NCBI GenBank assembly: GCA_965219205.1
Contig: CBDCMQ010000007.1
Location: forward strand, 3,812 to 67,811
Length of the DNA: 64,000 nt
Reading direction: 5' to 3'
DNA from: Dehalococcoidia bacterium
GTDB lineage: Bacteria; Chloroflexota; Dehalococcoidia; DSTF01; WHTK01
The notes below the pieces were generated by a model. That model had not been told where the DNA came from and ran no database searches. It saw only the letters and a list, made by a program, of their open reading frames with translations. The translations under genes were made by a program, and so were the position numbers. Of this stretch, positions 1-64,000 are shown piece by piece (position 1 is the stretch's first letter; each line of letters begins with the position of its first letter).

Positions 1-343
1 CTGGCTAGCAGCGGCGGCAGCCGGGGCCTTTCGCGAGAGTACGGAACAACTCCTTGAGACCTGGGCTCGAGCCGGCCGGCAAGGAAAGCCGCGAGTCATT
101 GCCCTTGGCAACTTCTCACTCGGCCCCAGTGCGGAGGCGGACGCGCTTAGTTCCCTCACATACTCTTATGGCCCACTCGGTGAAACAATGCTATCTGGCG
201 TGCCGACTAGCGCGACTGCGGTGCAGGAGTTCGTCTCTCGGTTTGAGGAGGAAGGTTGCGACGAACTTATCTTGGCCCCGAGCTCTCAGGACCCGGAGCA
301 GCTTGACCTGTTTGCTGCGGCGGTCTCGCAAGTGCGGCCGTAA
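1..343 (+). CDS. LLM-class flavin/F420-dependent oxidoreductase, C-terminal end (gene begins upstream of window)
   Basis: Frame-2 translation ...GAFRESTEQLLETWARAGRQGKPRVIALGNFSLGP...VQEFVSRFEEEGCDELILAPSSQDPEQLDLFAAAVSQVRP* parallels the C-terminus of the LLM protein at 48128-49045 (..GDAGCELMILGLPGPDLAQLEALASQVVPLVR). Confidence 0.5.
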   Translation, partial: WLAAAAAGAFRESTEQLLETWARAGRQGKPRVIALGNFSLGPSAEADALSSLTYSYGPLGETMLSGVPTSATAVQEFVSRFEEEGCDELILAPSSQDPEQLDLFAAAVSQVRP

Positions 344-470
344 ACAAATCAATATCTAGCCGAGCACGAAAACGGCAAACAAACGGTACGCTTTCGCCGC
401 GCGGCGAACAAAGAAGGAAAACGCTCCAGCGCCGATCGCCAGCTCACCGCCAATATATAAGCTCTTGGAT

Positions 471-530
471 TCGTAATATAATGCCTTGAATCTTGCCGCA
501 AGCTCCGAGATTTAGATTTAAAAGGAGAGC
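471..530 (+). promoter_or_regulatory. Leader of Rieske paralog 1: TATAATGCC -10-like box plus TTTAG-box (gatttagatttaaaaggagag) abutting the RBS
   Basis: Motif seen by eye; same architecture upstream of paralogs 2,3,4,5,10. Confidence 0.35.
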
Positions 531-537
531 ACTCCCA

Positions 538-1869
538 ATGACGATCGCGTACCGAGGCGAAGAGATGCTGCGCATGGTGGACCCGGAGACCGGGACGGTT
601 GACCGGCGGATTTTCGCCGACCGGGATATCTACGAAATGGAACTGGAACGCATCTTCGCACGCGCCTGGAATTTCATGTGCCACGACTCCCAGATTCCCA
701 ACCCGGGCGACTTCTTCATGACCTTCATTGGCGAGGACCGCGTCATCTGCGTCCGCGACAACGATGGCAATCCTCAGGTCCTGGTAAACACCTGCCGCCA
801 CCGCGGCAACGCCGTCTGCCGCGCTGAAGAAGGCCACGCAACCAGCTTCATGTGCACCTACCACGGCTGGACCTATGACCTAAAGGGCTCTCTCGTCGGT
901 GTTCCCGGCTTTAAAGAGGTCTACCACGAAGAGCTCGACCGCGAAAATTGGGGCCTAATCAAGGCCGGCAAGGTCGATTCCTTCAAGGGCTTTATTTTCG
1001 CCACGATGGACTCGCAGGCTGTGGATCTCGATGAATTCCTTGGCGATGTCGGCACTATCGGCCTCAGCCTGCTCGCCGAACGCGGTGACCCTATGCAAAT
1101 CGTACCTGGAGTCCAAAAGTACACCATGCAGTGCAACTGGAAGCTGGCCGTCGACAACCTGTTCGACTGGTACCACCCCTTCATCAGCCATTACTCCGCC
1201 TTCGCTCTGAGAATGTTCGGCGAACCGAAGCCTGGTGGCGCCCTGGCCGACCCGCTCAAGCAGGAGCATCTGGTCAGCCTCGGTGACTACGGGCACGCCA
1301 TGAGTGGTCCCTTGTCCTATCTCGACAAGAACGGTGAGTCCATTCCCGGTTTTGATGAAAGCTGGCGCGAGCGGCCCCAGGCCAAGGAAGCCATCCCGCC
1401 CGGCATGATCAACACCTCCGCCCATCCCAACATCTTCCCCAACCTCTGGGTTTCGCAAAGCAGCGGCCAGCTGAGCTTGAGGGTTCCCAAGGGCCCCGGC
1501 ACAACCGAGATTTGGTGGTTCACCTACACTGACAAAAACGACCCGGCCGAGACCTTTCAAATCAAACGCGGAGCGGCTAACCACGTCTTTGGTCCCGCCG
1601 GGCTGCTTGAGATGGACGATGGTGAGAACTGGGGTGAAAGTACCAAGGGGGCTAAAGGAGTCATAAGCTCCCGCGCGCCGCTCAACTACTCGATGAACCG
1701 CAACCACGGCGAGATTATCGACGACGAGTCCGGCCCGTTGCGAATTGAGACCAACGTTAGTGAGCACGCTCAGTTGTGGACTTATCGCGCCTGGTCGGAG
1801 TGGATGGCGGCTGATAGCTGGGACGAACTAAAAGCCAATCACACGCCCTCACCTGGAGATCGCGTTTAA
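538..1869 (+). CDS. Rieske [2Fe-2S] non-heme iron oxygenase alpha subunit, alpha-only type (paralog 1)
   Basis: MTIAYRGEEM start with AGGAG RBS; CRHRGNAVCRAEEGH..CTYHGW Rieske motif; NWKLAVDNLFDWYHPFISH mononuclear Fe motif; 443 aa. Confidence 0.85.
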   Translation: MTIAYRGEEMLRMVDPETGTVDRRIFADRDIYEMELERIFARAWNFMCHDSQIPNPGDFFMTFIGEDRVICVRDNDGNPQVLVNTCRHRGNAVCRAEEGHATSFMCTYHGWTYDLKGSLVGVPGFKEVYHEELDRENWGLIKAGKVDSFKGFIFATMDSQAVDLDEFLGDVGTIGLSLLAERGDPMQIVPGVQKYTMQCNWKLAVDNLFDWYHPFISHYSAFALRMFGEPKPGGALADPLKQEHLVSLGDYGHAMSGPLSYLDKNGESIPGFDESWRERPQAKEAIPPGMINTSAHPNIFPNLWVSQSSGQLSLRVPKGPGTTEIWWFTYTDKNDPAETFQIKRGAANHVFGPAGLLEMDDGENWGESTKGAKGVISSRAPLNYSMNRNHGEIIDDESGPLRIETNVSEHAQLWTYRAWSEWMAADSWDELKANHTPSPGDRV

Positions 1870-1970
1870 ACGCCAGATCTCCCATCCCCAAAAAAGAGCG
1901 CGGCCTGAGGCTGCACTCTTTTTTGGTTGCGCTCTTGCGATCCGGTGATAGGCTAACGGTTCTTGGCCGG

Positions 1971-2102
1971 TACTATAATGGTGCCAACGCCGCGCGGTCG
2001 GCTGGTTTTGAATCTCAAGAACAGCCCGCACCAAGCGGTTATAAACCTCTTTAGTAGAGTTTTTAGAAGTCAGCCCGTTTAGTAAACGTCTTTCAAAGTG
2101 AG
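1971..2102 (+). promoter_or_regulatory. Leader of paralog 2: tactataatggtgcc then two TTTAG-boxes (ctttagtagagtttttagaag; gtttagtaaacgtctttcaaagtgagg)
   Basis: Direct sequence inspection. Confidence 0.4.
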
Positions 2103-2111
2103 GTTACTCCC

Positions 2112-3440
2112 ATGACTATCGCCTACCGCAGCGAAGAGATGCTCCGCATGGTGGACCCCGAGACCGCGACGGTCGACCGGCGAATATTCGCCGACCGGGA
2201 CATCTACGAGATGGAACTGAAGCGGATCTTCGCCCGCGCCTGGAACTTCATGTGTCACGACTCCCAGATCCCCAACCCCGGCGACTTCTTCCAGACGATC
2301 ATCGGTGAAGACCGCGTCATCTGCGTCCGCGACAACGATGGAAACCCCCAGGTGCTGGTCAACACCTGCCGCCACCGCGGCAACGCCATCTGCCGTGCCG
2401 AGGAAGGCCACGCCACCTCCTTCATGTGCACTTACCACGGCTGGACCTACGACCTCAAGGGCGCCCTGGTCGGCGTACCGGGCTTCAACGAGGTCTACCA
2501 CGAGGAGCTGGACCGCGAAAACTGGGGCTTAATCAAGGCTGGCCGAGTCGACACCTATAAGGGCTTCGTCTTTGCCACCATGGACCGGGAGGCCGTCGAG
2601 CTCCAGGAGTTCCTCGGCGATGTCGGCACCATTGGCCTTAGCCTGATCGCCGAACGCGCCGACCAGATGCGGATCATCCCCGGTGTCCAGAAGTACACGA
2701 TCCCTTGCAACTGGAAGCTTGCCGTCGACAACCTGTTCGATTGGTATCACCCCGGCATCAGCCATTATTCCGCCTTCGCCTTGAGGATGTTCGGCGAACC
2801 CAAGCCCGGCGGCGCTCTCGCCGATCCATTGAAGCAGCCTCAGCTAGTCAGCCTCGGCGACTACGGCCACGCCATGAGCGGACCGCTTTCCTACATCGAC
2901 GAAATCGGCGAGACCTGGTCAATGGACGAAAAGTGGCGCGACCGGCCGGCCGCGAAGGAAGCCATACCGCCAGGAATGGCTATGACCCAGGCCCATCCCA
3001 ACATCTTCCCCAATCTTTGGGTGTCTCAAAACGGTTCTCAGCTCTGCCTCCGCGTGCCCAAAGGCACATCAAAAACCGAAATCTGGTGGTTCAGCTTCGT
3101 CAACAACGACGAGCCGCCGGAGACCTTTCCCATGAAGCGCGCGATGGCCATAAACGTCTTCGGCCCCGCCGGGTTTCTTGAGATGGACGACGGCGAAAAC
3201 TGGGGCGAGAGCACTAAGGGAGCCAAGGGAGTCATCAGCAGCCGCGCTCCGCTCAACTACGCCATGAACCGCAACCACGGTGAGGTAATCGACGACGAGT
3301 CCGGACCTCTGCGCATTGAGACAAACGTCAACGAGCACGCCCAGTTTTGGACTTACCGCGCGTGGGCCGACTGGATGGCCGCCGAGAGCTGGGCAGAGCT
3401 CAAGGCTAACCACACACCATCGCCCGAAGGACGCGTCTAG
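2112..3440 (+). CDS. Rieske oxygenase alpha subunit, alpha-only type (paralog 2)
   Basis: Same motifs as paralog 1; 442 aa. Confidence 0.85.
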   Translation: MTIAYRSEEMLRMVDPETATVDRRIFADRDIYEMELKRIFARAWNFMCHDSQIPNPGDFFQTIIGEDRVICVRDNDGNPQVLVNTCRHRGNAICRAEEGHATSFMCTYHGWTYDLKGALVGVPGFNEVYHEELDRENWGLIKAGRVDTYKGFVFATMDREAVELQEFLGDVGTIGLSLIAERADQMRIIPGVQKYTIPCNWKLAVDNLFDWYHPGISHYSAFALRMFGEPKPGGALADPLKQPQLVSLGDYGHAMSGPLSYIDEIGETWSMDEKWRDRPAAKEAIPPGMAMTQAHPNIFPNLWVSQNGSQLCLRVPKGTSKTEIWWFSFVNNDEPPETFPMKRAMAINVFGPAGFLEMDDGENWGESTKGAKGVISSRAPLNYAMNRNHGEVIDDESGPLRIETNVNEHAQFWTYRAWADWMAAESWAELKANHTPSPEGRV

Positions 3441-3478
3441 AGCTTTGCGCCGTCCCTCGCAGGGGGGAATCAAAAGAA

Positions 3479-3516
3479 GCGAGGAAGAGCGCGACAGATC
3501 TGTCGCTCTTCCTCGC
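3479..3516. repeat. Near-perfect inverted repeat (gcgaggaagagcgcgacaga / tctgtcgctcttcctcgc) between Rieske 2 stop and transposase start
   Basis: Palindrome centred on agatct; no U-tract follows, so could be a stem-loop terminator or an IS terminal structure. Confidence 0.4.
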
Positions 3517-4650
3517 TGATCTCGTTCAGAAAGATGCCGTACACGACAATGATGAGAAGGCGGGGACGATACGGAGTCCCAATGCAGACGTACGGGTCGA
3601 TCATCCCAGGCGGTCCAACCCTGGCTCGTCTCCTCCCAGAGGGAGCGCAGGAAGGCAGGGAGGAGCCACGACTATCACGTGAGGCGAAGGCGCGCCTCAG
3701 GGCTGTTGAGTGGCACAAGGATCACGGCGAGAAGGTGAGTCTGACGGCAAGACGCTTTGGACGCAGCCGCTCAACCCTTTACCAGTGGCTAGAGTGCTAC
3801 CGGCTCCAGGGTCCGCGGGGTCTGCAAGACCGCAGCCATAGGCCACACCAGGTCCGCAAGCCGACTTGGAGCCTAGAGTTCGAAGCAGCGGTGCTACGCC
3901 TGCGCCAAGACAATCCCGTCTGGGGCAAAGACAAGCTACAGCCGATCCTCAGACGCCAAGGGGTCACTATCTCGGTCTCGATGGTGGGCCGCATCCTCAG
4001 CCGGCTCAGACGCCAAGGCAAACTGGGGCCTGCGAGTCTGAAGGACCCTTGCATCGTCTCTCGGCCTCAGGTGCGGCCCTATGCCGTGCGTAAGCCCAAA
4101 GACTACGTCGTCAAGGCGCCGGGAGATCTGGTTCAGGTGGACAGCGCCGACGTGCGCTGGACCGGTATTACCCATGCCTACAAGCACTTCTCGGCGCGTG
4201 ATATTGTCAGCCGCTGGGACGTCTTGGGTGTCTACGGCCGCGCTACCGCCGGCACGGCGCGCGACTTCCTCGATACGGTCATCGAGCGTATGCCGGGTCC
4301 GGTGAAGGCGATCCAGGTGGACGGTGGCTCTGAGTTCAGGGCCGAGTTTGAGGCCGCCTGTGAGCAGAAGGGGCTGCGGCTTTTTGTGCTGCCACCACGC
4401 TCCCCCAAGCTCAACGGCTGCCTGGAACGAGCCCAGCGCACCCACAAAGAGGAGCTTTACCAGTTGGTTGACCCACCCGACTCGCTCAGCCAACTGAGAA
4501 CCCAGCTGCTCCAACAGGAGCAGCGTTACAACACTTACCGGCCCCATCAGGCCCTTGGCCATCTAACGCCGCAAGAGTGGCTGCTAGCATTCACCGAGAG
4601 GAGGTAAGTGTCCGGCATCTACTGGACGAGTACACTCGCTTTCGTCATTG
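3500..4650 (+). mobile_element. IS481-family insertion sequence (boundaries approximate; terminal inverted repeats not resolved)
   Basis: Single transposase ORF with N-terminal HTH and rve-type integrase core inserted between a Rieske gene and an MFS gene. Confidence 0.45.
3534..4607 (+). CDS. IS481-family transposase (HTH + DDE integrase core domain)
   Basis: HTH region ..RSRSTLYQWL..; integrase core ..PRSPKLNGCLERAQRTHKEE.. typical of IS481/rve transposases. Confidence 0.8.
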   Translation: MPYTTMMRRRGRYGVPMQTYGSIIPGGPTLARLLPEGAQEGREEPRLSREAKARLRAVEWHKDHGEKVSLTARRFGRSRSTLYQWLECYRLQGPRGLQDRSHRPHQVRKPTWSLEFEAAVLRLRQDNPVWGKDKLQPILRRQGVTISVSMVGRILSRLRRQGKLGPASLKDPCIVSRPQVRPYAVRKPKDYVVKAPGDLVQVDSADVRWTGITHAYKHFSARDIVSRWDVLGVYGRATAGTARDFLDTVIERMPGPVKAIQVDGGSEFRAEFEAACEQKGLRLFVLPPRSPKLNGCLERAQRTHKEELYQLVDPPDSLSQLRTQLLQQEQRYNTYRPHQALGHLTPQEWLLAFTERR

Positions 4651-4761
4651 AAACAAGTCGCTTCATAATATGATGCTGCCAGCAGACGGAGGAGTTGATT
4701 GGCTAGCGGCGCGCCGGACCCAATCTCCGGTTCACAACTCTCAGCGTCGATAACCAGCCAA

Positions 4762-4800
4762 TGCCTTTAAGCCCGTTTTAGAAAACATTCAGGGTAGAAG
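4762..4800 (+). promoter_or_regulatory. TTTAG-box-like element upstream of MFS transporter (gcctttaagcccgttttagaaaacattcagggtagaag)
   Basis: Resembles agcccgtttagtaaacg / ctttagtagagtttttagaag upstream of Rieske paralog 2. Confidence 0.3.
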
Positions 4801-4827
4801 TAACGAACTGAAAAAGTTTCCGCCCCC

Positions 4828-6129
4828 ATGCTAGACCAACGACCCCCACCGGGCGTGCCGGCCAGCACATCCCGGCAGGAGCGCTTTAGAAAAGCAAGGT
4901 CGGGTCCTGGCACCTTCGACTCGTTTGGCAATCGCGAGTTTAGTTGGTTCTACGTTGCCATGCTTGGCCAAATGGCGGCCATGAACATGCAGTTGGTCGT
5001 GCCGGCATTGCTCGCCTTTGAGCTGACCGGTTCCTACGCTGCACTAGGCTTGATCGGCGTCTTCAGCGGCTTGCCGATGTTCGTGCTCTCCATGTTTGGC
5101 GGTGTGCTAGCCGATCGGATGCCGAAGCGAACTGTCCTGCAGGCCGGGCAGCTACTCAGCCTGATCAATTCTGCCATTATGGCAGCTTTGGTTTTTGGCG
5201 ACATGATGTCAATGGAATGGATCTACGTTTCAGCCTTTGCCCAGGGTGCCATCTTAGCCCTCCTCATGCCCGCCACTCAGGCCATTCTTCCCGACATCGT
5301 CAGCATGGACCGCCTGATGAACGCCGTCTCTTTGAATATGGCCGGTATGCATGTCACCCAGTTGCTGGCACCTGCAGCCGCGGGCTTTATCATTTCTGCA
5401 GCCGGCTTCGATTGGGCATTTATGGCGATGGCCGCCTTTTACGGCGCAGCGTTCCTCAGTCTTGCTCGTCTCAAGTGGCAAGCGGCTACGGTTGCGAGCG
5501 AGACCGGCATGACGCTGGTTCAATTGGGTTTGAAGAGTCTCAATGACATCGGTGAAGGGCTTCGTTACATCTGGCGCGATCCGCTGATGCTCACGCTTCT
5601 TTCAATCAGTTTTGGCACTTCGATTTTTGCAATGCCGCATCTATTCTTGCTGCCGGGCTACGTGGCCGACATTTTCGACGGCGGTGGTTCCGAGGTCGGC
5701 ATCATGTTCAGTGTGAGCGGGATCGGATCTCTGGTGGCAATGCTTGGGCTTGCGGCAGCACCCGGGCGCCGCCGCGGAAGGCTGCTTCTGGTCTCCATGA
5801 TTGCGCTTGGCGCTGCAATCTTGGTCTTTGCTCAAACCGCGAACTACTGGACCGCCGCGGCGATCATGATTCCGATAGGAGTTGGGTCCGCCCTCCGTTT
5901 GGCCTTGCTACAGGGTCTACTCCAGCAGTTCGCCGAGCATGAGTACCGCGGACGCGTAATGGCTGTTTTCATGATGCAATGGAGTGTTATGCCCATTGGC
6001 ACCTTACTGGTTGGCATCGTTGCCGAAGTCACAGGAGTCCGACCCGCCTTTATGGGCCTCGGAGTAGGCCTAATGTTGGTGACTATTGCCGTCTATGCCT
6101 TTAGTCCGAGGACACGTCAGCTCAGTTGA
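4828..6129 (+). CDS. MFS transporter (12-TM type; true start may be an internal Met near 4960)
   Basis: Long hydrophobic repeats, MFS-like loop motifs; 433 aa. Confidence 0.7.
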   Translation: MLDQRPPPGVPASTSRQERFRKARSGPGTFDSFGNREFSWFYVAMLGQMAAMNMQLVVPALLAFELTGSYAALGLIGVFSGLPMFVLSMFGGVLADRMPKRTVLQAGQLLSLINSAIMAALVFGDMMSMEWIYVSAFAQGAILALLMPATQAILPDIVSMDRLMNAVSLNMAGMHVTQLLAPAAAGFIISAAGFDWAFMAMAAFYGAAFLSLARLKWQAATVASETGMTLVQLGLKSLNDIGEGLRYIWRDPLMLTLLSISFGTSIFAMPHLFLLPGYVADIFDGGGSEVGIMFSVSGIGSLVAMLGLAAAPGRRRGRLLLVSMIALGAAILVFAQTANYWTAAAIMIPIGVGSALRLALLQGLLQQFAEHEYRGRVMAVFMMQWSVMPIGTLLVGIVAEVTGVRPAFMGLGVGLMLVTIAVYAFSPRTRQLS

Positions 6130-6198
6130 ATCCCCCCGGCCGGGTCTTGGCCTACCAAGAACCAGCACAAAAGCCACTAGATGAAAAACTTGCTAAAG

Positions 6199-6377
6199 CA
6201 ACGTATAATGCCGCCAAGTAAGAGCGCTAGTGTCATAAAATCCCGGCAACCTCGTTTAGTAAGATCTTCACAAGCAATCTGGACACGTGTTCCAAGGCAC
6301 CGCTTTCACAAGCCTGCAGCCCAAATCCTCAGCCAACGCCTGCAACCCCATTTAGTAAGAATCTCTAAAAGTAGGAG
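6199..6377 (+). promoter_or_regulatory. Leader of paralog 3: cgtataatgcc then TTTAG-boxes at 6253-6274 and 6349-6377 (catttagtaagaatctctaaaagtaggag)
   Basis: Direct sequence inspection. Confidence 0.4.
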
Positions 6378-6383
6378 CCCAGA

Positions 6384-7712
6384 ATGACTATCGCCTATCG
6401 CAATGCGGATATGTTGGGCATGGTCAACACTGAGACCGGTACGGTCAACCGCCGGATCTTCTCTGACCAGGACATTTATGAGCTGGAGCTGGAGCGGATC
6501 TTCGCCCGAGCCTGGAACTTTATGTGTCACGACTCTCAGATTCCCAACCCCGGTGACTTCTTCCAGACCGTCATTGGTGAGGACCGCGTCATCTGTGTTC
6601 GTGACAACGATGGCATGCCTCAGGTTCTGGTCAATACCTGCCGCCACCGCGGAAACGCCATCTGCCGCGCTGACGAGGGCCATGCCACCTCCTTCATGTG
6701 CACCTATCACGGCTGGACCTACGACTTGAAGGGTGCCCTGGTTGGCGTACCCGGCTTCAAAGAGGTCTACCACGAGGAGCTGGACCGCGAAAACTGGGGC
6801 CTGATTAAGGCGGGCCAAGTCGATACTTATAAAGGTTTCATTTTTGCCAACATGGACCCTGAGGCTCCCTCCTTCCCCGAGTACCTCGGCGATGTCGGTC
6901 GGATGTCGATCGACCTTGTCGCCGAGAAGGGCGAGGAAGTCATCGCGGCCGCCGGGGTTCAGAAATACACGATTCCCTGCAATTGGAAATTCGCCGTCGA
7001 CAACGTCTGGGATTTCTATCACGGCCTTACCCACCAGTCGTCGCTCATGTCCGGTTGGCAGCGGAACGACCGGCGCCGCCCCGGTGATTTGACTACCAAC
7101 TTCAATCGCCCCAACATGGCTCTTCTCGGAGAATACGGTCATGTCATTGGCGGACCGGAAAACAGCCCGGACAACCCACAAAGTGCCATGCGATCCCAGG
7201 AATGGCGTGAGCGGCCCCAGGCCAAGCAGGCCTTGGGGCCGCTTGTCGACCGGATTCCCGCTGGACACCCGCAGATCTTCCCCAACTTCTGGGTGACCGG
7301 CCCGGGACTGGGCCAGGTCAGCATGCGCATGCCCAAAGGGCCGATGAAGACCGAGATCTGGTGGTTCACCTTCCTGGACAAGACCACTCCCGATAAGCAT
7401 CCAGGGCATCTCCAGCAGGCGATGCGCACCTTCGGCCCGGCCGGAATGCTGGAGCAGGATGACGGCGAGAATTGGGGACAGAGCACTCGCGGCATGGTCG
7501 GGACGGCTAGCCAGAAGCATGCCTTGAACTACTCCATGGACATCGGCCGCGGCGAGATCATCGACGACGAACTCAGCCCGCCGCGAATCGAGACATCGAG
7601 TGTTAGCGAGCACCCACAGCTCTGGCATTATCGTGCCTGGTCTGAGTGGATGTCAGCCGAGAGCTGGTCCGACCTCAAGGCCAATCACTCGGAGCCCAAG
7701 GGCCGCGTGTAG
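6384..7712 (+). CDS. Rieske oxygenase alpha subunit, alpha-only type (paralog 3)
   Basis: Same motifs; closely related to paralog 4. Confidence 0.85.
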   Translation: MTIAYRNADMLGMVNTETGTVNRRIFSDQDIYELELERIFARAWNFMCHDSQIPNPGDFFQTVIGEDRVICVRDNDGMPQVLVNTCRHRGNAICRADEGHATSFMCTYHGWTYDLKGALVGVPGFKEVYHEELDRENWGLIKAGQVDTYKGFIFANMDPEAPSFPEYLGDVGRMSIDLVAEKGEEVIAAAGVQKYTIPCNWKFAVDNVWDFYHGLTHQSSLMSGWQRNDRRRPGDLTTNFNRPNMALLGEYGHVIGGPENSPDNPQSAMRSQEWRERPQAKQALGPLVDRIPAGHPQIFPNFWVTGPGLGQVSMRMPKGPMKTEIWWFTFLDKTTPDKHPGHLQQAMRTFGPAGMLEQDDGENWGQSTRGMVGTASQKHALNYSMDIGRGEIIDDELSPPRIETSSVSEHPQLWHYRAWSEWMSAESWSDLKANHSEPKGRV

Positions 7713-7812
7713 CGGCAAGCGAAGGCGACGCGTGTAGCGGCAAGCGAAGGCGACGCGTGTAGCGGCAAGCGAAGGCCGCGTGTAGCGGCAAGCGAAGCCA
7801 AACCGTCTAGCG
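7708..7812 (+). repeat. Tandem direct repeat, about 25-bp unit GTGTAGCGGCAAGCGAAGGCGACGC x 4-5, seeded by the last codons and stop of Rieske paralog 3
   Basis: Visible contiguous repeats; a 2-copy version follows paralog 4 at 9478-9540. Confidence 0.7.
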
Positions 7813-7860
7813 GCAAGCAAGGCCCCAGCCCTTAGTTTCCAAGCCGATTGACAGGCAAAG

Positions 7861-7897
7861 AGAAGCGCGACTTAACGGCCGCGCTTCTTTATTTATT
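7861..7897 (+). terminator. Rho-independent terminator-like hairpin (agaagcgcg..cgcgcttct) + T-rich tail
   Basis: Inverted repeat followed by ttatttatt. Confidence 0.5.
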
Positions 7898-7908
7898 GGC
7901 AGCAGGCG

Positions 7909-8140
7909 TTTGAAAACCTCTCAGAGCGCCGTATAATGCCGTCAAGCAGCGAAGATCGCAGGTGCAACCTTCGCAACGCGCTTACATCTTTCGAAGGCAA
8001 AATCCACCCAACCTCTACTACCGCCTTTAGTAACAATCTTTCCGGCACGCTGCACCTTTTCCTAAACCCCACGTTTAGAATCCCAACGACCCAAAGCTCA
8101 CCAAACCCCTGTAACCCCCTTTAGTGAAAATCTTTAGAAG
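7909..8140 (+). promoter_or_regulatory. Promoter (TTGAAA-17-TATAAT at 7909-7937) and leader of paralog 4 with three TTTAG-boxes (8021-8040, 8071-8087, 8117-8140)
   Basis: Direct sequence inspection; near-identical to region 9611-9705. Confidence 0.45.
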
Positions 8141-8158
8141 CCAAAAGGAGGCCGGAAA

Positions 8159-9487
8159 ATGACAATCGCTTACCACAACGAAGAGATGCTGGCAATGGTG
8201 GACACAGAAAAGGGCATCGTCGACCGTCGGATCTTCTCCGACCAGGACATCTATGAACTGGAGCTGGAGCGGATCTTCGCCCGCGCCTGGAACTTTATCT
8301 GCCACGATTCCCAGATCCCCGAGCCCGGTGACTTCTTCCAGACCGTCATTGGCGAGGACCGCGTCATCTGTGTTCGTGACAACGATGGCATGCCTCAGGT
8401 CCTGGTCAATACCTGCCGCCACCGCGGCAACGCCATCTGCCGCGCGGACGAGGGCCACGCCACCAGCTTCATGTGTACCTACCACGGCTGGACTTACGAC
8501 CTCAAGGGCGCCTTGGTCGGCGTGCCGGGCTTCAAAGAGGTCTACCACGAGGCGCTCGACCGTGAAAATTGGGGCCTGATCAGGGCAGCCCAGGTGGATA
8601 CCTACAAGGGCTTTGTCTTCGCCAATATGGACCCGGAAGCCCCTTCCTTCCCGGAGTATCTTGGTGACGTCGGGCGCATGTGCATCGACATGGTCGCTGA
8701 AAAAGGCGAAGAGATCGTTGTAGCCGCCGGTGTCCAGAAATACACCATTCCCTGCAACTGGAAGTTTGCCGCGGACAACGTCTGGGACTTCTATCATGGC
8801 TTAACCCACCAGTCCTCGGTGATGTCAGGCTGGCAGCGCAATGATCGGCGCCGCCCCGGCGACTTGATAACCAACATCGCGCAGCCCAACATGGCTTTCC
8901 TTGGCGAATACGGTCACGTCCATGGTGGACCTGAGAACAGTCCGAATAACCCGCTAAACTCCATCCGCCCCCAGGAATGGCGTGAGCGCCCCCAGGCCAA
9001 ACAGGCCTTGGGGCCGCTGATTGACCGGATCCCGGCAAGCCACCCTCAGATCTTCCCCAACTTCTGGGTTACCGGCCCCGGCCTGGCCCAGGTAAGCATG
9101 CGCATGCCCAAGGGGCCGATGAAGACCGAGATCTGGTGGTTCACCTTCCTGGACAAAACCACTCCAGAAAAGCATCCGGGGCATTTGCAACAGGCGATGC
9201 GTACCTTCGGTCCAGCCGGTATGCTGGAGCAAGACGACGGCGAGAACTGGGGCCAAAGTACCCGTGGCATGGTTGGCACGGCCAGTCAGCGGCACCCTCT
9301 GAACTACTCCATGAATATCGGACGCGGCGAGATTATCGACGACGAAATCAGCCCGCCTCGCATCGAAACTCCAACTGTAAGTGAGCACCCCCAGCTCTGG
9401 CACTACCGGGCTTGGTCCGAGTGGATGTCAGCCGAGAGTTGGTCCGACCTCAAGGCCAATCACTCGGAGCCCAAAGGCCGCGTGTAG
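8159..9487 (+). CDS. Rieske oxygenase alpha subunit, alpha-only type (paralog 4)
   Basis: Same motifs; 442 aa. Confidence 0.85.
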   Translation: MTIAYHNEEMLAMVDTEKGIVDRRIFSDQDIYELELERIFARAWNFICHDSQIPEPGDFFQTVIGEDRVICVRDNDGMPQVLVNTCRHRGNAICRADEGHATSFMCTYHGWTYDLKGALVGVPGFKEVYHEALDRENWGLIRAAQVDTYKGFVFANMDPEAPSFPEYLGDVGRMCIDMVAEKGEEIVVAAGVQKYTIPCNWKFAADNVWDFYHGLTHQSSVMSGWQRNDRRRPGDLITNIAQPNMAFLGEYGHVHGGPENSPNNPLNSIRPQEWRERPQAKQALGPLIDRIPASHPQIFPNFWVTGPGLAQVSMRMPKGPMKTEIWWFTFLDKTTPEKHPGHLQQAMRTFGPAGMLEQDDGENWGQSTRGMVGTASQRHPLNYSMNIGRGEIIDDEISPPRIETPTVSEHPQLWHYRAWSEWMSAESWSDLKANHSEPKGRV

Positions 9488-9560
9488 CGGCAAGCGAAGC
9501 CGGACCGTATAGCCGCAAGCAAGGCCGCAGCACTTAGTTTCCAGGCCGATTGACAGCCAA

Positions 9561-9598
9561 GAGAAGCGCGACTTAACGGTCGCGCTTCTTTATTTATT
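9561..9598 (+). terminator. Rho-independent terminator-like hairpin + T tract (copy of 7861-7897)
   Basis: gagaagcgcgacttaacggtcgcgcttctttatttatt. Confidence 0.5.
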
Positions 9599-9610
9599 CG
9601 CAGTAGGCGT

Positions 9611-9705
9611 TTGAAAACTTCTCAGAGCGCCGTATAATGCCGCCAAGCTGCGAAGATTGCAGGTGCAACCTTAGCAACGCGTTTACAATCTTTCAAAGTA
9701 GGAGG
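9611..9705 (+). promoter_or_regulatory. Promoter (TTGAAA-16-TATAAT) and leader of paralog 5 with TTGCAggTGCAA dyad and TTTAG-box (cgtttacaatctttcaaagtaggagg)
   Basis: Direct sequence inspection. Confidence 0.45.
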
Positions 9706-9711
9706 CAGGAA

Positions 9712-11040
9712 ATGACAATCGCCTACCGCAACGAAGAGATGCTCAATATGGTCAGCAGTGAGACTGGCACCGTAGACCGGCGCATTTTCTCTGACAGGGA
9801 CATATACGAGCTGGAGCTCGAGCGTATCTTCGCCCGAGCCTGGAACTTCATGTGTCACGACTCCCAGATCCCCAATCCGGGCGATTTCTTCATGACAGTC
9901 ATCGGTGAAGACCGGGTCATCGTCGTCCGCGATGACGATGGCATGGCCCAGGTTCTGGTCAATACCTGCCGCCACCGCGGCAACGCGATCTGCCGGGCGG
10001 ACGAGGGCCACGCCACATCATTTATGTGCACCTACCACGGCTGGACCTACGACTTGAAAGGTGCGCTGGTTGGAGTGCCTGGCTTCAAAGAGGTCTACCA
10101 CGAGGAGCTCGACCGCGAAAATTGGGGGCTGATAAAGGCCGCCCAGGTGGATACCTACAAGGGCTTCATCTTCGCCAACATGGACCCCGAGGCTCCTTCT
10201 TTCCCCGACTACCTCGGCGAGGTCGGCCGCATGGCTCTCGACTCGATGGCGGAACGAGGCGATGAAATCACCATTCTCGGCGGTGTGCAGAAGTACACCA
10301 TCCCCTGCAACTGGAAGCTGGCCGCCGACAACGTCTGGGACTACTACCACGGCATCAGCCACCAGTCCGCCATGATGTCCGGCAGCTATGACGACGAAAG
10401 ATTGCGCAGTTGGGTTTACAGCAAAGATGACTACATGGTGATTCCGGGTGAGTACGGCCACGCCATCGGCGGACCGCAAATAACCGACCTGCAACAAGTC
10501 GCCATGGAGAAGCTCACTCAGATGCACGACTGGCGCGAACGTCCCCAGGCCAAGCAGGTGCTCGGCCCGGTTGGCATGAAGCACGCCGGCCATCCTCAGA
10601 TCTTCCCCAACTGTTGGCTCACCTTTGTCGGTCTCGGCCAAATCAGCATGCGCATGCCCAAGGGCCCCAACAAGACCGAGGTCTGGTGGTTCACCTTCGT
10701 CGACAAGAAAACGCCGGAAAAGCACCCCTTGCACCGGGGAATGGCGATCCACGTCTTCGGCCCCGCCGGCAGCCTCGAACAGGACGATGGCGAAAACTGG
10801 ACCCAGAGCACCATGGGCATGGTTGGCAAGGTAAGTGGGCGCTATCCGCTCAATTACTCGATGAACCTAGGCCGTGGCGAAATTATCAACGAAGAGGGCG
10901 GGCCGCCCCATATCTACTCTAAAGCCGTCAACGAGCATCCCCAGCTCTGGCACTACCGCGCCTGGGCCGATTGGATGGCCGCCGACAGCTGGGGCGAACT
11001 CAAGGCCAACCACACCCGGCTGCCCGACGACCGCCTGTAA
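9712..11040 (+). CDS. Rieske oxygenase alpha subunit, alpha-only type (paralog 5)
   Basis: MTIAYRNEEM start 7 nt after AGGAGG; same motifs. Confidence 0.85.
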   Translation: MTIAYRNEEMLNMVSSETGTVDRRIFSDRDIYELELERIFARAWNFMCHDSQIPNPGDFFMTVIGEDRVIVVRDDDGMAQVLVNTCRHRGNAICRADEGHATSFMCTYHGWTYDLKGALVGVPGFKEVYHEELDRENWGLIKAAQVDTYKGFIFANMDPEAPSFPDYLGEVGRMALDSMAERGDEITILGGVQKYTIPCNWKLAADNVWDYYHGISHQSAMMSGSYDDERLRSWVYSKDDYMVIPGEYGHAIGGPQITDLQQVAMEKLTQMHDWRERPQAKQVLGPVGMKHAGHPQIFPNCWLTFVGLGQISMRMPKGPNKTEVWWFTFVDKKTPEKHPLHRGMAIHVFGPAGSLEQDDGENWTQSTMGMVGKVSGRYPLNYSMNLGRGEIINEEGGPPHIYSKAVNEHPQLWHYRAWADWMAADSWGELKANHTRLPDDRL

Positions 11041-11167
11041 GCGGTCAGGCGCAGCCGACTGGCTATAGCCGGTCGGATGCTGCCCGATTACAAGCTGAAG
11101 ACGAGGGGAGCTGCCGGCGCATCTGCCCTCGTTTGATTCTCGCGAGGTTGCCTGGAGGCGAATCCTG

Positions 11168-11992
11168 GTGAATCGATCCCGGTTATCCGAATACATCGAA
11201 ACCAACCGCCGGTTCTGGGATGAAGCTGTCGCCATCCACGCCGCGTCGTCCTTTTACGATGTCGACTCTTTCAAGGCCGGAAAATCGACCCTCTTGCCGG
11301 TCGAGCGAGACGAAATGGGCGATGTCACCGGGAAAACACTCCTACATCTGCAATGCCATTTCGGTCTGGACACGCTTTCCTGGGCGCGAGAAGGGGCACT
11401 TGTGACTGGCGTTGACTTCGCACCCGAAGCGATCCGCACAGCTCAAGGTCTGGCGGAGGAACTCGGCATCAGCGCCCAATTCGTCGAATCCAACATTTTT
11501 GGCCTGCCGGAAGTCCTCGAGGGAAAGTTTGACCTGGTCTTTGCCTCCTACGGCGTGCTCAACTGGCTACCTGACCTGCGCGAATGGGCAGCCATTGTTG
11601 CCAACTACGTGAAGCCAGGCGGTACCTTCTACATCGTCGATTTCCATCCGCTCTACAACACGTTCTGGGATTCTCCCGCTTCAGACCAAGTCGCCATTCG
11701 CCATGGTTACTTCGGCACATCGGACCCGCCACCAACCGAAGAGTCAGGAACCTACGCGGACGGCGCGGCAAGTCTGACCAACCAGCGTACCTTTGAGTTT
11801 GACCACCCGTTGGGCGAGGTGGTCACGTCGCTAATCGACGCGGCTCTTCGGATTGAATTCTTGCACGAGTTCCCCTTCACCGCCTTTCAAGCATTGCCAG
11901 ACTTGCAGAAGGAGCGCGACGGTTACTTTCACCTACCGGCGGAGTCACCAAAAATCCCACTTATCTTCTCGCTGCGAGCGACGAAGCCGTAG
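11168..11992 (+). CDS. Class I SAM-dependent methyltransferase
   Basis: ..FDLVFASYGVLNWLPDLREW..VKPGGTFYIVD.. methyltransferase fold motifs. Confidence 0.65.
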   Translation: MNRSRLSEYIETNRRFWDEAVAIHAASSFYDVDSFKAGKSTLLPVERDEMGDVTGKTLLHLQCHFGLDTLSWAREGALVTGVDFAPEAIRTAQGLAEELGISAQFVESNIFGLPEVLEGKFDLVFASYGVLNWLPDLREWAAIVANYVKPGGTFYIVDFHPLYNTFWDSPASDQVAIRHGYFGTSDPPPTEESGTYADGAASLTNQRTFEFDHPLGEVVTSLIDAALRIEFLHEFPFTAFQALPDLQKERDGYFHLPAESPKIPLIFSLRATKP

Positions 11993-11996
11993 TTTT

Positions 11997-12431
11997 ATGG
12001 AGCCAGCCCAACCCGCAGCCTCAGTCGGAGTCTTGTTCGTCAATTCCAAGGGTGAACTGCTTCTCCATCTGCGTGACGACAAACCGGAAATCGCCAACCC
12101 AAATCTCTGGGGCTTCATCGCCGGCCGCTTGGAATCGGGCGAGACAGTAGAAGAGGCGCTTCTGCGCGAGGTGCAAGAGGAAATTGGCGTTCAGCTCCGC
12201 GAACACACTTTCTATTCCACTGTCGAAGAAGCCACGGGACCGCTAGACGTTTATAGCGCCCCGCTAGAGACTGAAGCTGAACAACTTGAACTCACCGAAG
12301 GCCAGAGAATTGCTTTTTTCACTCCTGAGAGTGCATTTGAGCTGCGGCTAGCTCCAGTCCTCGCGGAATTGCTTCCTGGCTTCCTTGCATCGGATGTCTA
12401 TGAACGGACGCGGCTGTTGAAAAAAACCTAG
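11997..12431 (+). CDS. NUDIX hydrolase
   Basis: Nudix box GRLESGETVEEALLREVQEEIGV (G-x5-E-x7-REVxEExGV). Confidence 0.8.
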   Translation: MEPAQPAASVGVLFVNSKGELLLHLRDDKPEIANPNLWGFIAGRLESGETVEEALLREVQEEIGVQLREHTFYSTVEEATGPLDVYSAPLETEAEQLELTEGQRIAFFTPESAFELRLAPVLAELLPGFLASDVYERTRLLKKT

Positions 12432-12508
12432 CCGGGCCGCGTCAGTTTTTTAGGAAGCGACTCGTTTAAGGCAACCCTGAAACCTAAAGCCCATAGAGGG
12501 AGCCGCTC

Positions 12509-13000
12509 ATGCCCTACCCGATTCGCGAATTCGACCCGGACGAATACAACCGACGCTCGCAAACCGGCCCCTGCTTCATCTGCGCCATCGTCGCCGACGA
12601 CCCCGGCTTTGCGCACCACATGGTCTATGAGGATGAGACGGCAATCGCCTTTCTTGACCGCATGCCGACTCAATTCGGCTACGTGCTGGTGGCGCCGCGT
12701 GCCCACCTCGCACATGTAACCGGAGATTTCAGTTACGAGGACTATCTAAGTTTCCAAAGTGTGGTTTTTCGGGTCGCGGAGGCGGTGCGAGCCGAGCTCA
12801 AGCCCGAACGTCTCTATCTACTGTCACTCGGCAGCCAGCAGGGCAACAGCCACGTCCACTGGCACGTCGTACCGCTTCCATCCGGCGTGCCCTACGATCA
12901 GCAGCAACTCGCCACCTTGCACAAGAACGGGCGTGTCCTCGACATACCAGAGGCCGAGCTGGCAGCCCTCGCCGAGCGATTACGTGGCCGTCTCAATTAG
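12509..13000 (+). CDS. HIT (histidine triad) family protein
   Basis: HVHWHVVP histidine-triad motif near C-terminus. Confidence 0.75.
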   Translation: MPYPIREFDPDEYNRRSQTGPCFICAIVADDPGFAHHMVYEDETAIAFLDRMPTQFGYVLVAPRAHLAHVTGDFSYEDYLSFQSVVFRVAEAVRAELKPERLYLLSLGSQQGNSHVHWHVVPLPSGVPYDQQQLATLHKNGRVLDIPEAELAALAERLRGRLN

Positions 13001-13097
13001 AAAAAAGTGAGAGGCCAGTTTCACGGCCGCTCACTTCAAGGCCTTTCGGGCTTCGACTGCCTGGCGACGTGGCGACCGGCCCAGCGGCGCTTCGCCC

Positions 13098-13532
13098 TCA
13101 GGTCTCGATAGTATCAGACGAATCGACCGAGTCCGCATCGGGCTCCACGGTGTCCGCGGGTACCAAAAACTGCGTGTTCATTCGCATGCTGCTCTGAATA
13201 GCCTCTGTGTCTGGCAAAAGGGTTGAGCCAGAACCCTCGTCTCCTGTCAACCTGCCGTGCTCGTCAAGGTAGATGCCCTGAGTGGCAGCGTCTTGAAGGT
13301 TGTCGAGTTCGTGATCGCCCTGTGGCATCAAACCGTCGCTGGCTGGCGCGGTCTGTGCCTGGGAAATGGTTTCGTCGTCAGCGACGACATTATGCTCGCC
13401 CCAGGGGGCGGTTTTGCTGAACTCGTCAGCCTTCGGCAGGGCATCGCCCGTGCCGGAGGCGCTCGATTCCGTGGCGTCCACCTCTCCGGAGGTCTGACGG
13501 CTAAATGGTTTTTTCCAGTTCGGCGGCATCAA
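13098..13532 (-). CDS. Highly acidic low-complexity protein, paralog of upstream gene (unknown family)
   Basis: Starts MMPPNWKK, ends ..LTGDEGSGSTLLPDTEA..; ATGA overlap with upstream gene. Confidence 0.55.
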   Translation of the reverse strand: MMPPNWKKPFSRQTSGEVDATESSASGTGDALPKADEFSKTAPWGEHNVVADDETISQAQTAPASDGLMPQGDHELDNLQDAATQGIYLDEHGRLTGDEGSGSTLLPDTEAIQSSMRMNTQFLVPADTVEPDADSVDSSDTIET

Positions 13533-13999
13533 ACCGGCTCGCTGTCGGTCTCGTCGTAGATGACCACGGATTCGTCGTCACCACCGAGATCGTCCCCACC
13601 TGCTGGCATCTTGAGGAAGGACTCATGACCTCCGAGCGACTTGGTTTCCGGCAGCAAGGTCGAGCCGGCGTCGTCCCCGGTCAACTCGGGGTCCATACTC
13701 CGCGGCCCACCGGGGTCTTTGACCTCATCGGTGAACTCGGCGTCCATGCGCTGCGGCCCACCGGGGTCTTTGACCTCATCGGTGAACTCGGCGTCCATGC
13801 GCTGCGGCCCGCCGGGGTCTTTGACCTCATCGGTGAACTCGGCGTCCATCTTATTAATTGTGACGTTGCCATCGCCATCGGCCGCGTCGTCTACCGCCTG
13901 ACGGGTATCGGCCTGCATTTTGCCTTGCAGGCTATCGGGCTTGGCCGCATCATCGACACTCTCGTTTTTCTTGAAAATATTCCTGATCTTTGGCATCAT
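13529..13999 (-). CDS. Highly acidic protein with three perfect 17-aa repeats (MDAEFTDEVKDPGGPQR), unknown family
   Basis: Starts MMPKIRNIFKK with ATGA overlap onto stop of 13996-15588 gene; C-terminal ..LTGDDAGSTLLPETKS.. shared with next gene. Confidence 0.55.
   Translation of the reverse strand: MMPKIRNIFKKNESVDDAAKPDSLQGKMQADTRQAVDDAADGDGNVTINKMDAEFTDEVKDPGGPQRMDAEFTDEVKDPGGPQRMDAEFTDEVKDPGGPRSMDPELTGDDAGSTLLPETKSLGGHESFLKMPAGGDDLGGDDESVVIYDETDSEPV
13681..13850. repeat. Perfect 51-bp tandem repeat (about 3.3 copies) inside coding sequence
   Basis: gcggcccaccggggtctttgacctcatcggtgaactcggcgtccatgcgct repeated head-to-tail. Confidence 0.75.
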
Positions 14000-15588
14000 C
14001 GCACCGCCTTTTTGGAGATGGCTCCACTGTAACAGGCGTGTAAAGATTGTTGGGCGCGAACCTCGCGGATCGCCACCAGACCGCAAATCGTGGTTGGCAG
14101 AGGGTTCGGCCCTAAGGTCGCGACCAACTCCAGGGTCGATGGGTTGATCAAGATGATGGCACTGCTGGCCCGGTCGGCGATGATGATACCGCGGCCGACC
14201 CGCGCGATGCCACAGGGTTCGGCAGACTCCAGGCCCGCCACCTTGCCGAGGCTGTTGGTCGTCATGTCATCGACGACCAGCAATAACAGTTCGGTCTCGG
14301 CGACGATCAGGACGCGCTTGATCACCGGGTCGTAGCCGGCGGCGTCAATCCTACGGTCGAGATCGCCGACCTGCCGCAATGCACCCTCCTCCTCGATCAG
14401 CAGGATGGCTCCATCGGACTCGAAAATCAGCAGTCCAAGGCTCGCCACGACTGCCAGTCCAACCGCATCGACGCGTCGCTCCAACAAGCCAAGCGGCGTA
14501 CGATGGCCCGTCGCAACGTCCACATTGATAAGCAGCGAGACATCAGAGTTGGAGACGACGGCCAAAACGACCTGGCGGCGCACCACGACACCGGAGGGGA
14601 GCGGGACTCCGCGCGGCACGACGGCTAAAGGCGAGAAGACATCAGCCGTGCCTTCGCCGCTCACGTGAGATAGCGAGCCGTCTTCCGGCTGTAGCCGGAA
14701 GATTGTGCCGTCAGCACCACCGAACCCAACCAGATCAAAGCCTGGGTCCTCCGGGAAGACCAGTGGAGCCAGACTGGCGCTACCAAAAGCCACAGCGGCC
14801 GCACCAGTAAACGCCGTCTTCATGACTAGGCTGGAGCCCGCGTAGATACGCGATGAGTCGTAGAAGGCACGGCGCCCGATCTGCACCGGAGAGCCACGCC
14901 ATCCAGCCTGCCCCAAGACCCGCACAAACTGAACGTAGACGGCGAGCCCCGCGAAGGCCGCGCCGAGCAGCAGCCCCGTCTCGAAGCCATTCTGAATGGC
15001 GCTAGAAACCAGCACCGCGATCAATGAAACAACGGCCAGTCCGCCGCCGCCAACCGCGATTTGGCTGACTAGGCGCGCGGATTTCGCCGAAAGGCCGGCA
15101 AAACGCCGGCGGTCTGGCGCTGAAGCGAAACCGAAACGAAGCTCGCTGACCTGGTGTAACGGGATCGGTGGTGGCCTTGCCGATTGGTTTGGGCCCGGCG
15201 ACCCGCTGCGGTCGAAGCGCCGCCCGAGCGGGGTGAGCGACACTAAACTGCGTAGCTGAGTGAGTGCGGCTACTCCCAGGAAGATGCCGAAGACGACCGT
15301 GACCAGATCCGCCACCGCGAAGGAGCCATCGTCAGCAAGCTCGATGATCTGACCTATGATGCCGACAAGCGCGAATAGTGTTACTGCCAGGAACAGCAAG
15401 CGCAAACCGTGGCGGCGAAAGAAGCTGCGCGAGCCAAGCATGCGCGTTTGGTCAAAATCGAGATCAACCGACGAAGTCGGCCATCCCGATCGGTGCCCGA
15501 GGGCCTGTGCGACGCCGGCTGATCGCGCCCGGCAAAGCCGTTCGGCGATCAGACTGTTGCGCGACCGATCAGGCATCTTCCCTGTCAA
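13996..15588 (-). CDS. Membrane-anchored protein with C-terminal YVTN-type beta-propeller-like repeats (hypothetical)
   Basis: N-terminal TM helices, then four repeats of the type ..SNSDVSLLINVDVATG.. / ..ESDGAILLIEEEG.. / ..AIILINPSTLELVATLG. Confidence 0.5.
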   Translation of the reverse strand: MTGKMPDRSRNSLIAERLCRARSAGVAQALGHRSGWPTSSVDLDFDQTRMLGSRSFFRRHGLRLLFLAVTLFALVGIIGQIIELADDGSFAVADLVTVVFGIFLGVAALTQLRSLVSLTPLGRRFDRSGSPGPNQSARPPPIPLHQVSELRFGFASAPDRRRFAGLSAKSARLVSQIAVGGGGLAVVSLIAVLVSSAIQNGFETGLLLGAAFAGLAVYVQFVRVLGQAGWRGSPVQIGRRAFYDSSRIYAGSSLVMKTAFTGAAAVAFGSASLAPLVFPEDPGFDLVGFGGADGTIFRLQPEDGSLSHVSGEGTADVFSPLAVVPRGVPLPSGVVVRRQVVLAVVSNSDVSLLINVDVATGHRTPLGLLERRVDAVGLAVVASLGLLIFESDGAILLIEEEGALRQVGDLDRRIDAAGYDPVIKRVLIVAETELLLLVVDDMTTNSLGKVAGLESAEPCGIARVGRGIIIADRASSAIILINPSTLELVATLGPNPLPTTICGLVAIREVRAQQSLHACYSGAISKKAVR

Positions 15589-15824
15589 CTTCGGGAGTTT
15601 CTTTGGCCGCGTCTATAAAGAAGCTGGTGCTCGCGGCCAGCGGCGCAGCATCGGCAAGAAGGTCCGAGAGTTTCGCCCGGCCAAAGGCGAAGCCGCCTGC
15701 TGGATCGGCGCTGATCAGGGTCAAAACCTGAGATGGCTGATAGAAACGGCCCAGGTACCTGAGCAAGAGCCCGAAATCGAGTGCTGAACTGTCGCTCGGC
15801 GCCGCGAGCCCGAAGGCGGCGAGG

Positions 15825-16386
15825 TTAAGAACCAGAACCGGGAGCCCGCGAATTTAAGGAGAGGTCGTTGGTTACCAGCCAGTGCGCATCGAAAACCTGG
15901 AGACCAAATAGGCCAACGTCGACGCCAATGTCGTTTATCAGAACGTCGATCGCGGAGACGCCGGGCAGTATTTGCACTGTCAACCCGAGTCGCCTGCCCT
16001 CTATCACCAGGGCCCGAGCGACCGCTATTGAGGAACAAGTGATTCCCCGGGCACAGCAGAACCACAGGGCGTTCCACCGCCGTATGTTCGATCAGCTGCG
16101 CCACAACCTCCGAATAGATGTCCTCAAAAGGCCGCTCAGCTGTAAAGCTGGCGTCGAGATCGACGACCTTTACCCGCATTGACTTGAGCAATGCGCGCGG
16201 TGCGGCCGCCATTCCAATGGCGAAGACCTTGCCGTAGCGCGCGATAACACGCTGGGTTTCGACCGTGAGCTCCAAACGATCGTGCACACCGCTGCCCGCC
16301 AGAATGATATGCGGCACGGCCGCAGATCCGGAGGCAGCACCGCCGGCCTTTCGGTTTTTGCCAAAGGGACCAATGCTGGGCATCAC
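15825..16386 (-). pseudogene. Tetrapyrrole-methylase-family (SAM-dependent) gene, frameshifted near 16000-16030
   Basis: ..HIILAGSGVHDRLELT..VVLLCPGNHLF.. in one frame continues as ..LGLTVQILPGVSAIDVLINDIGVDVG.. in another. Confidence 0.35.
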
Positions 16387-16633
16387 GTTTCAACCCAAAT
16401 ATAGTCCGTTTTCGATTGTTATCGGCGACTATCGCCGGCCTGATGACAGAAAACAGTGAGCCGTAGGTTTCTCAACCGCTCTATGGAGCCTCTCTTTATC
16501 GCGTCGCAAATGTCGTGGCGGTATCTCCAAGTCCAGAAATCGACAATCTCGAATTATGCTCGTCGATTTCTAGTCCAAGCAGCGACTATTCAAAAGCGAA
16601 CAATAACTTCAATTTTGACTGTAACAAGTTCTC

Positions 16634-17590
16634 CTAGCCAGCTCGCTCGGCGATTTTCGCCTCCATCCAGTTGATCACCATCTCGTTGAACTCGTCCGCC
16701 ATCTCGAATTGCACCCAGTGACCACAGTTTCGATAGACGTGCAGCTCAGAGTTGGGGTAGTGGCGCATCAGCGAAGTGCTGCTGTCTAAAGCAGCGAAGC
16801 GATCGTGGGCGCCGAATATGACCAGCGTGGGATTTGGAACCTTGTGGAGCAGGTGGGTCTGATTCTGCGCGTTGCGGTCCTGCGGGTTGACCTTGGCGAT
16901 TTCGAGACGCGTCTTGCGGTGGTCTCGCTTGTCGGCGTCCATCGTCGACTGCCAGCGCATCTCCAGCCATTCGTCGGTGACAAAGGAATCGTCGAAAACA
17001 AACAGGTGCAGAACCTTCTCCACCAGCTCCCGCGTGGGCTCTCGCAGAATATCGCCAAGCAGCGCCGTGCCCTGGGGCGGCATCACGTCGCTAATCGATG
17101 GTCCAGTCGAGGCACCCATCAGAATGTTGAGGTCCAGCTGGTCAGTGTGGTCGACCGAGAAGCGTATGGCGTCGGCGCCACCCTTGGAGTTGCCCATCAG
17201 CGTAGCCTTGTCGATGCCCTTGGCCTTGAGGAACTCACTCAGCAGGTTAGAATCGTAGCCTGCCTCGTCGATGTCCTTGATCAGCAGAGCATCCGAGCGG
17301 CCGAAGTTCGGCATGTCGATCAAAATAGTGCGGAAGTGATCGGCAAAGGGCTCGATGTTCAAGTAGAAGTTGAACCAGCCATTGGCGCCCAGGCCGCCAC
17401 CATGCAGAAAGACAATAGTATGGGGGTGCTCTTCGCCGGCCTCGTGGTAGTGGATCTTGACTTCGTCTTTGTCGCCGCCCGGCACCCGCAGCTTGATGTA
17501 TTTTTCCGTGTTCTCGTAGGTCAGTATGTCGCTCTGGGTTTTTCCAGGGGCCGTCTTAATCGATTTCGTCGCTGTCTTCCCTGTAGTCAT
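16634..17590 (-). CDS. Alpha/beta hydrolase, meta-cleavage-product (C-C bond) hydrolase-like
   Basis: AGGAGG-ATG start MTTGKT; HGGG oxyanion region; GNSKGG nucleophile elbow resembling GNSMGG of BphD-type hydrolases. Confidence 0.65.
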   Translation of the reverse strand: MTTGKTATKSIKTAPGKTQSDILTYENTEKYIKLRVPGGDKDEVKIHYHEAGEEHPHTIVFLHGGGLGANGWFNFYLNIEPFADHFRTILIDMPNFGRSDALLIKDIDEAGYDSNLLSEFLKAKGIDKATLMGNSKGGADAIRFSVDHTDQLDLNILMGASTGPSISDVMPPQGTALLGDILREPTRELVEKVLHLFVFDDSFVTDEWLEMRWQSTMDADKRDHRKTRLEIAKVNPQDRNAQNQTHLLHKVPNPTLVIFGAHDRFAALDSSTSLMRHYPNSELHVYRNCGHWVQFEMADEFNEMVINWMEAKIAERAG

Positions 17591-17813
17591 GATCCTCCTA
17601 ATTTCTGCGGGCTTTGATCTCCGAGTCCGCGAATGATCGTAAGGTCGCCGCAATGCGAGATCAACAGCCACCCAGTTCGACCAAGGCGCGCCTTCTCTGA
17701 CACGCTGGTGCCTGAGCGATTTCATCACTTCTCCCCGTTTTGACCTTGACGCTCCTGTCCCAAGCCGTAAACTCGCTAACAAACCAGGCCAAAACCACAA
17801 ATCGAGGTGCCGC

Positions 17814-18839
17814 ATGCCGCTTGAAGGCAACGACTGGCTCGCCCAAACCCAGGAACCGGCCCTGGAACCCGAGCTGCCAATCTGCGATCCTCACCACCAT
17901 TTCTGGGACTTTCGCGGCGAGCGCGCTCCCTATGACCGCTACCTGCTGCCCGAGCTGGTCGAAGACCTAAACAGCGGCCACAACCTACGCTCAACCGTGT
18001 TCGTCGAGGCCCGCGCCATGTATCGCGCCCACGGCTCGATTGACATGCGGCCGGTGGGCGAAGTCGAATTCGTCCAGGGTCTGGCAGCGGCCAGCGCCAG
18101 CGGCCTCTACGGCGAAACCCAGGCCGCCGCGGCCATCGTCGGCCACGCCGACCTCACCCTTGGCAGTAACGTGTACCGGGTTTTGGAGGCTCTGGAAGCC
18201 GCCAGCCCCAACCGCTTCCAGGGCATCCGTCACTCAACCACCTGGGACCCGGACCCTTCGGTGCCGAACACCCTGGTCGACAACGAAGAGGGCATGCTGG
18301 ACACGGCCCAGTTCCGCGCCGGCGCCGAGGTGCTGGTCGAACGCCGCCTCTCCTTCGACGCCTGGCTCTTCGCCCATCAGATGCCCGACCTGGCCCGGTT
18401 CGCCCGCGCCCTGCCCGACCTGCCGATCATTCTCAACCATATCGGCGGCCTCAACCGGGTTGGCCCTTACGCCGGCCGTGAAGAAGAGAGCATGGCCGAG
18501 TGGCGCGCCGGCATCATCGACCTGGCCAGCTGCCCCAACGTCAACGTCAAGCTCGGCGGCCTCGGCATGCCACGCAACGGCTTCGACTGGCATCTGCGCG
18601 AAAAGCCGGTTGGCTCCGAAGAGCTGGCCGAGGACATGGCGCCCTTGTTCAACTTTTGCATCGAGCAGTTTGGCTCCGACCGCTGCATGTTCGAAAGCAA
18701 CTTCCCGGTCGATAAGGTCTCGTTTTCCTACAACATCCTCTGGAACGCCTTCAAGCGTCTCTCCGCCGGCTACTCCACTGAACAACGCGCCGACCTCTTC
18801 CACGACACCGCCGTCCGCGTCTACCGCATCGACGTTTAG
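17814..18839 (+). CDS. Amidohydrolase-2 family metal-dependent hydrolase (LigI/ACMSD-like)
   Basis: PICDPHHHFWDF N-terminal metal-binding motif; divergent from the hydrolase gene. Confidence 0.65.
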   Translation: MPLEGNDWLAQTQEPALEPELPICDPHHHFWDFRGERAPYDRYLLPELVEDLNSGHNLRSTVFVEARAMYRAHGSIDMRPVGEVEFVQGLAAASASGLYGETQAAAAIVGHADLTLGSNVYRVLEALEAASPNRFQGIRHSTTWDPDPSVPNTLVDNEEGMLDTAQFRAGAEVLVERRLSFDAWLFAHQMPDLARFARALPDLPIILNHIGGLNRVGPYAGREEESMAEWRAGIIDLASCPNVNVKLGGLGMPRNGFDWHLREKPVGSEELAEDMAPLFNFCIEQFGSDRCMFESNFPVDKVSFSYNILWNAFKRLSAGYSTEQRADLFHDTAVRVYRIDV

Positions 18840-18986
18840 GGTCGCGCAGCACTATTGACTAAGCGCATCGTTCAGAAATGCGACGAGAGCTTTGCGTAGC
18901 AATGCGACCCACGGCCGCCCGCGTCTGCCGAATAGACGCTTAGGGGCGCAGGGAGTGGGGCCAGCCTCGCGTCAGCAGCCCTGCCC

Positions 18987-20276
18987 TCAGTTCAACTGGC
19001 GGTAGCTCTTCATCGTCGTGAAGTAGAAGATCTGCAACCCCGCCACCAGTAGCCCGAAGATCAGGTAGGCATCCTGGATGCCTACCGCGTCCGAGGTCAG
19101 GCCGTAGAACAGGACGCCGACAGAACCCAGGTTGTTGACCATTGCAATCAGCGAGGCGACGCGACCGCGTAGGGCGTCCGGGGTTGCCTTCATCACCGCG
19201 GTCTGGGTGGTCGGCTGGTACTGGGAGCTCAGGGCGCCGAAGATGCAGGCCGCCAGTAACGTGGCTATGACGAAATCGGTTTGACTCATGATGATCGCCG
19301 CCATGGCCGGCGAAAGCACCGCCAGGAACAGCAGGCGGCCCTTGTATTTGTAGTCGCCCAGAGAGGCAGCGAACAGGCCGCCGGCGATGGTCAGAACCCC
19401 AGGAATCGCCATGATCAGACCGACCGTGGCCGGGCCCCGGTCCAAAATCTCTTTGACGTACAGGGGCATCAACTGCAGGAACGGCATGCCGAAGGTGATC
19501 GTCGTGATGCTGACGATCATTACCACGCGCACGGCCGGCTCCTTTACAGCGAAGGCCATCCCCTCCCGGAAGCTCTGCCAGAAGGGAACATGGACCTGGC
19601 CGGGGCGCTGCTCAACCTTGATCGGCTTCATCGCCAGGTACATGACCACCGGCAGCACCAGGAAGACCGTCATCAGGATGTAGGAGCCGGCCACTCCCGT
19701 GATCGCCAGCATCGCACCGGCCATGGAAGGCCCCATGATCCGGCTGGAGCCCATCAGCACCGATTGCAGGCTGGTCGCGTTCATGATCTTGTCCCGCGGC
19801 ACCAGATTGGGAATAACCGCCTGCAAGCCGGTCTGCTGCACCGTTATTGCCGCTCCGGCCACGATGGCGCTGGCCACGACGTGCCAGACTTCGATCACAT
19901 CGGTCATGTAAAGCGCGGCAATCAGCAGAAAGAAAATCGCGTTGAGCAGGTTCGAGGCGATCAGAATGTAGCGCCGGTCGATGCGGTCGGCCAAAACCCC
20001 CGCGATCGGCGTGATGCCAACGCTGCCAATCGCCCTGGTCAGGTGCACCAGCCCGATCATCAGCGCTGAATCGGTCAGCTCCAGGATCAGCCAAGTGCGG
20101 GTGAGCATCTCCGCCTGCTGCGCCATTGCCGAGCCGATCCGGCCGAACCACATCAGGCGGTAGTCGCGATACTGCAGCGAGTCGAACGTGTTGGGGTTGA
20201 GCCGAGGCAGGCGCCGGCGCGGAGGCGCTCCTTGAGGGTCGCTAGTTTGCGTCAAGGTTAGACTCTCGCCAGACAA
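18987..20276 (-). CDS. MFS transporter
   Basis: 429 aa, 12 predicted TM segments. Confidence 0.75.
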   Translation of the reverse strand: MSGESLTLTQTSDPQGAPPRRRLPRLNPNTFDSLQYRDYRLMWFGRIGSAMAQQAEMLTRTWLILELTDSALMIGLVHLTRAIGSVGITPIAGVLADRIDRRYILIASNLLNAIFFLLIAALYMTDVIEVWHVVASAIVAGAAITVQQTGLQAVIPNLVPRDKIMNATSLQSVLMGSSRIMGPSMAGAMLAITGVAGSYILMTVFLVLPVVMYLAMKPIKVEQRPGQVHVPFWQSFREGMAFAVKEPAVRVVMIVSITTITFGMPFLQLMPLYVKEILDRGPATVGLIMAIPGVLTIAGGLFAASLGDYKYKGRLLFLAVLSPAMAAIIMSQTDFVIATLLAACIFGALSSQYQPTTQTAVMKATPDALRGRVASLIAMVNNLGSVGVLFYGLTSDAVGIQDAYLIFGLLVAGLQIFYFTTMKSYRQLN

Positions 20277-20348
20277 TCTGCCTTAAGAGGTCACTTGTCA
20301 AGAGCCGGCTGCCGAAGAGGGCCTCGCAAGACCGATCCTTGCAACCAG

Positions 20349-21101
20349 CTATAGCAGACCGAAACTAAAGCAACGCCATAGATCGTCGGCAACTGCCCAA
20401 GCGTCCGTCTCAACACCGAGGTCCTCAAAGAAACGACAAACGTTGGCGACATCCCGGACCAGCAGTTCCTGAGAGCTGGGGTTAAAGCGCGGGTCAGTCG
20501 CCTGAGGAAAATCGATCACCTTCAACTCATCACGGAAGTAGAGGATATTGTGTGGTGAGAGGTCGCCGTGAACGCGGTTGATGCTCAACCAGATTTCAAT
20601 GTTGTCGATCAGCTTCGCATACAGACGCCGCGCCTCAGCGGTCGAACTGATTTCTGCCTGGTTCAGCTGTGGCGCCGGCCCATTCTCGTCACCGATGTAC
20701 TCCATTAAGACGATATCGCCAGCTGCCGCAATTGGGCGCGGCACATCGCTGCCAGCGTCGTAGACCAGCTTGAGCGTGGCGTACTCCTGATGATGCCAGG
20801 TTGATTCCTTGATCTTGCGGCCGAACTCGCTCTTGCTGGCCAGCGCCCGTTCGGCGCGCGGCGGCAGGCCGAGCTCCCGCACCCGGGCCTGCTGGTAGAC
20901 GGCATCATTTTTGAACCGAAACTGCCTAGCGCGAAAAACCTTTGCGGCAACGAGGCCAGCTCCGGCCGCCGCTCCACCGCGGCAGCAATAGACGGACGCC
21001 TCCTTGCCCGTCTTGATTACACCGAGGACCTCTTCGATGAAGCCGAGGTCGATAAATTCTTCAACCTGAGGGAGATGATCTCTCCCCTGAGACCTGCGCA
21101 T
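20349..21101 (-). CDS. RIO-type serine protein kinase
   Basis: ..GKEASVYC.., ..HGDLSPHNILY.., ..IDFPQA.. RIO kinase signatures. Confidence 0.7.
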   Translation of the reverse strand: MRRSQGRDHLPQVEEFIDLGFIEEVLGVIKTGKEASVYCCRGGAAAGAGLVAAKVFRARQFRFKNDAVYQQARVRELGLPPRAERALASKSEFGRKIKESTWHHQEYATLKLVYDAGSDVPRPIAAAGDIVLMEYIGDENGPAPQLNQAEISSTAEARRLYAKLIDNIEIWLSINRVHGDLSPHNILYFRDELKVIDFPQATDPRFNPSSQELLVRDVANVCRFFEDLGVETDAWAVADDLWRCFSFGLL

Positions 21102-21156
21102 CCATGCGACTCCTTGGCTAGCGGCTTCGGCACTTCACGCCGACGCCGCGTCAAAT

Positions 21157-21182
21157 CAAAAGGCCGCCTGGAAGGCGGCCCT
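21157..21182 (-). terminator. Terminator-like hairpin downstream of RIO kinase (ggccgccttccaggcggcc + T tract on minus strand)
   Basis: Inverted repeat with U-run on the transcribed strand. Confidence 0.4.
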
Positions 21183-21469
21183 GGAGCCATCACAAAATTG
21201 CGGTCAGGCTTCTAGCACACGTTTCCTTCCAGTGGCAGAGCAAGGCGAACTACAGATCCTGCCATGTCGTGCCTCCTTTCCAGCCATGCTGTCCTACTCA
21301 AATCGGCACACCGTTGTGAGCCAAGACTTGCTGTCGTCCAGATTATATCAGGCCTAATGGCAATCGGATCACAACTATCCTTGGCGTAGGCGAGGCGACG
21401 CCAGCTCAGCGATAATCGCCGCCACGGCTAGGGTGCCTCCAGTTATGGCTAACGCCGCCTGGATTCCCA

Positions 21470-21655
21470 GGAGCCATCGCGGTCAAAAAAGCAGAGCCCG
21501 TCTCATCCAGAACCAACCACCCACCGCCACCTGTTCCAGCGCCAGGGCAAGGTAGAACAACACCGCCGCGACCCACAGAGGCCTGAAGCCGGGATGTGAG
21601 AAGGCCACCAAAGGCCTGCCGCCTTTGACTGGCGGCGCTGGTTCGTTACTCATTG
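21470..21655 (-). pseudogene. Remnant N-terminal fragment of an MFS transporter paralogous to 21669-22898
   Basis: MSNEPAPPVKGGRPLVAFSHPGFRPLWVAAVLFYLALALEQVAVG..(frameshift)..WLVLDETGSAFLT matches N-terminus of adjacent MFS (..AFAYPGFGYLF..LEQLAVGWLVLDETGSAFLTG). Confidence 0.45.
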
Positions 21656-21668
21656 GCGCCGCTCCGAA

Positions 21669-22898
21669 CTAGCCCTGGCGCAGCCGCGGCAAAGTTAGGG
21701 TAGCAACTATCGCGGTCGCGGCGAGGCCGATGCCAAACGCCGCCAGCGCCGCTTGCACTCCCCAGATGGTCGCTATTGCTCCCAGGACTAGCGGTCCAAC
21801 CCAGCCCATGCCCGTCGTGGCGCTCCAGGCGCCGAGCGCGCGGCCTCGCAGGTCGCGCGGCACGCTGGATTGCAGCAGAACCCATTCCAGCGTATCGACC
21901 ATCGCCGTCGCCACCCCAACACCGCCAACCACCAGCAACGAAATCGCGAAGATGTCGGAGGCTCCGAGCAAGATCAGAAAAATACCAAACCCGAATACTA
22001 CGGCCAGGAGAAGAGCACCCTTTCGCCTGTAATCGCCCAACATTGCCAGGCCGGCCATGCCGATTAGCGACCCGGCCGCGGCGGCGGACGTTAAAGCGCC
22101 CAAACCTTCCGGCCCGACATCCAGAACATCCTCGGCCAGGACCGGCAACAGCGACATGTAAGAGAAGCCGAGGATCTCGACGATGATCATGAGGCCCAGA
22201 AGCATCGTCACTATCGGCACTGTGAGAATCAGCCCAAGCCCATCGCGAACCTCTGTCCAGACTCGACGGCCTGAGGATTGCGGCGGCGCCAGCGACCGCA
22301 CCCGCGTGTAACCCACACCGGCGACGAGGGCAATAACACTCGCCAGGATGAATACCGCCGCCGGGCTGACGCCGGCAATGATAAAGCCGGCGGTTAGCCC
22401 GCCGGCGATGCCGATACCTCGCTGGCCGAGATTGCCGATGCTCGTCGCGCTCAAAGCGTTGGTCTGACCGACGACGTCCGGGATGATCGCACCGTAGGCC
22501 GAAGTGCGCAACGACATGGAGATGCCGCCGAGGCCCACCAAGAACAACAGGACGGCGATGGCACCGCTATCGATTGACACGAGGGCAAACATCAGCGCCA
22601 GAACCGCTGCCTTTATCACACCGGCGCTGGCCATCACCTGAGAACGCGCGTGGCGATCGGCGAGCGCGCCGGAGATTGGGCCGAAGATCAGGTTCGGGCC
22701 CATGCGCACGGCAAAGGCCACTCCGGTGAGGAAGGCGGATCCAGTTTCGTCCAAAACCAGCCAGCCAACCGCTAGCTGCTCCAGGGACATGGCAAACGCG
22801 AATAGGACAGTCGAGCTAAAAAGATAGCCGAACCCAGGATAGGCGAACGCCGCCAGGGGTCCGGTGTCCTTGATCGAGACTTGGGGTTCATTTGTCAT
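21669..22898 (-). CDS. MFS transporter
   Basis: 409 aa, 12 TM. Confidence 0.75.
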   Translation of the reverse strand: MTNEPQVSIKDTGPLAAFAYPGFGYLFSSTVLFAFAMSLEQLAVGWLVLDETGSAFLTGVAFAVRMGPNLIFGPISGALADRHARSQVMASAGVIKAAVLALMFALVSIDSGAIAVLLFLVGLGGISMSLRTSAYGAIIPDVVGQTNALSATSIGNLGQRGIGIAGGLTAGFIIAGVSPAAVFILASVIALVAGVGYTRVRSLAPPQSSGRRVWTEVRDGLGLILTVPIVTMLLGLMIIVEILGFSYMSLLPVLAEDVLDVGPEGLGALTSAAAAGSLIGMAGLAMLGDYRRKGALLLAVVFGFGIFLILLGASDIFAISLLVVGGVGVATAMVDTLEWVLLQSSVPRDLRGRALGAWSATTGMGWVGPLVLGAIATIWGVQAALAAFGIGLAATAIVATLTLPRLRQG

Positions 22899-22928
22899 CG
22901 GCGCCTGCAGTAGGGCGTCCGGCCGCCG

Positions 22929-23743
22929 TTAGCTGACTCGGCCGCGCAGCGCCAGCAGCGCCGCCGTGAAAGTGATAACACCGAATAACACCACCGCGAG
23001 CAGCGCCTCCGAAAGCGCCCCCAGATCCCAGCCTTCCATCGAAAGCGATCGCATGCCTTTGAGCACGTAGGTCATCGGATTGAAGGTGGCGGCGGTCTTC
23101 AGCCAGCCGGAAAGGGAGTCCAGCGGTGCGAACGCAGTGGTAAGGAACATGAACGGGATGAACAGCGTCCAAACACTCTGGGTCGCCTGCGAGTTCCCCG
23201 TCTTAATCGCAATCGCAAAGCCGATCGCGGAAAATGCCGCCCCCAGACACTGGTCACCAGGATCAGCACCACCATGCCGAGAATGCCAGTCTCGAAGTGC
23301 AAGCCCAAGGGCAGAGCCACCGCCAGCACTAGGGTTGCCTGCGCCATAATCCGGAAGAAATCGGCGCTCATCGCTCCGACCAGCACTGCCAGGCGGTTGG
23401 CCGGTGTCAGCAGCAGCTTGTCGAAATAGCCGCTTTCGATGTCTGTAACCATGTTCAGTCCGGCGCTGCCGCTTTGCACGGCGAACATGATCCCCACTGG
23501 TAGCTGAAATGCGCGCCAGTTTGTAATGCCTGACTCGCCGGCGAATTCCTCCAGCGCCCCGACCATGACGAAGTAGAAGAAGATCGGGATCATCAGGTTG
23601 GGTATTAGGTAGGCCGGCGTCCGAATTACGGTTCGAACCTCGCGCGCACCTAGCAGCGCCGTTGCACGAACTGCCTCGCCCCAGAAATTCCAGGCTGGCA
23701 GCGTGCGCCTTAGGCGTGGTGTCTCAGTCAGCTCCATCTTCAT
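22929..23743 (-). pseudogene. ABC-2 type transporter permease, frame broken near 23230-23260 (C5 homopolymer); may be sequencing error
   Basis: N-terminal part in 23099-23743 ORF, C-terminal part (..FNPMTYVLKGMRSL..) in 22929-23150 ORF in another frame. Confidence 0.5.
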
Positions 23744-24704
23744 CCTCGGCGACTCCAGCCGTCGCGCCCTCGAGGCGAGACCCGGTCGCCTGAAGAAATA
23801 CTTCGTCCAACGAAGGGTGCGAGACTGCAACTTGGCCCAGTCCGACCCCGGCGCCGTCCAGCACCCGGATCACCTGTGCTACTGCTTGCGTACCCTGATC
23901 GACGAACAACGTCAGGCGTGTGTTTTCCGGTCGCATTTCGCGCAGTCCATCGAGGTCGCTGAGCAATGATTTCGCGATTTCGAGATTGCCACGGTCGAGC
24001 TCCACGGTCCCGATGTCTGAACCGATCGTCGCCTTCAGCGCCGCCGGCGTGCCCTCGGCAACGATGCGGCCGTGATCGATTATCGCCACCTGATCGGCGA
24101 GACGGTCTGCTTCCTCCATATAGTGCGTAGTCAGGAACACTGTCATTCCCAGTTCCTGGTTGAGTTTTTGCACTTCCTGCCAGACGGTCTGGCGGCTGGC
24201 AGGATCCAGTCCCTCAGTCGGTTCGTCTAGGAACAGCAGCAGCGGTTTGTGCACCAGCGCACTGGCCAAGTCCAGCCGCCGCTTCATGCCGCCGGAGAAG
24301 GTCTTCACCTGGCGTTCCGCCGCCTCGGTCAGACCCACAACCTCCAGCATCTCTGCCGCCCTCTCACGGGCCTCGCCGTTTCTCAGCCCACAAAGCTTGG
24401 CCTGCAGCTCAAGCAGCTCGCGCGCCGTGGCCAGCGCATCGAGCCCCGCCTCCTGCAACGCCACACCGATCGAGTGCCGGATGTCATGCGGCTGAGTCGC
24501 GAGATCGAGCCCCGCGACGCTGGCCCGACCCGAGGTCGGCCGCAGCAAAGTTGTGAGAATGCGCACCGTGGTCGTCTTGCCGGCGCCGTTAGGACCGAGA
24601 AAGGCGAAAATCTCGCCTTCGTTGATCTGAAGGTCGACGCCCGCGACTGCCTCGATGCCCCCGGAGAATTCCTTACGTAGCTTTTCTGTTTCCACCGCCA
24701 GCAA
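23724..24704 (-). CDS. ABC transporter ATP-binding protein (DrrA-like, ABC-2 subfamily)
   Basis: Walker A GPNGAGKTTT, signature LSGGMKRRLDLA, Walker B LFLDEPTEGLD. Confidence 0.85.
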   Translation of the reverse strand: MLAVETEKLRKEFSGGIEAVAGVDLQINEGEIFAFLGPNGAGKTTTVRILTTLLRPTSGRASVAGLDLATQPHDIRHSIGVALQEAGLDALATARELLELQAKLCGLRNGEARERAAEMLEVVGLTEAAERQVKTFSGGMKRRLDLASALVHKPLLLFLDEPTEGLDPASRQTVWQEVQKLNQELGMTVFLTTHYMEEADRLADQVAIIDHGRIVAEGTPAALKATIGSDIGTVELDRGNLEIAKSLLSDLDGLREMRPENTRLTLFVDQGTQAVAQVIRVLDGAGVGLGQVAVSHPSLDEVFLQATGSRLEGATAGVAEDEDGAD

Positions 24705-24887
24705 GGCCGCACTCCCGTAGTTTACTCTGGGCGGGCGTCACCAAGCCCAGCCATCAGTGTACTGGGGAGGACGAGTCTGAAGGTAGACGCGCCGCGAGTG
24801 CTCAGACGCACTTACGACGCGCAAGAAGAGAGGCAGAGCCCGGTGGTGTTGGACTCTGCCTCTGGGGAACAGTAAGAAGGCTAGCTT

Positions 24888-25259
24888 CTAGTCATTATCC
24901 TCGCCTTCGTGTCCCTCGCTGTCGTCGTCATGGCCCTCCCCGTCCTCATCTTCGTTCTCGTCGTCAATTTCCTCGCCGACAACGTTGAAATTCTCGTCCA
25001 GTTGGACGTCGGCTTGGCGGCCATCGTCCAGGGTGACCTCGACTTCGTAGTAACTCTCCTCGTCGCCGACTTCAGTTTCGGTCACGCGGCCGCCACCGGT
25101 ATGCTCGAGCGCCGCCGCGGTGGCCAGCTCGTAAGCCTCGCCAGTGATTGGTGTGTCGGTGTCATTAGCGACACCGGATCCTACCGCGACCCCTGCGCCG
25201 ATAGCGCCCAGCGCGGCAACGGCGACCACAATGACAATCAGCTTCTTTCTACCCTTCAT
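24888..25259 (-). CDS. PepSY-domain secreted protein with acidic tail
   Basis: Signal-like N-terminus; ..ALEHTGGGRVTETEVGDEESYYEVEVTLDDGRQADVQLDENFNVV.. Confidence 0.55.
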   Translation of the reverse strand: MKGRKKLIVIVVAVAALGAIGAGVAVGSGVANDTDTPITGEAYELATAAALEHTGGGRVTETEVGDEESYYEVEVTLDDGRQADVQLDENFNVVGEEIDDENEDEDGEGHDDDSEGHEGEDND

Positions 25260-25358
25260 TTCCCATCTCCTTCTTCCCCATCTTAGGGCTTCAAGCGGTC
25301 CGCGACTTCAATCTACCTCGGTTTGATGAAGATTTGGTGAACCGGATATGAAAACCGA

Positions 25359-26783
25359 TCACGCGGCCGGCAAACTCAGTCTGAAGGTCGTTCCCTCACC
25401 CAGCTTGCTCTCGACGGTGATCGAACCGCCGTGGGCCTCGGCAATCCAGCGGCAAATCGAAAGGCCGAGGCCGGCGCCGCCCTGCGCCCGTGAGCGGGCC
25501 TGGTCGACTCGAAAGAAGCGCTCGAAGACGTGCGGCAACTTGTCAGCAGCGATGCCCGGCCCCGTATCGGCGATGGATAATTCAATGCGGTTCCCGTCAG
25601 CCTTCCATGACATCCTGATTGAACCGCCGGCCTGGGTGTACTTGACCGCGTTGTCCAAGAGATTGAGCAATAGCTGCAGCATCAAGTCCTGGTCGGCAAG
25701 GATGTGAGCATCGGCGCCGGGCTCCACGGTCAGGCTTTGACCCTTCCGCGCCGCTGCCGGCCGCACACTCTCGATCGCGTCGGAAACCAGACTCTCGACG
25801 CTCAACTCCTCGCGATTGATCGGTATCCGCGCCGCATCGGCTCGCGCCAGAGTCAGCAGGCTTCCGACCAGCCGGATCAGGCGGTCTACCTCGGCGTTGA
25901 CCCGGCCGAGGACATCCCGATATTCCTTCGGGCTGCGATCCCACTGCAGGGCCACCTCGGTCTGACCTTTGATCGCCGTCAGCGGCGTGCGCATCTCGTG
26001 TGAGGCATCGGCCGTGAATTGGCGCTGACGCCGAAATGCCTCGTCAAGGCGCTCGATCATCTGGTCGAAAGTCGTGGCCAGCCGCCCGGCCTCGTCGTCC
26101 GGCAGGTCCAGCGCCAACCGCTGACTAAGGTCCTCCGCCCCTATCTGGCGCGCCATGCGTGTCACCGAGTCGATCGGTGCCAGCGCCCGTCCGGCCAAGA
26201 AGACCCCGCCACCGCTGGTCACGACCAACGCAAGCGGATAGGCGATAGCGATGATCACCAGGAGCGCGGTCAGAGTTTCGCGCGCGTCTTCGTCCGATAA
26301 ACCGACTTCAACAGCGCCGACAACGCCGGAGTCGGTCCGGATTGGCGCTGTGATCACTCGCAGACTCCCGTCCCCGGCCGCTGCGCGACGTGTAGTTCTG
26401 TTGCCGGCCAATGCCTCCTGAACCGCATTGGCATCAGTCGACGGACGATGCTCCTCGCCAGAATTGTCGAATATCAGCTGACCATTGGCGTCGTAAACAC
26501 GTGCGAATTCTTCCCCCTCACGCGGGTCACCGGGGATCGTAAGGCCGGCCGGCGCCAAGTCGCCATCTTCGATACTCAGAACGCGGATGATGCTAATTCG
26601 GCTCTGGATCGAGTCGTCCAGGCTTCTGTAAACACTCGCCTGTAAGGCCAAGTAGACGCCGCCGCTAAAAATCGCCAGCGTGACCGCCAGGATTACCATG
26701 TACCACAACGTCAGGCGGGCGCGGATCGAGGTGAAGCGGGGCACTCTAATCGTGCGGCCCGGCGGAGATTCGATAGCCCGCAC
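25359..26783 (-). CDS. Sensor histidine kinase (HAMP + HisKA + HATPase)
   Basis: H-box [15 protein letters not shown]-box [11 protein letters not shown]-box GGAGLGLSI. Confidence 0.85.
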
Positions 26784-27426
26784 CGCGCACGGTCTGAATC
26801 AATTTTGGCGCGATACCATCATCAATCTTCCGCCGCAGATTCTTGACGTGCACATCGATAACGTTGGTTGCGTTGTCGAACTCATAGCTCCACACGTGTT
26901 CAGCGATCGTCGTGCGAGTCAGCACCTGGTTTGGATGCCGCATCACATACTCCAGCAAAGCAAATTCCTTCGCCGTCAGGTCAATATCGCGGCCGGATCG
27001 AGTCACCCGCCGGGTCAGGGTGTCAATTACTAGGTCACCCACTCGCAACTCATTCCCGAGCAGCGCCGGGTCGCGCCGGCCCAACGCCCGAAGCCGGGCC
27101 AGAAGCTCGGCAAATGCAAACGGTTTGACCAGGTAGTCGTCAGCGCCCGAGTCTAGCCCGGTTACTCTATCCTCTACCGCGTCACGTGCCGTCAGCATCA
27201 AAATCGGCGTCTGCACACCCTGCTTACGCAGCCGCCGACAGACTTCAAACCCGTCGATCAGAGGCAGCATTATGTCAAGAATAATGACATCGAACTCAGC
27301 TACTCACGGCCACGCCTCAGCCTCGGCTCCGTCCGCCGCCGTATCGACGCTAAAGCCGTTCTCGGTCAGCCCGCGGGCGACAAAATCGGCGATTTGCGGT
27401 TCATCTTCAACAACCAGAACCCGCAT
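26746..27426 (-). pseudogene. OmpR-family response regulator interrupted by a single in-frame TGA (27305-27307), otherwise intact
   Basis: [65 protein letters not shown]...winged-helix C-terminus. Confidence 0.65.
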
Positions 27427-27527
27427 AGCCTCATTTTAGGCCCCGGTTCATGAACCGGGGATGAAGCTTCTAAATTTTGCTGGGGCTGGGCTTCCCGTCG
27501 AGGCGTCCGGTACCGAGTTCGCCGCCG

Positions 27528-28067
27528 CTAGCCGCGCGAGTCGTAATCTGCCCGGCTTAGTTCATAAACCACGACTTCCACCTCTTCGCCGTCCATCTCC
27601 TGGCGCCGCTCGGCGATCTGCTTCATGCCGGCCTTTTCCATCACCCGCCGGCTGGCAATGTGGTCCGGGAAGGTGTCCGCTTCCACAGCCTCAACCTCCG
27701 GCAGCGTGAACAGGTATTCGATCAGGCGCCGCGTGGCCTCCGTTGTGTACCCTTGGCCCCGCAACGACTCGACTAATGAGTAGCCGATGGAGGCCCGTGA
27801 GGCTTCTTTCCCCAGAGAGTAGCCCGCCTCGCCGATCAGCGCGTCGTCAGACTTTCGAATAATGAACCAGGGCGAGAAACCGCTGGTCTCGTTGCTACGC
27901 TCTCCGGCCAGCAGGTCCATCACCTCGAGCGAAAACTGGCTCGGATAGCCATCGGCCAGCGGCATGCCCTCGGGCATGCCGCTGGCCAGGAACGCCTTCG
28001 CCTCCTCCTGAGTGATCTGGCGCAGGCGCAGCCGTTCAGTTTCCAATTCTTCCATGGGGTCAGTCAA
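27528..28067 (-). CDS. GNAT family N-acetyltransferase (RimJ/RimL-like)
   Basis: 179 aa acetyltransferase fold motifs; overlaps amidase stop. Confidence 0.65.
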   Translation of the reverse strand: MTDPMEELETERLRLRQITQEEAKAFLASGMPEGMPLADGYPSQFSLEVMDLLAGERSNETSGFSPWFIIRKSDDALIGEAGYSLGKEASRASIGYSLVESLRGQGYTTEATRRLIEYLFTLPEVEAVEADTFPDHIASRRVMEKAGMKQIAERRQEMDGEEVEVVVYELSRADYDSRG

Positions 28068-29568
28068 CGCTGTTGGATGACATGTCGGCGGATGGTAGGA
28101 AACGCGGTGGCCGCCGAACCGGCGCCGCCTGCTCGAAGGCCCCAGCCAACCTCATCAGCTTCGCATCCTCACCGCCGCTGCCGAAGAAGGAAACTCCCAG
28201 CGACAAGCCGCGAAAGTAACCGGACGGCACCGTGACAATCGGATAGCGCGACAGGACCGCGGCTTGCCCGGTGCTGACCCGCGGTGGACTGTCACCGTTG
28301 ACCAGGTCGATCAAATGAGTAGGCGAGTTGCTCGGGGCGACTATCGCGTCGAGCTTATGCTCCGCCATCGGCGAGTCCATCGCCTGCCTCGCCGCAGAGG
28401 TGATGGCGTCCAGAGCGCTCAGGTACTCCTCGTCCTCCAGCGAGCCCGTCGCCTGGCTCTGCAGCAGCCTCTCCTGGCCATAAATCGGCATGACCCGGTC
28501 TGCGTTGGCTGAGTTGAATTCGATCAGCTCGTCCAGGTTGTGGACCGGCAAAGCTGGGTCGACTTCCGCCAGGTAATGGTTCAAGTCGGCCTTGAACTCA
28601 TAGTTCATCGCGGTCAGACCTTGATTTCGCAACTCATCCATCCCCTCGAAGACGATGTCATCCACTGTCTCAGCGCCCAGATCGCTCAGCACCCGAACGG
28701 CAGTGTCAAAAGTTCGATCGACATTGGGGTCGATACCTCGGCCCTCACTGGCCACACCGATCCGCACGCCCTTCAGGTTCGCAGGCGGCTGCATCGGCTC
28801 GAGCTTGGTCTCAGCGATCGCGTCCAAAATGATCGCGGCATCCGCGACACAGCGGGTCATCGGCCCGGCCGTGTCCAGCGTGTGGCTGATCGGTATGATC
28901 CCGGCCTGGCTTACCAGGCCAATCGTCGGTTTCACACCCACCAGCGAAGTGCGCGAGGATGGCGAGATTATCGAACCGTTGGTCTCGCTGCCGATCGCGG
29001 CGGTGCAGAGATTGGCCGCAACCGCTGCCGCCGACCCGGCGCTGGAACCGCTGGTGCTGCGATCGAGCGCGTAAGGATTTAGCACCTGGCCGCCGCGACT
29101 GCTCCAGCCGCTGGAAGACTTGGTCGAGCGAAAGTTGGCCCACTCGCTGAGATTGGCCTTGGCGAGGATTACGGCACCTGCCGCACGCAGCTTTGCGGCA
29201 ACGACGGCGTCCGTGGGCGCGTGCCAGCCCTCCAAGGCTAGCGAGCCCGCGGTAGTCATCATCTTGTCGCCGGTATTGATATTGTCCTTTAGCACCATCG
29301 GAACGCCGTGCAAGGGTCCGCGCGGACCGCGTTGCCGGCGCTCCTCGTCTAGAGCCGCGGCGATCTCTTGGGCGTCCGGATTAATTTCGATAATCGATCG
29401 CAATGTCGGCCCCGCCCGGTCAATTTCATCGATGCGCTGTAGATAGGTCCGCGTCAGCCACTGAGAGCTGATTTGGCCGGAACTCATGGCATCCTGGACT
29501 TCGGCAATCGTCGCTTCGAGCATCCCTTGCCCTCCGATCCTTCTAAGATATCGCCATTTCTCGTTCAC
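28060..29568 (-). CDS. Amidase (amidase-signature family)
   Basis: Gly/Ser-rich AS signature region ..STSGSSAGSAAAVAANLC.., 502 aa. Confidence 0.8.
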   Translation of the reverse strand: MNEKWRYLRRIGGQGMLEATIAEVQDAMSSGQISSQWLTRTYLQRIDEIDRAGPTLRSIIEINPDAQEIAAALDEERRQRGPRGPLHGVPMVLKDNINTGDKMMTTAGSLALEGWHAPTDAVVAAKLRAAGAVILAKANLSEWANFRSTKSSSGWSSRGGQVLNPYALDRSTSGSSAGSAAAVAANLCTAAIGSETNGSIISPSSRTSLVGVKPTIGLVSQAGIIPISHTLDTAGPMTRCVADAAIILDAIAETKLEPMQPPANLKGVRIGVASEGRGIDPNVDRTFDTAVRVLSDLGAETVDDIVFEGMDELRNQGLTAMNYEFKADLNHYLAEVDPALPVHNLDELIEFNSANADRVMPIYGQERLLQSQATGSLEDEEYLSALDAITSAARQAMDSPMAEHKLDAIVAPSNSPTHLIDLVNGDSPPRVSTGQAAVLSRYPIVTVPSGYFRGLSLGVSFFGSGGEDAKLMRLAGAFEQAAPVRRPPRFLPSADMSSNSVD

Positions 29569-29575
29569 GGCTTCC

Positions 29576-31366
29576 TCAGACTGCCGCGAATAGGTCCGTC
29601 TCCTTCATCTGATATTGATACCAACAGTTGAAAACAAACCATTGCCAGGCTTCCTTGTCCACTCGCTTTCGCCTGGTCCCGGCGTTCTTCTCCAGCCAGG
29701 CCATGTACTCGCCTTTGATGATGCCATCGTTAACCAGGACCTCAAGACTTGGGATCAGCATCCGTTGGAGCCAACCCGGCAGCGGCAGACCAGGAAAGCC
29801 GCGCTGCTCGCGTTGCTTAAAGTCGATCCCCAGTTGATCGCCAAAGCTACCTTGGAGCAGCAGCCTATTCTCACCCGACTCCAACCCGCGATGATTCGGC
29901 GGCACCGAGACGATGAAGGACGCGATCTGAGTGTCGAGGTATGGTGTTCGCTCATCGCAGCCCAGGAGCGGCGGTATGTACTGGTAGAAGAGGCTGGTCC
30001 GGTTCAAGGGGGCACGCAGACGCGCCGCCAGCGACAACGCCGGCACATCCTCCAATCCCTCTAGCAGGTCCCGGTTCGCTAGAGCTGCCTCGTCCCAGCC
30101 ACTCAAATCAGCCGGTTGCTTCAGGGCCCGGTTCATTTGCTCCGCATTCATGTATTTTGGTGGGCCAAACAGGACTCGCAGCGCTTCGTCTCGGGATTCG
30201 GCCAGGGCTGGTTCTAAGCTCCCCTCGTTCTTCATCCGCCGCACGCGGTCCATGGCGAATAGGGGAGTTCCGCCACTCAGAATCGAGTCGAAACCGGCCT
30301 CCGATGCGGCCTGCATTAGGAAGTACTCGCCGACCACTCGCGATCCCGCCTCAAAAGGCTCATCGATTTGGCGCATCAATCGCGACATCAGCTCAGGAGT
30401 GACCTCGGCCTCCGCATCGACCAGCAACGTACGTTGAGGCGAGTTCACGGCTTTCGCCACCCGTTCCGCCCACTGAATTTCGTACTCGCTTTCGTGGCCC
30501 TTGAAGGCCAAGGTTAAAGCCAAAGTGTTGGAGACGCCGTTTTCCTTCAGGGCAGCCAAGATCACTGAGGAATCAATGCCACCGCTAAGGAGTACTCCGA
30601 CGCCGGAAACACCGCCGACAGCCTGCTCGGTGGCTCGCAGGCTTTCGCTGCGCGCCCGTTTCACCCAATGTTCTAAATCCTCAGGACCGCTTTCCGGACT
30701 GGCTCGCCAGTAACGTCTGCTTTGCGTTTCTTCTGAGGTATAGATCCGGCACTCGGCCGCGCGGAGTTTGCGAACATTTTTCGCCGGGGTCAACGGCGCC
30801 GGCGTTGCGCTGATGCCCAAATTGAGTGCCAAACCTCGCTGATCCAGGCCCCGCGGCACAGCAGGATGCGCCAGCACTCCCTTGAGTTCGGTGGAAAACA
30901 CCAGCAGGCCGAGCTCCGGAGCCTCGTAAAAATAAACCAGTTTGTGGTCCATAGGGTCGCTGCTCAGATAGAGCACTTTTGGGCTTCGGTCCCAAAGGAA
31001 CAGGCTGAAAATGCCATCGAGTGCGGACGGAAATGCCTCCGCATTCTGCTCAAAGCTTGCCACGACTGCACCGGCATGTGGGCTCTTAAAAGACGACGCT
31101 CGCTCCCGGAGATGCGACGCGGTGTCATAGATGTCTCCGTCCACCGCCGCGACGAAAGCATCGTCCTCGTGCCCGGATGGAACGTCCTTGCGCTGAGCAA
31201 ATGTGGCGGTGTGGCAGTAGCCAACGGCAATTCCTTCGGCCGGATCCACGAATGTCTCGCGTCCATCCCGGGCTCGATGGCCGCTGACGCTCATCATTAG
31301 CTCAAGCGCTTCCGCTGAAGCCACGTCGGGATTTTCTCTACTCAGGATGCCGCAAATCAGGCTCAA
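29576..31366 (-). CDS. Asparagine synthetase B-like amidotransferase/ATP-pyrophosphatase homologue
   Basis: N-terminal ..LICGILSRENPD.. (Cys at position 5 from a TTG start), PP-loop SGGIDSS; 596 aa. Confidence 0.75.
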   Translation of the reverse strand: MSLICGILSRENPDVASAEALELMMSVSGHRARDGRETFVDPAEGIAVGYCHTATFAQRKDVPSGHEDDAFVAAVDGDIYDTASHLRERASSFKSPHAGAVVASFEQNAEAFPSALDGIFSLFLWDRSPKVLYLSSDPMDHKLVYFYEAPELGLLVFSTELKGVLAHPAVPRGLDQRGLALNLGISATPAPLTPAKNVRKLRAAECRIYTSEETQSRRYWRASPESGPEDLEHWVKRARSESLRATEQAVGGVSGVGVLLSGGIDSSVILAALKENGVSNTLALTLAFKGHESEYEIQWAERVAKAVNSPQRTLLVDAEAEVTPELMSRLMRQIDEPFEAGSRVVGEYFLMQAASEAGFDSILSGGTPLFAMDRVRRMKNEGSLEPALAESRDEALRVLFGPPKYMNAEQMNRALKQPADLSGWDEAALANRDLLEGLEDVPALSLAARLRAPLNRTSLFYQYIPPLLGCDERTPYLDTQIASFIVSVPPNHRGLESGENRLLLQGSFGDQLGIDFKQREQRGFPGLPLPGWLQRMLIPSLEVLVNDGIIKGEYMAWLEKNAGTRRKRVDKEAWQWFVFNCWYQYQMKETDLFAAV

Positions 31367-31389
31367 CCAATTTCTCTCTCTTTGTAATT

Positions 31390-31403
31390 TGGGACAATTG
31401 TCC
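31390..31403. promoter_or_regulatory. Perfect palindrome GGGACAATTGTCCC in divergent intergenic region (AsnB-like <-> Rieske 6), candidate operator
   Basis: Direct sequence inspection. Confidence 0.3.
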
Positions 31404-31582
31404 CGGACTAGACTAAGAGTTTATGACACTCACCGCGTCAGACCAGGATATTCGCCCGCAACCCAAGCCATGATGAAAAACCGCAAAACATCATTGACAC
31501 CCCAGCTATCATTCTCCTAGGTCATTTCCGATGACACCTGCTGGGCGGCACCTGATATGACGGTGATTGGAGAGAGCGTTTC

Positions 31583-32917
31583 ATGACCATCGCTTACCGC
31601 AATGAAGAAATGCGCCAAATGGTCAATCACGAAAATGGCACCGTTGACCGCCGGATTTTCAATGATCAGGAAATATACGGACTAGAACTTGAGCGTATTT
31701 TCGCGCGGGCCTGGAACTTCATGGCCCACGATTCGCAATTGCCCAACCCGGGCGACTTCTTCATGACCTTCATCGGCGAAGATCGTGTGATTTGCGTTCG
31801 TGACAACGATGGCAATCCTCAGGTGCTCGTAAACTCCTGCCGGCACCGAGGCAACGCCGTCTGCCGGGCCGAAGAAGGCCACGCCACATCGTTCATGTGC
31901 ACCTACCACGGCTGGACCTACGATCTAAAAGGTGATCTTGTAGGAGTACCTGGCTTCAAGGAGGTCTACCACGAGGAACTTGACCGCGAAAACTGGGGTC
32001 TGATCAAGGCGGCACAGGTGGGCACCTACAAGGGTTTTATTTTCGCCTGCATGGATGCGGAGGCCCCGGACCTCGATGACTTCCTCGGTGAAGTCGGCCG
32101 GATGAGCATCGACTTCATTGCCGAGCGCGGTAACATCGCCGCTGTCCCCGGCATCAGCAAATACACAATCCCCTGCAATTGGAAGTTCGCCGCCGACAAC
32201 GTCTGGGATTACTACCACGGCATCACCCACTCGTCCGCCGGGATGTCCGGTTTCATGAGCGGCGGCAATCGCAGTCGCACAATGACACCAGGATCCCTCT
32301 TCACGCGGCCCCAGATAACCATGCTCGGCGAGTACGGCCACGCTATCGGCGGACCCTCGTACAACGAAGCGACCGCAGAGGCCACCAGTCACTCCGCCTT
32401 TAGCGAGGACTGGCGCAAGCGGCCCGAAGCCCGACAGGCGCTCGGCCCAGCCGGACTCAAAATCCACGGCCACCCCCACGTCTTCCCCAACTTCTGGGTC
32501 ACGCAGTTCGCGCAGATCAGCTTGCGAATTCCCAAGGGACCCGATTCCACTGAGATTTGGTGGTGGACCTTTATCGAAACTGACGTGCCCAATGAAACGT
32601 CTAAGGCCCAACAGCGCCGATCCACCCACACTTTCGGCGCCGCCGGAATGCTGGAGCAGGACGATGGCGAAAACTGGGGCCAGAGCACGATGGGATCTAA
32701 GGGGGTAGCCAGCGGCCGCTATCCTTTGAATTACTCCATGAATCTTGGACGCGGAGAAGTAATCGACGATGAACTCGGCCCGCCGCGCATCGAAACAGAT
32801 GCGGTCACCGAGCACCCTCAGCTATGGCACTACCGCGCCTGGGCTGACTGGATGGCGGCCGAGAACTGGTCGGAACTCGTGACCAACCACACGCCGGTAC
32901 CGCGAGACTTGGTCTAG
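31583..32917 (+). CDS. Rieske oxygenase alpha subunit, alpha-only type (paralog 6)
   Basis: MTIAYRNEEM..CRHRGNAVCRAEEGH..CTYHGW; 444 aa. Confidence 0.85.
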   Translation: MTIAYRNEEMRQMVNHENGTVDRRIFNDQEIYGLELERIFARAWNFMAHDSQLPNPGDFFMTFIGEDRVICVRDNDGNPQVLVNSCRHRGNAVCRAEEGHATSFMCTYHGWTYDLKGDLVGVPGFKEVYHEELDRENWGLIKAAQVGTYKGFIFACMDAEAPDLDDFLGEVGRMSIDFIAERGNIAAVPGISKYTIPCNWKFAADNVWDYYHGITHSSAGMSGFMSGGNRSRTMTPGSLFTRPQITMLGEYGHAIGGPSYNEATAEATSHSAFSEDWRKRPEARQALGPAGLKIHGHPHVFPNFWVTQFAQISLRIPKGPDSTEIWWWTFIETDVPNETSKAQQRRSTHTFGAAGMLEQDDGENWGQSTMGSKGVASGRYPLNYSMNLGRGEVIDDELGPPRIETDAVTEHPQLWHYRAWADWMAAENWSELVTNHTPVPRDLV

Positions 32918-33141
32918 CCTGCCGAGCGGCGGCCCCGCCATCCTTGAGAAGCGAACGCCGCGGAGCGGACCCTATATTCAAGCCGAACTGCAGCCCAACT
33001 GCTAAGCCGACCGTCTCGAGTTCCAGCGCTAGGAACTTATCTCGTAGACCCGCAAGCCGTAGGGATCGGGAGCTTTAAGGGAGTTGGCCGTCGTAAGTAA
33101 CGAAAAGCACGGCTCAGGGGGATAGGCGAGCCTATCGCCTC

Positions 33142-34119
33142 CTAGAAGGACTGCGCCGGAGGCACCAAGGGAACCAGCTCCGAGTGCAATTCAACGTGCA
33201 ACAGCCGCGCGACTTCTTCGATGGTTTCGATACCGTACTCTTTGCTAGGCTGCCGGGCAGTCAGCACCACGATCGCGTACGCTTGGTGCCCGTTTGCCGG
33301 CAGGATCAGAGCGCCGCTGTGAACCCGCCACCCAGCGCGGTCCGGATACCAGCCGTTCTTTAGGCCGATTACCGATCCTGGACCTTGGTGGTTTTCCGCC
33401 GTCGTCACACCCCATGACTGGTCCGGGTGGACCCTCTGCAGCAGCTCGAGGGCCAGCGAGCGCATCTCTTCGTCAAGAATTTCGCCAAAGCCTATCAGGC
33501 CAAAAAGGCCGGCAATTTCAAAGGCGGTACCAAGACTATTGCCCCAATCATCGGTGCGGTCAGCGAATATCTCACGAATGCCAATTGAATGGAGATAGTG
33601 CTCGACTGACCGCCCTCCGCCGAGCTCCTGCCAAAAAAAGTCTGCCGAATCGTTGTCACTTATCGTGATCATCGCCGTCATCAAGGCCAGTTGTTCATCG
33701 GTCAAGTCCCTGCCGGCCTCTACAGCCTCGGTCATGACCGATAGCATAATCGGCACCTTCATAATGCTAGCCAGGCGAAACCTTTCATCGCCACGCCAGG
33801 TGTAGATGATCGATTCTGACGGCGCCAGCGCTGACAGCACCAAGACGGCAACGGCCACGTCACCTTCGCGTTCTTCGATGTAGTCGATAACCGCTCTGGA
33901 GAGGTCGGTGAGCGGGCGTTCCTCAAATTCGGGATTGCTCGGCGCTAGTTCTGGTGTTGCGTTTGCGACAGCGGTGCCAGTTGCCGTTGCAGCGTAAGTT
34001 GGTGTTTCAGAGGCTATAGCTTCCGTGACCTCGCCCACGCCTAGCCCGTCTCCCCGATTGCAGGCCGCCGTCACGAGGAGGAGCAAGGCTGATGCGGCGA
34101 TGGTCCGATAGCGCGGCAT
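33142..34119 (-). CDS. Serine hydrolase with class A beta-lactamase-like motifs, lipoprotein signal
   Basis: LVTAAC lipobox; SIMK (SxxK), SDN, KNG motifs. Confidence 0.55.
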   Translation of the reverse strand: MPRYRTIAASALLLLVTAACNRGDGLGVGEVTEAIASETPTYAATATGTAVANATPELAPSNPEFEERPLTDLSRAVIDYIEEREGDVAVAVLVLSALAPSESIIYTWRGDERFRLASIMKVPIMLSVMTEAVEAGRDLTDEQLALMTAMITISDNDSADFFWQELGGGRSVEHYLHSIGIREIFADRTDDWGNSLGTAFEIAGLFGLIGFGEILDEEMRSLALELLQRVHPDQSWGVTTAENHQGPGSVIGLKNGWYPDRAGWRVHSGALILPANGHQAYAIVVLTARQPSKEYGIETIEEVARLLHVELHSELVPLVPPAQSF

Positions 34120-34127
34120 TCCGCCGA

Positions 34128-34861
34128 TCAGGCGTTGACCACGCGTCTCTGAATTTGCAGGAATGGGATGTTAAGAACGCCCACAAGACTAAGCCCAAGC
34201 ACGATCAGCAGAGCACCCGCAAAGCGGTTGAATATATCATCCCGCAGGATGGTTCCAATTAGCCCAACTGACGCGCCAAGGACGATGAAGATCACGCCAA
34301 AGCCGACTACGAAAGCTAGTGAATGCGCGAACGGGGAGCGTGGGGACGCCAGTTCGCCCTTCTCGTCGACCGAGGAGCCAGTGATGTAGAGCATGTAGAC
34401 GGGGACCATCGGCAGAACACAGGGCGAGAATACCGAGACAATACCGGCTCCAAACGCCACCGCCAGTCCGACAATTCCCAGGCTCGCGCTACCGCTGACT
34501 TGGTCAACCTCAATAAATGTGAATACCGTATTGAGGTTGATTAGGGAGTTTGTAAAGATCAAGATGCCAACGACGATGATCAGCACGCCGCTAAAAAACG
34601 ATATCCTCTCCAGAAATGGATTGAGAATCTTGAACACCCGCCGGGCGGCGCCAAAAATAGACCCATAGCCAGAAATGGAACCGAGAACCCGGCCGTATAG
34701 GCCGAGAGCAGAATTGTCGCCTCCGCCACGCCGGCCTGGGTTGATGCGAGGCCGAGGATCGCACCAAGCACAGGTCCGACGCAGGGTGTCCAACCCATCG
34801 CAAAGGCCGAACCGACTCCAACCGAGCGTAGATATCCGGGTGATGCGTCTTGTCCGATCAT
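34128..34861 (-). CDS. ccdA: CcdA/DsbD-family thiol-disulfide transporter, reading frame split by a frameshift
   Basis: TPCVGPVLGAILGLAST motif in 34580-34861 ORF, SPCVLPMVPVYMLYITG motif in 34128-34910 ORF. Confidence 0.45.
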
Positions 34862-34984
34862 AACTTTTTCTCTTAAAGGCCCGGTTTCTTAGCCTGGGCC
34901 TGATATCCATTATGTAACCAACCGGCAGATCCTGCGAGGCCCGGCCTGCCGGAGCCGGCGGAGCGGAACCGGCAGAGCAGAGCG

Positions 34985-36212
34985 TCAGGGAGCGGATGGA
35001 GTCAGTGCCTCCGTCGCCTGCCGGTCGTTCGCCGCTCGCTCGTGCAGGAATTGTCGCACCATCAACAGCGCCTCGGCGCCTTCGCCGGCAGCGCTGACAA
35101 GTTGCTTGGTGCTGCCAGAGCGAACGTCGCCGGCAGCGAAGACACCCGGCACCGAGGTCTGCAGCGATTCATCAGTCTTTATAAAGCCGCCGGCTTCCAA
35201 TTCAACGGCGCCGTCGAGAAACTCAACGTTCGGCCGCATGCCAATGAAGATGAATGCTCCGGACGCTTCCAGCTGGCTGACTTCGCCCGTGTCACGGTCG
35301 CGCGTCAGAATGGTTCTGAGCTTGCTGTCACCCTGAAATTCCAGAACCTCCGTGTTAGTCAGCACCCTGAATTTTGGGTTGGAGCGAATCTGGTCCTGGA
35401 GGATTCGGCTAGCCTTTAGCTCTGGCATGAACTCGATCAACGTAATGTGGTCGACAAATTGGGAGAGGAACAGTCCATCTTCAACTCCCGAGTTCCCGCC
35501 GCCCACAACCACCAGCTCCTTCGCACCCTTGTAGAACGGACCGTCGCACGTGGCACAGAAATGAACTCCGGCGCCGAGGTGGTCATCCTCGCCGGGAACA
35601 CTGAGGCGGCGATAGGTCGAACCAGTTGCCAGAATAACGGCGGCGGCACTGTAGTGGTCGCCGGTCGCCGTGGTCACAATCGTTTTGTCTCTCTGCCGCT
35701 CAATCGAAGCAACCGAGACCGCCGACAAGAGCTCAACACCGTATCGCTCTGCTTGGACAACAAAGCGCTGGGTCAGCTCACGGCCTGACACACCTTCCGC
35801 GAAGCCGGGGTAGTTGTCGATGCGTTCGGTTATTGCCGCCTGCCCTCCCAGACCGCCTTTATCGATTACCAAGCAGTCCAGGCCTTCCCGGGCACCGTAA
35901 ATCGCCGCGGTTAAGCCGGTCGGGCCGCCGCCAATTACGATCAGATCGTAATTCTCTTGTTTCGCTCTCAGGACCAGGCCGAGCTTGCGGGCAAGTTCGT
36001 CGTTGCTGGGCTCAACCAGAAAGGAGCCGTCGCCAAACACAACCGTGGGAATAATCTGAGCCCCACCGTTCTTCGCTCTTACAAAACTCGCGGCGTCCTC
36101 ATCCTCATCGATTATCAAACCAGTCGAATTGGATCGCCAGGTCGATTAGCAATTGCTCTGACTGGCGGCAATCGGGGGACCATGGCGCACCGTAAACTTT
36201 TATTTCTGCCAT
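34985..36212 (-). CDS. trxB: Thioredoxin-disulfide reductase with N-terminal mycoredoxin/NrdH-like domain; +1 frameshift between domains near 36105-36120
   Basis: TrxR: GGGPTG FAD motif, CATCDG redox motif, GGGNSG NADPH motif. Upstream GAGAGG-ATG then MAEIKVYGAPWSPDCRQSEQLLIDLAIQFDWFD | (frame shift) IDEDEDAASFVRAKNGGAQIIPTVVFGDGSFL.. reads as one glutaredoxin-like fold. Confidence 0.7.
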
Positions 36213-36271
36213 AGTGTACCTCTCGAAATCCTTCTCTAGCCCCAGAGCGACTCGTTGCTTCTGGCAGCCGT

Positions 36272-36442
36272 CTAAGCCGCTTCCGCACCAGGAATTGCTA
36301 CGTTTGGCGAAACGCTCCCGGTTACCGCGCGGCCACACTGAATGCACCGCCATTCCCGGTCATCGTCAATCATTTCCAAGTAAGCGTCGCCGCGGCAGCG
36401 AGTGCAGGCCTTGGGTCGAAATGCCGTTCTTCGTCGATTCAT
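36272..36442 (-). CDS. Small zinc-ribbon protein (CxxC-x15-CxxC), hypothetical
   Basis: GGTGG RBS 10 nt upstream of ATG; MNRRRTAFRPKACTRCRGDAYLEMIDDDREWRCIQCGR.. Confidence 0.4.
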   Translation of the reverse strand: MNRRRTAFRPKACTRCRGDAYLEMIDDDREWRCIQCGRAVTGSVSPNVAIPGAEAA

Positions 36443-36704
36443 CGCAGGTACCACCTTTCTCGTGTTCTCACCATACCCCCTGGGAGTATGGTGCAATGAT
36501 CGTCCTTCTCTCGAGGCATATGCGTGACCCGGATCACAATTGGCCAACTTTTCACAAAAATTGGCACCCCGAAGGCGACGTTTCCTCAAATCTCGCCCGG
36601 AGGCACCAAGACATCCCCATCAAAGCATTGGAGCCCCAGACGGGGGAGGAACCGCCTGAGGCTCTGGATAGGTTTTTGGCCCTAATCGTTTTTTGAAGGA
36701 GAAT

Positions 36705-37139
36705 TCAGGCTGCGCGTGGCGACTCACGACGCATGTGCAAGAGCCACTCAGGGTCATCCTCTGGCTTGGTTCTCAGTCCATGCCAATAGATCGCATCCTT
36801 ATCGGTCGCGAGGCCGCGCCTGACAACCATTTCCCGGATTGTCATTAGTCCGAGGTTGGGATCGCCGCTGACGTTGACCCAACTGACATCCTCCGGCAAC
36901 GAATCCTCTTCGCAGATCTTCGCGAAGACCTCGTTGCCCTCACCGCTGAAATAGATTCCGTTTGTATCCACCACCACAACCACCACCACCACTCCGTTCT
37001 CGCTCTTGCCCTCTTTCATTTCAAAGAAGACGTTGATGAGCGTCCATCTGAGCCTCAAGGAGCCGACCACCGTCCCGGCAGTCGCATTTTCCCTGAGAGT
37101 GAATATCCGAGGGCTAGCACCCTCGCGGATATCCTCCAA
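36705..37139 (-). CDS. Hypothetical protein (contains Val8 run encoded by a short ACC/CAC microsatellite)
   Basis: ORF only; no recognisable domain. Confidence 0.25.
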   Translation of the reverse strand: MEDIREGASPRIFTLRENATAGTVVGSLRLRWTLINVFFEMKEGKSENGVVVVVVVVDTNGIYFSGEGNEVFAKICEEDSLPEDVSWVNVSGDPNLGLMTIREMVVRRGLATDKDAIYWHGLRTKPEDDPEWLLHMRRESPRAA

Positions 37140-37527
37140 ACCTAGTTTCTGCCTTTGTCAGGGCCCCAGCTGTGACGGCGATCACCCTGCAGAAAAATCC
37201 TCCGCCAGATCGTCAGGCGCCTTGGCGTGATCGGACCCGGCCAAACCCGCAGCGACTCACCGAGAGGTACGGGGCGAACTCCACCCGTGCCTTTTCGTTT
37301 CAGAATGCCGTTTCCTAAGCCGTGCGGCCTCTCATAGACCGACTATCTGAAACCGTTCAAGAAGCACAGCGAGAATTTGGCCCTGGGGCGGTAGCCTCTT
37401 ACCGGCCGCCAAGCCAAAGGCGCAGTAAAGCCCGCGTAGCGGGCGACCCTTGACCGCCACAGACTCATTTACAATCATCATCATTGGATATCATCACTGG
37501 GAAATCGTGAATCAAAGGGGAATGACC

Positions 37528-38856
37528 ATGACCATCGCCGACCGCCACACTGAAATGCGCGGACTCGTGGACCCGGAAACTGCTTTGGTCGACCGCCGGA
37601 TCTTCTCTGACCAGGAGATCTATGAAATGGAATTGGAACAGATCTTCGCGCGCGCCTGGAACTTCATGTGCCACGACTCCCAGATCCCCAATCCGGGCGA
37701 TTTCTTCATGACAGTCATCGGTGAAGACCGGGTCATCGTCGTCCGCGATGACGATGGCATGGCCCAGGTTCTGGTCAATACCTGCCGCCACCGCGGCAAC
37801 GCGATCTGCCGGGCGGACGAGGGCCACGCCACATCATTTATGTGCACCTACCACGGCTGGACCTACGACTTGAAAGGTGCGCTGGTTGGAGTGCCTGGCT
37901 TCAAAGAGGTGTATCACGAGGAACTCGACCGCGAGAACTGGGGACTGATCAAGGCTAACACGATCTCCTACAACGGCTTTGTCTTCGCCTGCTTAGACCC
38001 AGAAGCACCAGAGCTTTACGACTACCTCGGTGAAGTCGGGCGCCTAAGCCTCGACTACCTTGCCGTCCGCGGGGAAATCCAAGTCGTTGGCGGCGTGCAG
38101 AAGTACACCATTCCCTGAAACTGGAAGCTCGCGGCCGATAACGTCTGGGACTACTACCACACAACTACCAGCCATGCGTCATCGATCGCCGCGCGTCCCA
38201 CCGGCAACCGCAGCGGTATGAGCATAATCCAGGACCCCAAACGCTTCACCCAACCTCACATAGTCATTCTTGGCGAATACGGCCACGCGATCAGTGGGTA
38301 CCACGTCACGCCGGACTCGGATTCCCTGGGCGCGATCAACGCTCGCAATGACGCCTGGCGCGAGACTCCGGAAGCCAAACGGGTTCTCGGGCCTGTGGGA
38401 GGCAGCCACGCCGGCCACCCTCACGTCTTTCCCAATATGTGGATGACGGGCAACCAAATCAGCATGCGCTTTCCCAAGGGCCCCACTACGACCGAAATCT
38501 GGTGGTTCACCCTTCTGCAGAAAGAGCTTTCTCCGGAAGACAGGAAAACCAAGGTTCAGGGAGCCAACCGCGCCTTCGGACCTGCCGGAATGCTGGAACA
38601 GGAAGACGGCGAAAACTGGGGCGAAAGCACCAAGGGATCTGGCGGAACTATCAGTTGCCGGTGGCCGCTCAATTATTCGATGAACCTCGGTCTGGGCACG
38701 GTAATCGATGACGAGACCGGCCCGCCCCATATCGAGACCCGGATTAACGAGCACGCCCAACTCTGGCTGTACCGCGCTTGGGCCGACTGGATGAGTGCAG
38801 ACAGTTGGTCCCAGCTCAAGGCCGACCACACTCCCGTCCCCCGGGACACGGTCTAA
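37528..38856 (+). pseudogene. Rieske oxygenase alpha subunit paralog 7 with single in-frame TGA (38116-38118) at the conserved Cys of TIPCNWK; otherwise intact
   Basis: MTIADRHTEM..CRHRGNAICRADEGH..TIP*NWKLAADNVWDYYH.. same frame continues to 38856. Confidence 0.7.
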
Positions 38857-39046
38857 GCACAGCGCCTTACGCACCATTGCGGCCAAGGTAGAAAAAAACC
38901 AGGCCTCATGGTCAGCAAGGCCGTCCAGCAGACGTCTTCTGGATGAATTTTGTCTAGGCACTGGACGACTTCATGCGATCTCGCGCGCCCAGCGATTCGC
39001 GTGACAGGTTGGTCTTTCAGGTGGTTCAATTACAAGAGAGCCGTGA

Positions 39047-40402
39047 AAAACCAGGCCGATAGCTGGAAAGGCTACATCACTGACCCTGCTAGGAAACCAG
39101 GAGAAAATCGTCGGTCTGGTCGACCCGGAAAAGGGCCTGGTGGACCGCCGCATCTTCTCCGACCAGGAGATTTACGACCTGGAACTTGAACAGATCTTCG
39201 CCCGCGCCTGGAACTTCATCTGCCACGACTCCCAGATCCCCAGCCAAGGCGATTTCTTCATGAGTTACATTGGTGAGGATCGTGTCATCTGTGTGCGGGA
39301 CAACGATGGCAACCCCCAAGTCCTGATCAACTCCTGCCGCCACCGCGGCAACGCGATTTGTCGGGCAGATGAAGGCCACGCCACCTCCTTCGTGTGCACC
39401 TACCACGGCTGGACCTATGATCTAAAGGGTGCGCTTGTCGGCGTGCCTGGCTTTAAAGAGGTGTACCACGAGGAACTCGACCGCGAGAACTGGGGCCTGA
39501 TCAAGGCCAGCGCTGTCTCCTACAAGGGCTTCGTTTTTGCCTGCCTCGATCCCGAAGCGCCCGAGCTCTACGAGTATCTCGGCGAAGTCGGACGCATGAG
39601 CCTCGACTACCTTGCCGTACGCGGCGAAATGGAAATAGTTGGTGGTGTGCAAAAGTACACCATCCCCTGCAACTGGAAGCTCCCCGTCGATAACGTCTGG
39701 GACTTCTACCACTCGACAACCACTCATTTTTCTTCAATCGCCGCGCGCCCCCCAGGTGTCACCACGATTCCAATCCACGATCCGACGCGCTTCACCCAGC
39801 CCCACGTCACCATCCTGGGTGAATACGGTCACGCCATCAGCGGCTACCAGCTTACGCCGGAATCAGAGTCGATTGGCGCCATAAACGCCCGCAATGACGC
39901 CTGGCGCCAGGAACCCGAAGCCAAGCGAATCCTCGGCCCGGTTGGCAGCAGCCACGCCGGACACCCGCACATCTTCCCCAACATGTGGATAACCGGAAAC
40001 CAGGTCAGCATGCGCTTCCCAAAGGGCCCCGCGAAGACCGAGATTTGGTGGTTCTGCCTTCTGCAGAAGGAACTCTCTGCGGCGGAACGCCAGGCCAGAC
40101 TGACCAACGCCAACCACGCATTCGGACCGGCCGGCATGCTGGAGCAGGAAGACGGCGAAAACTGGGGCGAAAGCCCCAGGGGCGCTATCGAGACCATCAG
40201 CCGCCGCTGGCCGCTCAATTACTCAATGAACCTCGGCCGCGGCACCGTGATCGATGACGAAACCGGCCCCCCCACGTGTCGAAACTCGGATCAACGAGCA
40301 CGCTCAGGTCTGGCTCTACCGCGCCTGGGCCGACTGGATGGGCGCCGATGGTTGGGACCAGCTCAAGACCAACCATACGCCTGTCCCGCGAGACGTGGTG
40401 TA
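39047..40402 (+). pseudogene. Rieske oxygenase alpha subunit paralog 8: 5' end replaced (no MTIAYR start) and +2 frameshift near 40272-40280
   Basis: ..QEKIVGLVDPEKGLVDRRIF.. without start; ..GPPTCRNSDQ.. instead of ..GPPHIETRINEHAQ; correct C-terminus readable in another frame to 40402. Confidence 0.65.
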
Positions 40403-40410
40403 GGAAGGCT

Positions 40411-40737
40411 ATGGCCTCACTGGATGCGATCGGTATCGTCGTCAGAGACATCGAGGTAGCAGCCCGCTTCTACCGGCTCCTTGGCCTGAATTTTCCCGAG
40501 GGCGGTGGCGACCACATAGAGGCCACGGCTCCCAGTGGCTTGCGCGTAATGCTGGACTCTCTCGAACTGGTCAAACGCACGACTCCCGAATGGACCGAGC
40601 CGGCCGGCAACCGCATCATTCTGGCCTTCCTGTGTGATTCGTCCGCTGGCGTCGACATGACCTTTGCAAAAATCACCGAGGCAGGCTATGCCGCCAAAAC
40701 CGCGCCCTGGGATGCGTTCTGGGGCCAAATTACATAG
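40411..40737 (+). CDS. VOC/glyoxalase-family protein (short; C-terminus possibly truncated)
   Basis: MASLDAIGIVVRDIEVAARFYRLLGLNF.. Confidence 0.5.
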   Translation: MASLDAIGIVVRDIEVAARFYRLLGLNFPEGGGDHIEATAPSGLRVMLDSLELVKRTTPEWTEPAGNRIILAFLCDSSAGVDMTFAKITEAGYAAKTAPWDAFWGQIT

Positions 40738-40842
40738 AATCGAAGTCCGAAATCCCGAGTTCCGGGATCGGCAACTAGCCTTGTTCCGTACGAGAACAAA
40801 CTCGTTGCTTGAATGCAGTCCGCTACCCTAGTATCAAGGGCA

Positions 40843-41586
40843 ATGCGAATCGTTGCCTGGAACATCAGAGCCGGTGGTGGCGTCCGGGTTGACGGCATCC
40901 ACGCCCAAATCCAACGCTGGCAGCCGGACATCGTTTGTCTCTGTGAGTTTCGGGCCACACCTCCAAGTCTCCAACTGGCCGAAGAACTAGCAAACCTTGG
41001 TCTTAGCCACCAGGAGACGACCGCAACTGCCGCGACACCTGCCCGAAACAGCCTGCTTCTAGCGTCGGGATGGCCCCTCCGGCGCATCGCCCTGCGCCAG
41101 GGGCCCTCAGAACCCGGACGCTGGCAGGCGGTCGCAATCAACGCCGACCAACCCTTCGTTCTTGGGCAGATGCACATCCCCAACATGGTCACGGGACGCA
41201 AGCCAACTTTTCAGGAAGCCGTTGAAACGCTCGCAACGCGCTGGCGCCGCGGCCCGGCCGTTTTCCTCGGCGATACGAACTGTGGCTGACCTGGTATCGA
41301 CGAAGAGCGGCCGGTATTCGGCCCTGAAACCAAACGTTGGCTCGATTCGCTGGCCGGGCTCGGTTGGCGCGATGCGTTTCGCTATCTGAAAGCAGAGGAG
41401 CGCTTTTATACCTGGTACTCACCCAATGGTGGCAACGGCTTTCGTCTAGACCAGGCTTTCATCAATCGGACGATGATTGGCCGGCTCAAAGACGCCGGCT
41501 ATGCCTGGGGCCAGCAGGAAAGAGATGAGCAACCGCGAAGGGAGGCCCTGAGTGACCACGCCGCTCTTCTCCTTGACCTCGACTGA
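40843..41586 (+). pseudogene. Endonuclease/exonuclease/phosphatase (EEP) family protein with single in-frame TGA (41287-41289)
   Basis: MRIVAWNIRAGGG..DIVCLCEF..LGDTNCG*PGIDEERPVFGPE..FRLDQAF..LSDHAALLLDLD in one frame. Confidence 0.6.
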
Positions 41587-41736
41587 CCGAGGCGCCCACA
41601 CATCACCAACCGGTCTATGCGAAAGCGGCGATTAAGCCGGCGATTATCCCGGCTGTCGCCGCCAATATCACCAGCATGCTGCCAGGGCCGCGATAGTCAC
41701 GCGGCAGCGGGCGCAGCAGGTCCGCCATCCTGCCGG

Positions 41737-42369
41737 CTACTTCCATCGGCGGGGCCGAGAGTTCCAGGTCACGGTGGGCTTGAGGCCGGCTCTGTCCATC
41801 GTTTCTTTGACGTAGCCAATTGCACGCATTACTTGGGGGACCATCGAGACGCTTTGGCGCTTGGCAGGTGTGCCTCCTCTGGACACCGCAGCCAGTGCTC
41901 GCCCAATCGCGGACTCGTCGCGTGCCCAAAGGCTGCGGAACCATACCTCTCCGCTGCTGTCGATCAGGTAGGCCGTGTTCGGTTTGCTATCCAGTTCCTT
42001 GTGCAAGCTTCCGTCTATGTCATCGACAACCACGGGCCAGGGTATGTCGTAAAGCTCTCGCAGTCCTCTTGCGTGTTCGATTTTCTCTGCCGAAGTGCCC
42101 GGCTGCGGCACGTTCTCTCCCGGGTGAGCCTCTCGGACATTGAGCGTGACGAAGTCAACTTCGGCGCCGAATTCCCGAAAGAGTCGCATCAATGTCGGCA
42201 TCGAGCTGGCCGTCATCGGGCAAGTCAGCGACCCGGTCACGAGCAGGACAGGCTTGCCTGTGACCAAGTTACTCACCGAGACCGCTTTTCCGTCAAGCCC
42301 GGCAATTGTCAAATTCGGAACCTTCTGGCCGGGCTTAAGGGCGGATCCGCCGTATCGCATGTCTCGCAT
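41737..42369 (-). CDS. Thioredoxin-fold (redoxin/AhpC-TSA-like) protein, single active-site Cys (TCP)
   Basis: ..KPVLLVTGSLTCPMTASSMPTL.. thioredoxin-like fold signature; start position uncertain (42369 or 42531). Confidence 0.5.
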   Translation of the reverse strand: MRDMRYGGSALKPGQKVPNLTIAGLDGKAVSVSNLVTGKPVLLVTGSLTCPMTASSMPTLMRLFREFGAEVDFVTLNVREAHPGENVPQPGTSAEKIEHARGLRELYDIPWPVVVDDIDGSLHKELDSKPNTAYLIDSSGEVWFRSLWARDESAIGRALAAVSRGGTPAKRQSVSMVPQVMRAIGYVKETMDRAGLKPTVTWNSRPRRWK

Positions 42370-42511
42370 AAGAAGCGGGACCGTAAAATGCCTGTAACGA
42401 TAGCGGTCCGTAACGCCGCCACTTTCAACCTGAGTAACTAGAGCTTCTTTCACCTTCAACCCCTTTGTTTCTTGCTCTGAAATCTGTCTATCCGCTGCTT
42501 CAAGCCACCGG

Positions 42512-43645
42512 TTACGATGCCGCCGGATCAAAACTCGCGGTTTTGAGAATTACCAAAGTCTCTTGGAGTTGGCTGTCGCGGTAGAAAGTGACGCGCAGCG
42601 CGGCACCTCGGTCGTACTCTGAGAGGATCTGTAGCAAATCCCCGCTGTTCCGGACTGCCTTGCCAGACACCTCGATGATGATGTCGAATGCTTCCAGTCC
42701 TGCCGTGGCCGCTGGGGAGTTGGGTTCAACCACGCTGATCGCGGCGCCGGTTCGGGTAGGTAGCGAAAAATTGGCCGCCGCTTCCGGTGTAACGTCTACC
42801 AGAATCGCACCGAGGAAGGCTCGCTGCACTTTGCCGTGAGCCAGCAGTTCTTCGACGATCGACTTTGCCAGGTCAATCGAGATCGCAAAGCCGATGTCGG
42901 CAGTCCCGTCGATTACGGCAGTATTGATGCCTATCACTCGGCCGAACTCGTCCACAAGCGGGCCGCCACTGTTTCCCGGGTTAATGCTCGCATCCGTCTG
43001 AATCGCTCCGCCGATTGAGTAGGGTTCTAGCCGAATCGCCCTGTTTTTGACGCTGACAACACCGCGGGTCACGCTGGGCTCACCCGCGAGACCAAGGGCA
43101 TGGCCGATTGCTACAACGTCCGCTCCGACCTCAAGGGTCCCTGAGTCACCTAAAGTAGCTGAGCTCAGTCCGGGCGCATCAATTCTGATCAGCGCAAGGT
43201 CTGTCGGCGGATCCGTCCCAACGATTCGGGCAGGGAACTGGCGGGCGTCACTCAACGTGACCACTATTTCGATGTCTTGGAGATCATCTCCGGCAACGAC
43301 GTGATTGTTCGTGATGATCAGACCGCTCGAGTCAATGATCAGACCAGTCCCAACCCCATGGGTTGATTGAGGACCGCTAGGCTCGTCGACATCTATAGCA
43401 TCCACATCGATTCTTACGACAGATGAATTCACCCGGCGTACAATCTCGACCGTCGATAGCGGGGATTCAACGACCGGATTCACAGGCAATGTCTGAGCCA
43501 GGTCTGATACGGACGCCGGTGATTCAACCACGGTTGGGGTGTCGGTTGAGCCATCACGTGCCGCTGCTCCACAGCCAATTGCCAGTACCGCCGTCGCGGC
43601 AGTCAGGCCAATAAAAAATCGTGGCAATCGCATCTCAGAAACCAC
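42512..43645 (-). CDS. HtrA/DegP-family trypsin-like serine protease with C-terminal PDZ domain, lipoprotein-type signal
   Basis: GNSGGPL catalytic Ser motif, His/Asp regions, PDZ-like C-terminus, N-terminal LAIGCG. Confidence 0.8.
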   Translation of the reverse strand: MVSEMRLPRFFIGLTAATAVLAIGCGAAARDGSTDTPTVVESPASVSDLAQTLPVNPVVESPLSTVEIVRRVNSSVVRIDVDAIDVDEPSGPQSTHGVGTGLIIDSSGLIITNNHVVAGDDLQDIEIVVTLSDARQFPARIVGTDPPTDLALIRIDAPGLSSATLGDSGTLEVGADVVAIGHALGLAGEPSVTRGVVSVKNRAIRLEPYSIGGAIQTDASINPGNSGGPLVDEFGRVIGINTAVIDGTADIGFAISIDLAKSIVEELLAHGKVQRAFLGAILVDVTPEAAANFSLPTRTGAAISVVEPNSPAATAGLEAFDIIIEVSGKAVRNSGDLLQILSEYDRGAALRVTFYRDSQLQETLVILKTASFDPAAS

Positions 43646-43676
43646 CTCAACAAAACAACGCGGGCACCTCAGCTCG

Positions 43677-43715
43677 CTCTCTTAGATATACCCCTGGGGG
43701 GTATATCTAAGAGAG
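43677..43715. promoter_or_regulatory. Perfect palindrome, 18-bp arms + 3-nt spacer (ctctcttagatatacccc tgg ggggtatatctaagagag) upstream of htrA-like gene
   Basis: Direct sequence inspection; candidate operator. Confidence 0.35.
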
Positions 43716-43937
43716 GTGCTCTAGGAGCTTATTTCTGTGACTCTCCTCACATTGAAGTGAGTCTCTGAGCTGAAGGAGAAGGTGGTTGAGGCCGGGTTTG
43801 CGGTCTGGCTGAAGCCTTTATCAAAAACGTAGGAAAGGCCGCTGCCTTTGACTGATCGGAAAATGCGTCCAGCGGCTTGAAGAACGGAGGCAAGGCCTCA
43901 CCGGACTACAAGCCGCCGCAACTAGACATCGTAAGGG

Positions 43938-44378
43938 CTAAGCTGCCTCGGCCTGCTCCTTGATGTTGCTGGCCGTTGTCACCACTTCTTCGGAGAAGTC
44001 CAGACCGCTCATTGCCTTCATCATTGGCGCGATCATCATTGCGCTCTTGAACCTGGCGGTCACCTTGGATGCGTTTTCCCCAGCTGGGTCAATCGAGATG
44101 CTGACTCTCATGGGCATCATCATCATGTGAGCCATGGCCGGCCCCGCATTCCAGGCAATCTGCCGGTTCGTATCCACTGTCCCAAATCGCAGACTCCCAC
44201 CGTTGGCGTTGCCGAGCTGTACCCTCATCCTGCGGCCAACTGTAATCGGACCCGACTCCTTTTCCTCTGTGCTCTTTATCGGCGACAGCCAGTTCAACAG
44301 GTTTTCAGCATTGCTGATTACCGACCAAACCTTCGCCGGGGCCGCGTTCACCGTCACACTGTGCTCATTTATTGGCAT
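43938..44378 (-). CDS. SRPBCC-superfamily protein (polyketide cyclase/AHSA1-like fold)
   Basis: ..VNAAPAKVWSVISNAENLLNWLSP.. Confidence 0.5.
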   Translation of the reverse strand: MPINEHSVTVNAAPAKVWSVISNAENLLNWLSPIKSTEEKESGPITVGRRMRVQLGNANGGSLRFGTVDTNRQIAWNAGPAMAHMMMMPMRVSISIDPAGENASKVTARFKSAMMIAPMMKAMSGLDFSEEVVTTASNIKEQAEAA

Positions 44379-44705
44379 CTCCAAACTCCGTTCTCTTTCT
44401 CTCTGGGTACCCCAGATACTTGATGCGAGTGGCCTGTTACCTTTTTTCAGGCACACTCCTCCGTCTCAATCCTGTCCCGCGGCCATCTCTCGAACCCTCG
44501 TCATTTGGAATCGAAGCACGATGATAATCGCGTAGAGGAACATAGTTATCCCGGCCAGCATGATGGCCACACCAACGAATCGAAGCGGATCCACCCAGGT
44601 TTCCCAGCTCTGGAGACTCGCTAAATCGTTCATCAGTTCTGTAGTCACCTGGCCGGTGAAACAATCGTTGTCGTCAGCTGCGGCGCAATAAACTCGGCGG
44701 CTCTC

Positions 44706-45427
44706 CTTTTGCGCTCAGCCAATGACAAACATCCCGCTGGCCTCGCCAACCGCTCCGATCAAGTCGGCCGTAATTACATGGCACACAACAATACGGCCAT
44801 GCTCGCCGTCTCGCGCAGACCCAACCCCAGCAAGTTCACCAAGACTCTCGGACTCAACGACTTCTACTGGGGTGCCGACGACTTCGAATTTCCTCTCGGT
44901 CACATCCAGACGCTCGGCAAATCACTCCCGGCTCAGCTCGAAAGCGATGCGCCACGTCTCAAGCTGCCTGGCGTCGGCCGTACCCTCGACTACATCGCAC
45001 AGCACTCGGTTGATTGGTGGGCGACGACTGAAGACCTCGCCCGGCCGGAAAACCGTGTCACGCTGGATGCCCAGACACCATCGTCCTCAGCTACACTCCA
45101 AACAACACGGTTCCGCATCAACGCCTAATCGACCGTCTCAAAAAGGCGATAGAGCACATCGACGGCGAAACTCACATTCTGGCCCAGGCTGTCTATCTCA
45201 AAAAGCAGATTCCCGTCGCCGGCGTGGCCCACCAATGCGGCACACTTCGCTTCGGAACCGACCCGGATACCTCGGTTCTGGACGTCAATTGCAAGGCCCA
45301 CGACCTTGACAATCTCTATGCTGTCGATTCCAGCTTCTTCCCTTCAAGCTCGGCCACCAATCCTTCTCTGACCATCATCGCCAACGCTCTCCGGGTTGGA
45401 GACCTGCTTCGGGAACGGCTTCATTAG
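44706..45427 (+). pseudogene. GMC-family oxidoreductase, C-terminal remnant with internal frameshift (no FAD-binding N-terminus present)
   Basis: ..HQCGTLRFGTDPDTSVLDVNCKAHDLDNLYAVDSSFFPSSSATNPSLTIIANALRV.. matches GMC C-terminal signature. Confidence 0.5.
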
Positions 45428-45653
45428 AGGGTCAGCTCTGAAGACCAGCCATCTATCAAAGTTCAAGAGGTCAATTTGTCGGGCTGGAGAGGCCTGCGGC
45501 TGCGCCTCAAGCCGGCGGTCGAGTCCTGAGCCTAAGACTGGGCGGTGCGGAGGCGTTTTTTCTAGTCTCGCTACTCTGCGTGGCGCCAAGTCGACAAAAA
45601 AGATCTTCGTTTTGGGTATTTCATGATGTTAATCAATAACATATGCTGCTACC

Positions 45654-46259
45654 ATGAAACGCAACTACGACGGAACTCGCCGGGCTGATGCCGCTAAACG
45701 TACCCGCGACCAGATTGTCGCCGCCGCCTTTCGGCTCCACGGTGGCGGCATCATCGATATGGACGCCCTGGCCGACGAAGCAGACGTGTCCGGCGCCACC
45801 GTCAGAAAACATTTCCCCACACGCGAGACCGTCTTCGAGAACTGCACGGCCTATGGTTTCCACCTCGTTCCAGCGCCAGACCTGGAACTAATTCGCCAAA
45901 TCGAAGACCCTGCTGGCCGAACGCGGCAGGCAGTCCACGAAGCATATTCCTTTCACGAGGCTCTTCTCGGCCAAACCTGGAGCTCATTCAAGTACGAGCA
46001 CGAGTCACCTGCCCTGGCAAACGCGCTGGTTCAGATGGAAAACTTAACCTCACTGATCGCCGGGGCCGTTCTCGAAGTTTGGCCCAGCGCCGATCACACC
46101 AGTCGTGGCCTGCTTCTCGCTATGCTCGGCCCACTGAGCTACCGTGCTCTGCGGGTGGACGGCGGTCTAACATTGGCCAAGGCAATCGACCAAACTACCG
46201 CCATGCTGGTCGGCGTTTTGACCAGCGGCGCTTCCCGAGAGGAGGCTGCTTATCGTTAA
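45654..46259 (+). CDS. TetR/AcrR-family transcriptional regulator
   Basis: N-terminal HTH ..TRDQIVAAAFRLHG..; 201 aa. Confidence 0.75.
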   Translation: MKRNYDGTRRADAAKRTRDQIVAAAFRLHGGGIIDMDALADEADVSGATVRKHFPTRETVFENCTAYGFHLVPAPDLELIRQIEDPAGRTRQAVHEAYSFHEALLGQTWSSFKYEHESPALANALVQMENLTSLIAGAVLEVWPSADHTSRGLLLAMLGPLSYRALRVDGGLTLAKAIDQTTAMLVGVLTSGASREEAAYR

Positions 46260-46413
46260 CATCGCCTTCGCCCGGAGCTAACCGTCGAACAAGAAGATTC
46301 ACATGAGCTGCTGGTTTAGCAGACTGGTTTCTTGCGTCGAAAATTTGGCGGCGCTCACCTCGGAGCAAGCCAAAATCTACAGTGAAGAATGAGCAATCAG
46401 GAGGAATCCACAA

Positions 46414-47220
46414 ATGGAAAAGCCGATCAAAGTTACGCATGACATTCACGTACTACCATCTCATTTCCCCATTCCCGGCCTCGGAGTGGTGCCGGTGAAC
46501 GCTTTCGTCCTCAAGGCAGAGCAACCCGTCTTGGTCGACACGGGTCTGCACCAGGACAGTGGCACCTTCCTTGAAGCGCTGGAGTCGGTCATTGACCCAC
46601 CCGACCTGCGTTGGCTCTGGCTCACTCACACGGACCAAGACCACGTCGGCAGCCTCAGGGCCATACTCGACCTGCTGCCCGACCTCCGTCTGGTCACTAC
46701 ATTTCTAGGCTACGGCATTTTGAGCCTCTTCGAGACGGTGGCGCTGGACCGGATCTACCTGCTCAATCCAGGCCAACAACTCGATGTCGGCAACCGGACC
46801 CTAACCGCGGTGAAACCACCTACCTTCGATAATCCGGCGACTACCGGCTTCTTTGACAGCAAGTCAAGGGCGCTGTTCAGCTCCGACTGTTTTGGCGCCC
46901 TTCTCTCAGCCCTAGCCCATGACGCGCGTGAACTCGATGAATCTACGCTTCGCGAGCAGATGACACTGTGGACGAGCCTAGATTCGCCCTGGCTCCACAA
47001 GGTTGATCAGGGGAAATTCGCCAACGAGCTCGAAAACGTCCGTCAGCTCGAGGCTGAGCTTCTGCTAAGCTCCCACCTGCCACCAGCGCGTGGTCTCATC
47101 AACGCCTTCCTGGCCAATCTCGCCGGCGTGCCGGACGCCGCACCTTTCGTCGGACCCGATCAGGAGCCTCTTACGGCGATGCTCGCGGGCATGACCGGCG
47201 GAACAGCCGCCCCCGCCTGA
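46414..47220 (+). CDS. MBL-fold metallo-hydrolase
   Basis: ..LTHTDQDHVG.. (HxHxDH-type motif). Confidence 0.7.
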   Translation: MEKPIKVTHDIHVLPSHFPIPGLGVVPVNAFVLKAEQPVLVDTGLHQDSGTFLEALESVIDPPDLRWLWLTHTDQDHVGSLRAILDLLPDLRLVTTFLGYGILSLFETVALDRIYLLNPGQQLDVGNRTLTAVKPPTFDNPATTGFFDSKSRALFSSDCFGALLSALAHDARELDESTLREQMTLWTSLDSPWLHKVDQGKFANELENVRQLEAELLLSSHLPPARGLINAFLANLAGVPDAAPFVGPDQEPLTAMLAGMTGGTAAPA

Positions 47221-47232
47221 TCCTGGGAGCCC

Positions 47233-47287
47233 AAAAAAGTCACGGCTTGAGAGGACTGTGTTAATGCTTCCCAAGCCGTGACTTTTC
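47233..47287. terminator. Bidirectional terminator-like hairpin between convergent genes (aaaagtcacggcttg ... caagccgtgactttt)
   Basis: 15-bp perfect stem flanked by A/T runs. Confidence 0.5.
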
Positions 47288-47476
47288 ATGAACCAAGCCC
47301 AACGATACCTTCGGACGCGGATTCGCATCGCTGGCCGTACCCTTCACCCAACGGCAATTCTGGGTGATTCGGGTTTGTGCACCACGCGCCGCAGGTGAGG
47401 TCGGGCTGGGACTGGCCAGTGCAGCCAGATCACAGGCAGCATCCGGCGATGAAGATTGCCAAAGAATCCCCATCCA

Positions 47477-47980
47477 TTAACCCAGCTGCCTGACATAGAA
47501 AAACATATCCACGTCTCCCGGCGATTGGCCGAGCTGGGTCAACCGCACGCTGGCTTCGCTGCGAAACTGCGTGCCGTGATTGACCACGTGAGCGATCATT
47601 GCCCATAGCGGCTGGGTTTCAGTCGGGCCGTCTCTAAGGGAAAAACTAACCGGCCCGGCAACCTGCTCATCGCTAAGCCCGGCGAGGAAAGCGCGCTGCC
47701 TCTCCTCCTCGCCGACCCAGTGTTCACGTAGCTTCGCCAAGTCCGGCGTGTTCTCTGGATTCAGGCGCTCCGGCGCCACATCGCCGCGCCAGCGCGCCAC
47801 CCAACCACGCTCGGCACCGAGCGTGTGCAACAGCGTGGTATGCAGACTGCCAAAACTGAGACCGTCAGCCGTCGCAAAGTAGTCCGCGTCACTAACCTCG
47901 GCCGACTTATCCAGCACCAATTTGTTGGCCCATGCGTTGTAGTCGAAAAGCAGCCGAGCGTACTCGTTGTTCATCGCCAT
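47477..47980 (-). CDS. DinB/YfiT-like family protein
   Basis: ..YARLLFDYNAWANKLVL.., ..HVVNHGTQFRSE.. Confidence 0.55.
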   Translation of the reverse strand: MAMNNEYARLLFDYNAWANKLVLDKSAEVSDADYFATADGLSFGSLHTTLLHTLGAERGWVARWRGDVAPERLNPENTPDLAKLREHWVGEEERQRAFLAGLSDEQVAGPVSFSLRDGPTETQPLWAMIAHVVNHGTQFRSEASVRLTQLGQSPGDVDMFFYVRQLG

Positions 47981-48127
47981 TCCCTCAATTCCATGATCTA
48001 TCGCCAGGGATTTCCTCGCCGCGGTTCGCGTCTTCAACGCTGTCGTGATTATAGGTGTTTGGCCTGCCTCGTCGGCTAAAATCACACTGTTCAACTTCAC
48101 GCGAAAGGAAAGCCAGGAGGAGAAGAA

Positions 48128-49045
48128 ATGCCGCCAAAGCTAGGGTTGATCATCCCGACAAACTTCGGCCCTGACGCTCCGCCAACCGTCGACCTTAGCC
48201 GCTTCTGTGCTCGCGCCGAGGAACTGGGTTTTGACTCTCTTTGGATTATCGACCGCCTTTTCCATCAGTACGGCGTTCCCCATCCCTTCGTCATGCTCAG
48301 CTACGCCGCGGCCGCAACTCAAACCATCGGCGTCGGGTCCGGTGTTATCCTACTCAGCGTCCGTCACCCGGTAGAAGTCGCCCAGCAGGCCGCCACCCTC
48401 AACGCTATGTCCGGCGAAAGACTCACTCTCGGCGTCTCCCAAGGCGGTCGGGACAACGAATACCTCGCGACCAACATGCCCAAGGACCAGCGCACGGGAC
48501 GCCTTGTTGAAGGCGTCAGGATTATGCGCCGTCTCTGGAGCGAAACGGATGTGACATTCAAGGGGCGCTATTACAACTTGGAGGGCGCCAATATCGAGCC
48601 CAAACCGGCACGCCACGGCGGCATTCCCCTGATCTTTGGTGGCTCAACCGCCCCATCTTTCAGGCGGGCGGGCCGCATCGCCGATGGCTGGATGCAGGGC
48701 GCCCGAGGCACGCCCGAAAGTTTCGCCGCGTCCTGGAACACGGTGATCGAGGGAGCGCGCGAGGCCGGGCGCGATCCTTCGACTCTCCATAGCAGCAAGC
48801 TTATGTATGTCAATCCCGGCCAGGATGAGCAAGCCGCGTCAGAACAGCTGGAGAGCTATCTCTCCTTCTACTACGGACCCAACTACCCCATGGAGCACAC
48901 CGGCTTCGGCGATCCAGCCGGCATAGCCGCCAAGGTCAGTGCTTTCGGCGATGCCGGTTGCGAACTGATGATCCTCGGCCTGCCCGGCCCTGATCTAGCG
49001 CAACTCGAAGCGCTGGCGTCTCAGGTCGTGCCCTTGGTGCGGTAA
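48128..49045 (+). CDS. LLM-class (luciferase-like) flavin/F420-dependent oxidoreductase
   Basis: ..FDSLWIIDRLFHQYG..LTLGVSQGGRDNEYLA.. LLM fold signatures; 305 aa. Confidence 0.8.
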   Translation: MPPKLGLIIPTNFGPDAPPTVDLSRFCARAEELGFDSLWIIDRLFHQYGVPHPFVMLSYAAAATQTIGVGSGVILLSVRHPVEVAQQAATLNAMSGERLTLGVSQGGRDNEYLATNMPKDQRTGRLVEGVRIMRRLWSETDVTFKGRYYNLEGANIEPKPARHGGIPLIFGGSTAPSFRRAGRIADGWMQGARGTPESFAASWNTVIEGAREAGRDPSTLHSSKLMYVNPGQDEQAASEQLESYLSFYYGPNYPMEHTGFGDPAGIAAKVSAFGDAGCELMILGLPGPDLAQLEALASQVVPLVR

Positions 49046-49160
49046 AAGGACAGAGGCCGCTCCTCCGGCACGCGCCAGCCGGATAACTCCGCTTCTGAAG
49101 CTTTCGCCAGTTTACAATCGCTATCAGGAGGTTTGATTTGCCAGGCGTGGGTCAACTTCT

Positions 49161-51029
49161 ATGAGCACGATATTCGGGATTTTCAGCCCGAAGAACCCGG
49201 ACCTATTCTCGACCGACCATCTGGCGGCCATGGCCGCCGCGATGCGCCATTCCAGCCCCATGACGAAGACATTCGCGGATCCGGCTGCTGGAGCAGGGCT
49301 GGGCCTTGCCTACATACCCGCATTCCTCGCCTCCGGTGAGGCCGGCGAGCCGGCCTGGCTGGATGACGAAAATCTTCTCGTTGCTCTGGCTGGAACCCTT
49401 GATCTCAATGTCATTCCGGACCACGCGACCAACGGCCACAACGCTCAGGCTATCGCCGTGAAAGACCAATACGAAGCCGCTGACGAAAACTTTCCCCTTG
49501 GCCTTGACGGAGTCTTCAACCTCGCGGTTTGGGACAAAGGCAAAGCAGCCCTGACTCTCGCAACCGATATTCTCAGAAATCGGCCGCTCTACTATCATCA
49601 CAACCCGGTCACTGGCTACTTCGCCTTTGCTTCAGAGCTGAGCGCACTGCTTCGATTGTCCACCGTGCTTCGTGAAATCGACTACGATGGCCTCGCGAGC
49701 TACTTGGTGATTGGCTATGTGCCTGCGCCATTTATGATCGTCCGCGACATCCGCACGGCTCTCCCCTTTGAAAAACTGACGCTTGATCGGGCGGGACAAT
49801 TGGCCAGCAAGCGCTACTACCGCCTGCCCCTGGCTGAACCGGGCCCACTTGACCTCGATTATTGGACGCCTCGCCTGGAACAAGAACTGGTTGGCGCCAT
49901 GGAGCGCGTCACCAGAAAGACACCGGCGATCGCACTAGCGTTTAGCGCTGGTGTCGACTCGGCTGCGGTTTTGGCCGCCTTGCGCGAACTGGGCGGACCC
50001 CATGTAACCGCAATCACGGTCGCCTACCTTGACGGAGTCGAGAATGAGATCGAACCGTCGGCGACGCTGGCCCGCTCTTTAGGAGCGGAACCCCTCGAAC
50101 TTCTTGTGCGGCCGGCTGAGCTGACGCCGGAGCTGCTGTCAACCGCGTTTCGCCAATTTGACCAGCCGGTTGACACTTTTTCACGTGGCCCAACTCAGTA
50201 TTTACTCGCCGCCGCCGCCCAGAAGCAGGGAATCACTGCCTGCGTGACGGGGTTGCTGGGAGAAAATGTGATCGGCGAGCTGTCTTGGGAGCCTGGCCTG
50301 CGAAGGCTCGCCAAACGAAGCCCTCAAACCGCCGGGGACAATCTCATCCTGCGCTTGCTTGCCGATGGCAAAGATTTTTTCACCACAGCCGACCTCAAGA
50401 CCATCATGCGCCCGGAAATTTCGATTGATGCCGATGGCCGCGCCCAAATCAGCCGGGCAATCGACAAACTTACTGTTGGTGTCTCCGGCAACCCGGAATT
50501 CGAAGCGTATATGAACTTCACCGTTCTGCTTGCTCGTACCGGCAATCTTTCGGTTGCCGGTCAGGTAATCCCAGTCCTCCTTGGTGTCGAAGAACGGGCC
50601 GCCTTCGCTGACCGCAGGCTTTGGGAATTTGTTCAATCGATTCCTGCAGACCATAAGAGCAGCGATACTAGTAAAGGACGCAAGCGAGCCCTGCTCACCG
50701 CCGCTTTCCAGGAGCAGTTGGCCACGGAAGGCCAAGGGCGTGTACATAGGCGGGACAAGGGCTCTTATCCGGGTGTGCCCTGGCACGCTCAGCCGTGGTT
50801 CGAAGCATTGGTGCTCCGACAGGCGAAGCGCGCAGCTGGCGAAGGATTGATCGAGCCGAATGCAGTAGAGAAGGTTCTCCGAAAACACAACGAGCGTCGT
50901 GCCAAGCGCGACAAGAAAAACGTCTGGCATCTCTTCGTCCTTCAAGCTTGGCTGGACTTCCACTTCAACGACATCGATCCGTTCGAAGAGTCGCCAGAAC
51001 CAACACTTGGCGAGACCTTCTATGAGTAG
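49161..51029 (+). CDS. Asparagine synthetase B-like protein lacking the N-terminal Cys nucleophile (MSTIFGIF..), PP-loop present
   Basis: In-frame stop 25 nt upstream fixes the start; ..FSAGVDSAAVLAAL.. PP-loop; 622 aa. Confidence 0.75.
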   Translation: MSTIFGIFSPKNPDLFSTDHLAAMAAAMRHSSPMTKTFADPAAGAGLGLAYIPAFLASGEAGEPAWLDDENLLVALAGTLDLNVIPDHATNGHNAQAIAVKDQYEAADENFPLGLDGVFNLAVWDKGKAALTLATDILRNRPLYYHHNPVTGYFAFASELSALLRLSTVLREIDYDGLASYLVIGYVPAPFMIVRDIRTALPFEKLTLDRAGQLASKRYYRLPLAEPGPLDLDYWTPRLEQELVGAMERVTRKTPAIALAFSAGVDSAAVLAALRELGGPHVTAITVAYLDGVENEIEPSATLARSLGAEPLELLVRPAELTPELLSTAFRQFDQPVDTFSRGPTQYLLAAAAQKQGITACVTGLLGENVIGELSWEPGLRRLAKRSPQTAGDNLILRLLADGKDFFTTADLKTIMRPEISIDADGRAQISRAIDKLTVGVSGNPEFEAYMNFTVLLARTGNLSVAGQVIPVLLGVEERAAFADRRLWEFVQSIPADHKSSDTSKGRKRALLTAAFQEQLATEGQGRVHRRDKGSYPGVPWHAQPWFEALVLRQAKRAAGEGLIEPNAVEKVLRKHNERRAKRDKKNVWHLFVLQAWLDFHFNDIDPFEESPEPTLGETFYE

Positions 51030-51173
51030 CAAACCAAAATCGGCGCGCTGCATCGTCCTCTCCTATACTCCTAGCAGCGAAACGGCGCTCAAAAAAACTG
51101 CCCTTTCGACAGCCTGAGGCCGCGCGCCCTGGCTGCAATCCAACATAGCCCCGCCTCAGAAAGGCAAGAATGA

Positions 51174-52295
51174 ATGTCAAATAAAATTCGAGTGGGAATT
51201 GTCGGAGCCAGTGTGAGTGGCGGTGGCAGCAGCTGGGGCGAGAGAGCCCACATTCCTGGCCTACAAGCGCTGCCAGATTACGAAATCAAAGCGGTTTGCA
51301 CCGCCCACGAAGAGACTGCGAAGGCTTCGGCCGAAGCCTTCGGCGCCGAGTTTGCCTTCGCTGACATCAACCAGATGGTGGCCCATCCTAACCTCGATTT
51401 GATTGTGGTCTCGGTGCGAGTTCCTGTTCATCGCGATCTAGTAATGGCTGCCCTGAAGGCCGGCAAGAACACATTCTGTGAGTGGCCTTTAGGCGCCAAC
51501 TTGGCGGAGGCGGAGGAGATGAGCCGTGAAGCGCGCCAGTATGGCTTGCAGACGATGGTCGGCCTCCAGGCCCGAAGCGACCCAGCCTTGCTTTATGCAC
51601 GCGATACCATTCAGCAGGGCAAGATCGGTGAAGTCCTGACCGCAAATCTCACAGTGTTTGGCGCCGGTCAGATCGAACGCCCGCCGGACCGCGCCTGGGC
51701 CGCCGATCGCGACGCCGGCGCCAACACACTAACCATTGCTGCCGGCCACAATATCGACACGCTCTGTTTCCTCCTCGGCGAGTTCACTGAGGTCACGGGA
51801 AGGGTTGCAACGCGCGTCAAAGAGTGGCGCCTTAACGACACTGGCGGCAGCGTTAAGGTCGATGCACCCGATAGCGTTGCCTTCGCCGGCCGCCTGCAAA
51901 GCGGCGCGGAAGTCTCGGTGAATGTCTTGTCCATGCCGGCCGCTCAAGGCGGCGTACGCCTGACGGTATTTGGACACGAAGGCACCCTTAGCGTTGGCAC
52001 GGCCATGATGACCAACATTGGCCCCAACTTGCTCTCCCTGGCTCGCCCCGGCGCTGCTCCTGAGGAGCTGCCCGTGCCGGACAGCTATAAACTGGTACCG
52101 GAAGGAACACCATCGGGCCCACCGCTCAACGTGGCGCAGGCCTACGTCCGCTTTTCCGACACAGCCAACGGCTCGTCCTCCACAGGCGGTGGGGGCGCGT
52201 TCGACGCCGATTTCCATCTCGCCGTTCGGCGCCATCGCCTGCTGGACGCTGTCGAGCGCTCCTCGAACGAAGGCCGGTTGATTCACCTGCCCTGA
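51174..52295 (+). CDS. Gfo/Idh/MocA-family NAD(P)-dependent oxidoreductase
   Basis: ..IRVGIVGASVSGGG.. Rossmann N-terminus, ..FCEWPLG.. motif. Confidence 0.8.
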   Translation: MSNKIRVGIVGASVSGGGSSWGERAHIPGLQALPDYEIKAVCTAHEETAKASAEAFGAEFAFADINQMVAHPNLDLIVVSVRVPVHRDLVMAALKAGKNTFCEWPLGANLAEAEEMSREARQYGLQTMVGLQARSDPALLYARDTIQQGKIGEVLTANLTVFGAGQIERPPDRAWAADRDAGANTLTIAAGHNIDTLCFLLGEFTEVTGRVATRVKEWRLNDTGGSVKVDAPDSVAFAGRLQSGAEVSVNVLSMPAAQGGVRLTVFGHEGTLSVGTAMMTNIGPNLLSLARPGAAPEELPVPDSYKLVPEGTPSGPPLNVAQAYVRFSDTANGSSSTGGGGAFDADFHLAVRRHRLLDAVERSSNEGRLIHLP

Positions 52296-52433
52296 GCTCT
52301 CGTTCGAGATGCCGGCCTCGCCAGCCCAGCATTGCCGTATCCACAGCCTGTGCTCATTTCCGAGGCCGGACGCCAGCGTTGTATGCGGTCAGATCAGGCC
52401 CGTCGACCCCCGCTGGAATCCACTAATTTTGCC

Positions 52434-52460
52434 GATTCTTTAATGCGGTCTTTAGGAAGC
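52434..52460 (+). promoter_or_regulatory. TTTAG-box-like element (gattctttaatgcggtctttaggaagc) in AT-rich region upstream of ABC exporter operon
   Basis: Resembles ctttagtgaaaatctttagaag upstream of Rieske paralog 4; local AT-richness atypical of coding sequence. Confidence 0.3.
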
Positions 52461-52517
52461 TATAGACAGCGAAACTCTATCTATAAGAGGGCAAGATTCA
52501 CTAATCTGGCTTAACGT

Positions 52518-54284
52518 GTGGCTGGCTTGAGATACGACCGACTTTCCATTTTCAGAGCCGCTAAATTGAGCGCTCCGGGCGGTGATTCTCCAGGTGAGAA
52601 CGCGGCTCCGACCGGCGGCAGTGTCATACGTGGCATGCTTCGTTCGCGCTGGCGCTCCATGGCCGCCGGCTGCGCCTTCATGATGGGCCACCAAACCGGC
52701 GAGTCCTTGGTCCCGGTCGCCATCGGCTTCTTTATCGATCGAGCCGTGCGCAGCGGCGATTACTCGGATCTCCTTCCCGGCGTTCTCGTGCTGATCCTGG
52801 TCTTCGCCGGCCTCTCTAACTCCTGGCGCTTCGGCGCCAAGTTCTTGCAACGCGCCGCTAAGGGAGCCGAGCACGACCTGCGCGTAGCCGTCGTCCGCCG
52901 GGTCCTTGACCCCGCCGGCCCGGCCGAGGGCAACCGCCTGCCCGGCGAGCTGCTCAACATCGCTGCGGTCGATGCCGAACGTGTCGGACGCATCGCCAAC
53001 GTCACCGCAACCGCCTGCGGCGCCCTCGCCGCCCTGGTGGTGACCACTTTTGTCCTACTGCGCATCTCAATACCGCTTGGACTGCTCGTCATCGTCGGGA
53101 CGATTCCCCTGATCGCCTTGATCCAGCTCCTCGGCCGGACGCTCGAAAGAAACAGCGGCACCGAGCAAGCGGAAGCGGCGCGAGCCGCCGGCATCGCCAA
53201 CGACCTCGTTTACGGCCTGAGGGTTCTCAAAGGCATCGGAGCCGAAGACGCGGCCGTCGAACGCTACCGCGGCGCCAGTCGCTCTTCTTTGACCGCCACG
53301 GTCCGCGCCGCCAAAACCCAAGCCACCTACCAGGGCCTCAATATGGCCCTGACCGGCGCCTTTCTCGCCCTGGTTGCCCTGGTCGGTGGCAGATTGGCCG
53401 CCGCCGGTGAAATTAGCATCGGTGACCTGATCGCCGCGCTCGGTCTCACTCAGTTTCTGATCGGGCCGATGCAGCGGCTAACCAACGTCGGCGCCCTGTT
53501 TGCCCGTGGCCGCGCGTCAGCAGCACGCCTTGCCCGAGTCCTAACACCGCCACGAGATGCGGATCGGGTGGCCTCACCCTTGCCCGCCGCGTTCAGCGCC
53601 GAGCTTCAAGTCCACGGGCTCAGCTTCGGGCCCCTTCATGACCTGAATTTTGATATTGCCGAAGGCGAGACAGTTGGCGTCGTCGCGGCCGATCCCAACG
53701 ATGCCCTGTCCTTACTCGATTGTCTAAGCGGCTCTGAGCACCCCAAAACGGGAGAAATACTCCTGTCAAAGATTCCAATAGATGACTTGAGCCCCGCTGA
53801 CCTCCACGCCGCCATCGTGGTAACGCCTCACGAATCCTACCTCTTCGCCGAGACCATGCTCGACAACATTCTTGAACCGGCACCCGATTCAGAGGCCGAA
53901 TGGGCTATTACAGCTTCGGCCGCCGATGAAGTAGCCGAGAACCTGCCGGAAGGTGTCCAGACTGTCGTCAGCGAAGGTGGCCGCTCTTTGTCCGGCGGTC
54001 AACGACAACGTGTTGCCCTGGCCCGCGCCCTCGCCACCATGGCGCCAGTTCTTGTGCTTCACGACCCTACCACCGCGGTTGATTCGGTCACCGAAGCTCG
54101 GATCGCCGCTGGCATCAGCAAAACCCGAGCAGGACGGACAACGATTCTCGTCACTACAAGTCCAGCCCTCTTGGCGGTCACCAGCCGGGTGATCTTTATC
54201 GAGGGCGGTCGTGTGGCTTCGCAGGACAGTCACTCGGCTCTTTTGGATACTCGGCCCGACTATCAAGAATTGGTCGTCACATGA
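52518..54284 (+). CDS. ABC exporter, fused permease + ATP-binding protein (half-transporter 1)
   Basis: 6-TM N-terminus, C-terminal NBD with LSGGQRQRVALARAL signature; ATGA overlap with next gene. Confidence 0.8.
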   Translation: MAGLRYDRLSIFRAAKLSAPGGDSPGENAAPTGGSVIRGMLRSRWRSMAAGCAFMMGHQTGESLVPVAIGFFIDRAVRSGDYSDLLPGVLVLILVFAGLSNSWRFGAKFLQRAAKGAEHDLRVAVVRRVLDPAGPAEGNRLPGELLNIAAVDAERVGRIANVTATACGALAALVVTTFVLLRISIPLGLLVIVGTIPLIALIQLLGRTLERNSGTEQAEAARAAGIANDLVYGLRVLKGIGAEDAAVERYRGASRSSLTATVRAAKTQATYQGLNMALTGAFLALVALVGGRLAAAGEISIGDLIAALGLTQFLIGPMQRLTNVGALFARGRASAARLARVLTPPRDADRVASPLPAAFSAELQVHGLSFGPLHDLNFDIAEGETVGVVAADPNDALSLLDCLSGSEHPKTGEILLSKIPIDDLSPADLHAAIVVTPHESYLFAETMLDNILEPAPDSEAEWAITASAADEVAENLPEGVQTVVSEGGRSLSGGQRQRVALARALATMAPVLVLHDPTTAVDSVTEARIAAGISKTRAGRTTILVTTSPALLAVTSRVIFIEGGRVASQDSHSALLDTRPDYQELVVT

Positions 54285-56086
54285 CCACAACCATAACCGC
54301 GGCCGACGAACGCGTCCTGCTGCCCACAGCCAGCGGTCGCCAAACCCGCGGCACGGTTTGGGATCTGATGCGGCCTTATAGCTCGCGGGCCGTATTGACG
54401 ATTCTGACGCTCGGTCTCGCGAGTACCGCGGGACTGATCGGGCCATTGATGATGGGCCGAATCGTCGACCTGGTCGTCGATGGCCGCCCGGCCAGCGCGG
54501 TCACATCACCGGTCGCGATCCTGCTGGTCGTCGCCGGCCTGCAGGGTCTGCTCACCGTAATCGGCTTTGGCTCGCTCACCAGCCTCGGTGAAACGATGCT
54601 GGCTGACCTGCGCGAACAAGTTGTCGATCGAGCGCTGAACCTCTCTTTGGGCCAAATCGAGGCAGCCGGCAGCGGAGACATCGCCGCGCGCGTCGGCGGC
54701 GATGTCTCCGTCATCGCCAACGCGGTCCGCAACGTTTTTCCGATCTTGATCGGCTCGGTCCTTACGATAGCGCTGACTGTCGGCGGCCTCGCGGTGGTCG
54801 ACTGGCGGTTCGCCCTCGCCGGCCTCTGCGCGGCTCCAGTCCAGCTCCTCACGCTGCGCTGGTACCTCAACCGCTCAACGCCGCTCTTCGCCCGGCAGCG
54901 GGTATTGGAGGGCGAGCGAGCTCAAAAGCTGCTCGACGCTGTCGAAGGCTCGCGCACGGTACGCGCCTTCAGCCTCCACGAGCCCAAAACCGCTATGGTG
55001 GAAGAACGCTCCCAGAGCGCGCTGAACTGGTCATTCATCGTCTTGGCCCTGAGAGTGCGGTTCTTCGCGCGCGTCAACGCGGCAGAATTCGTCGGCGTGA
55101 CGGCGATATTACTCACCGGTTTTTTTCTGGTGCGAGCTGACGCTTCGACGGTCGGCGCCACAACCGCCGCAGCTTTGCTCTTCCATCGAATCTTCGACCC
55201 GGTGTCCGGTCTGCTGCTCAACTTTGACGAGGGCCAGAACGCAGCTTCCGGGCTGGCACGTTTGGTGGGAATCGCTCGTCTGCCGGCCATGGACGATGCC
55301 GAGCCGCCGAGCATAATCGATTCATCCGTAACCGCCACCGGCGTCAACTTTGCCTACATCACCGGCCACGACGTCCTCACTGACATCAACCTCCGAATCG
55401 CCCCTGGCGAACGGATCTCGCTGGTGGGCGCCAGCGGCGCTGGCAAAACTACGCTTGCCAAGCTGCTGGCCGGCATCCATCAGCCCGGCAGCGGCGAAAT
55501 CAAGCTCGGCGGTGTCTCGCATCATGAAGCCAGCTCAGAACTCACCGGCAGCCGCGTGTCCCTGGTCACTCAAGAGGTTCATGTCTTTTCCGGCTCGTTA
55601 GCCGACGACTTGCGTCTGGCCAGGCCCGATGCTTCCGATCAAGATCTTGAAGGGGCCCTGACCAAGGTCGGCGCACTGGCATGGGCTGAAGCCCTACCAC
55701 TGGGCATCAACACGATGGTCGGCGAAGGCGCCTTCCGCCTAACCGCCAGCCAGGCTCAGCAACTGGCCCTCGCCCGCCTGATCCTTACAGACCCGCTGAT
55801 CGCCATTCTCGACGAGGCCACGGCCGAAGCCGGCAGCGCCGGCGCTCGCGTTCTCGAAAGATCTGCCAACGCCGCGCTCGAAGGCCGAACCGCCATTGTT
55901 GTCGCCCATCGTCTAACCCAGGCTCGCCAGGCCGACCGCATTCTAATGATGGACCGCGGCCGCATTATCGAAGCCGGCACCCACGAAGAACTAATCGCCG
56001 CCCGAGGCAGGTACGCGACCCTTTGGGCCGCCTGGTCAGACTCCCGTGACTCCGTCGCCCGGCCTGAAGCCGCGGGGCCGGCTTAG
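54281..56086 (+). CDS. ABC exporter, fused permease + ATP-binding protein (half-transporter 2)
   Basis: Walker A GASGAGKTT, signature region, Walker B ILDEAT. Confidence 0.8.
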   Translation: MTTTITAADERVLLPTASGRQTRGTVWDLMRPYSSRAVLTILTLGLASTAGLIGPLMMGRIVDLVVDGRPASAVTSPVAILLVVAGLQGLLTVIGFGSLTSLGETMLADLREQVVDRALNLSLGQIEAAGSGDIAARVGGDVSVIANAVRNVFPILIGSVLTIALTVGGLAVVDWRFALAGLCAAPVQLLTLRWYLNRSTPLFARQRVLEGERAQKLLDAVEGSRTVRAFSLHEPKTAMVEERSQSALNWSFIVLALRVRFFARVNAAEFVGVTAILLTGFFLVRADASTVGATTAAALLFHRIFDPVSGLLLNFDEGQNAASGLARLVGIARLPAMDDAEPPSIIDSSVTATGVNFAYITGHDVLTDINLRIAPGERISLVGASGAGKTTLAKLLAGIHQPGSGEIKLGGVSHHEASSELTGSRVSLVTQEVHVFSGSLADDLRLARPDASDQDLEGALTKVGALAWAEALPLGINTMVGEGAFRLTASQAQQLALARLILTDPLIAILDEATAEAGSAGARVLERSANAALEGRTAIVVAHRLTQARQADRILMMDRGRIIEAGTHEELIAARGRYATLWAAWSDSRDSVARPEAAGPA

Positions 56087-56242
56087 CCTGATCACCTGCT
56101 AAAAGGGGGCATCCAGCTTGAGCGAGAACCTAGTAATTGCCTTGACAACCTTGTTATTATTAGTCAACCAAAAAGCTCTTTAATGGGACAGTTCTGCCTG
56201 TTCAAATATCTGAAAAAATACGGTCTGTTGGAGGAGTAACTC

Positions 56243-57607
56243 ATGACAATCGCCTATCGAAACGAAGAGATGCTGGGAATGGTCAACCAAGAGACCGGTT
56301 TAGTGGACCGCCGCATCTTCTCCGAGCAGGACATCTATGAGATGGAGCTGGAGCGGATCTTCGCTCGCGCCTGGAACTTCATGTGTCACGACTCGCAAAT
56401 TCCCAACCCGGGTGACTTCTTCATGACACGCATCGGTGAAGACCGGGTCATCGTCGTACACGATAAAGATGGCAGCCCTCAGGTGCTGGTCAACACCTGC
56501 CGCCACCGCGGCAACGCCGTCTGCCGCGCCGAGGAGGGTCACGCAACCTCGTTTATGTGCACTTACCACGGCTGGACTTACGACCTCAAAGGCGCCCTGG
56601 TCGGCGTTCCCGGTTTCAAAGAGGTTTACCACGAGGAACTAGACCGCGACAACTGGGGCTTAATCAAGGCCGCCCAGGTTGAGACCTACAAGGGCTTCAT
56701 CTTTGGCAACATGGACCCTGAGGCGCCGGACCTCAACGAGTACCTCGGTCAGATCGGCCGCATGAGCCTCGATCTGGTCGCCGAGCGCGGCGACGTGACG
56801 ATCTCCGCTGGAATCCAGAAGTACACCATCCCTTGCAACTGGAAGCTCGCGGCCGACAATGTCTGGGACTTCTATCACCCTGGCATCAGCCACGCTTCTT
56901 CGGTCATGAGCGGCGTGAACGCGCGCGCGCGCCCGCCAAACGCGAAAACGCCGCCGCCGCCGAATCAGACTCCGGCCGCCAACCGCGCCTCGCGTCTGAC
57001 TAGCGCTCACATTATTCTTCTTGGTGAGTACGGACACGCTTTGTCCGGCCCTGAGCACAACGATGAAAATGCCGCATCCCGCCAATCGGATGAGACTTGG
57101 CGAGAAAAGCCGGAGGCCCAAGCTGTCCTGGGGCCAATCGGCATGCGAGCCAACTCCCACCCCCACATCTTTCCCAACATGTGGATCACCTACCCCGGTT
57201 TCGCCCAGGTCTGCATGCGTATGCCGAAGGGCCCCATGACAACCGAAATCTGGTGGTTTTCATTCCACGACAGCCAAATGGACAACGATATGAAAGCCTA
57301 CGCCCGTGAGCGGTCCACGCACGTCTTTGGTCCGGCCGGCATGCTGGAGCAGGACGACGGTGAGAACTGGGGCGAAAGCACCCGCGGCATGAAGGGCGTG
57401 GTCAGCAGCAGGTACCCGATCAACTACTCCATGAGCATCGGCCACGGTGAGATCATCGATGATGAAACCGGACCGCCCCGGATTGAGGGCCACGTCAATG
57501 AGCACGCCCAGCTCTGGCACTACCGGGCCTGGTCCGAGTGGATGGCAGCCGACAATTGGTCCCATCTGCGAGATATCCACTCTCGGGTGCCCGAGGACAA
57601 GGTCTAG
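56243..57607 (+). CDS. Rieske oxygenase alpha subunit, alpha-only type (paralog 9)
   Basis: MTIAYRNEEM..CRHRGNAVCRAEEGH..CTYHGW; 454 aa. Confidence 0.85.
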   Translation: MTIAYRNEEMLGMVNQETGLVDRRIFSEQDIYEMELERIFARAWNFMCHDSQIPNPGDFFMTRIGEDRVIVVHDKDGSPQVLVNTCRHRGNAVCRAEEGHATSFMCTYHGWTYDLKGALVGVPGFKEVYHEELDRDNWGLIKAAQVETYKGFIFGNMDPEAPDLNEYLGQIGRMSLDLVAERGDVTISAGIQKYTIPCNWKLAADNVWDFYHPGISHASSVMSGVNARARPPNAKTPPPPNQTPAANRASRLTSAHIILLGEYGHALSGPEHNDENAASRQSDETWREKPEAQAVLGPIGMRANSHPHIFPNMWITYPGFAQVCMRMPKGPMTTEIWWFSFHDSQMDNDMKAYARERSTHVFGPAGMLEQDDGENWGESTRGMKGVVSSRYPINYSMSIGHGEIIDDETGPPRIEGHVNEHAQLWHYRAWSEWMAADNWSHLRDIHSRVPEDKV

Positions 57608-57626
57608 GCTTTACGCAAGAATCGTG

Positions 57627-57664
57627 AAAAGGTGGGAGGCCGCTAGCGGCCTCCCACCTTTTTG
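57627..57664. terminator. Bidirectional rho-independent terminator (aaaaggtgggaggccgctagcggcctcccaccttttt)
   Basis: Perfect GC-rich stem flanked by A and T runs between convergent genes. Confidence 0.6.
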
Positions 57665-57685
57665 TCGCCAACTTGACCAATCGAC

Positions 57686-58798
57686 CTAATCGATCGTGAA
57701 GGCGCCAACCGAAGAAATTGGCGGCAGGTCGGAAACCAAGCGACGCCATGTGTCGCCCTCGTCCGCGCTGGCATATAGCTGCCCAGTATTGGTACGAAAG
57801 TAAATGCCGGCCGGCTCCAGGCTGTCAGTGCACATCGCTTCGCGATATGTCCCCATGTAGGCACCATCCTGCGGCAGCCCGCTTGCGAGCGGCTGCCAGC
57901 TAGCTCCGGCGTCACGGGTGCGGTAAACGCGTAGCTTGCCCTCCGGGGGACAGCGGAATACATCTGCCTGCAACGGCAGGACATAAGCCGTGTCGGGATC
58001 TTTCGGATGGGCAGCCATCACCAAACCAAAATCGGAAGGCAAGCCATCGGTGATATCAACCCATGTCTCGGCACCATCGTCACTGCGGTAGGTTCCCCAG
58101 TGCGTCTGGGCGTAGAGCCGGTCACCCTTACCAGGCGCGCGCACCAGGTGATGAACGCATTGGCCCACTTCCGGATACAGCTCCGAGCTGGCGTCGTGCT
58201 TCGCCTGGACGCTCTTAATCTTGTGGTTCATCGCCTGCCAGCTGGCGCCGTCGTCCTCGCTGCGAAACACACCGGCCGCGGAGGTCGCGATCCACATTCG
58301 CCGAGCATTCAGTGGGTCCAGGACTATAGAGTGCGTGATCAAACCTCCCGCTCCGGGGTACCACTGATCACGCGTTGGATGGTTGACCAGCGCCTCATTC
58401 TGCGACCAGGTTTCGCCCGAATCGGCCGAACTAAAAAGCGTAGCCGGATCCACACCGCAATAAAACTGACCCGGTTGAGAATCTCGGCCTGGCTCGATCC
58501 GCCAGATTCGCTCGACGGTAAGCCCGGTTGCCGGCGCAAAACGCGGCCGAGAAGCATCTTCCTCCCAGATCGCGCCCAAATCAAGAGAAGTTGCGATTCG
58601 GCTACCAAACCAGGGGTCGTTTGCCGTGGCGTAAATCTTTCCGGTGCGTGGGTCGAGCATCGCATGGTTGACTTCGCTTCCGGGCAAGAACGGCCCTTCA
58701 AGCCCCCACTCGCGGCGCTGACCGTCGTTCTTTAGTAGAAACACACCTTTGCGTGTGCCGAGTACCAGAATGAGCCCAGAGAATCCAGCCACCGCCAT
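57686..58798 (-). CDS. BNR/Asp-box repeat beta-propeller protein (sialidase/Ycf48-like fold)
   Basis: Repeated SxDxGxTW motifs (SADSGETWSQ, SEDDGASWQAM, RSDDGAETWVDI, TRDAGASWQPL, SADEGDTWRRL). Confidence 0.6.
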   Translation of the reverse strand: MAVAGFSGLILVLGTRKGVFLLKNDGQRREWGLEGPFLPGSEVNHAMLDPRTGKIYATANDPWFGSRIATSLDLGAIWEEDASRPRFAPATGLTVERIWRIEPGRDSQPGQFYCGVDPATLFSSADSGETWSQNEALVNHPTRDQWYPGAGGLITHSIVLDPLNARRMWIATSAAGVFRSEDDGASWQAMNHKIKSVQAKHDASSELYPEVGQCVHHLVRAPGKGDRLYAQTHWGTYRSDDGAETWVDITDGLPSDFGLVMAAHPKDPDTAYVLPLQADVFRCPPEGKLRVYRTRDAGASWQPLASGLPQDGAYMGTYREAMCTDSLEPAGIYFRTNTGQLYASADEGDTWRRLVSDLPPISSVGAFTID

Positions 58799-58928
58799 CG
58801 AGTTACCTCCAGATTTCGGCTGTCACCGCCATCGACGCCGGTCGCCAGTATAGACCTCTATCACTACTTCGAACCGTACATTCTTGCTCGCGCGGCCAGC
58901 CCTTCCGGCAGGCTGCTAAACTTTTTCC

Positions 58929-59279
58929 ATGACCAAAACCCGGCGTGTTTACTCGTCCGATGGCGATACCATCGACTTCCGCAAAGTCCAAAAGCCCAAG
59001 GCCAAAAAACCGGCGTCAGGCGCGCCGCCTGTGCCAGAGGACGGCGTGGTGCGGATCTTCCGCGAAACTGGCAAACGCGGCGGGAAGACCGTTACGGTGA
59101 TCCGCGGTCTGCCGGAACGCGGCCCCGCCCTCGAAGCGCACGCGCAGGAGCTCAAACGCCTCTGCGGCGCCGGCGGCACGCTAAAGGACAACACGATCGA
59201 AATCCCGGGCGACCATCGCGATCGGGTTGCCCAGCGTTTGCGAGACCTCGGGCATACCGTCAAGCTAGCCGGTGGTTAA
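58929..59279 (+). CDS. SUI1/YciH-family translation initiation factor-like protein
   Basis: ..GKRGGKTVTVIRGL..LKRLCGAGGTLKDNTIEIPGDHRDRV.. Confidence 0.8.
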   Translation: MTKTRRVYSSDGDTIDFRKVQKPKAKKPASGAPPVPEDGVVRIFRETGKRGGKTVTVIRGLPERGPALEAHAQELKRLCGAGGTLKDNTIEIPGDHRDRVAQRLRDLGHTVKLAGG

Positions 59280-59350
59280 CTTTAAAAGCCCAAAAAAACC
59301 CTTTCGCGAAAGATCTATCAAAACTACCTCACAACGTCTGCTGCTTCGCG

Positions 59351-59423
59351 TTTACAATGCCCAGGTACCAGCATTCGCCGGACCCCGGTAACCCCCTTTA
59401 GTCAGAATCCTTCAAAGTAGGAG
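59351..59423 (+). promoter_or_regulatory. Leader of paralog 10: tttacaatgccc -10-like box and TTTAG-box (ccctttagtcagaatccttcaaagtaggag)
   Basis: Direct sequence inspection. Confidence 0.4.
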
Positions 59424-59430
59424 CCCTGCC

Positions 59431-60790
59431 ATGACAATCGCCTCTAGAAGCGAAGAAATGCTGCGGACCGTGAACCTCGAGACCGGTACCGTTGACCGGC
59501 GAATTTTCTTCGAACAAGACATCTACGACTTGGAGATGGAGCGTATCTTCGCCCGCGCCTGGAATTTCATGGCTCATGATTCGCAAATCCCCAACCCCGG
59601 TGACTTCTTCATGACTTTCATTGGCGAGGACCGCGTAATCTGCGTGCGCGATAACGAAGGAAAGCCCCAGGTGCTGGTCAACAGCTGCCGTCACCGCGGC
59701 AACGCCATCTGCCGGGCCGACGAGGGCCACGCAACTAGCTTCATGTGTACCTACCACGGCTGGACTTACGATCTAAAAGGCGCTCTTGTCGGCGTGCCGG
59801 GCTTCAAGGAGGTCTATCACGAAGAACTCGACCGGGGAGAGCTGGGGCCTAATCAGGGCCACGCAGGTCGACACCTACAAGGGATTCATTTTCGCCAATT
59901 TGGACCCTGAAGCCTCTGGCCTTGAAGGATACCTCGGCGAAGTCGGCAACATGTGCCTTGACCAGTTGGCCGAACGCGGTGATATCCGTATCGTCGCCGG
60001 CATTCAGAAATACACTATTCCTTGCAACTGGAAGTTTGCTGCCGACAATGTTTGGGATTTCTACCACCCAAGCATCACTCACGTATCCTCTTTTATGGCC
60101 GGCAACTGGCGCAAAGCGGCGCCAGGCGCCGAGCCGCAGGCCCCGGCCCGTCAGGGCCATACGATCAACAGCCTCGAGCGAGCGCATGTCGTCGTCCTCG
60201 GTGAGTACGGTCACGCACTCTCTGGTCCCAAGCTCGACGAGCAGGGATTGGAAATGCGCCGCAATTTCGGCGGCGACAATCGCTGGCGCGAGCGCCCCGA
60301 AGTCAAGGCGACTCTCGGACCGGTCGGGCTCAAAGTCAGCGAACATCCCCAAATCTTCCCCAACCTCTGGCTCGCGACCGGCGGCGGCCAACTCAGCCTC
60401 AGGCTGCCCAAGGGTCCCGGCAAAACTGAGATTTGGTGGTTTACATTGATCGACAAGGATACAGAGGCGGAGATGCACGAAGTTCAGAGGCATCGCGCCA
60501 CTCATGTTTTCGGCCCGGCAGGCATGCTGGAGCAAGAGGATGGTGAGAATTGGGGCGAAAGCACTCGCGCCAATGCCGGCGTCGTTAGCCGTCGATTCCC
60601 GTTGCACTATGCAGCGGGCCACGGCCACGATGAGGTCATCGAAGACGAAGGCGGCCCACCCTATGCCGAAACGATGGTCAACGAGCACGCCCAACTCTGG
60701 CACTATCGCGCCTGGTCGGAATGGATGGCCGCCGATAGCTGGCAGGACCTGAAAGCCACTCACTCGCAGGTGCCGCGCGACCGACTTTAG
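59431..60790 (+). pseudogene. Rieske oxygenase alpha subunit paralog 10 with +1 frameshift in a G-run near 59835-59840 (possible sequencing error)
   Basis: ..ELDRGELGPNQ.. instead of ..ELDRENWGLIRATQVDTYKGF; correct continuation found in 59786-60790 frame. Confidence 0.55.
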
Positions 60791-60836
60791 GAGGTCGAAG
60801 CGTAGCCTGACCGCCTGTAGGCGGGGAGCAAAGCGG

Positions 60837-61287
60837 CTATCTTATTTCTCTAAGCAAATCCAGGGCGGCTGCGTATTTCTCGTCCAGGCGAGTTCTGGTT
60901 GCCTCGTCTTGGATCATTTCAAGTCGCCCTTGGTTATTACGAATGTCCGCCTCCTTGATGACAAGGGCTCCCGGAGTGTCAGCCGTACGGTGCAAAAATG
61001 CATCGTACTCTTCGCCCTCCCGTCGAGTGAGAGCATCCAACTAGGTCGCAAATCTCTGGTGAAAAGCGCAGTGACAAAGCCTCTAGTGACACGTCGCAGT
61101 CCTCAACGATGTCATGCATTACGGCCGCCGCCTGTTGGTCAAAGTTGCCGCCCTTGTCTCTGACGGCCGCCATCACCCGCAGCGGGTGCAAGATGTACGC
61201 CTCACCGCTCTTGTCTACCTGCCCGGTGTGAGACACAACAGCCAGCTCAATTGCGCGTTCAATGACTGAGTTAAGAGATTCGTTCAT
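60837..61287 (-). pseudogene. HD-domain phosphohydrolase, frame disrupted near 61020-61090
   Basis: ..LHPLRVMA..AAVMHDIVED.. HD motif in one frame, ..LTRREGEEYDAFL..IKEADIRNNQ.. continuation in another. Confidence 0.4.
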
Positions 61288-61328
61288 CTGCAATAATCTC
61301 GTATCGCTTGAAGTAATATGACCTAGTC

Positions 61329-62066
61329 GTGGAGCACACTCTAAACCAATTTGACCAGCCGATTGGGCTACCTTTGCCAGGTTGGCAACCGCCGGCGTCA
61401 CCGGCTCGCGAGCCGATGGTTGGCCGCCTCTGCCATCTTGACCCTGTGGACCCTCCAAAGCACGCCACTGAACTGTTCGATGCGTTCTCTCTAGACTCAG
61501 ATGGCCGCAACTGGACCTATCTTCCCTATGGGCCCTTTGCAAATTTCGAGTCCTTCCGAGAGTGGCTAGTCTCCTTTTGCTTGGGAGACGACCCTCTCTT
61601 CTTTTCCATCGTCGCTGAGTCCACAGGCAAGGCGTCGGGAGTAGCCAGCCTAGTGAGAATTGAGCCGCGCGGCTCGATCGAGGTTGGCCACATTCACCTT
61701 TCGCCTCTCCTTCAAGGCAAGGCCGCCGCAACCGAGGCGATGTACTTGATGATGAAACGGGCCTTTGAACTTGGCTACCGCCGCTATGAATGGAAATGTG
61801 ACGCCCTCAACGCGCCTTCGCGGGCCGCGGCCCAACGCCTTGGTTTTTCTTTCGAGGGCATCTTCCGCCAGGCCGTCGTCTACAAAGACCGTAACCGCGA
61901 TACCGCCTGGTTCGCCATGACTGACACGGACTGGCCGGCGATTCGTGAAGCTCTCGAATCATGGCTCGACCCGGCAAATTTCGAACGGGACGGCCGCCAG
62001 AAAACCCGGCTTTCTCACCTGACCATGCCACTACTTCACGAACCCCTCGGTTCGACGACGTCCTAG
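61329..62066 (+). CDS. GNAT family N-acetyltransferase
   Basis: 245 aa; acetyl-CoA-binding-type motifs (..GKAAATEAMYLMMKRAFE.., ..RLGFSFEG..). Confidence 0.7.
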   Translation: MEHTLNQFDQPIGLPLPGWQPPASPAREPMVGRLCHLDPVDPPKHATELFDAFSLDSDGRNWTYLPYGPFANFESFREWLVSFCLGDDPLFFSIVAESTGKASGVASLVRIEPRGSIEVGHIHLSPLLQGKAAATEAMYLMMKRAFELGYRRYEWKCDALNAPSRAAAQRLGFSFEGIFRQAVVYKDRNRDTAWFAMTDTDWPAIREALESWLDPANFERDGRQKTRLSHLTMPLLHEPLGSTTS

Positions 62067-62093
62067 ACCTTTAACCTTCGATAGGAGAGTTAC

Positions 62094-63491
62094 CTAAATC
62101 TCCGGATGCCTCTCGTGCCAGGGAGTAGCCTCCTCATACGCCTGGCCAATTCGAAACACGGTCGCCTCTTCAAAGGCGCGTCCGGCGATCTGCATACCTA
62201 GCGGCAATCCCGACTCGGAGAACCCGCACGGCACCGATATCGCCGGCAAACCTGAAAGATTGAATGGGCTCATGTAGCTCGGAATTCTATTCCTCAAGTC
62301 AGCGTCCAAGCCGGCAAAAGCATCTGCCGGCTGCCCGCCGGTAGGCGAGAGAATAGAGTCCACTCCTTTGAGGATTTCTTGAATTTGGCCAGTGATTCGC
62401 GTTCGTGCACGCTGTGCCTGAATGTAGTCAACCGCGGTGAAGAAGGCTCCTTCTCGGACCCGGTTACGCACGTCCGCTCCCAAGTCCTCAGGACGCTCTT
62501 GCAGTGTCTTTTCGTGATACGCCGCCGCCTCCGCCAAAAGAATTGTGGTGTTGGCGGCCCGGGCGTTGATAAACGGCTCCGCGTCCACTTCCACAAGTGT
62601 CGCCCCCAAGCCCTCGAAGACTCTCAGCGCCGCTTCGAAAGCCGCCATTATCTCCGGGTTGGTCCCTTCCTTCTCGTCAAACCAGGCGCAAGGCACGCCT
62701 AGCCGCATCCCGCTCACTCCAGCATGCAAATCAGCGCTGAAGTCAGGCACGGGCAGGTTGGCCGAAGCAGCATCCTGGGCGTCATAGCCGGAGATTGCCT
62801 GTAGAAGCAAGGCGCAATCTTCAACTGTGCGCGCCATCGGCCCAGCATGGTCCAGCGACCAGCTTAGCGGCACCACTCCGTAACGGCTTACGCGGCCGTA
62901 GCTCGGCTTGATGCCGACAATGCCACAAAATGAGGCCGGTCCTCGAATCGATCCCCCTGTGTCCGAGCCCAGCGCGCCGTAGCACAGGCCCGCCGCCAAG
63001 GCAGCACCGCTGCCACTGCTCGAGCCTCCCGGCACATGGTCCAGGTTCCAAGGATTGCGCGCCGGGCCGAACTGATGCTCAAAGTCGGGCGCTCCGAAGG
63101 CGAATTCATGCATGGTCAGCTTGCCCAGCAGCACCGTCCCGGCCTCACGCAACAGTCTCGTCGTCGTTGCGTCCTCGTCCGGTATCCAGGTTGCCAGCGC
63201 ATCGGAGTTCGCGGTCGTACGGATTCCCTTAGTCGCGTAGAGATCCTTCAGGCCGATTGGAACACCGTGCATCGCGCCTCGGTCCCGGCCCTGAGTCAAC
63301 TCCTGCTCCATTTCCTTCGCAGCGGCCATGGCGAGGTCGCGGGTCGGTGTGATGAAGCTGTTTATCTTTCCATCAACTGCGTCGATCACCTCAAAGCAGG
63401 ACTCGGTCAGCTCGACCGGTGAGACCTTCTTGGATTTCACCAATGCCGCGGCGTCCGCCAACGTCAGATATCGCAGATCCTCGCCCGCCAT
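62094..63491 (-). CDS. Amidase-signature family amidase (GatA/AtzE-like)
   Basis: ..DHVPGGSSSGSGAALAAGLC.. AS signature; 465 aa. Confidence 0.8.
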   Translation of the reverse strand: MAGEDLRYLTLADAAALVKSKKVSPVELTESCFEVIDAVDGKINSFITPTRDLAMAAAKEMEQELTQGRDRGAMHGVPIGLKDLYATKGIRTTANSDALATWIPDEDATTTRLLREAGTVLLGKLTMHEFAFGAPDFEHQFGPARNPWNLDHVPGGSSSGSGAALAAGLCYGALGSDTGGSIRGPASFCGIVGIKPSYGRVSRYGVVPLSWSLDHAGPMARTVEDCALLLQAISGYDAQDAASANLPVPDFSADLHAGVSGMRLGVPCAWFDEKEGTNPEIMAAFEAALRVFEGLGATLVEVDAEPFINARAANTTILLAEAAAYHEKTLQERPEDLGADVRNRVREGAFFTAVDYIQAQRARTRITGQIQEILKGVDSILSPTGGQPADAFAGLDADLRNRIPSYMSPFNLSGLPAISVPCGFSESGLPLGMQIAGRAFEEATVFRIGQAYEEATPWHERHPEI

Positions 63492-63493
63492 GA

Positions 63494-63694
63494 TTATTCC
63501 CCGTCCTCACCGGCTGTGAAGATCGGAGCTGGTTCCAGCTCGGGGCTGATAACTTTTCGTATTTCGTCTGCCATCTGGCGGGTTCGTTGCAGGCCGGGGG
63601 CCAGCTTCTCTACATCCTCATCATTCAGGTTGAAGCCGGCACGTGCCGCCAACGCCTTCAACGTTTCACTTTGTACCGCGTCCTCTTCCGACAT
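63494..63694 (-). CDS. Small GatC/AtzG-like protein, translationally coupled to the downstream amidase
   Basis: 66 aa; ..ETLKALAARAGFNLNDEDVEKLAPGLQ..MADEIRKV..EPAPIF resembles GatC fold; stop 2 nt from amidase ATG. Confidence 0.4.
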   Translation of the reverse strand: MSEEDAVQSETLKALAARAGFNLNDEDVEKLAPGLQRTRQMADEIRKVISPELEPAPIFTAGEDGE

Positions 63695-63828
63695 GCTTCG
63701 TTCCTTCCTCCTATGGTTCGACTGCACCTGTGCCGCGTGCTAGCCTCTCTCGTCAGCTTTAACTCTTGGTCCTACACTATGGCGCCGCAGAAAGCGCTCT
63801 TCGACGCACCGTTCGGCCCTCTCCAGCA

Positions 63829-64000
63829 CTAAATGTCCGGATGTTTCTGGTGCCAGTCTGTCTTGCTTTCATACGCTTGGGCAATTCTTAGCACGGTGGC
63901 CTCATCGAAAGCCCGGCCTGCTATCTGCAACCCAATCGGCAGCCCGCCGTTCGAGAATCCACATGGTATCGAAATCGCCGGCAGTCCCGTCGTATTGAAG
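63829..64000 (-). CDS. Second amidase-signature amidase, C-terminal end only (continues beyond window)
   Basis: ..WHQKHPDI* and preceding sequence closely parallel the C-terminus of the amidase at 62094-63491. Confidence 0.5.

Follow-up and report, generated by a model that had tools for sequence, protein, structure and literature searches.

The 8-kb row of co-directional genes analyzed here, which lies in a window of 64,000 nt (the whole stretch of Dehalococcoidia DNA under analysis), probably comprises three independent units, namely an LLM gene, an AsnB2-Gfo gene pair and an ABC exporter operon, which were brought side by side by two lineage-specific deletions and do not belong to one pathway. 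The AsnB-like protein of the row, AsnB2, would be a glutaminase-dead amide synthetase. A sequence-only reading had taken the row for a single small-molecule module; this was not supported, as the neighbors are not conserved together and both relatives have an S8 protease gene and a block of 4.5-4.7 kb interposed in the row.

Gene layout and history of the gene order

The six ORFs proposed earlier were all found on the + strand at matching coordinates, and the domain assignments of all six proteins were upheld by Pfam or curated models (Table 1). The gaps are short, as had been described (LLM-AsnB2, 115 bp; AsnB2-Gfo, 144 bp; Gfo-ABC1, 222 bp; ABC2-Rieske, 156 bp), and the ATGA overlap of ABC1 and ABC2 at 54281-54284 reads CACATGACC. 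The LLM protein passed the F420-type LLM model TIGR03619 with 173.4 bits against a cutoff of 166.9, and its closest solved structures are F420-dependent dehydrogenases. The Rieske protein at the end of the row scored 312 bits with an HcaE-like model (cutoff, 830), and the 3' end alone of its gene is left in L001.

Table 1. Features of the row and the AsnB1 paralogue, in window coordinates.
Feature	Positions	Strand	Basis or remark
LLM-class oxidoreductase, predicted F420-dependent (TIGR03619 family)	48128..49045	+	Pfam Bac_luciferase, E 8e-59
AsnB2, glutaminase-dead AsnB-like PP-loop protein, N-terminal Ser	49161..51029	+	Asn_synthase and weak GATase_7 (Pfam)
Gfo/Idh/MocA NAD(P)-dependent sugar-type dehydrogenase (Gfo)	51174..52295	+	Pfam GFO_IDH_MocA N- and C-terminal domains
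ABC1, TMD-NBD half-transporter, degenerate NBD	52518..54284 (GTG)	+	ABC_membrane and ABC_tran
ABC2, TMD-NBD half-transporter, translationally coupled to ABC1	54281..56086	+	ABC_membrane and ABC_tran
Rieske ring-hydroxylating oxygenase alpha-subunit paralogue	56243..57607	+	Pfam Rieske and Ring_hydroxyl_A
S8-loss junction	49039..49070		blastn; secreted S8 protease gene (~2.35 kb in L001) missing from window
Block-loss junction	52336..52444		4.5-4.7 kb block of relatives missing from window
Non-coding leader/promoter region of ABC operon, conserved	52445..52565	+	Three-genome alignment
AsnB1, AsnB2 paralogue, same Cys-less family	29576..31366	-	BLASTP and Pfam; outside the row

Orthologues of AsnB2 were found in two related Dehalococcoidia genomes only; the genome scan gave one further orthologue, that of L006, and the metagenome scan returned nothing nearer than 33%. 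The synteny analysis was based on three informative genomes, i.e., the window, L001 and L006, and the tree by dN was ((window, L001), L006). By blastn, window positions 45580-49038 correspond to L001 positions 4097-7559, and window positions 49071-52335 to L001 positions 9913-13170. In both relatives, the S8 protease gene lies between LLM and AsnB2, in L006 as a broken copy, and tblastn for S8 in the window detected none. Similarly, both L001 and L006 have a block of 4.5-4.7 kb that extends from Gfo to the leader of the ABC operon and that the window lacks. This block contains genes for a degenerate-GGDEF protein, a Rieske protein (complete or as a fragment), SNF (in L001) and, on the minus strand, MFS_3, the orthologues of which are 91% identical between L001 and L006, with a best match of 28% in the window. 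Since the S8 gene and the block are present in both relatives, the window lost both segments, and its compact row is derived by two lineage-specific deletions. The ABC pair was deleted in L001, where AsnB2 and Gfo are kept.

The adjacency of AsnB2 and Gfo alone survives, in three close genomes only, and no linkage was found beyond the orthologues. Nine other members of the AsnB2 family stand in unrelated gene contexts. Gfo belongs to a widespread, housekeeping-like enzyme family, with more than 2000 homologues at E<1e-30 and hundreds at 57-67% identity; elsewhere these adjoin an SGL lactonase or other genes and never an AsnB-like gene, and no AsnB-like, LLM or ABC gene adjoins the homologues that are 63% identical.

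The AsnB2 protein and its family

AsnB2 starts with MSTIFGIFS, and the earlier observation that it has no N-terminal Cys was borne out by the alignment, in which the entire glutaminase site is gone too. The PP-loop FSAGVDSAAV, also reported before, is present along with other adenylation motifs. Alignment with 12 canonical homologues showed that Cys2, the Arg of RLxIxD, NGE and SDTE are missing family-wide, and that SGGxDS, DEP, GVExRxPF and the C-terminal K-G motif are kept across the family. AsnB2 itself carries SAGVDS (G263A), DQP, VEERAAFAD and K533-G; the GxGGDExFxGY motif is not conserved and reads GLLGENVIGEL. The N-terminus of the family is M-[S/G]-x-I-C-G-I, the nucleophilic Cys being replaced by Ser or Gly. 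HMM alignments against TsnB9 and 1CT9 placed Ser2 of AsnB2 on the nucleophile position (Cys in TsnB9, residue 1 in 1CT9), and the AF2 model of AsnB2 (pLDDT 87.8, pTM 0.91) has a strand at residues 2-8. In PurF, the nucleophile is exposed through propeptide removal. A comparable role for the family Cys5, as a nucleophile after removal of a 4-residue propeptide, was rejected, because the HMM alignments favor Ser2, the pocket residues are absent and AsnB2 has Phe5.

The suggestion that AsnB2 is preferentially BLS-, CarA- or lasso-like was not sustained, as profile and fold searches placed it nearer to TsnB9 and AsnB. The profile E-values were 1.9e-67 for TsnB9, 1.5e-44 for AsnB (1CT9), 1.4e-20 for BLS and 7e-12 for CarA. 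A Foldseek search with the AsnB2 model put TsnB9 on top (TM 0.72), followed by ASNS, BLS, AsnB and CarA, with TM values of 0.52-0.59 for BLS and CarA. AsnB2 failed TIGR01536 (109 bits against a cutoff of 267.1) and scored 37.8 bits with PRK09431 (cutoff, 499). The domain order and, allowing for the substitutions in AsnB2, the PP-loop, GVExRxPF and K-G motifs are common to AsnB2, the hydroxyamidotransferase TsnB9 (PDB 7YLZ) and Escherichia coli AsnB (1CT9); however, the canonical enzymes of this type in the alignment keep Cys1 and the glutamine-binding residues, all of which are missing from the AsnB2 family. BLS (1JGT) and CarA (1Q15) have a Cys-less AsnB fold that is similar overall to AsnB2, and their adenylating domain performs intramolecular amide (lactam) closure, with Tyr348, Glu382 and Lys443 as the catalytic residues of BLS. 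Nevertheless, both are far more remote from AsnB2 in sequence than AsnB and TsnB9, and no clavam or carbapenem partner genes lie near AsnB2. The lasso-peptide cyclases (McjC-type, NF033535) are likewise AsnB-derived and Cys-less; they catalyze ATP-dependent amide (isopeptide) formation and are often encoded beside ABC exporters. Unlike them, AsnB2 has an N-terminal domain of full length and no accompanying RRE, leader peptidase or precursor.

An exhaustive profile search returned about 38 top-ranked full-length clusters at 50% identity, none with Cys2, and the canonical MCGI proteins ranked below them. A word-indexed profile search with a 32-member family alignment retrieved almost exclusively canonical AsnBs and, beyond P0001-P0003, no added members; the gene contexts were those of representatives from the exhaustive search. 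The AsnB2 family is a rare, uncharacterised AsnB-like family, which occurs in Dehalococcoidia and other uncultured bacteria in several copies per genome. Automated annotation reads "asparagine synthase (glutamine-hydrolysing)", and there is no curated model for the family; this annotation is a mislabel, and the family probably works as an amide ligase. The window encodes a second member, AsnB1 (28% identity to AsnB2 by BLASTP, E 8e-66), whose gene shares a tight operon with those of an amidase and a GNAT. An amidase was considered as a trans ammonia donor for AsnB2 and discarded, since the adjoining amidase is found only at the AsnB1 paralogue. Dehalococcoidia genomes carry an expanded set of at least 4-5 paralogues each, accompanied by Rieske oxygenases, amidases, GNATs and MFS_3 transporters. 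In bacteria of other groups, which are probably diderm, a conserved operon encodes a response regulator, an HprK-like P-loop protein, RtcB, the AsnB-like protein, DUF5666 and a tripartite efflux pump.

An N-terminal Ser is a mark of ligase-type AsnB homologues such as PdmN (bioRxiv 10.1101/2025.10.30.685158). PdmN, from pradimicin biosynthesis, and likewise Tln4/TlnF, proposed to be of this type, have a two-domain AsnB fold, a Cys-to-Ser replacement and a PP-loop adenylating domain, as does AsnB2, a two-domain AsnB-like protein with a Ser N-terminus; the likeness to PdmN refers to this feature. AsnB2 differs from PdmN in having no type II PKS context, and from the PdmN type in the loss of the entire glutamine pocket, beyond the Cys alone. 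By analogy, chemistry of the PdmN type may be expected of AsnB2, i.e., adenylation of a carboxylate followed by amide formation without glutamine hydrolysis. AsnB2 would adenylate a carboxylate with ATP, and the acyl-AMP would then be captured by free ammonia, an amine or an amino acid; the nitrogen would not be derived from glutamine hydrolyzed in cis, as reported for PdmN with its N-terminal Ser.

The exporter operon and its leader

The transporters proved to be paired TMD-NBD half-exporters, as had been proposed, and are encoded by two adjacent, translationally coupled genes. ABC1 has a Walker A sequence without Lys (AADPNDALS), the Walker B sequence LHDP, no H-loop His and a canonical LSGGQ signature; in ABC2, Walker A, Walker B and the H-loop are canonical and the signature is degenerate (LTASQ). 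Among PDB chains, ABC1 matched TM287, TmrB and BmrC, and ABC2 matched TM288, TmrA and BmrD. As in ABC1/ABC2, one NBD of TM287/288, TmrAB and BmrCD is without the consensus Walker A, Walker B and H-loop, and the signature of the partner is degenerate. By their motifs, ABC1 and ABC2 form an ordinary exporter of the heterodimeric kind, in which one ATP site is predicted to be catalytic and the other is degenerate. The Walker A of ABC1 is unusually degenerate compared with these three transporters, and its lack of Lys indicates that the second site may bind no ATP at all.

The GTG start of ABC1 at 52518 is doubtful, because in L006 the frame is conserved only from about residue 12 onward; the TTG at 52566, the same codon position as a GTG in L006, is the likelier start. 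The 60-codon ORF at 52332-52514 is present with a low GC3 (0.475) and no Pfam hit. The relatives differ from it by 1-nt indels, so the frame is not maintained among them, in agreement with the earlier view that it is non-coding regulatory sequence. The AT-rich region in front of ABC1 was likewise confirmed (39% GC at 52425-52517, against 61% regionally). As for the TTTAG-box-like element proposed within it, CTTTAGGAAGC at 52450-52460 is shared by two of the three genomes, with L001 one base off; it is not recurrent in the window, where neither the "TTTAG box" nor the TCTTTAATG motif was enriched.

The three-genome alignment of the leader showed long identical runs interrupted by 1-nt indels, and the leader is kept in L001 although the ABC genes are deleted there. 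Ancestrally it faced the MFS_3 gene. An Rfam scan of the window, leader included, found no family, and scans for promoters and terminators gave no more than expected by chance. The leader has a weak consensus fold (-16 kcal/mol, with 1 covarying pair), and L006 does not share the imperfect palindrome at 52461-52485; accordingly, no riboswitch or operator is claimed.

Alternative readings and significance

AsnB2 is most likely a ligase-type amide synthetase, possibly an eroding one. Its dN/dS was 0.19-0.25, against 0.06-0.11 for the LLM, Gfo and ABC genes (LLM, 0.09; Gfo, 0.065; ABC1, 0.11), and it evolves about 2-4 times faster than the neighboring genes. Such values are consistent with a non-catalytic relic under weak constraint, either a pseudoenzyme or a nascent pseudogene, in which case the locus would have no amide-forming activity. 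AsnB2 also has the lowest GC3 of the row, has a long stem branch in the tree of the family and keeps 35 of the 44 family-conserved positions. Its losses include the PP-loop substitution G263A and residues conserved even among canonical AsnBs, and several pan-superfamily residues (G139R, K161S and K199T) are lost as well, which counts against the enzyme reading; the family Cys5 is gone in the window and L001. In L006, the orthologue has an in-frame TAG at codon 290 and adjoins a multiply broken S8 gene, the gene that was deleted from the window, and five neighboring genes are intact. Even so, decay to a relic appears rather unlikely, since the dN/dS of AsnB2 is far under 1, the ORF of 622 codons is unbroken in the window as in L001 to L004, the AF2 model has high confidence, S262, G264, D266, S267, D334, R479 and K533 are kept, and the retention scores of other family members are similar.

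A dedicated module, in which LLM, AsnB2, Gfo and the ABC pair make and export an amide or lactam small molecule by oxidoreduction and ATP-dependent closure, would fit the co-directional genes with their gaps of 115-222 bp, the Cys-less AsnB-like protein with its intact PP-loop, the adjoining exporter genes and the presence of all the genes in the same neighborhood in L006. It is nonetheless quite improbable. The compact order is derived, with S8 and the block carrying an oppositely oriented MFS_3 gene intervening in the relatives; L001 has AsnB2 and Gfo without the ABC pair; Gfo is common and has other partners elsewhere; AsnB2-family members have unrelated neighbors; AsnB2 is nearer to TsnB9/AsnB than to BLS/CarA; and the ABC operon is preceded by a conserved leader of its own. 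Because the neighbors are not conserved together in the related genomes, the module was largely refuted, and because the row arose through recent deletions, it provides no evidence for one pathway. A stretch of about 12 kb does hold LLM, AsnB2 and Gfo on one strand, together with the ABC pair in two of the three genomes, and given this persistence a loose functional association may exist. A RiPP or lasso-like system, with AsnB2 as the cyclase that closes a macrolactam in a small precursor and with the ABC pair as exporter and immunity pump, is highly improbable and was already largely refuted. The Cys-less AsnB-like protein and paired ABC exporters are in its favor, as are weak matches to lasso-cyclase and macrolactam-cyclase models and, in the relatives, the S8 protease gene and a called 37-codon ORF immediately upstream of AsnB2. 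However, the matches are far under the cutoffs (NF033535, 79.3 bits against 525; NF033561, 20.5 against 300), and the N-terminal domain of AsnB2 is not truncated. The S8 protease carries a signal peptide, and its gene is missing from the window and decayed in L006; the 37-codon ORF overlaps with the 3' end of S8 and is not called in L003; and the small ORF in front of ABC1 is not preserved as a coding sequence. Among the ORFs scanned with Pfam across the window there was neither PqqD/RRE nor a transglutaminase-like peptidase, and no precursor was found within about 10 kb, which agrees with the rejection of a lasso cluster in the sequence-only reading.

In summary, the reading with three independent units is preferred. 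The first would be the F420-type LLM oxidoreductase; the second, the fast-evolving AsnB2 followed by the housekeeping-like Gfo sugar dehydrogenase; and the third, a two-gene heterodimeric ABC exporter operon driven from its own leader, which ancestrally would have faced a divergent MFS_3 transporter gene. The three would be transcribed independently.

It is unlikely, although conceivable, that the Cys-less M-[S/G]-x-I-C-G-I family represents a new class of amide ligases that act alone and independently of glutamine. If this is true, carboxyl groups in complex organic matter might be derivatised or activated by the family members of Dehalococcoidia, and the RtcB/AsnB-like/DUF5666 operon of the other bacteria could be an undescribed ligation or modification system. 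The row is also a cautionary case, in that a neat co-directional arrangement of a Cys-less AsnB homologue and exporters resembles a biosynthetic cluster, yet it was made by deletions and is not conserved. The definition of a glutaminase-less AsnB-like family corrects its annotation and offers a defined target for enzymology.

Gene row and family assignments

The six open reading frames of the row called in the sequence-only reading were all recovered on the forward strand at exactly the same positions, and each was assigned to a family (see the table). The spacers between them were 115, 144, 222 and 156 bp, and the ATGA overlap of ABC1 and ABC2 was confirmed. A 60-codon ORF before ABC1 was also present and, as previously suggested, is not coding, since its GC3 is low (0.475), the family search gave no match and it is broken by 1-nt indels in related genomes.

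Features of the window, with strand and basis of assignment
Feature	Position	Strand	Basis or remark
IS481-type transposase	3534-4607		HTH_28, rve_3, LZ_Tnp_IS481; among upstream Rieske paralogues
Large ORF	13996-15588	-
AsnB1 operon	27528-31366	-
GNAT Acetyltransf_3	27528-28067	-
Amidase-signature enzyme	28060-29568	-
AsnB1	29576-31366	-	second family copy
LLM oxidoreductase, F420-type	48128-49045	+	TIGR03619, 173.4 bits (cutoff 166.9)
AsnB2, AsnB-like	49161-51029	+	Asn_synthase, weak GATase_7 (Pfam/NCBIfam)
Gfo/Idh/MocA dehydrogenase	51174-52295	+	Pfam/NCBIfam
60-codon ORF	52332-52514
Leader	52445-52565		~120-130 nt, non-coding
ABC1, TMD-NBD half-transporter	52518-54284	+	Pfam/NCBIfam
ABC2, TMD-NBD half-transporter	54281-56086	+	Pfam/NCBIfam
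ABC2-Rieske spacer	56087-56242		AT-rich, 42% GC
Rieske oxygenase alpha subunit	56243-57607	+	Pfam/NCBIfam
BNR/sialidase-like gene	57686-58798	-	missing from L001
Insertion relative to L001	59281-61308
Rieske paralogue	59431-60790		two overlapping ORFs (59431-59910, 59786-60790)

Loss of the glutaminase site in the AsnB2 family

When 5.8 billion proteins were searched by word index, only AsnB2 itself, its 83% orthologue and one 29% relative ranked above the bulk of canonical AsnBs. An exhaustive profile search uncovered a distinct AsnB-like family around AsnB2, in which Cys at position 2 was absent from all of the 38 best full-length 50%-identity clusters, and canonical MCGI proteins ranked solely below these. 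The N-terminal consensus of the family is M-[S/G]-x-I-C-G-I-[F/Y]-S-P. AsnB1 is 28% identical to AsnB2 (E 8e-66), and at least four paralogues occur together in a single Dehalococcoidia genome.

When the family was aligned with twelve canonical homologues, the Cys nucleophile, the Arg of RLxIxD, the Asn-Gly-Glu of NGEIYN and the Asp of SDTE were missing in every aligned family member, indicating that the entire glutaminase site, and not just the Cys, has been lost. In the synthetase domain SGGxDS (SAGVDS in AsnB2), DEP (DQP in AsnB2), GVExRxPFxD and the C-terminal K-G were kept, and the canonical GxGGDExFxGY was not. The alignment thus upheld the view of AsnB2 as Cys-less with a retained PP-loop, and both the N-terminus MSTIFGIFS and the loop FSAGVDSAAV were found as described.

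Profile comparison with solved structures ranked TsnB9 (1.9e-67) above E. coli AsnB (1.5e-44), human ASNS, BLS (1.4e-20) and CarA (7e-12), and the family Ser2 fell on the nucleophile position. In the confident AF2 model of AsnB2 (pLDDT 87.8, pTM 0.91) a strand begins at residue 2, and Foldseek gave a TM score of 0.72 for TsnB9 and of 0.52-0.62 for ASNS, BLS, AsnB and CarA. AsnB2 missed all curated NCBIfam cutoffs. Accordingly, of the proposed BLS- or lasso-cyclase-like character, the absence of a glutaminase site held, whereas both comparisons favoured TsnB9 and the score for the lasso cyclase model fell far short (79 bits against a cutoff of 525). An N-terminal Ser is reported to mark 'ligase-type' AsnB homologues, among them PdmN, which joins an amino acid to a carboxylate with no glutamine nitrogen transfer (preprint, bioRxiv 10.1101/2025.10.30.685158). 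AsnB2 shares this Ser start, making the PdmN-like type the nearest functional analogy, with BLS/CarA and lasso cyclases remoter. AsnB2 is best described, as to its predicted activity, as a further member of the known glutaminase-independent AsnB-fold amide-forming enzymes, among which it would most resemble the Ser-start ligase type.

The AsnB1 operon is tight, with a 7-nt gap between AsnB1 and the amidase gene and an 8-nt overlap between the amidase and GNAT genes. The amidase beside the glutaminase-dead AsnB1 suggests a possible GatA-like ammonia donor in trans.

Synteny and composition of the row

AsnB2 orthologues were found solely in two related Dehalococcoidia genomes, at loci L001 to L004 (83%) and L006 (72%; MAG chromosome OZ252017.1), and the closest match in a metagenome scan was 33%. 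The tree by dN in LLM, AsnB2 and Gfo was ((window, L001), L006). In both relatives, LLM is separated from AsnB2 by an S8 protease gene with a signal peptide (~1.9 kb, inside ~2.35 kb of DNA missing from the window), and Gfo from the leader position by a 4.5-4.7 kb block. Within the block lie a gene for a degenerate-GGDEF protein, a Rieske gene or part of one, and an MFS_3 transporter gene in the opposite orientation (91% identical between L001 and L006; no orthologue in the window), plus an SNF transporter gene in L001. As both segments occur in both relatives and are absent from the window, by parsimony the window lost both, and the compact LLM-AsnB2-Gfo-ABC-ABC order is derived. In L001, conversely, ABC1, ABC2 and the 5' portion of the Rieske gene are gone, and the ~130-nt leader remains.

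The ABC1 NBD has degenerate Walker A (AADPNDALS) and Walker B (LHDP) motifs, no H-loop His and a canonical LSGGQ signature, and that of ABC2 has canonical Walker A, Walker B and H-loop with the signature LTASQ, which makes one of the two ATP sites consensus and the other degenerate. ABC1 matched the TM287, TmrB and BmrC chains and ABC2 the TM288, TmrA and BmrD chains; the pair is predicted to be an ordinary heterodimeric exporter. GTG 52518 is a doubtful ABC1 start, and conservation better fits TTG 52566. The leader is conserved in the window, L001 and L006; it matched no Rfam family and showed no convincing RNA fold. Because it ancestrally lay between divergent MFS_3 and ABC1, it marks the ABC pair as a predicted transcription unit of its own. 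The leader may be a bidirectional promoter or an operator. The ABC2-Rieske spacer has a hexamer resembling TTGACA and an inverted repeat (TTGACAACC ... AGTCAACC) that may serve the Rieske paralogue as promoter and operator.

The Gfo family is very common (>2000 matches at E<1e-30, hundreds at 57-67% identity); homologues at 63% identity adjoin SGL lactonase or other genes, and no AsnB-like, LLM or ABC gene was found beside them in the neighbourhoods examined. The neighbours of nine other AsnB-like family members were unrelated to the row, including a sulfotransferase with MFS_3, DUF2330 with cupredoxin, a HAD hydrolase, a glycosyltransferase cluster and an RtcB operon. Given the intervening S8 gene and block, the unlinked Gfo and these contexts, the proposal of one small-molecule module is not supported. 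With differing synteny and no shared linkage beyond orthologues, the neighbours are essentially not kept together in related genomes, which the sequence-only reading had named as grounds for refuting the module. Three units placed side by side describe the row best.

Two family members only 34% identical, P0003 and P0129, share a conserved operon (L005 1-7643; L019 744-11345; L020) in the order response regulator, 361-373 aa P-loop protein (53% identity between the two loci; weak HprK-related kinase matches), RtcB, AsnB-like and DUF5666. OEP, MFP and MacB efflux genes extend it in L019 and L020, and a 76-codon ORF lies upstream in L019. Large ORFs (~450-530 aa) near AsnB-like or MFS_3 genes, in the window and at L008 6885-8435 and L010 6295-9790, had no Pfam/NCBIfam family except for a weak PMT_2 match of the L008 protein.

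The window also contains at least nine Rieske alpha-subunit paralogues, several MFS_3 transporters, amidases and GNATs. The Rieske paralogue at 59431-60790 is probably split by a frameshift. It resembles, in gene content only and with no SAR202 membership implied, the paralogue-rich Dehalococcoidia/SAR202 genomes, where ring-hydroxylating dioxygenases are expanded in group VII (PMC6946804). The IS481-type transposase agrees with a rearrangement-prone region.

Constraint and possible decay of AsnB2

Purifying selection acts on AsnB2, though less strongly (dN/dS 0.19-0.25) than on its neighbours (0.06-0.11). The GC3 of AsnB2 is the lowest in the row, and its branch in the family tree is long and sister to P0122 and P0124. 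AsnB2 keeps 35 of the 44 family-conserved positions; G139R, K161S, K199T and the PP-loop G263A affect positions conserved even in canonical AsnBs, and the family Cys5 is also lost. The L006 orthologue (10001-11869) keeps Cys5, K161 and K199, but its codon 290 is an in-frame TAG, where the others have CTT or GTT. The adjoining L006 S8 gene (7192-9412) has at least two frameshifts and lacks its C-terminal part, and LLM, Gfo, Rieske, ABC1 and ABC2 nearby are intact; these lesions look like localised pseudogenisation, unless they are an assembly error. Because of the weaker constraint, the lost positions and the L006 lesions, the possibility that the S8-AsnB2 segment is eroding in this lineage must be weighed seriously against that of an active enzyme, and AsnB2 may be decaying.
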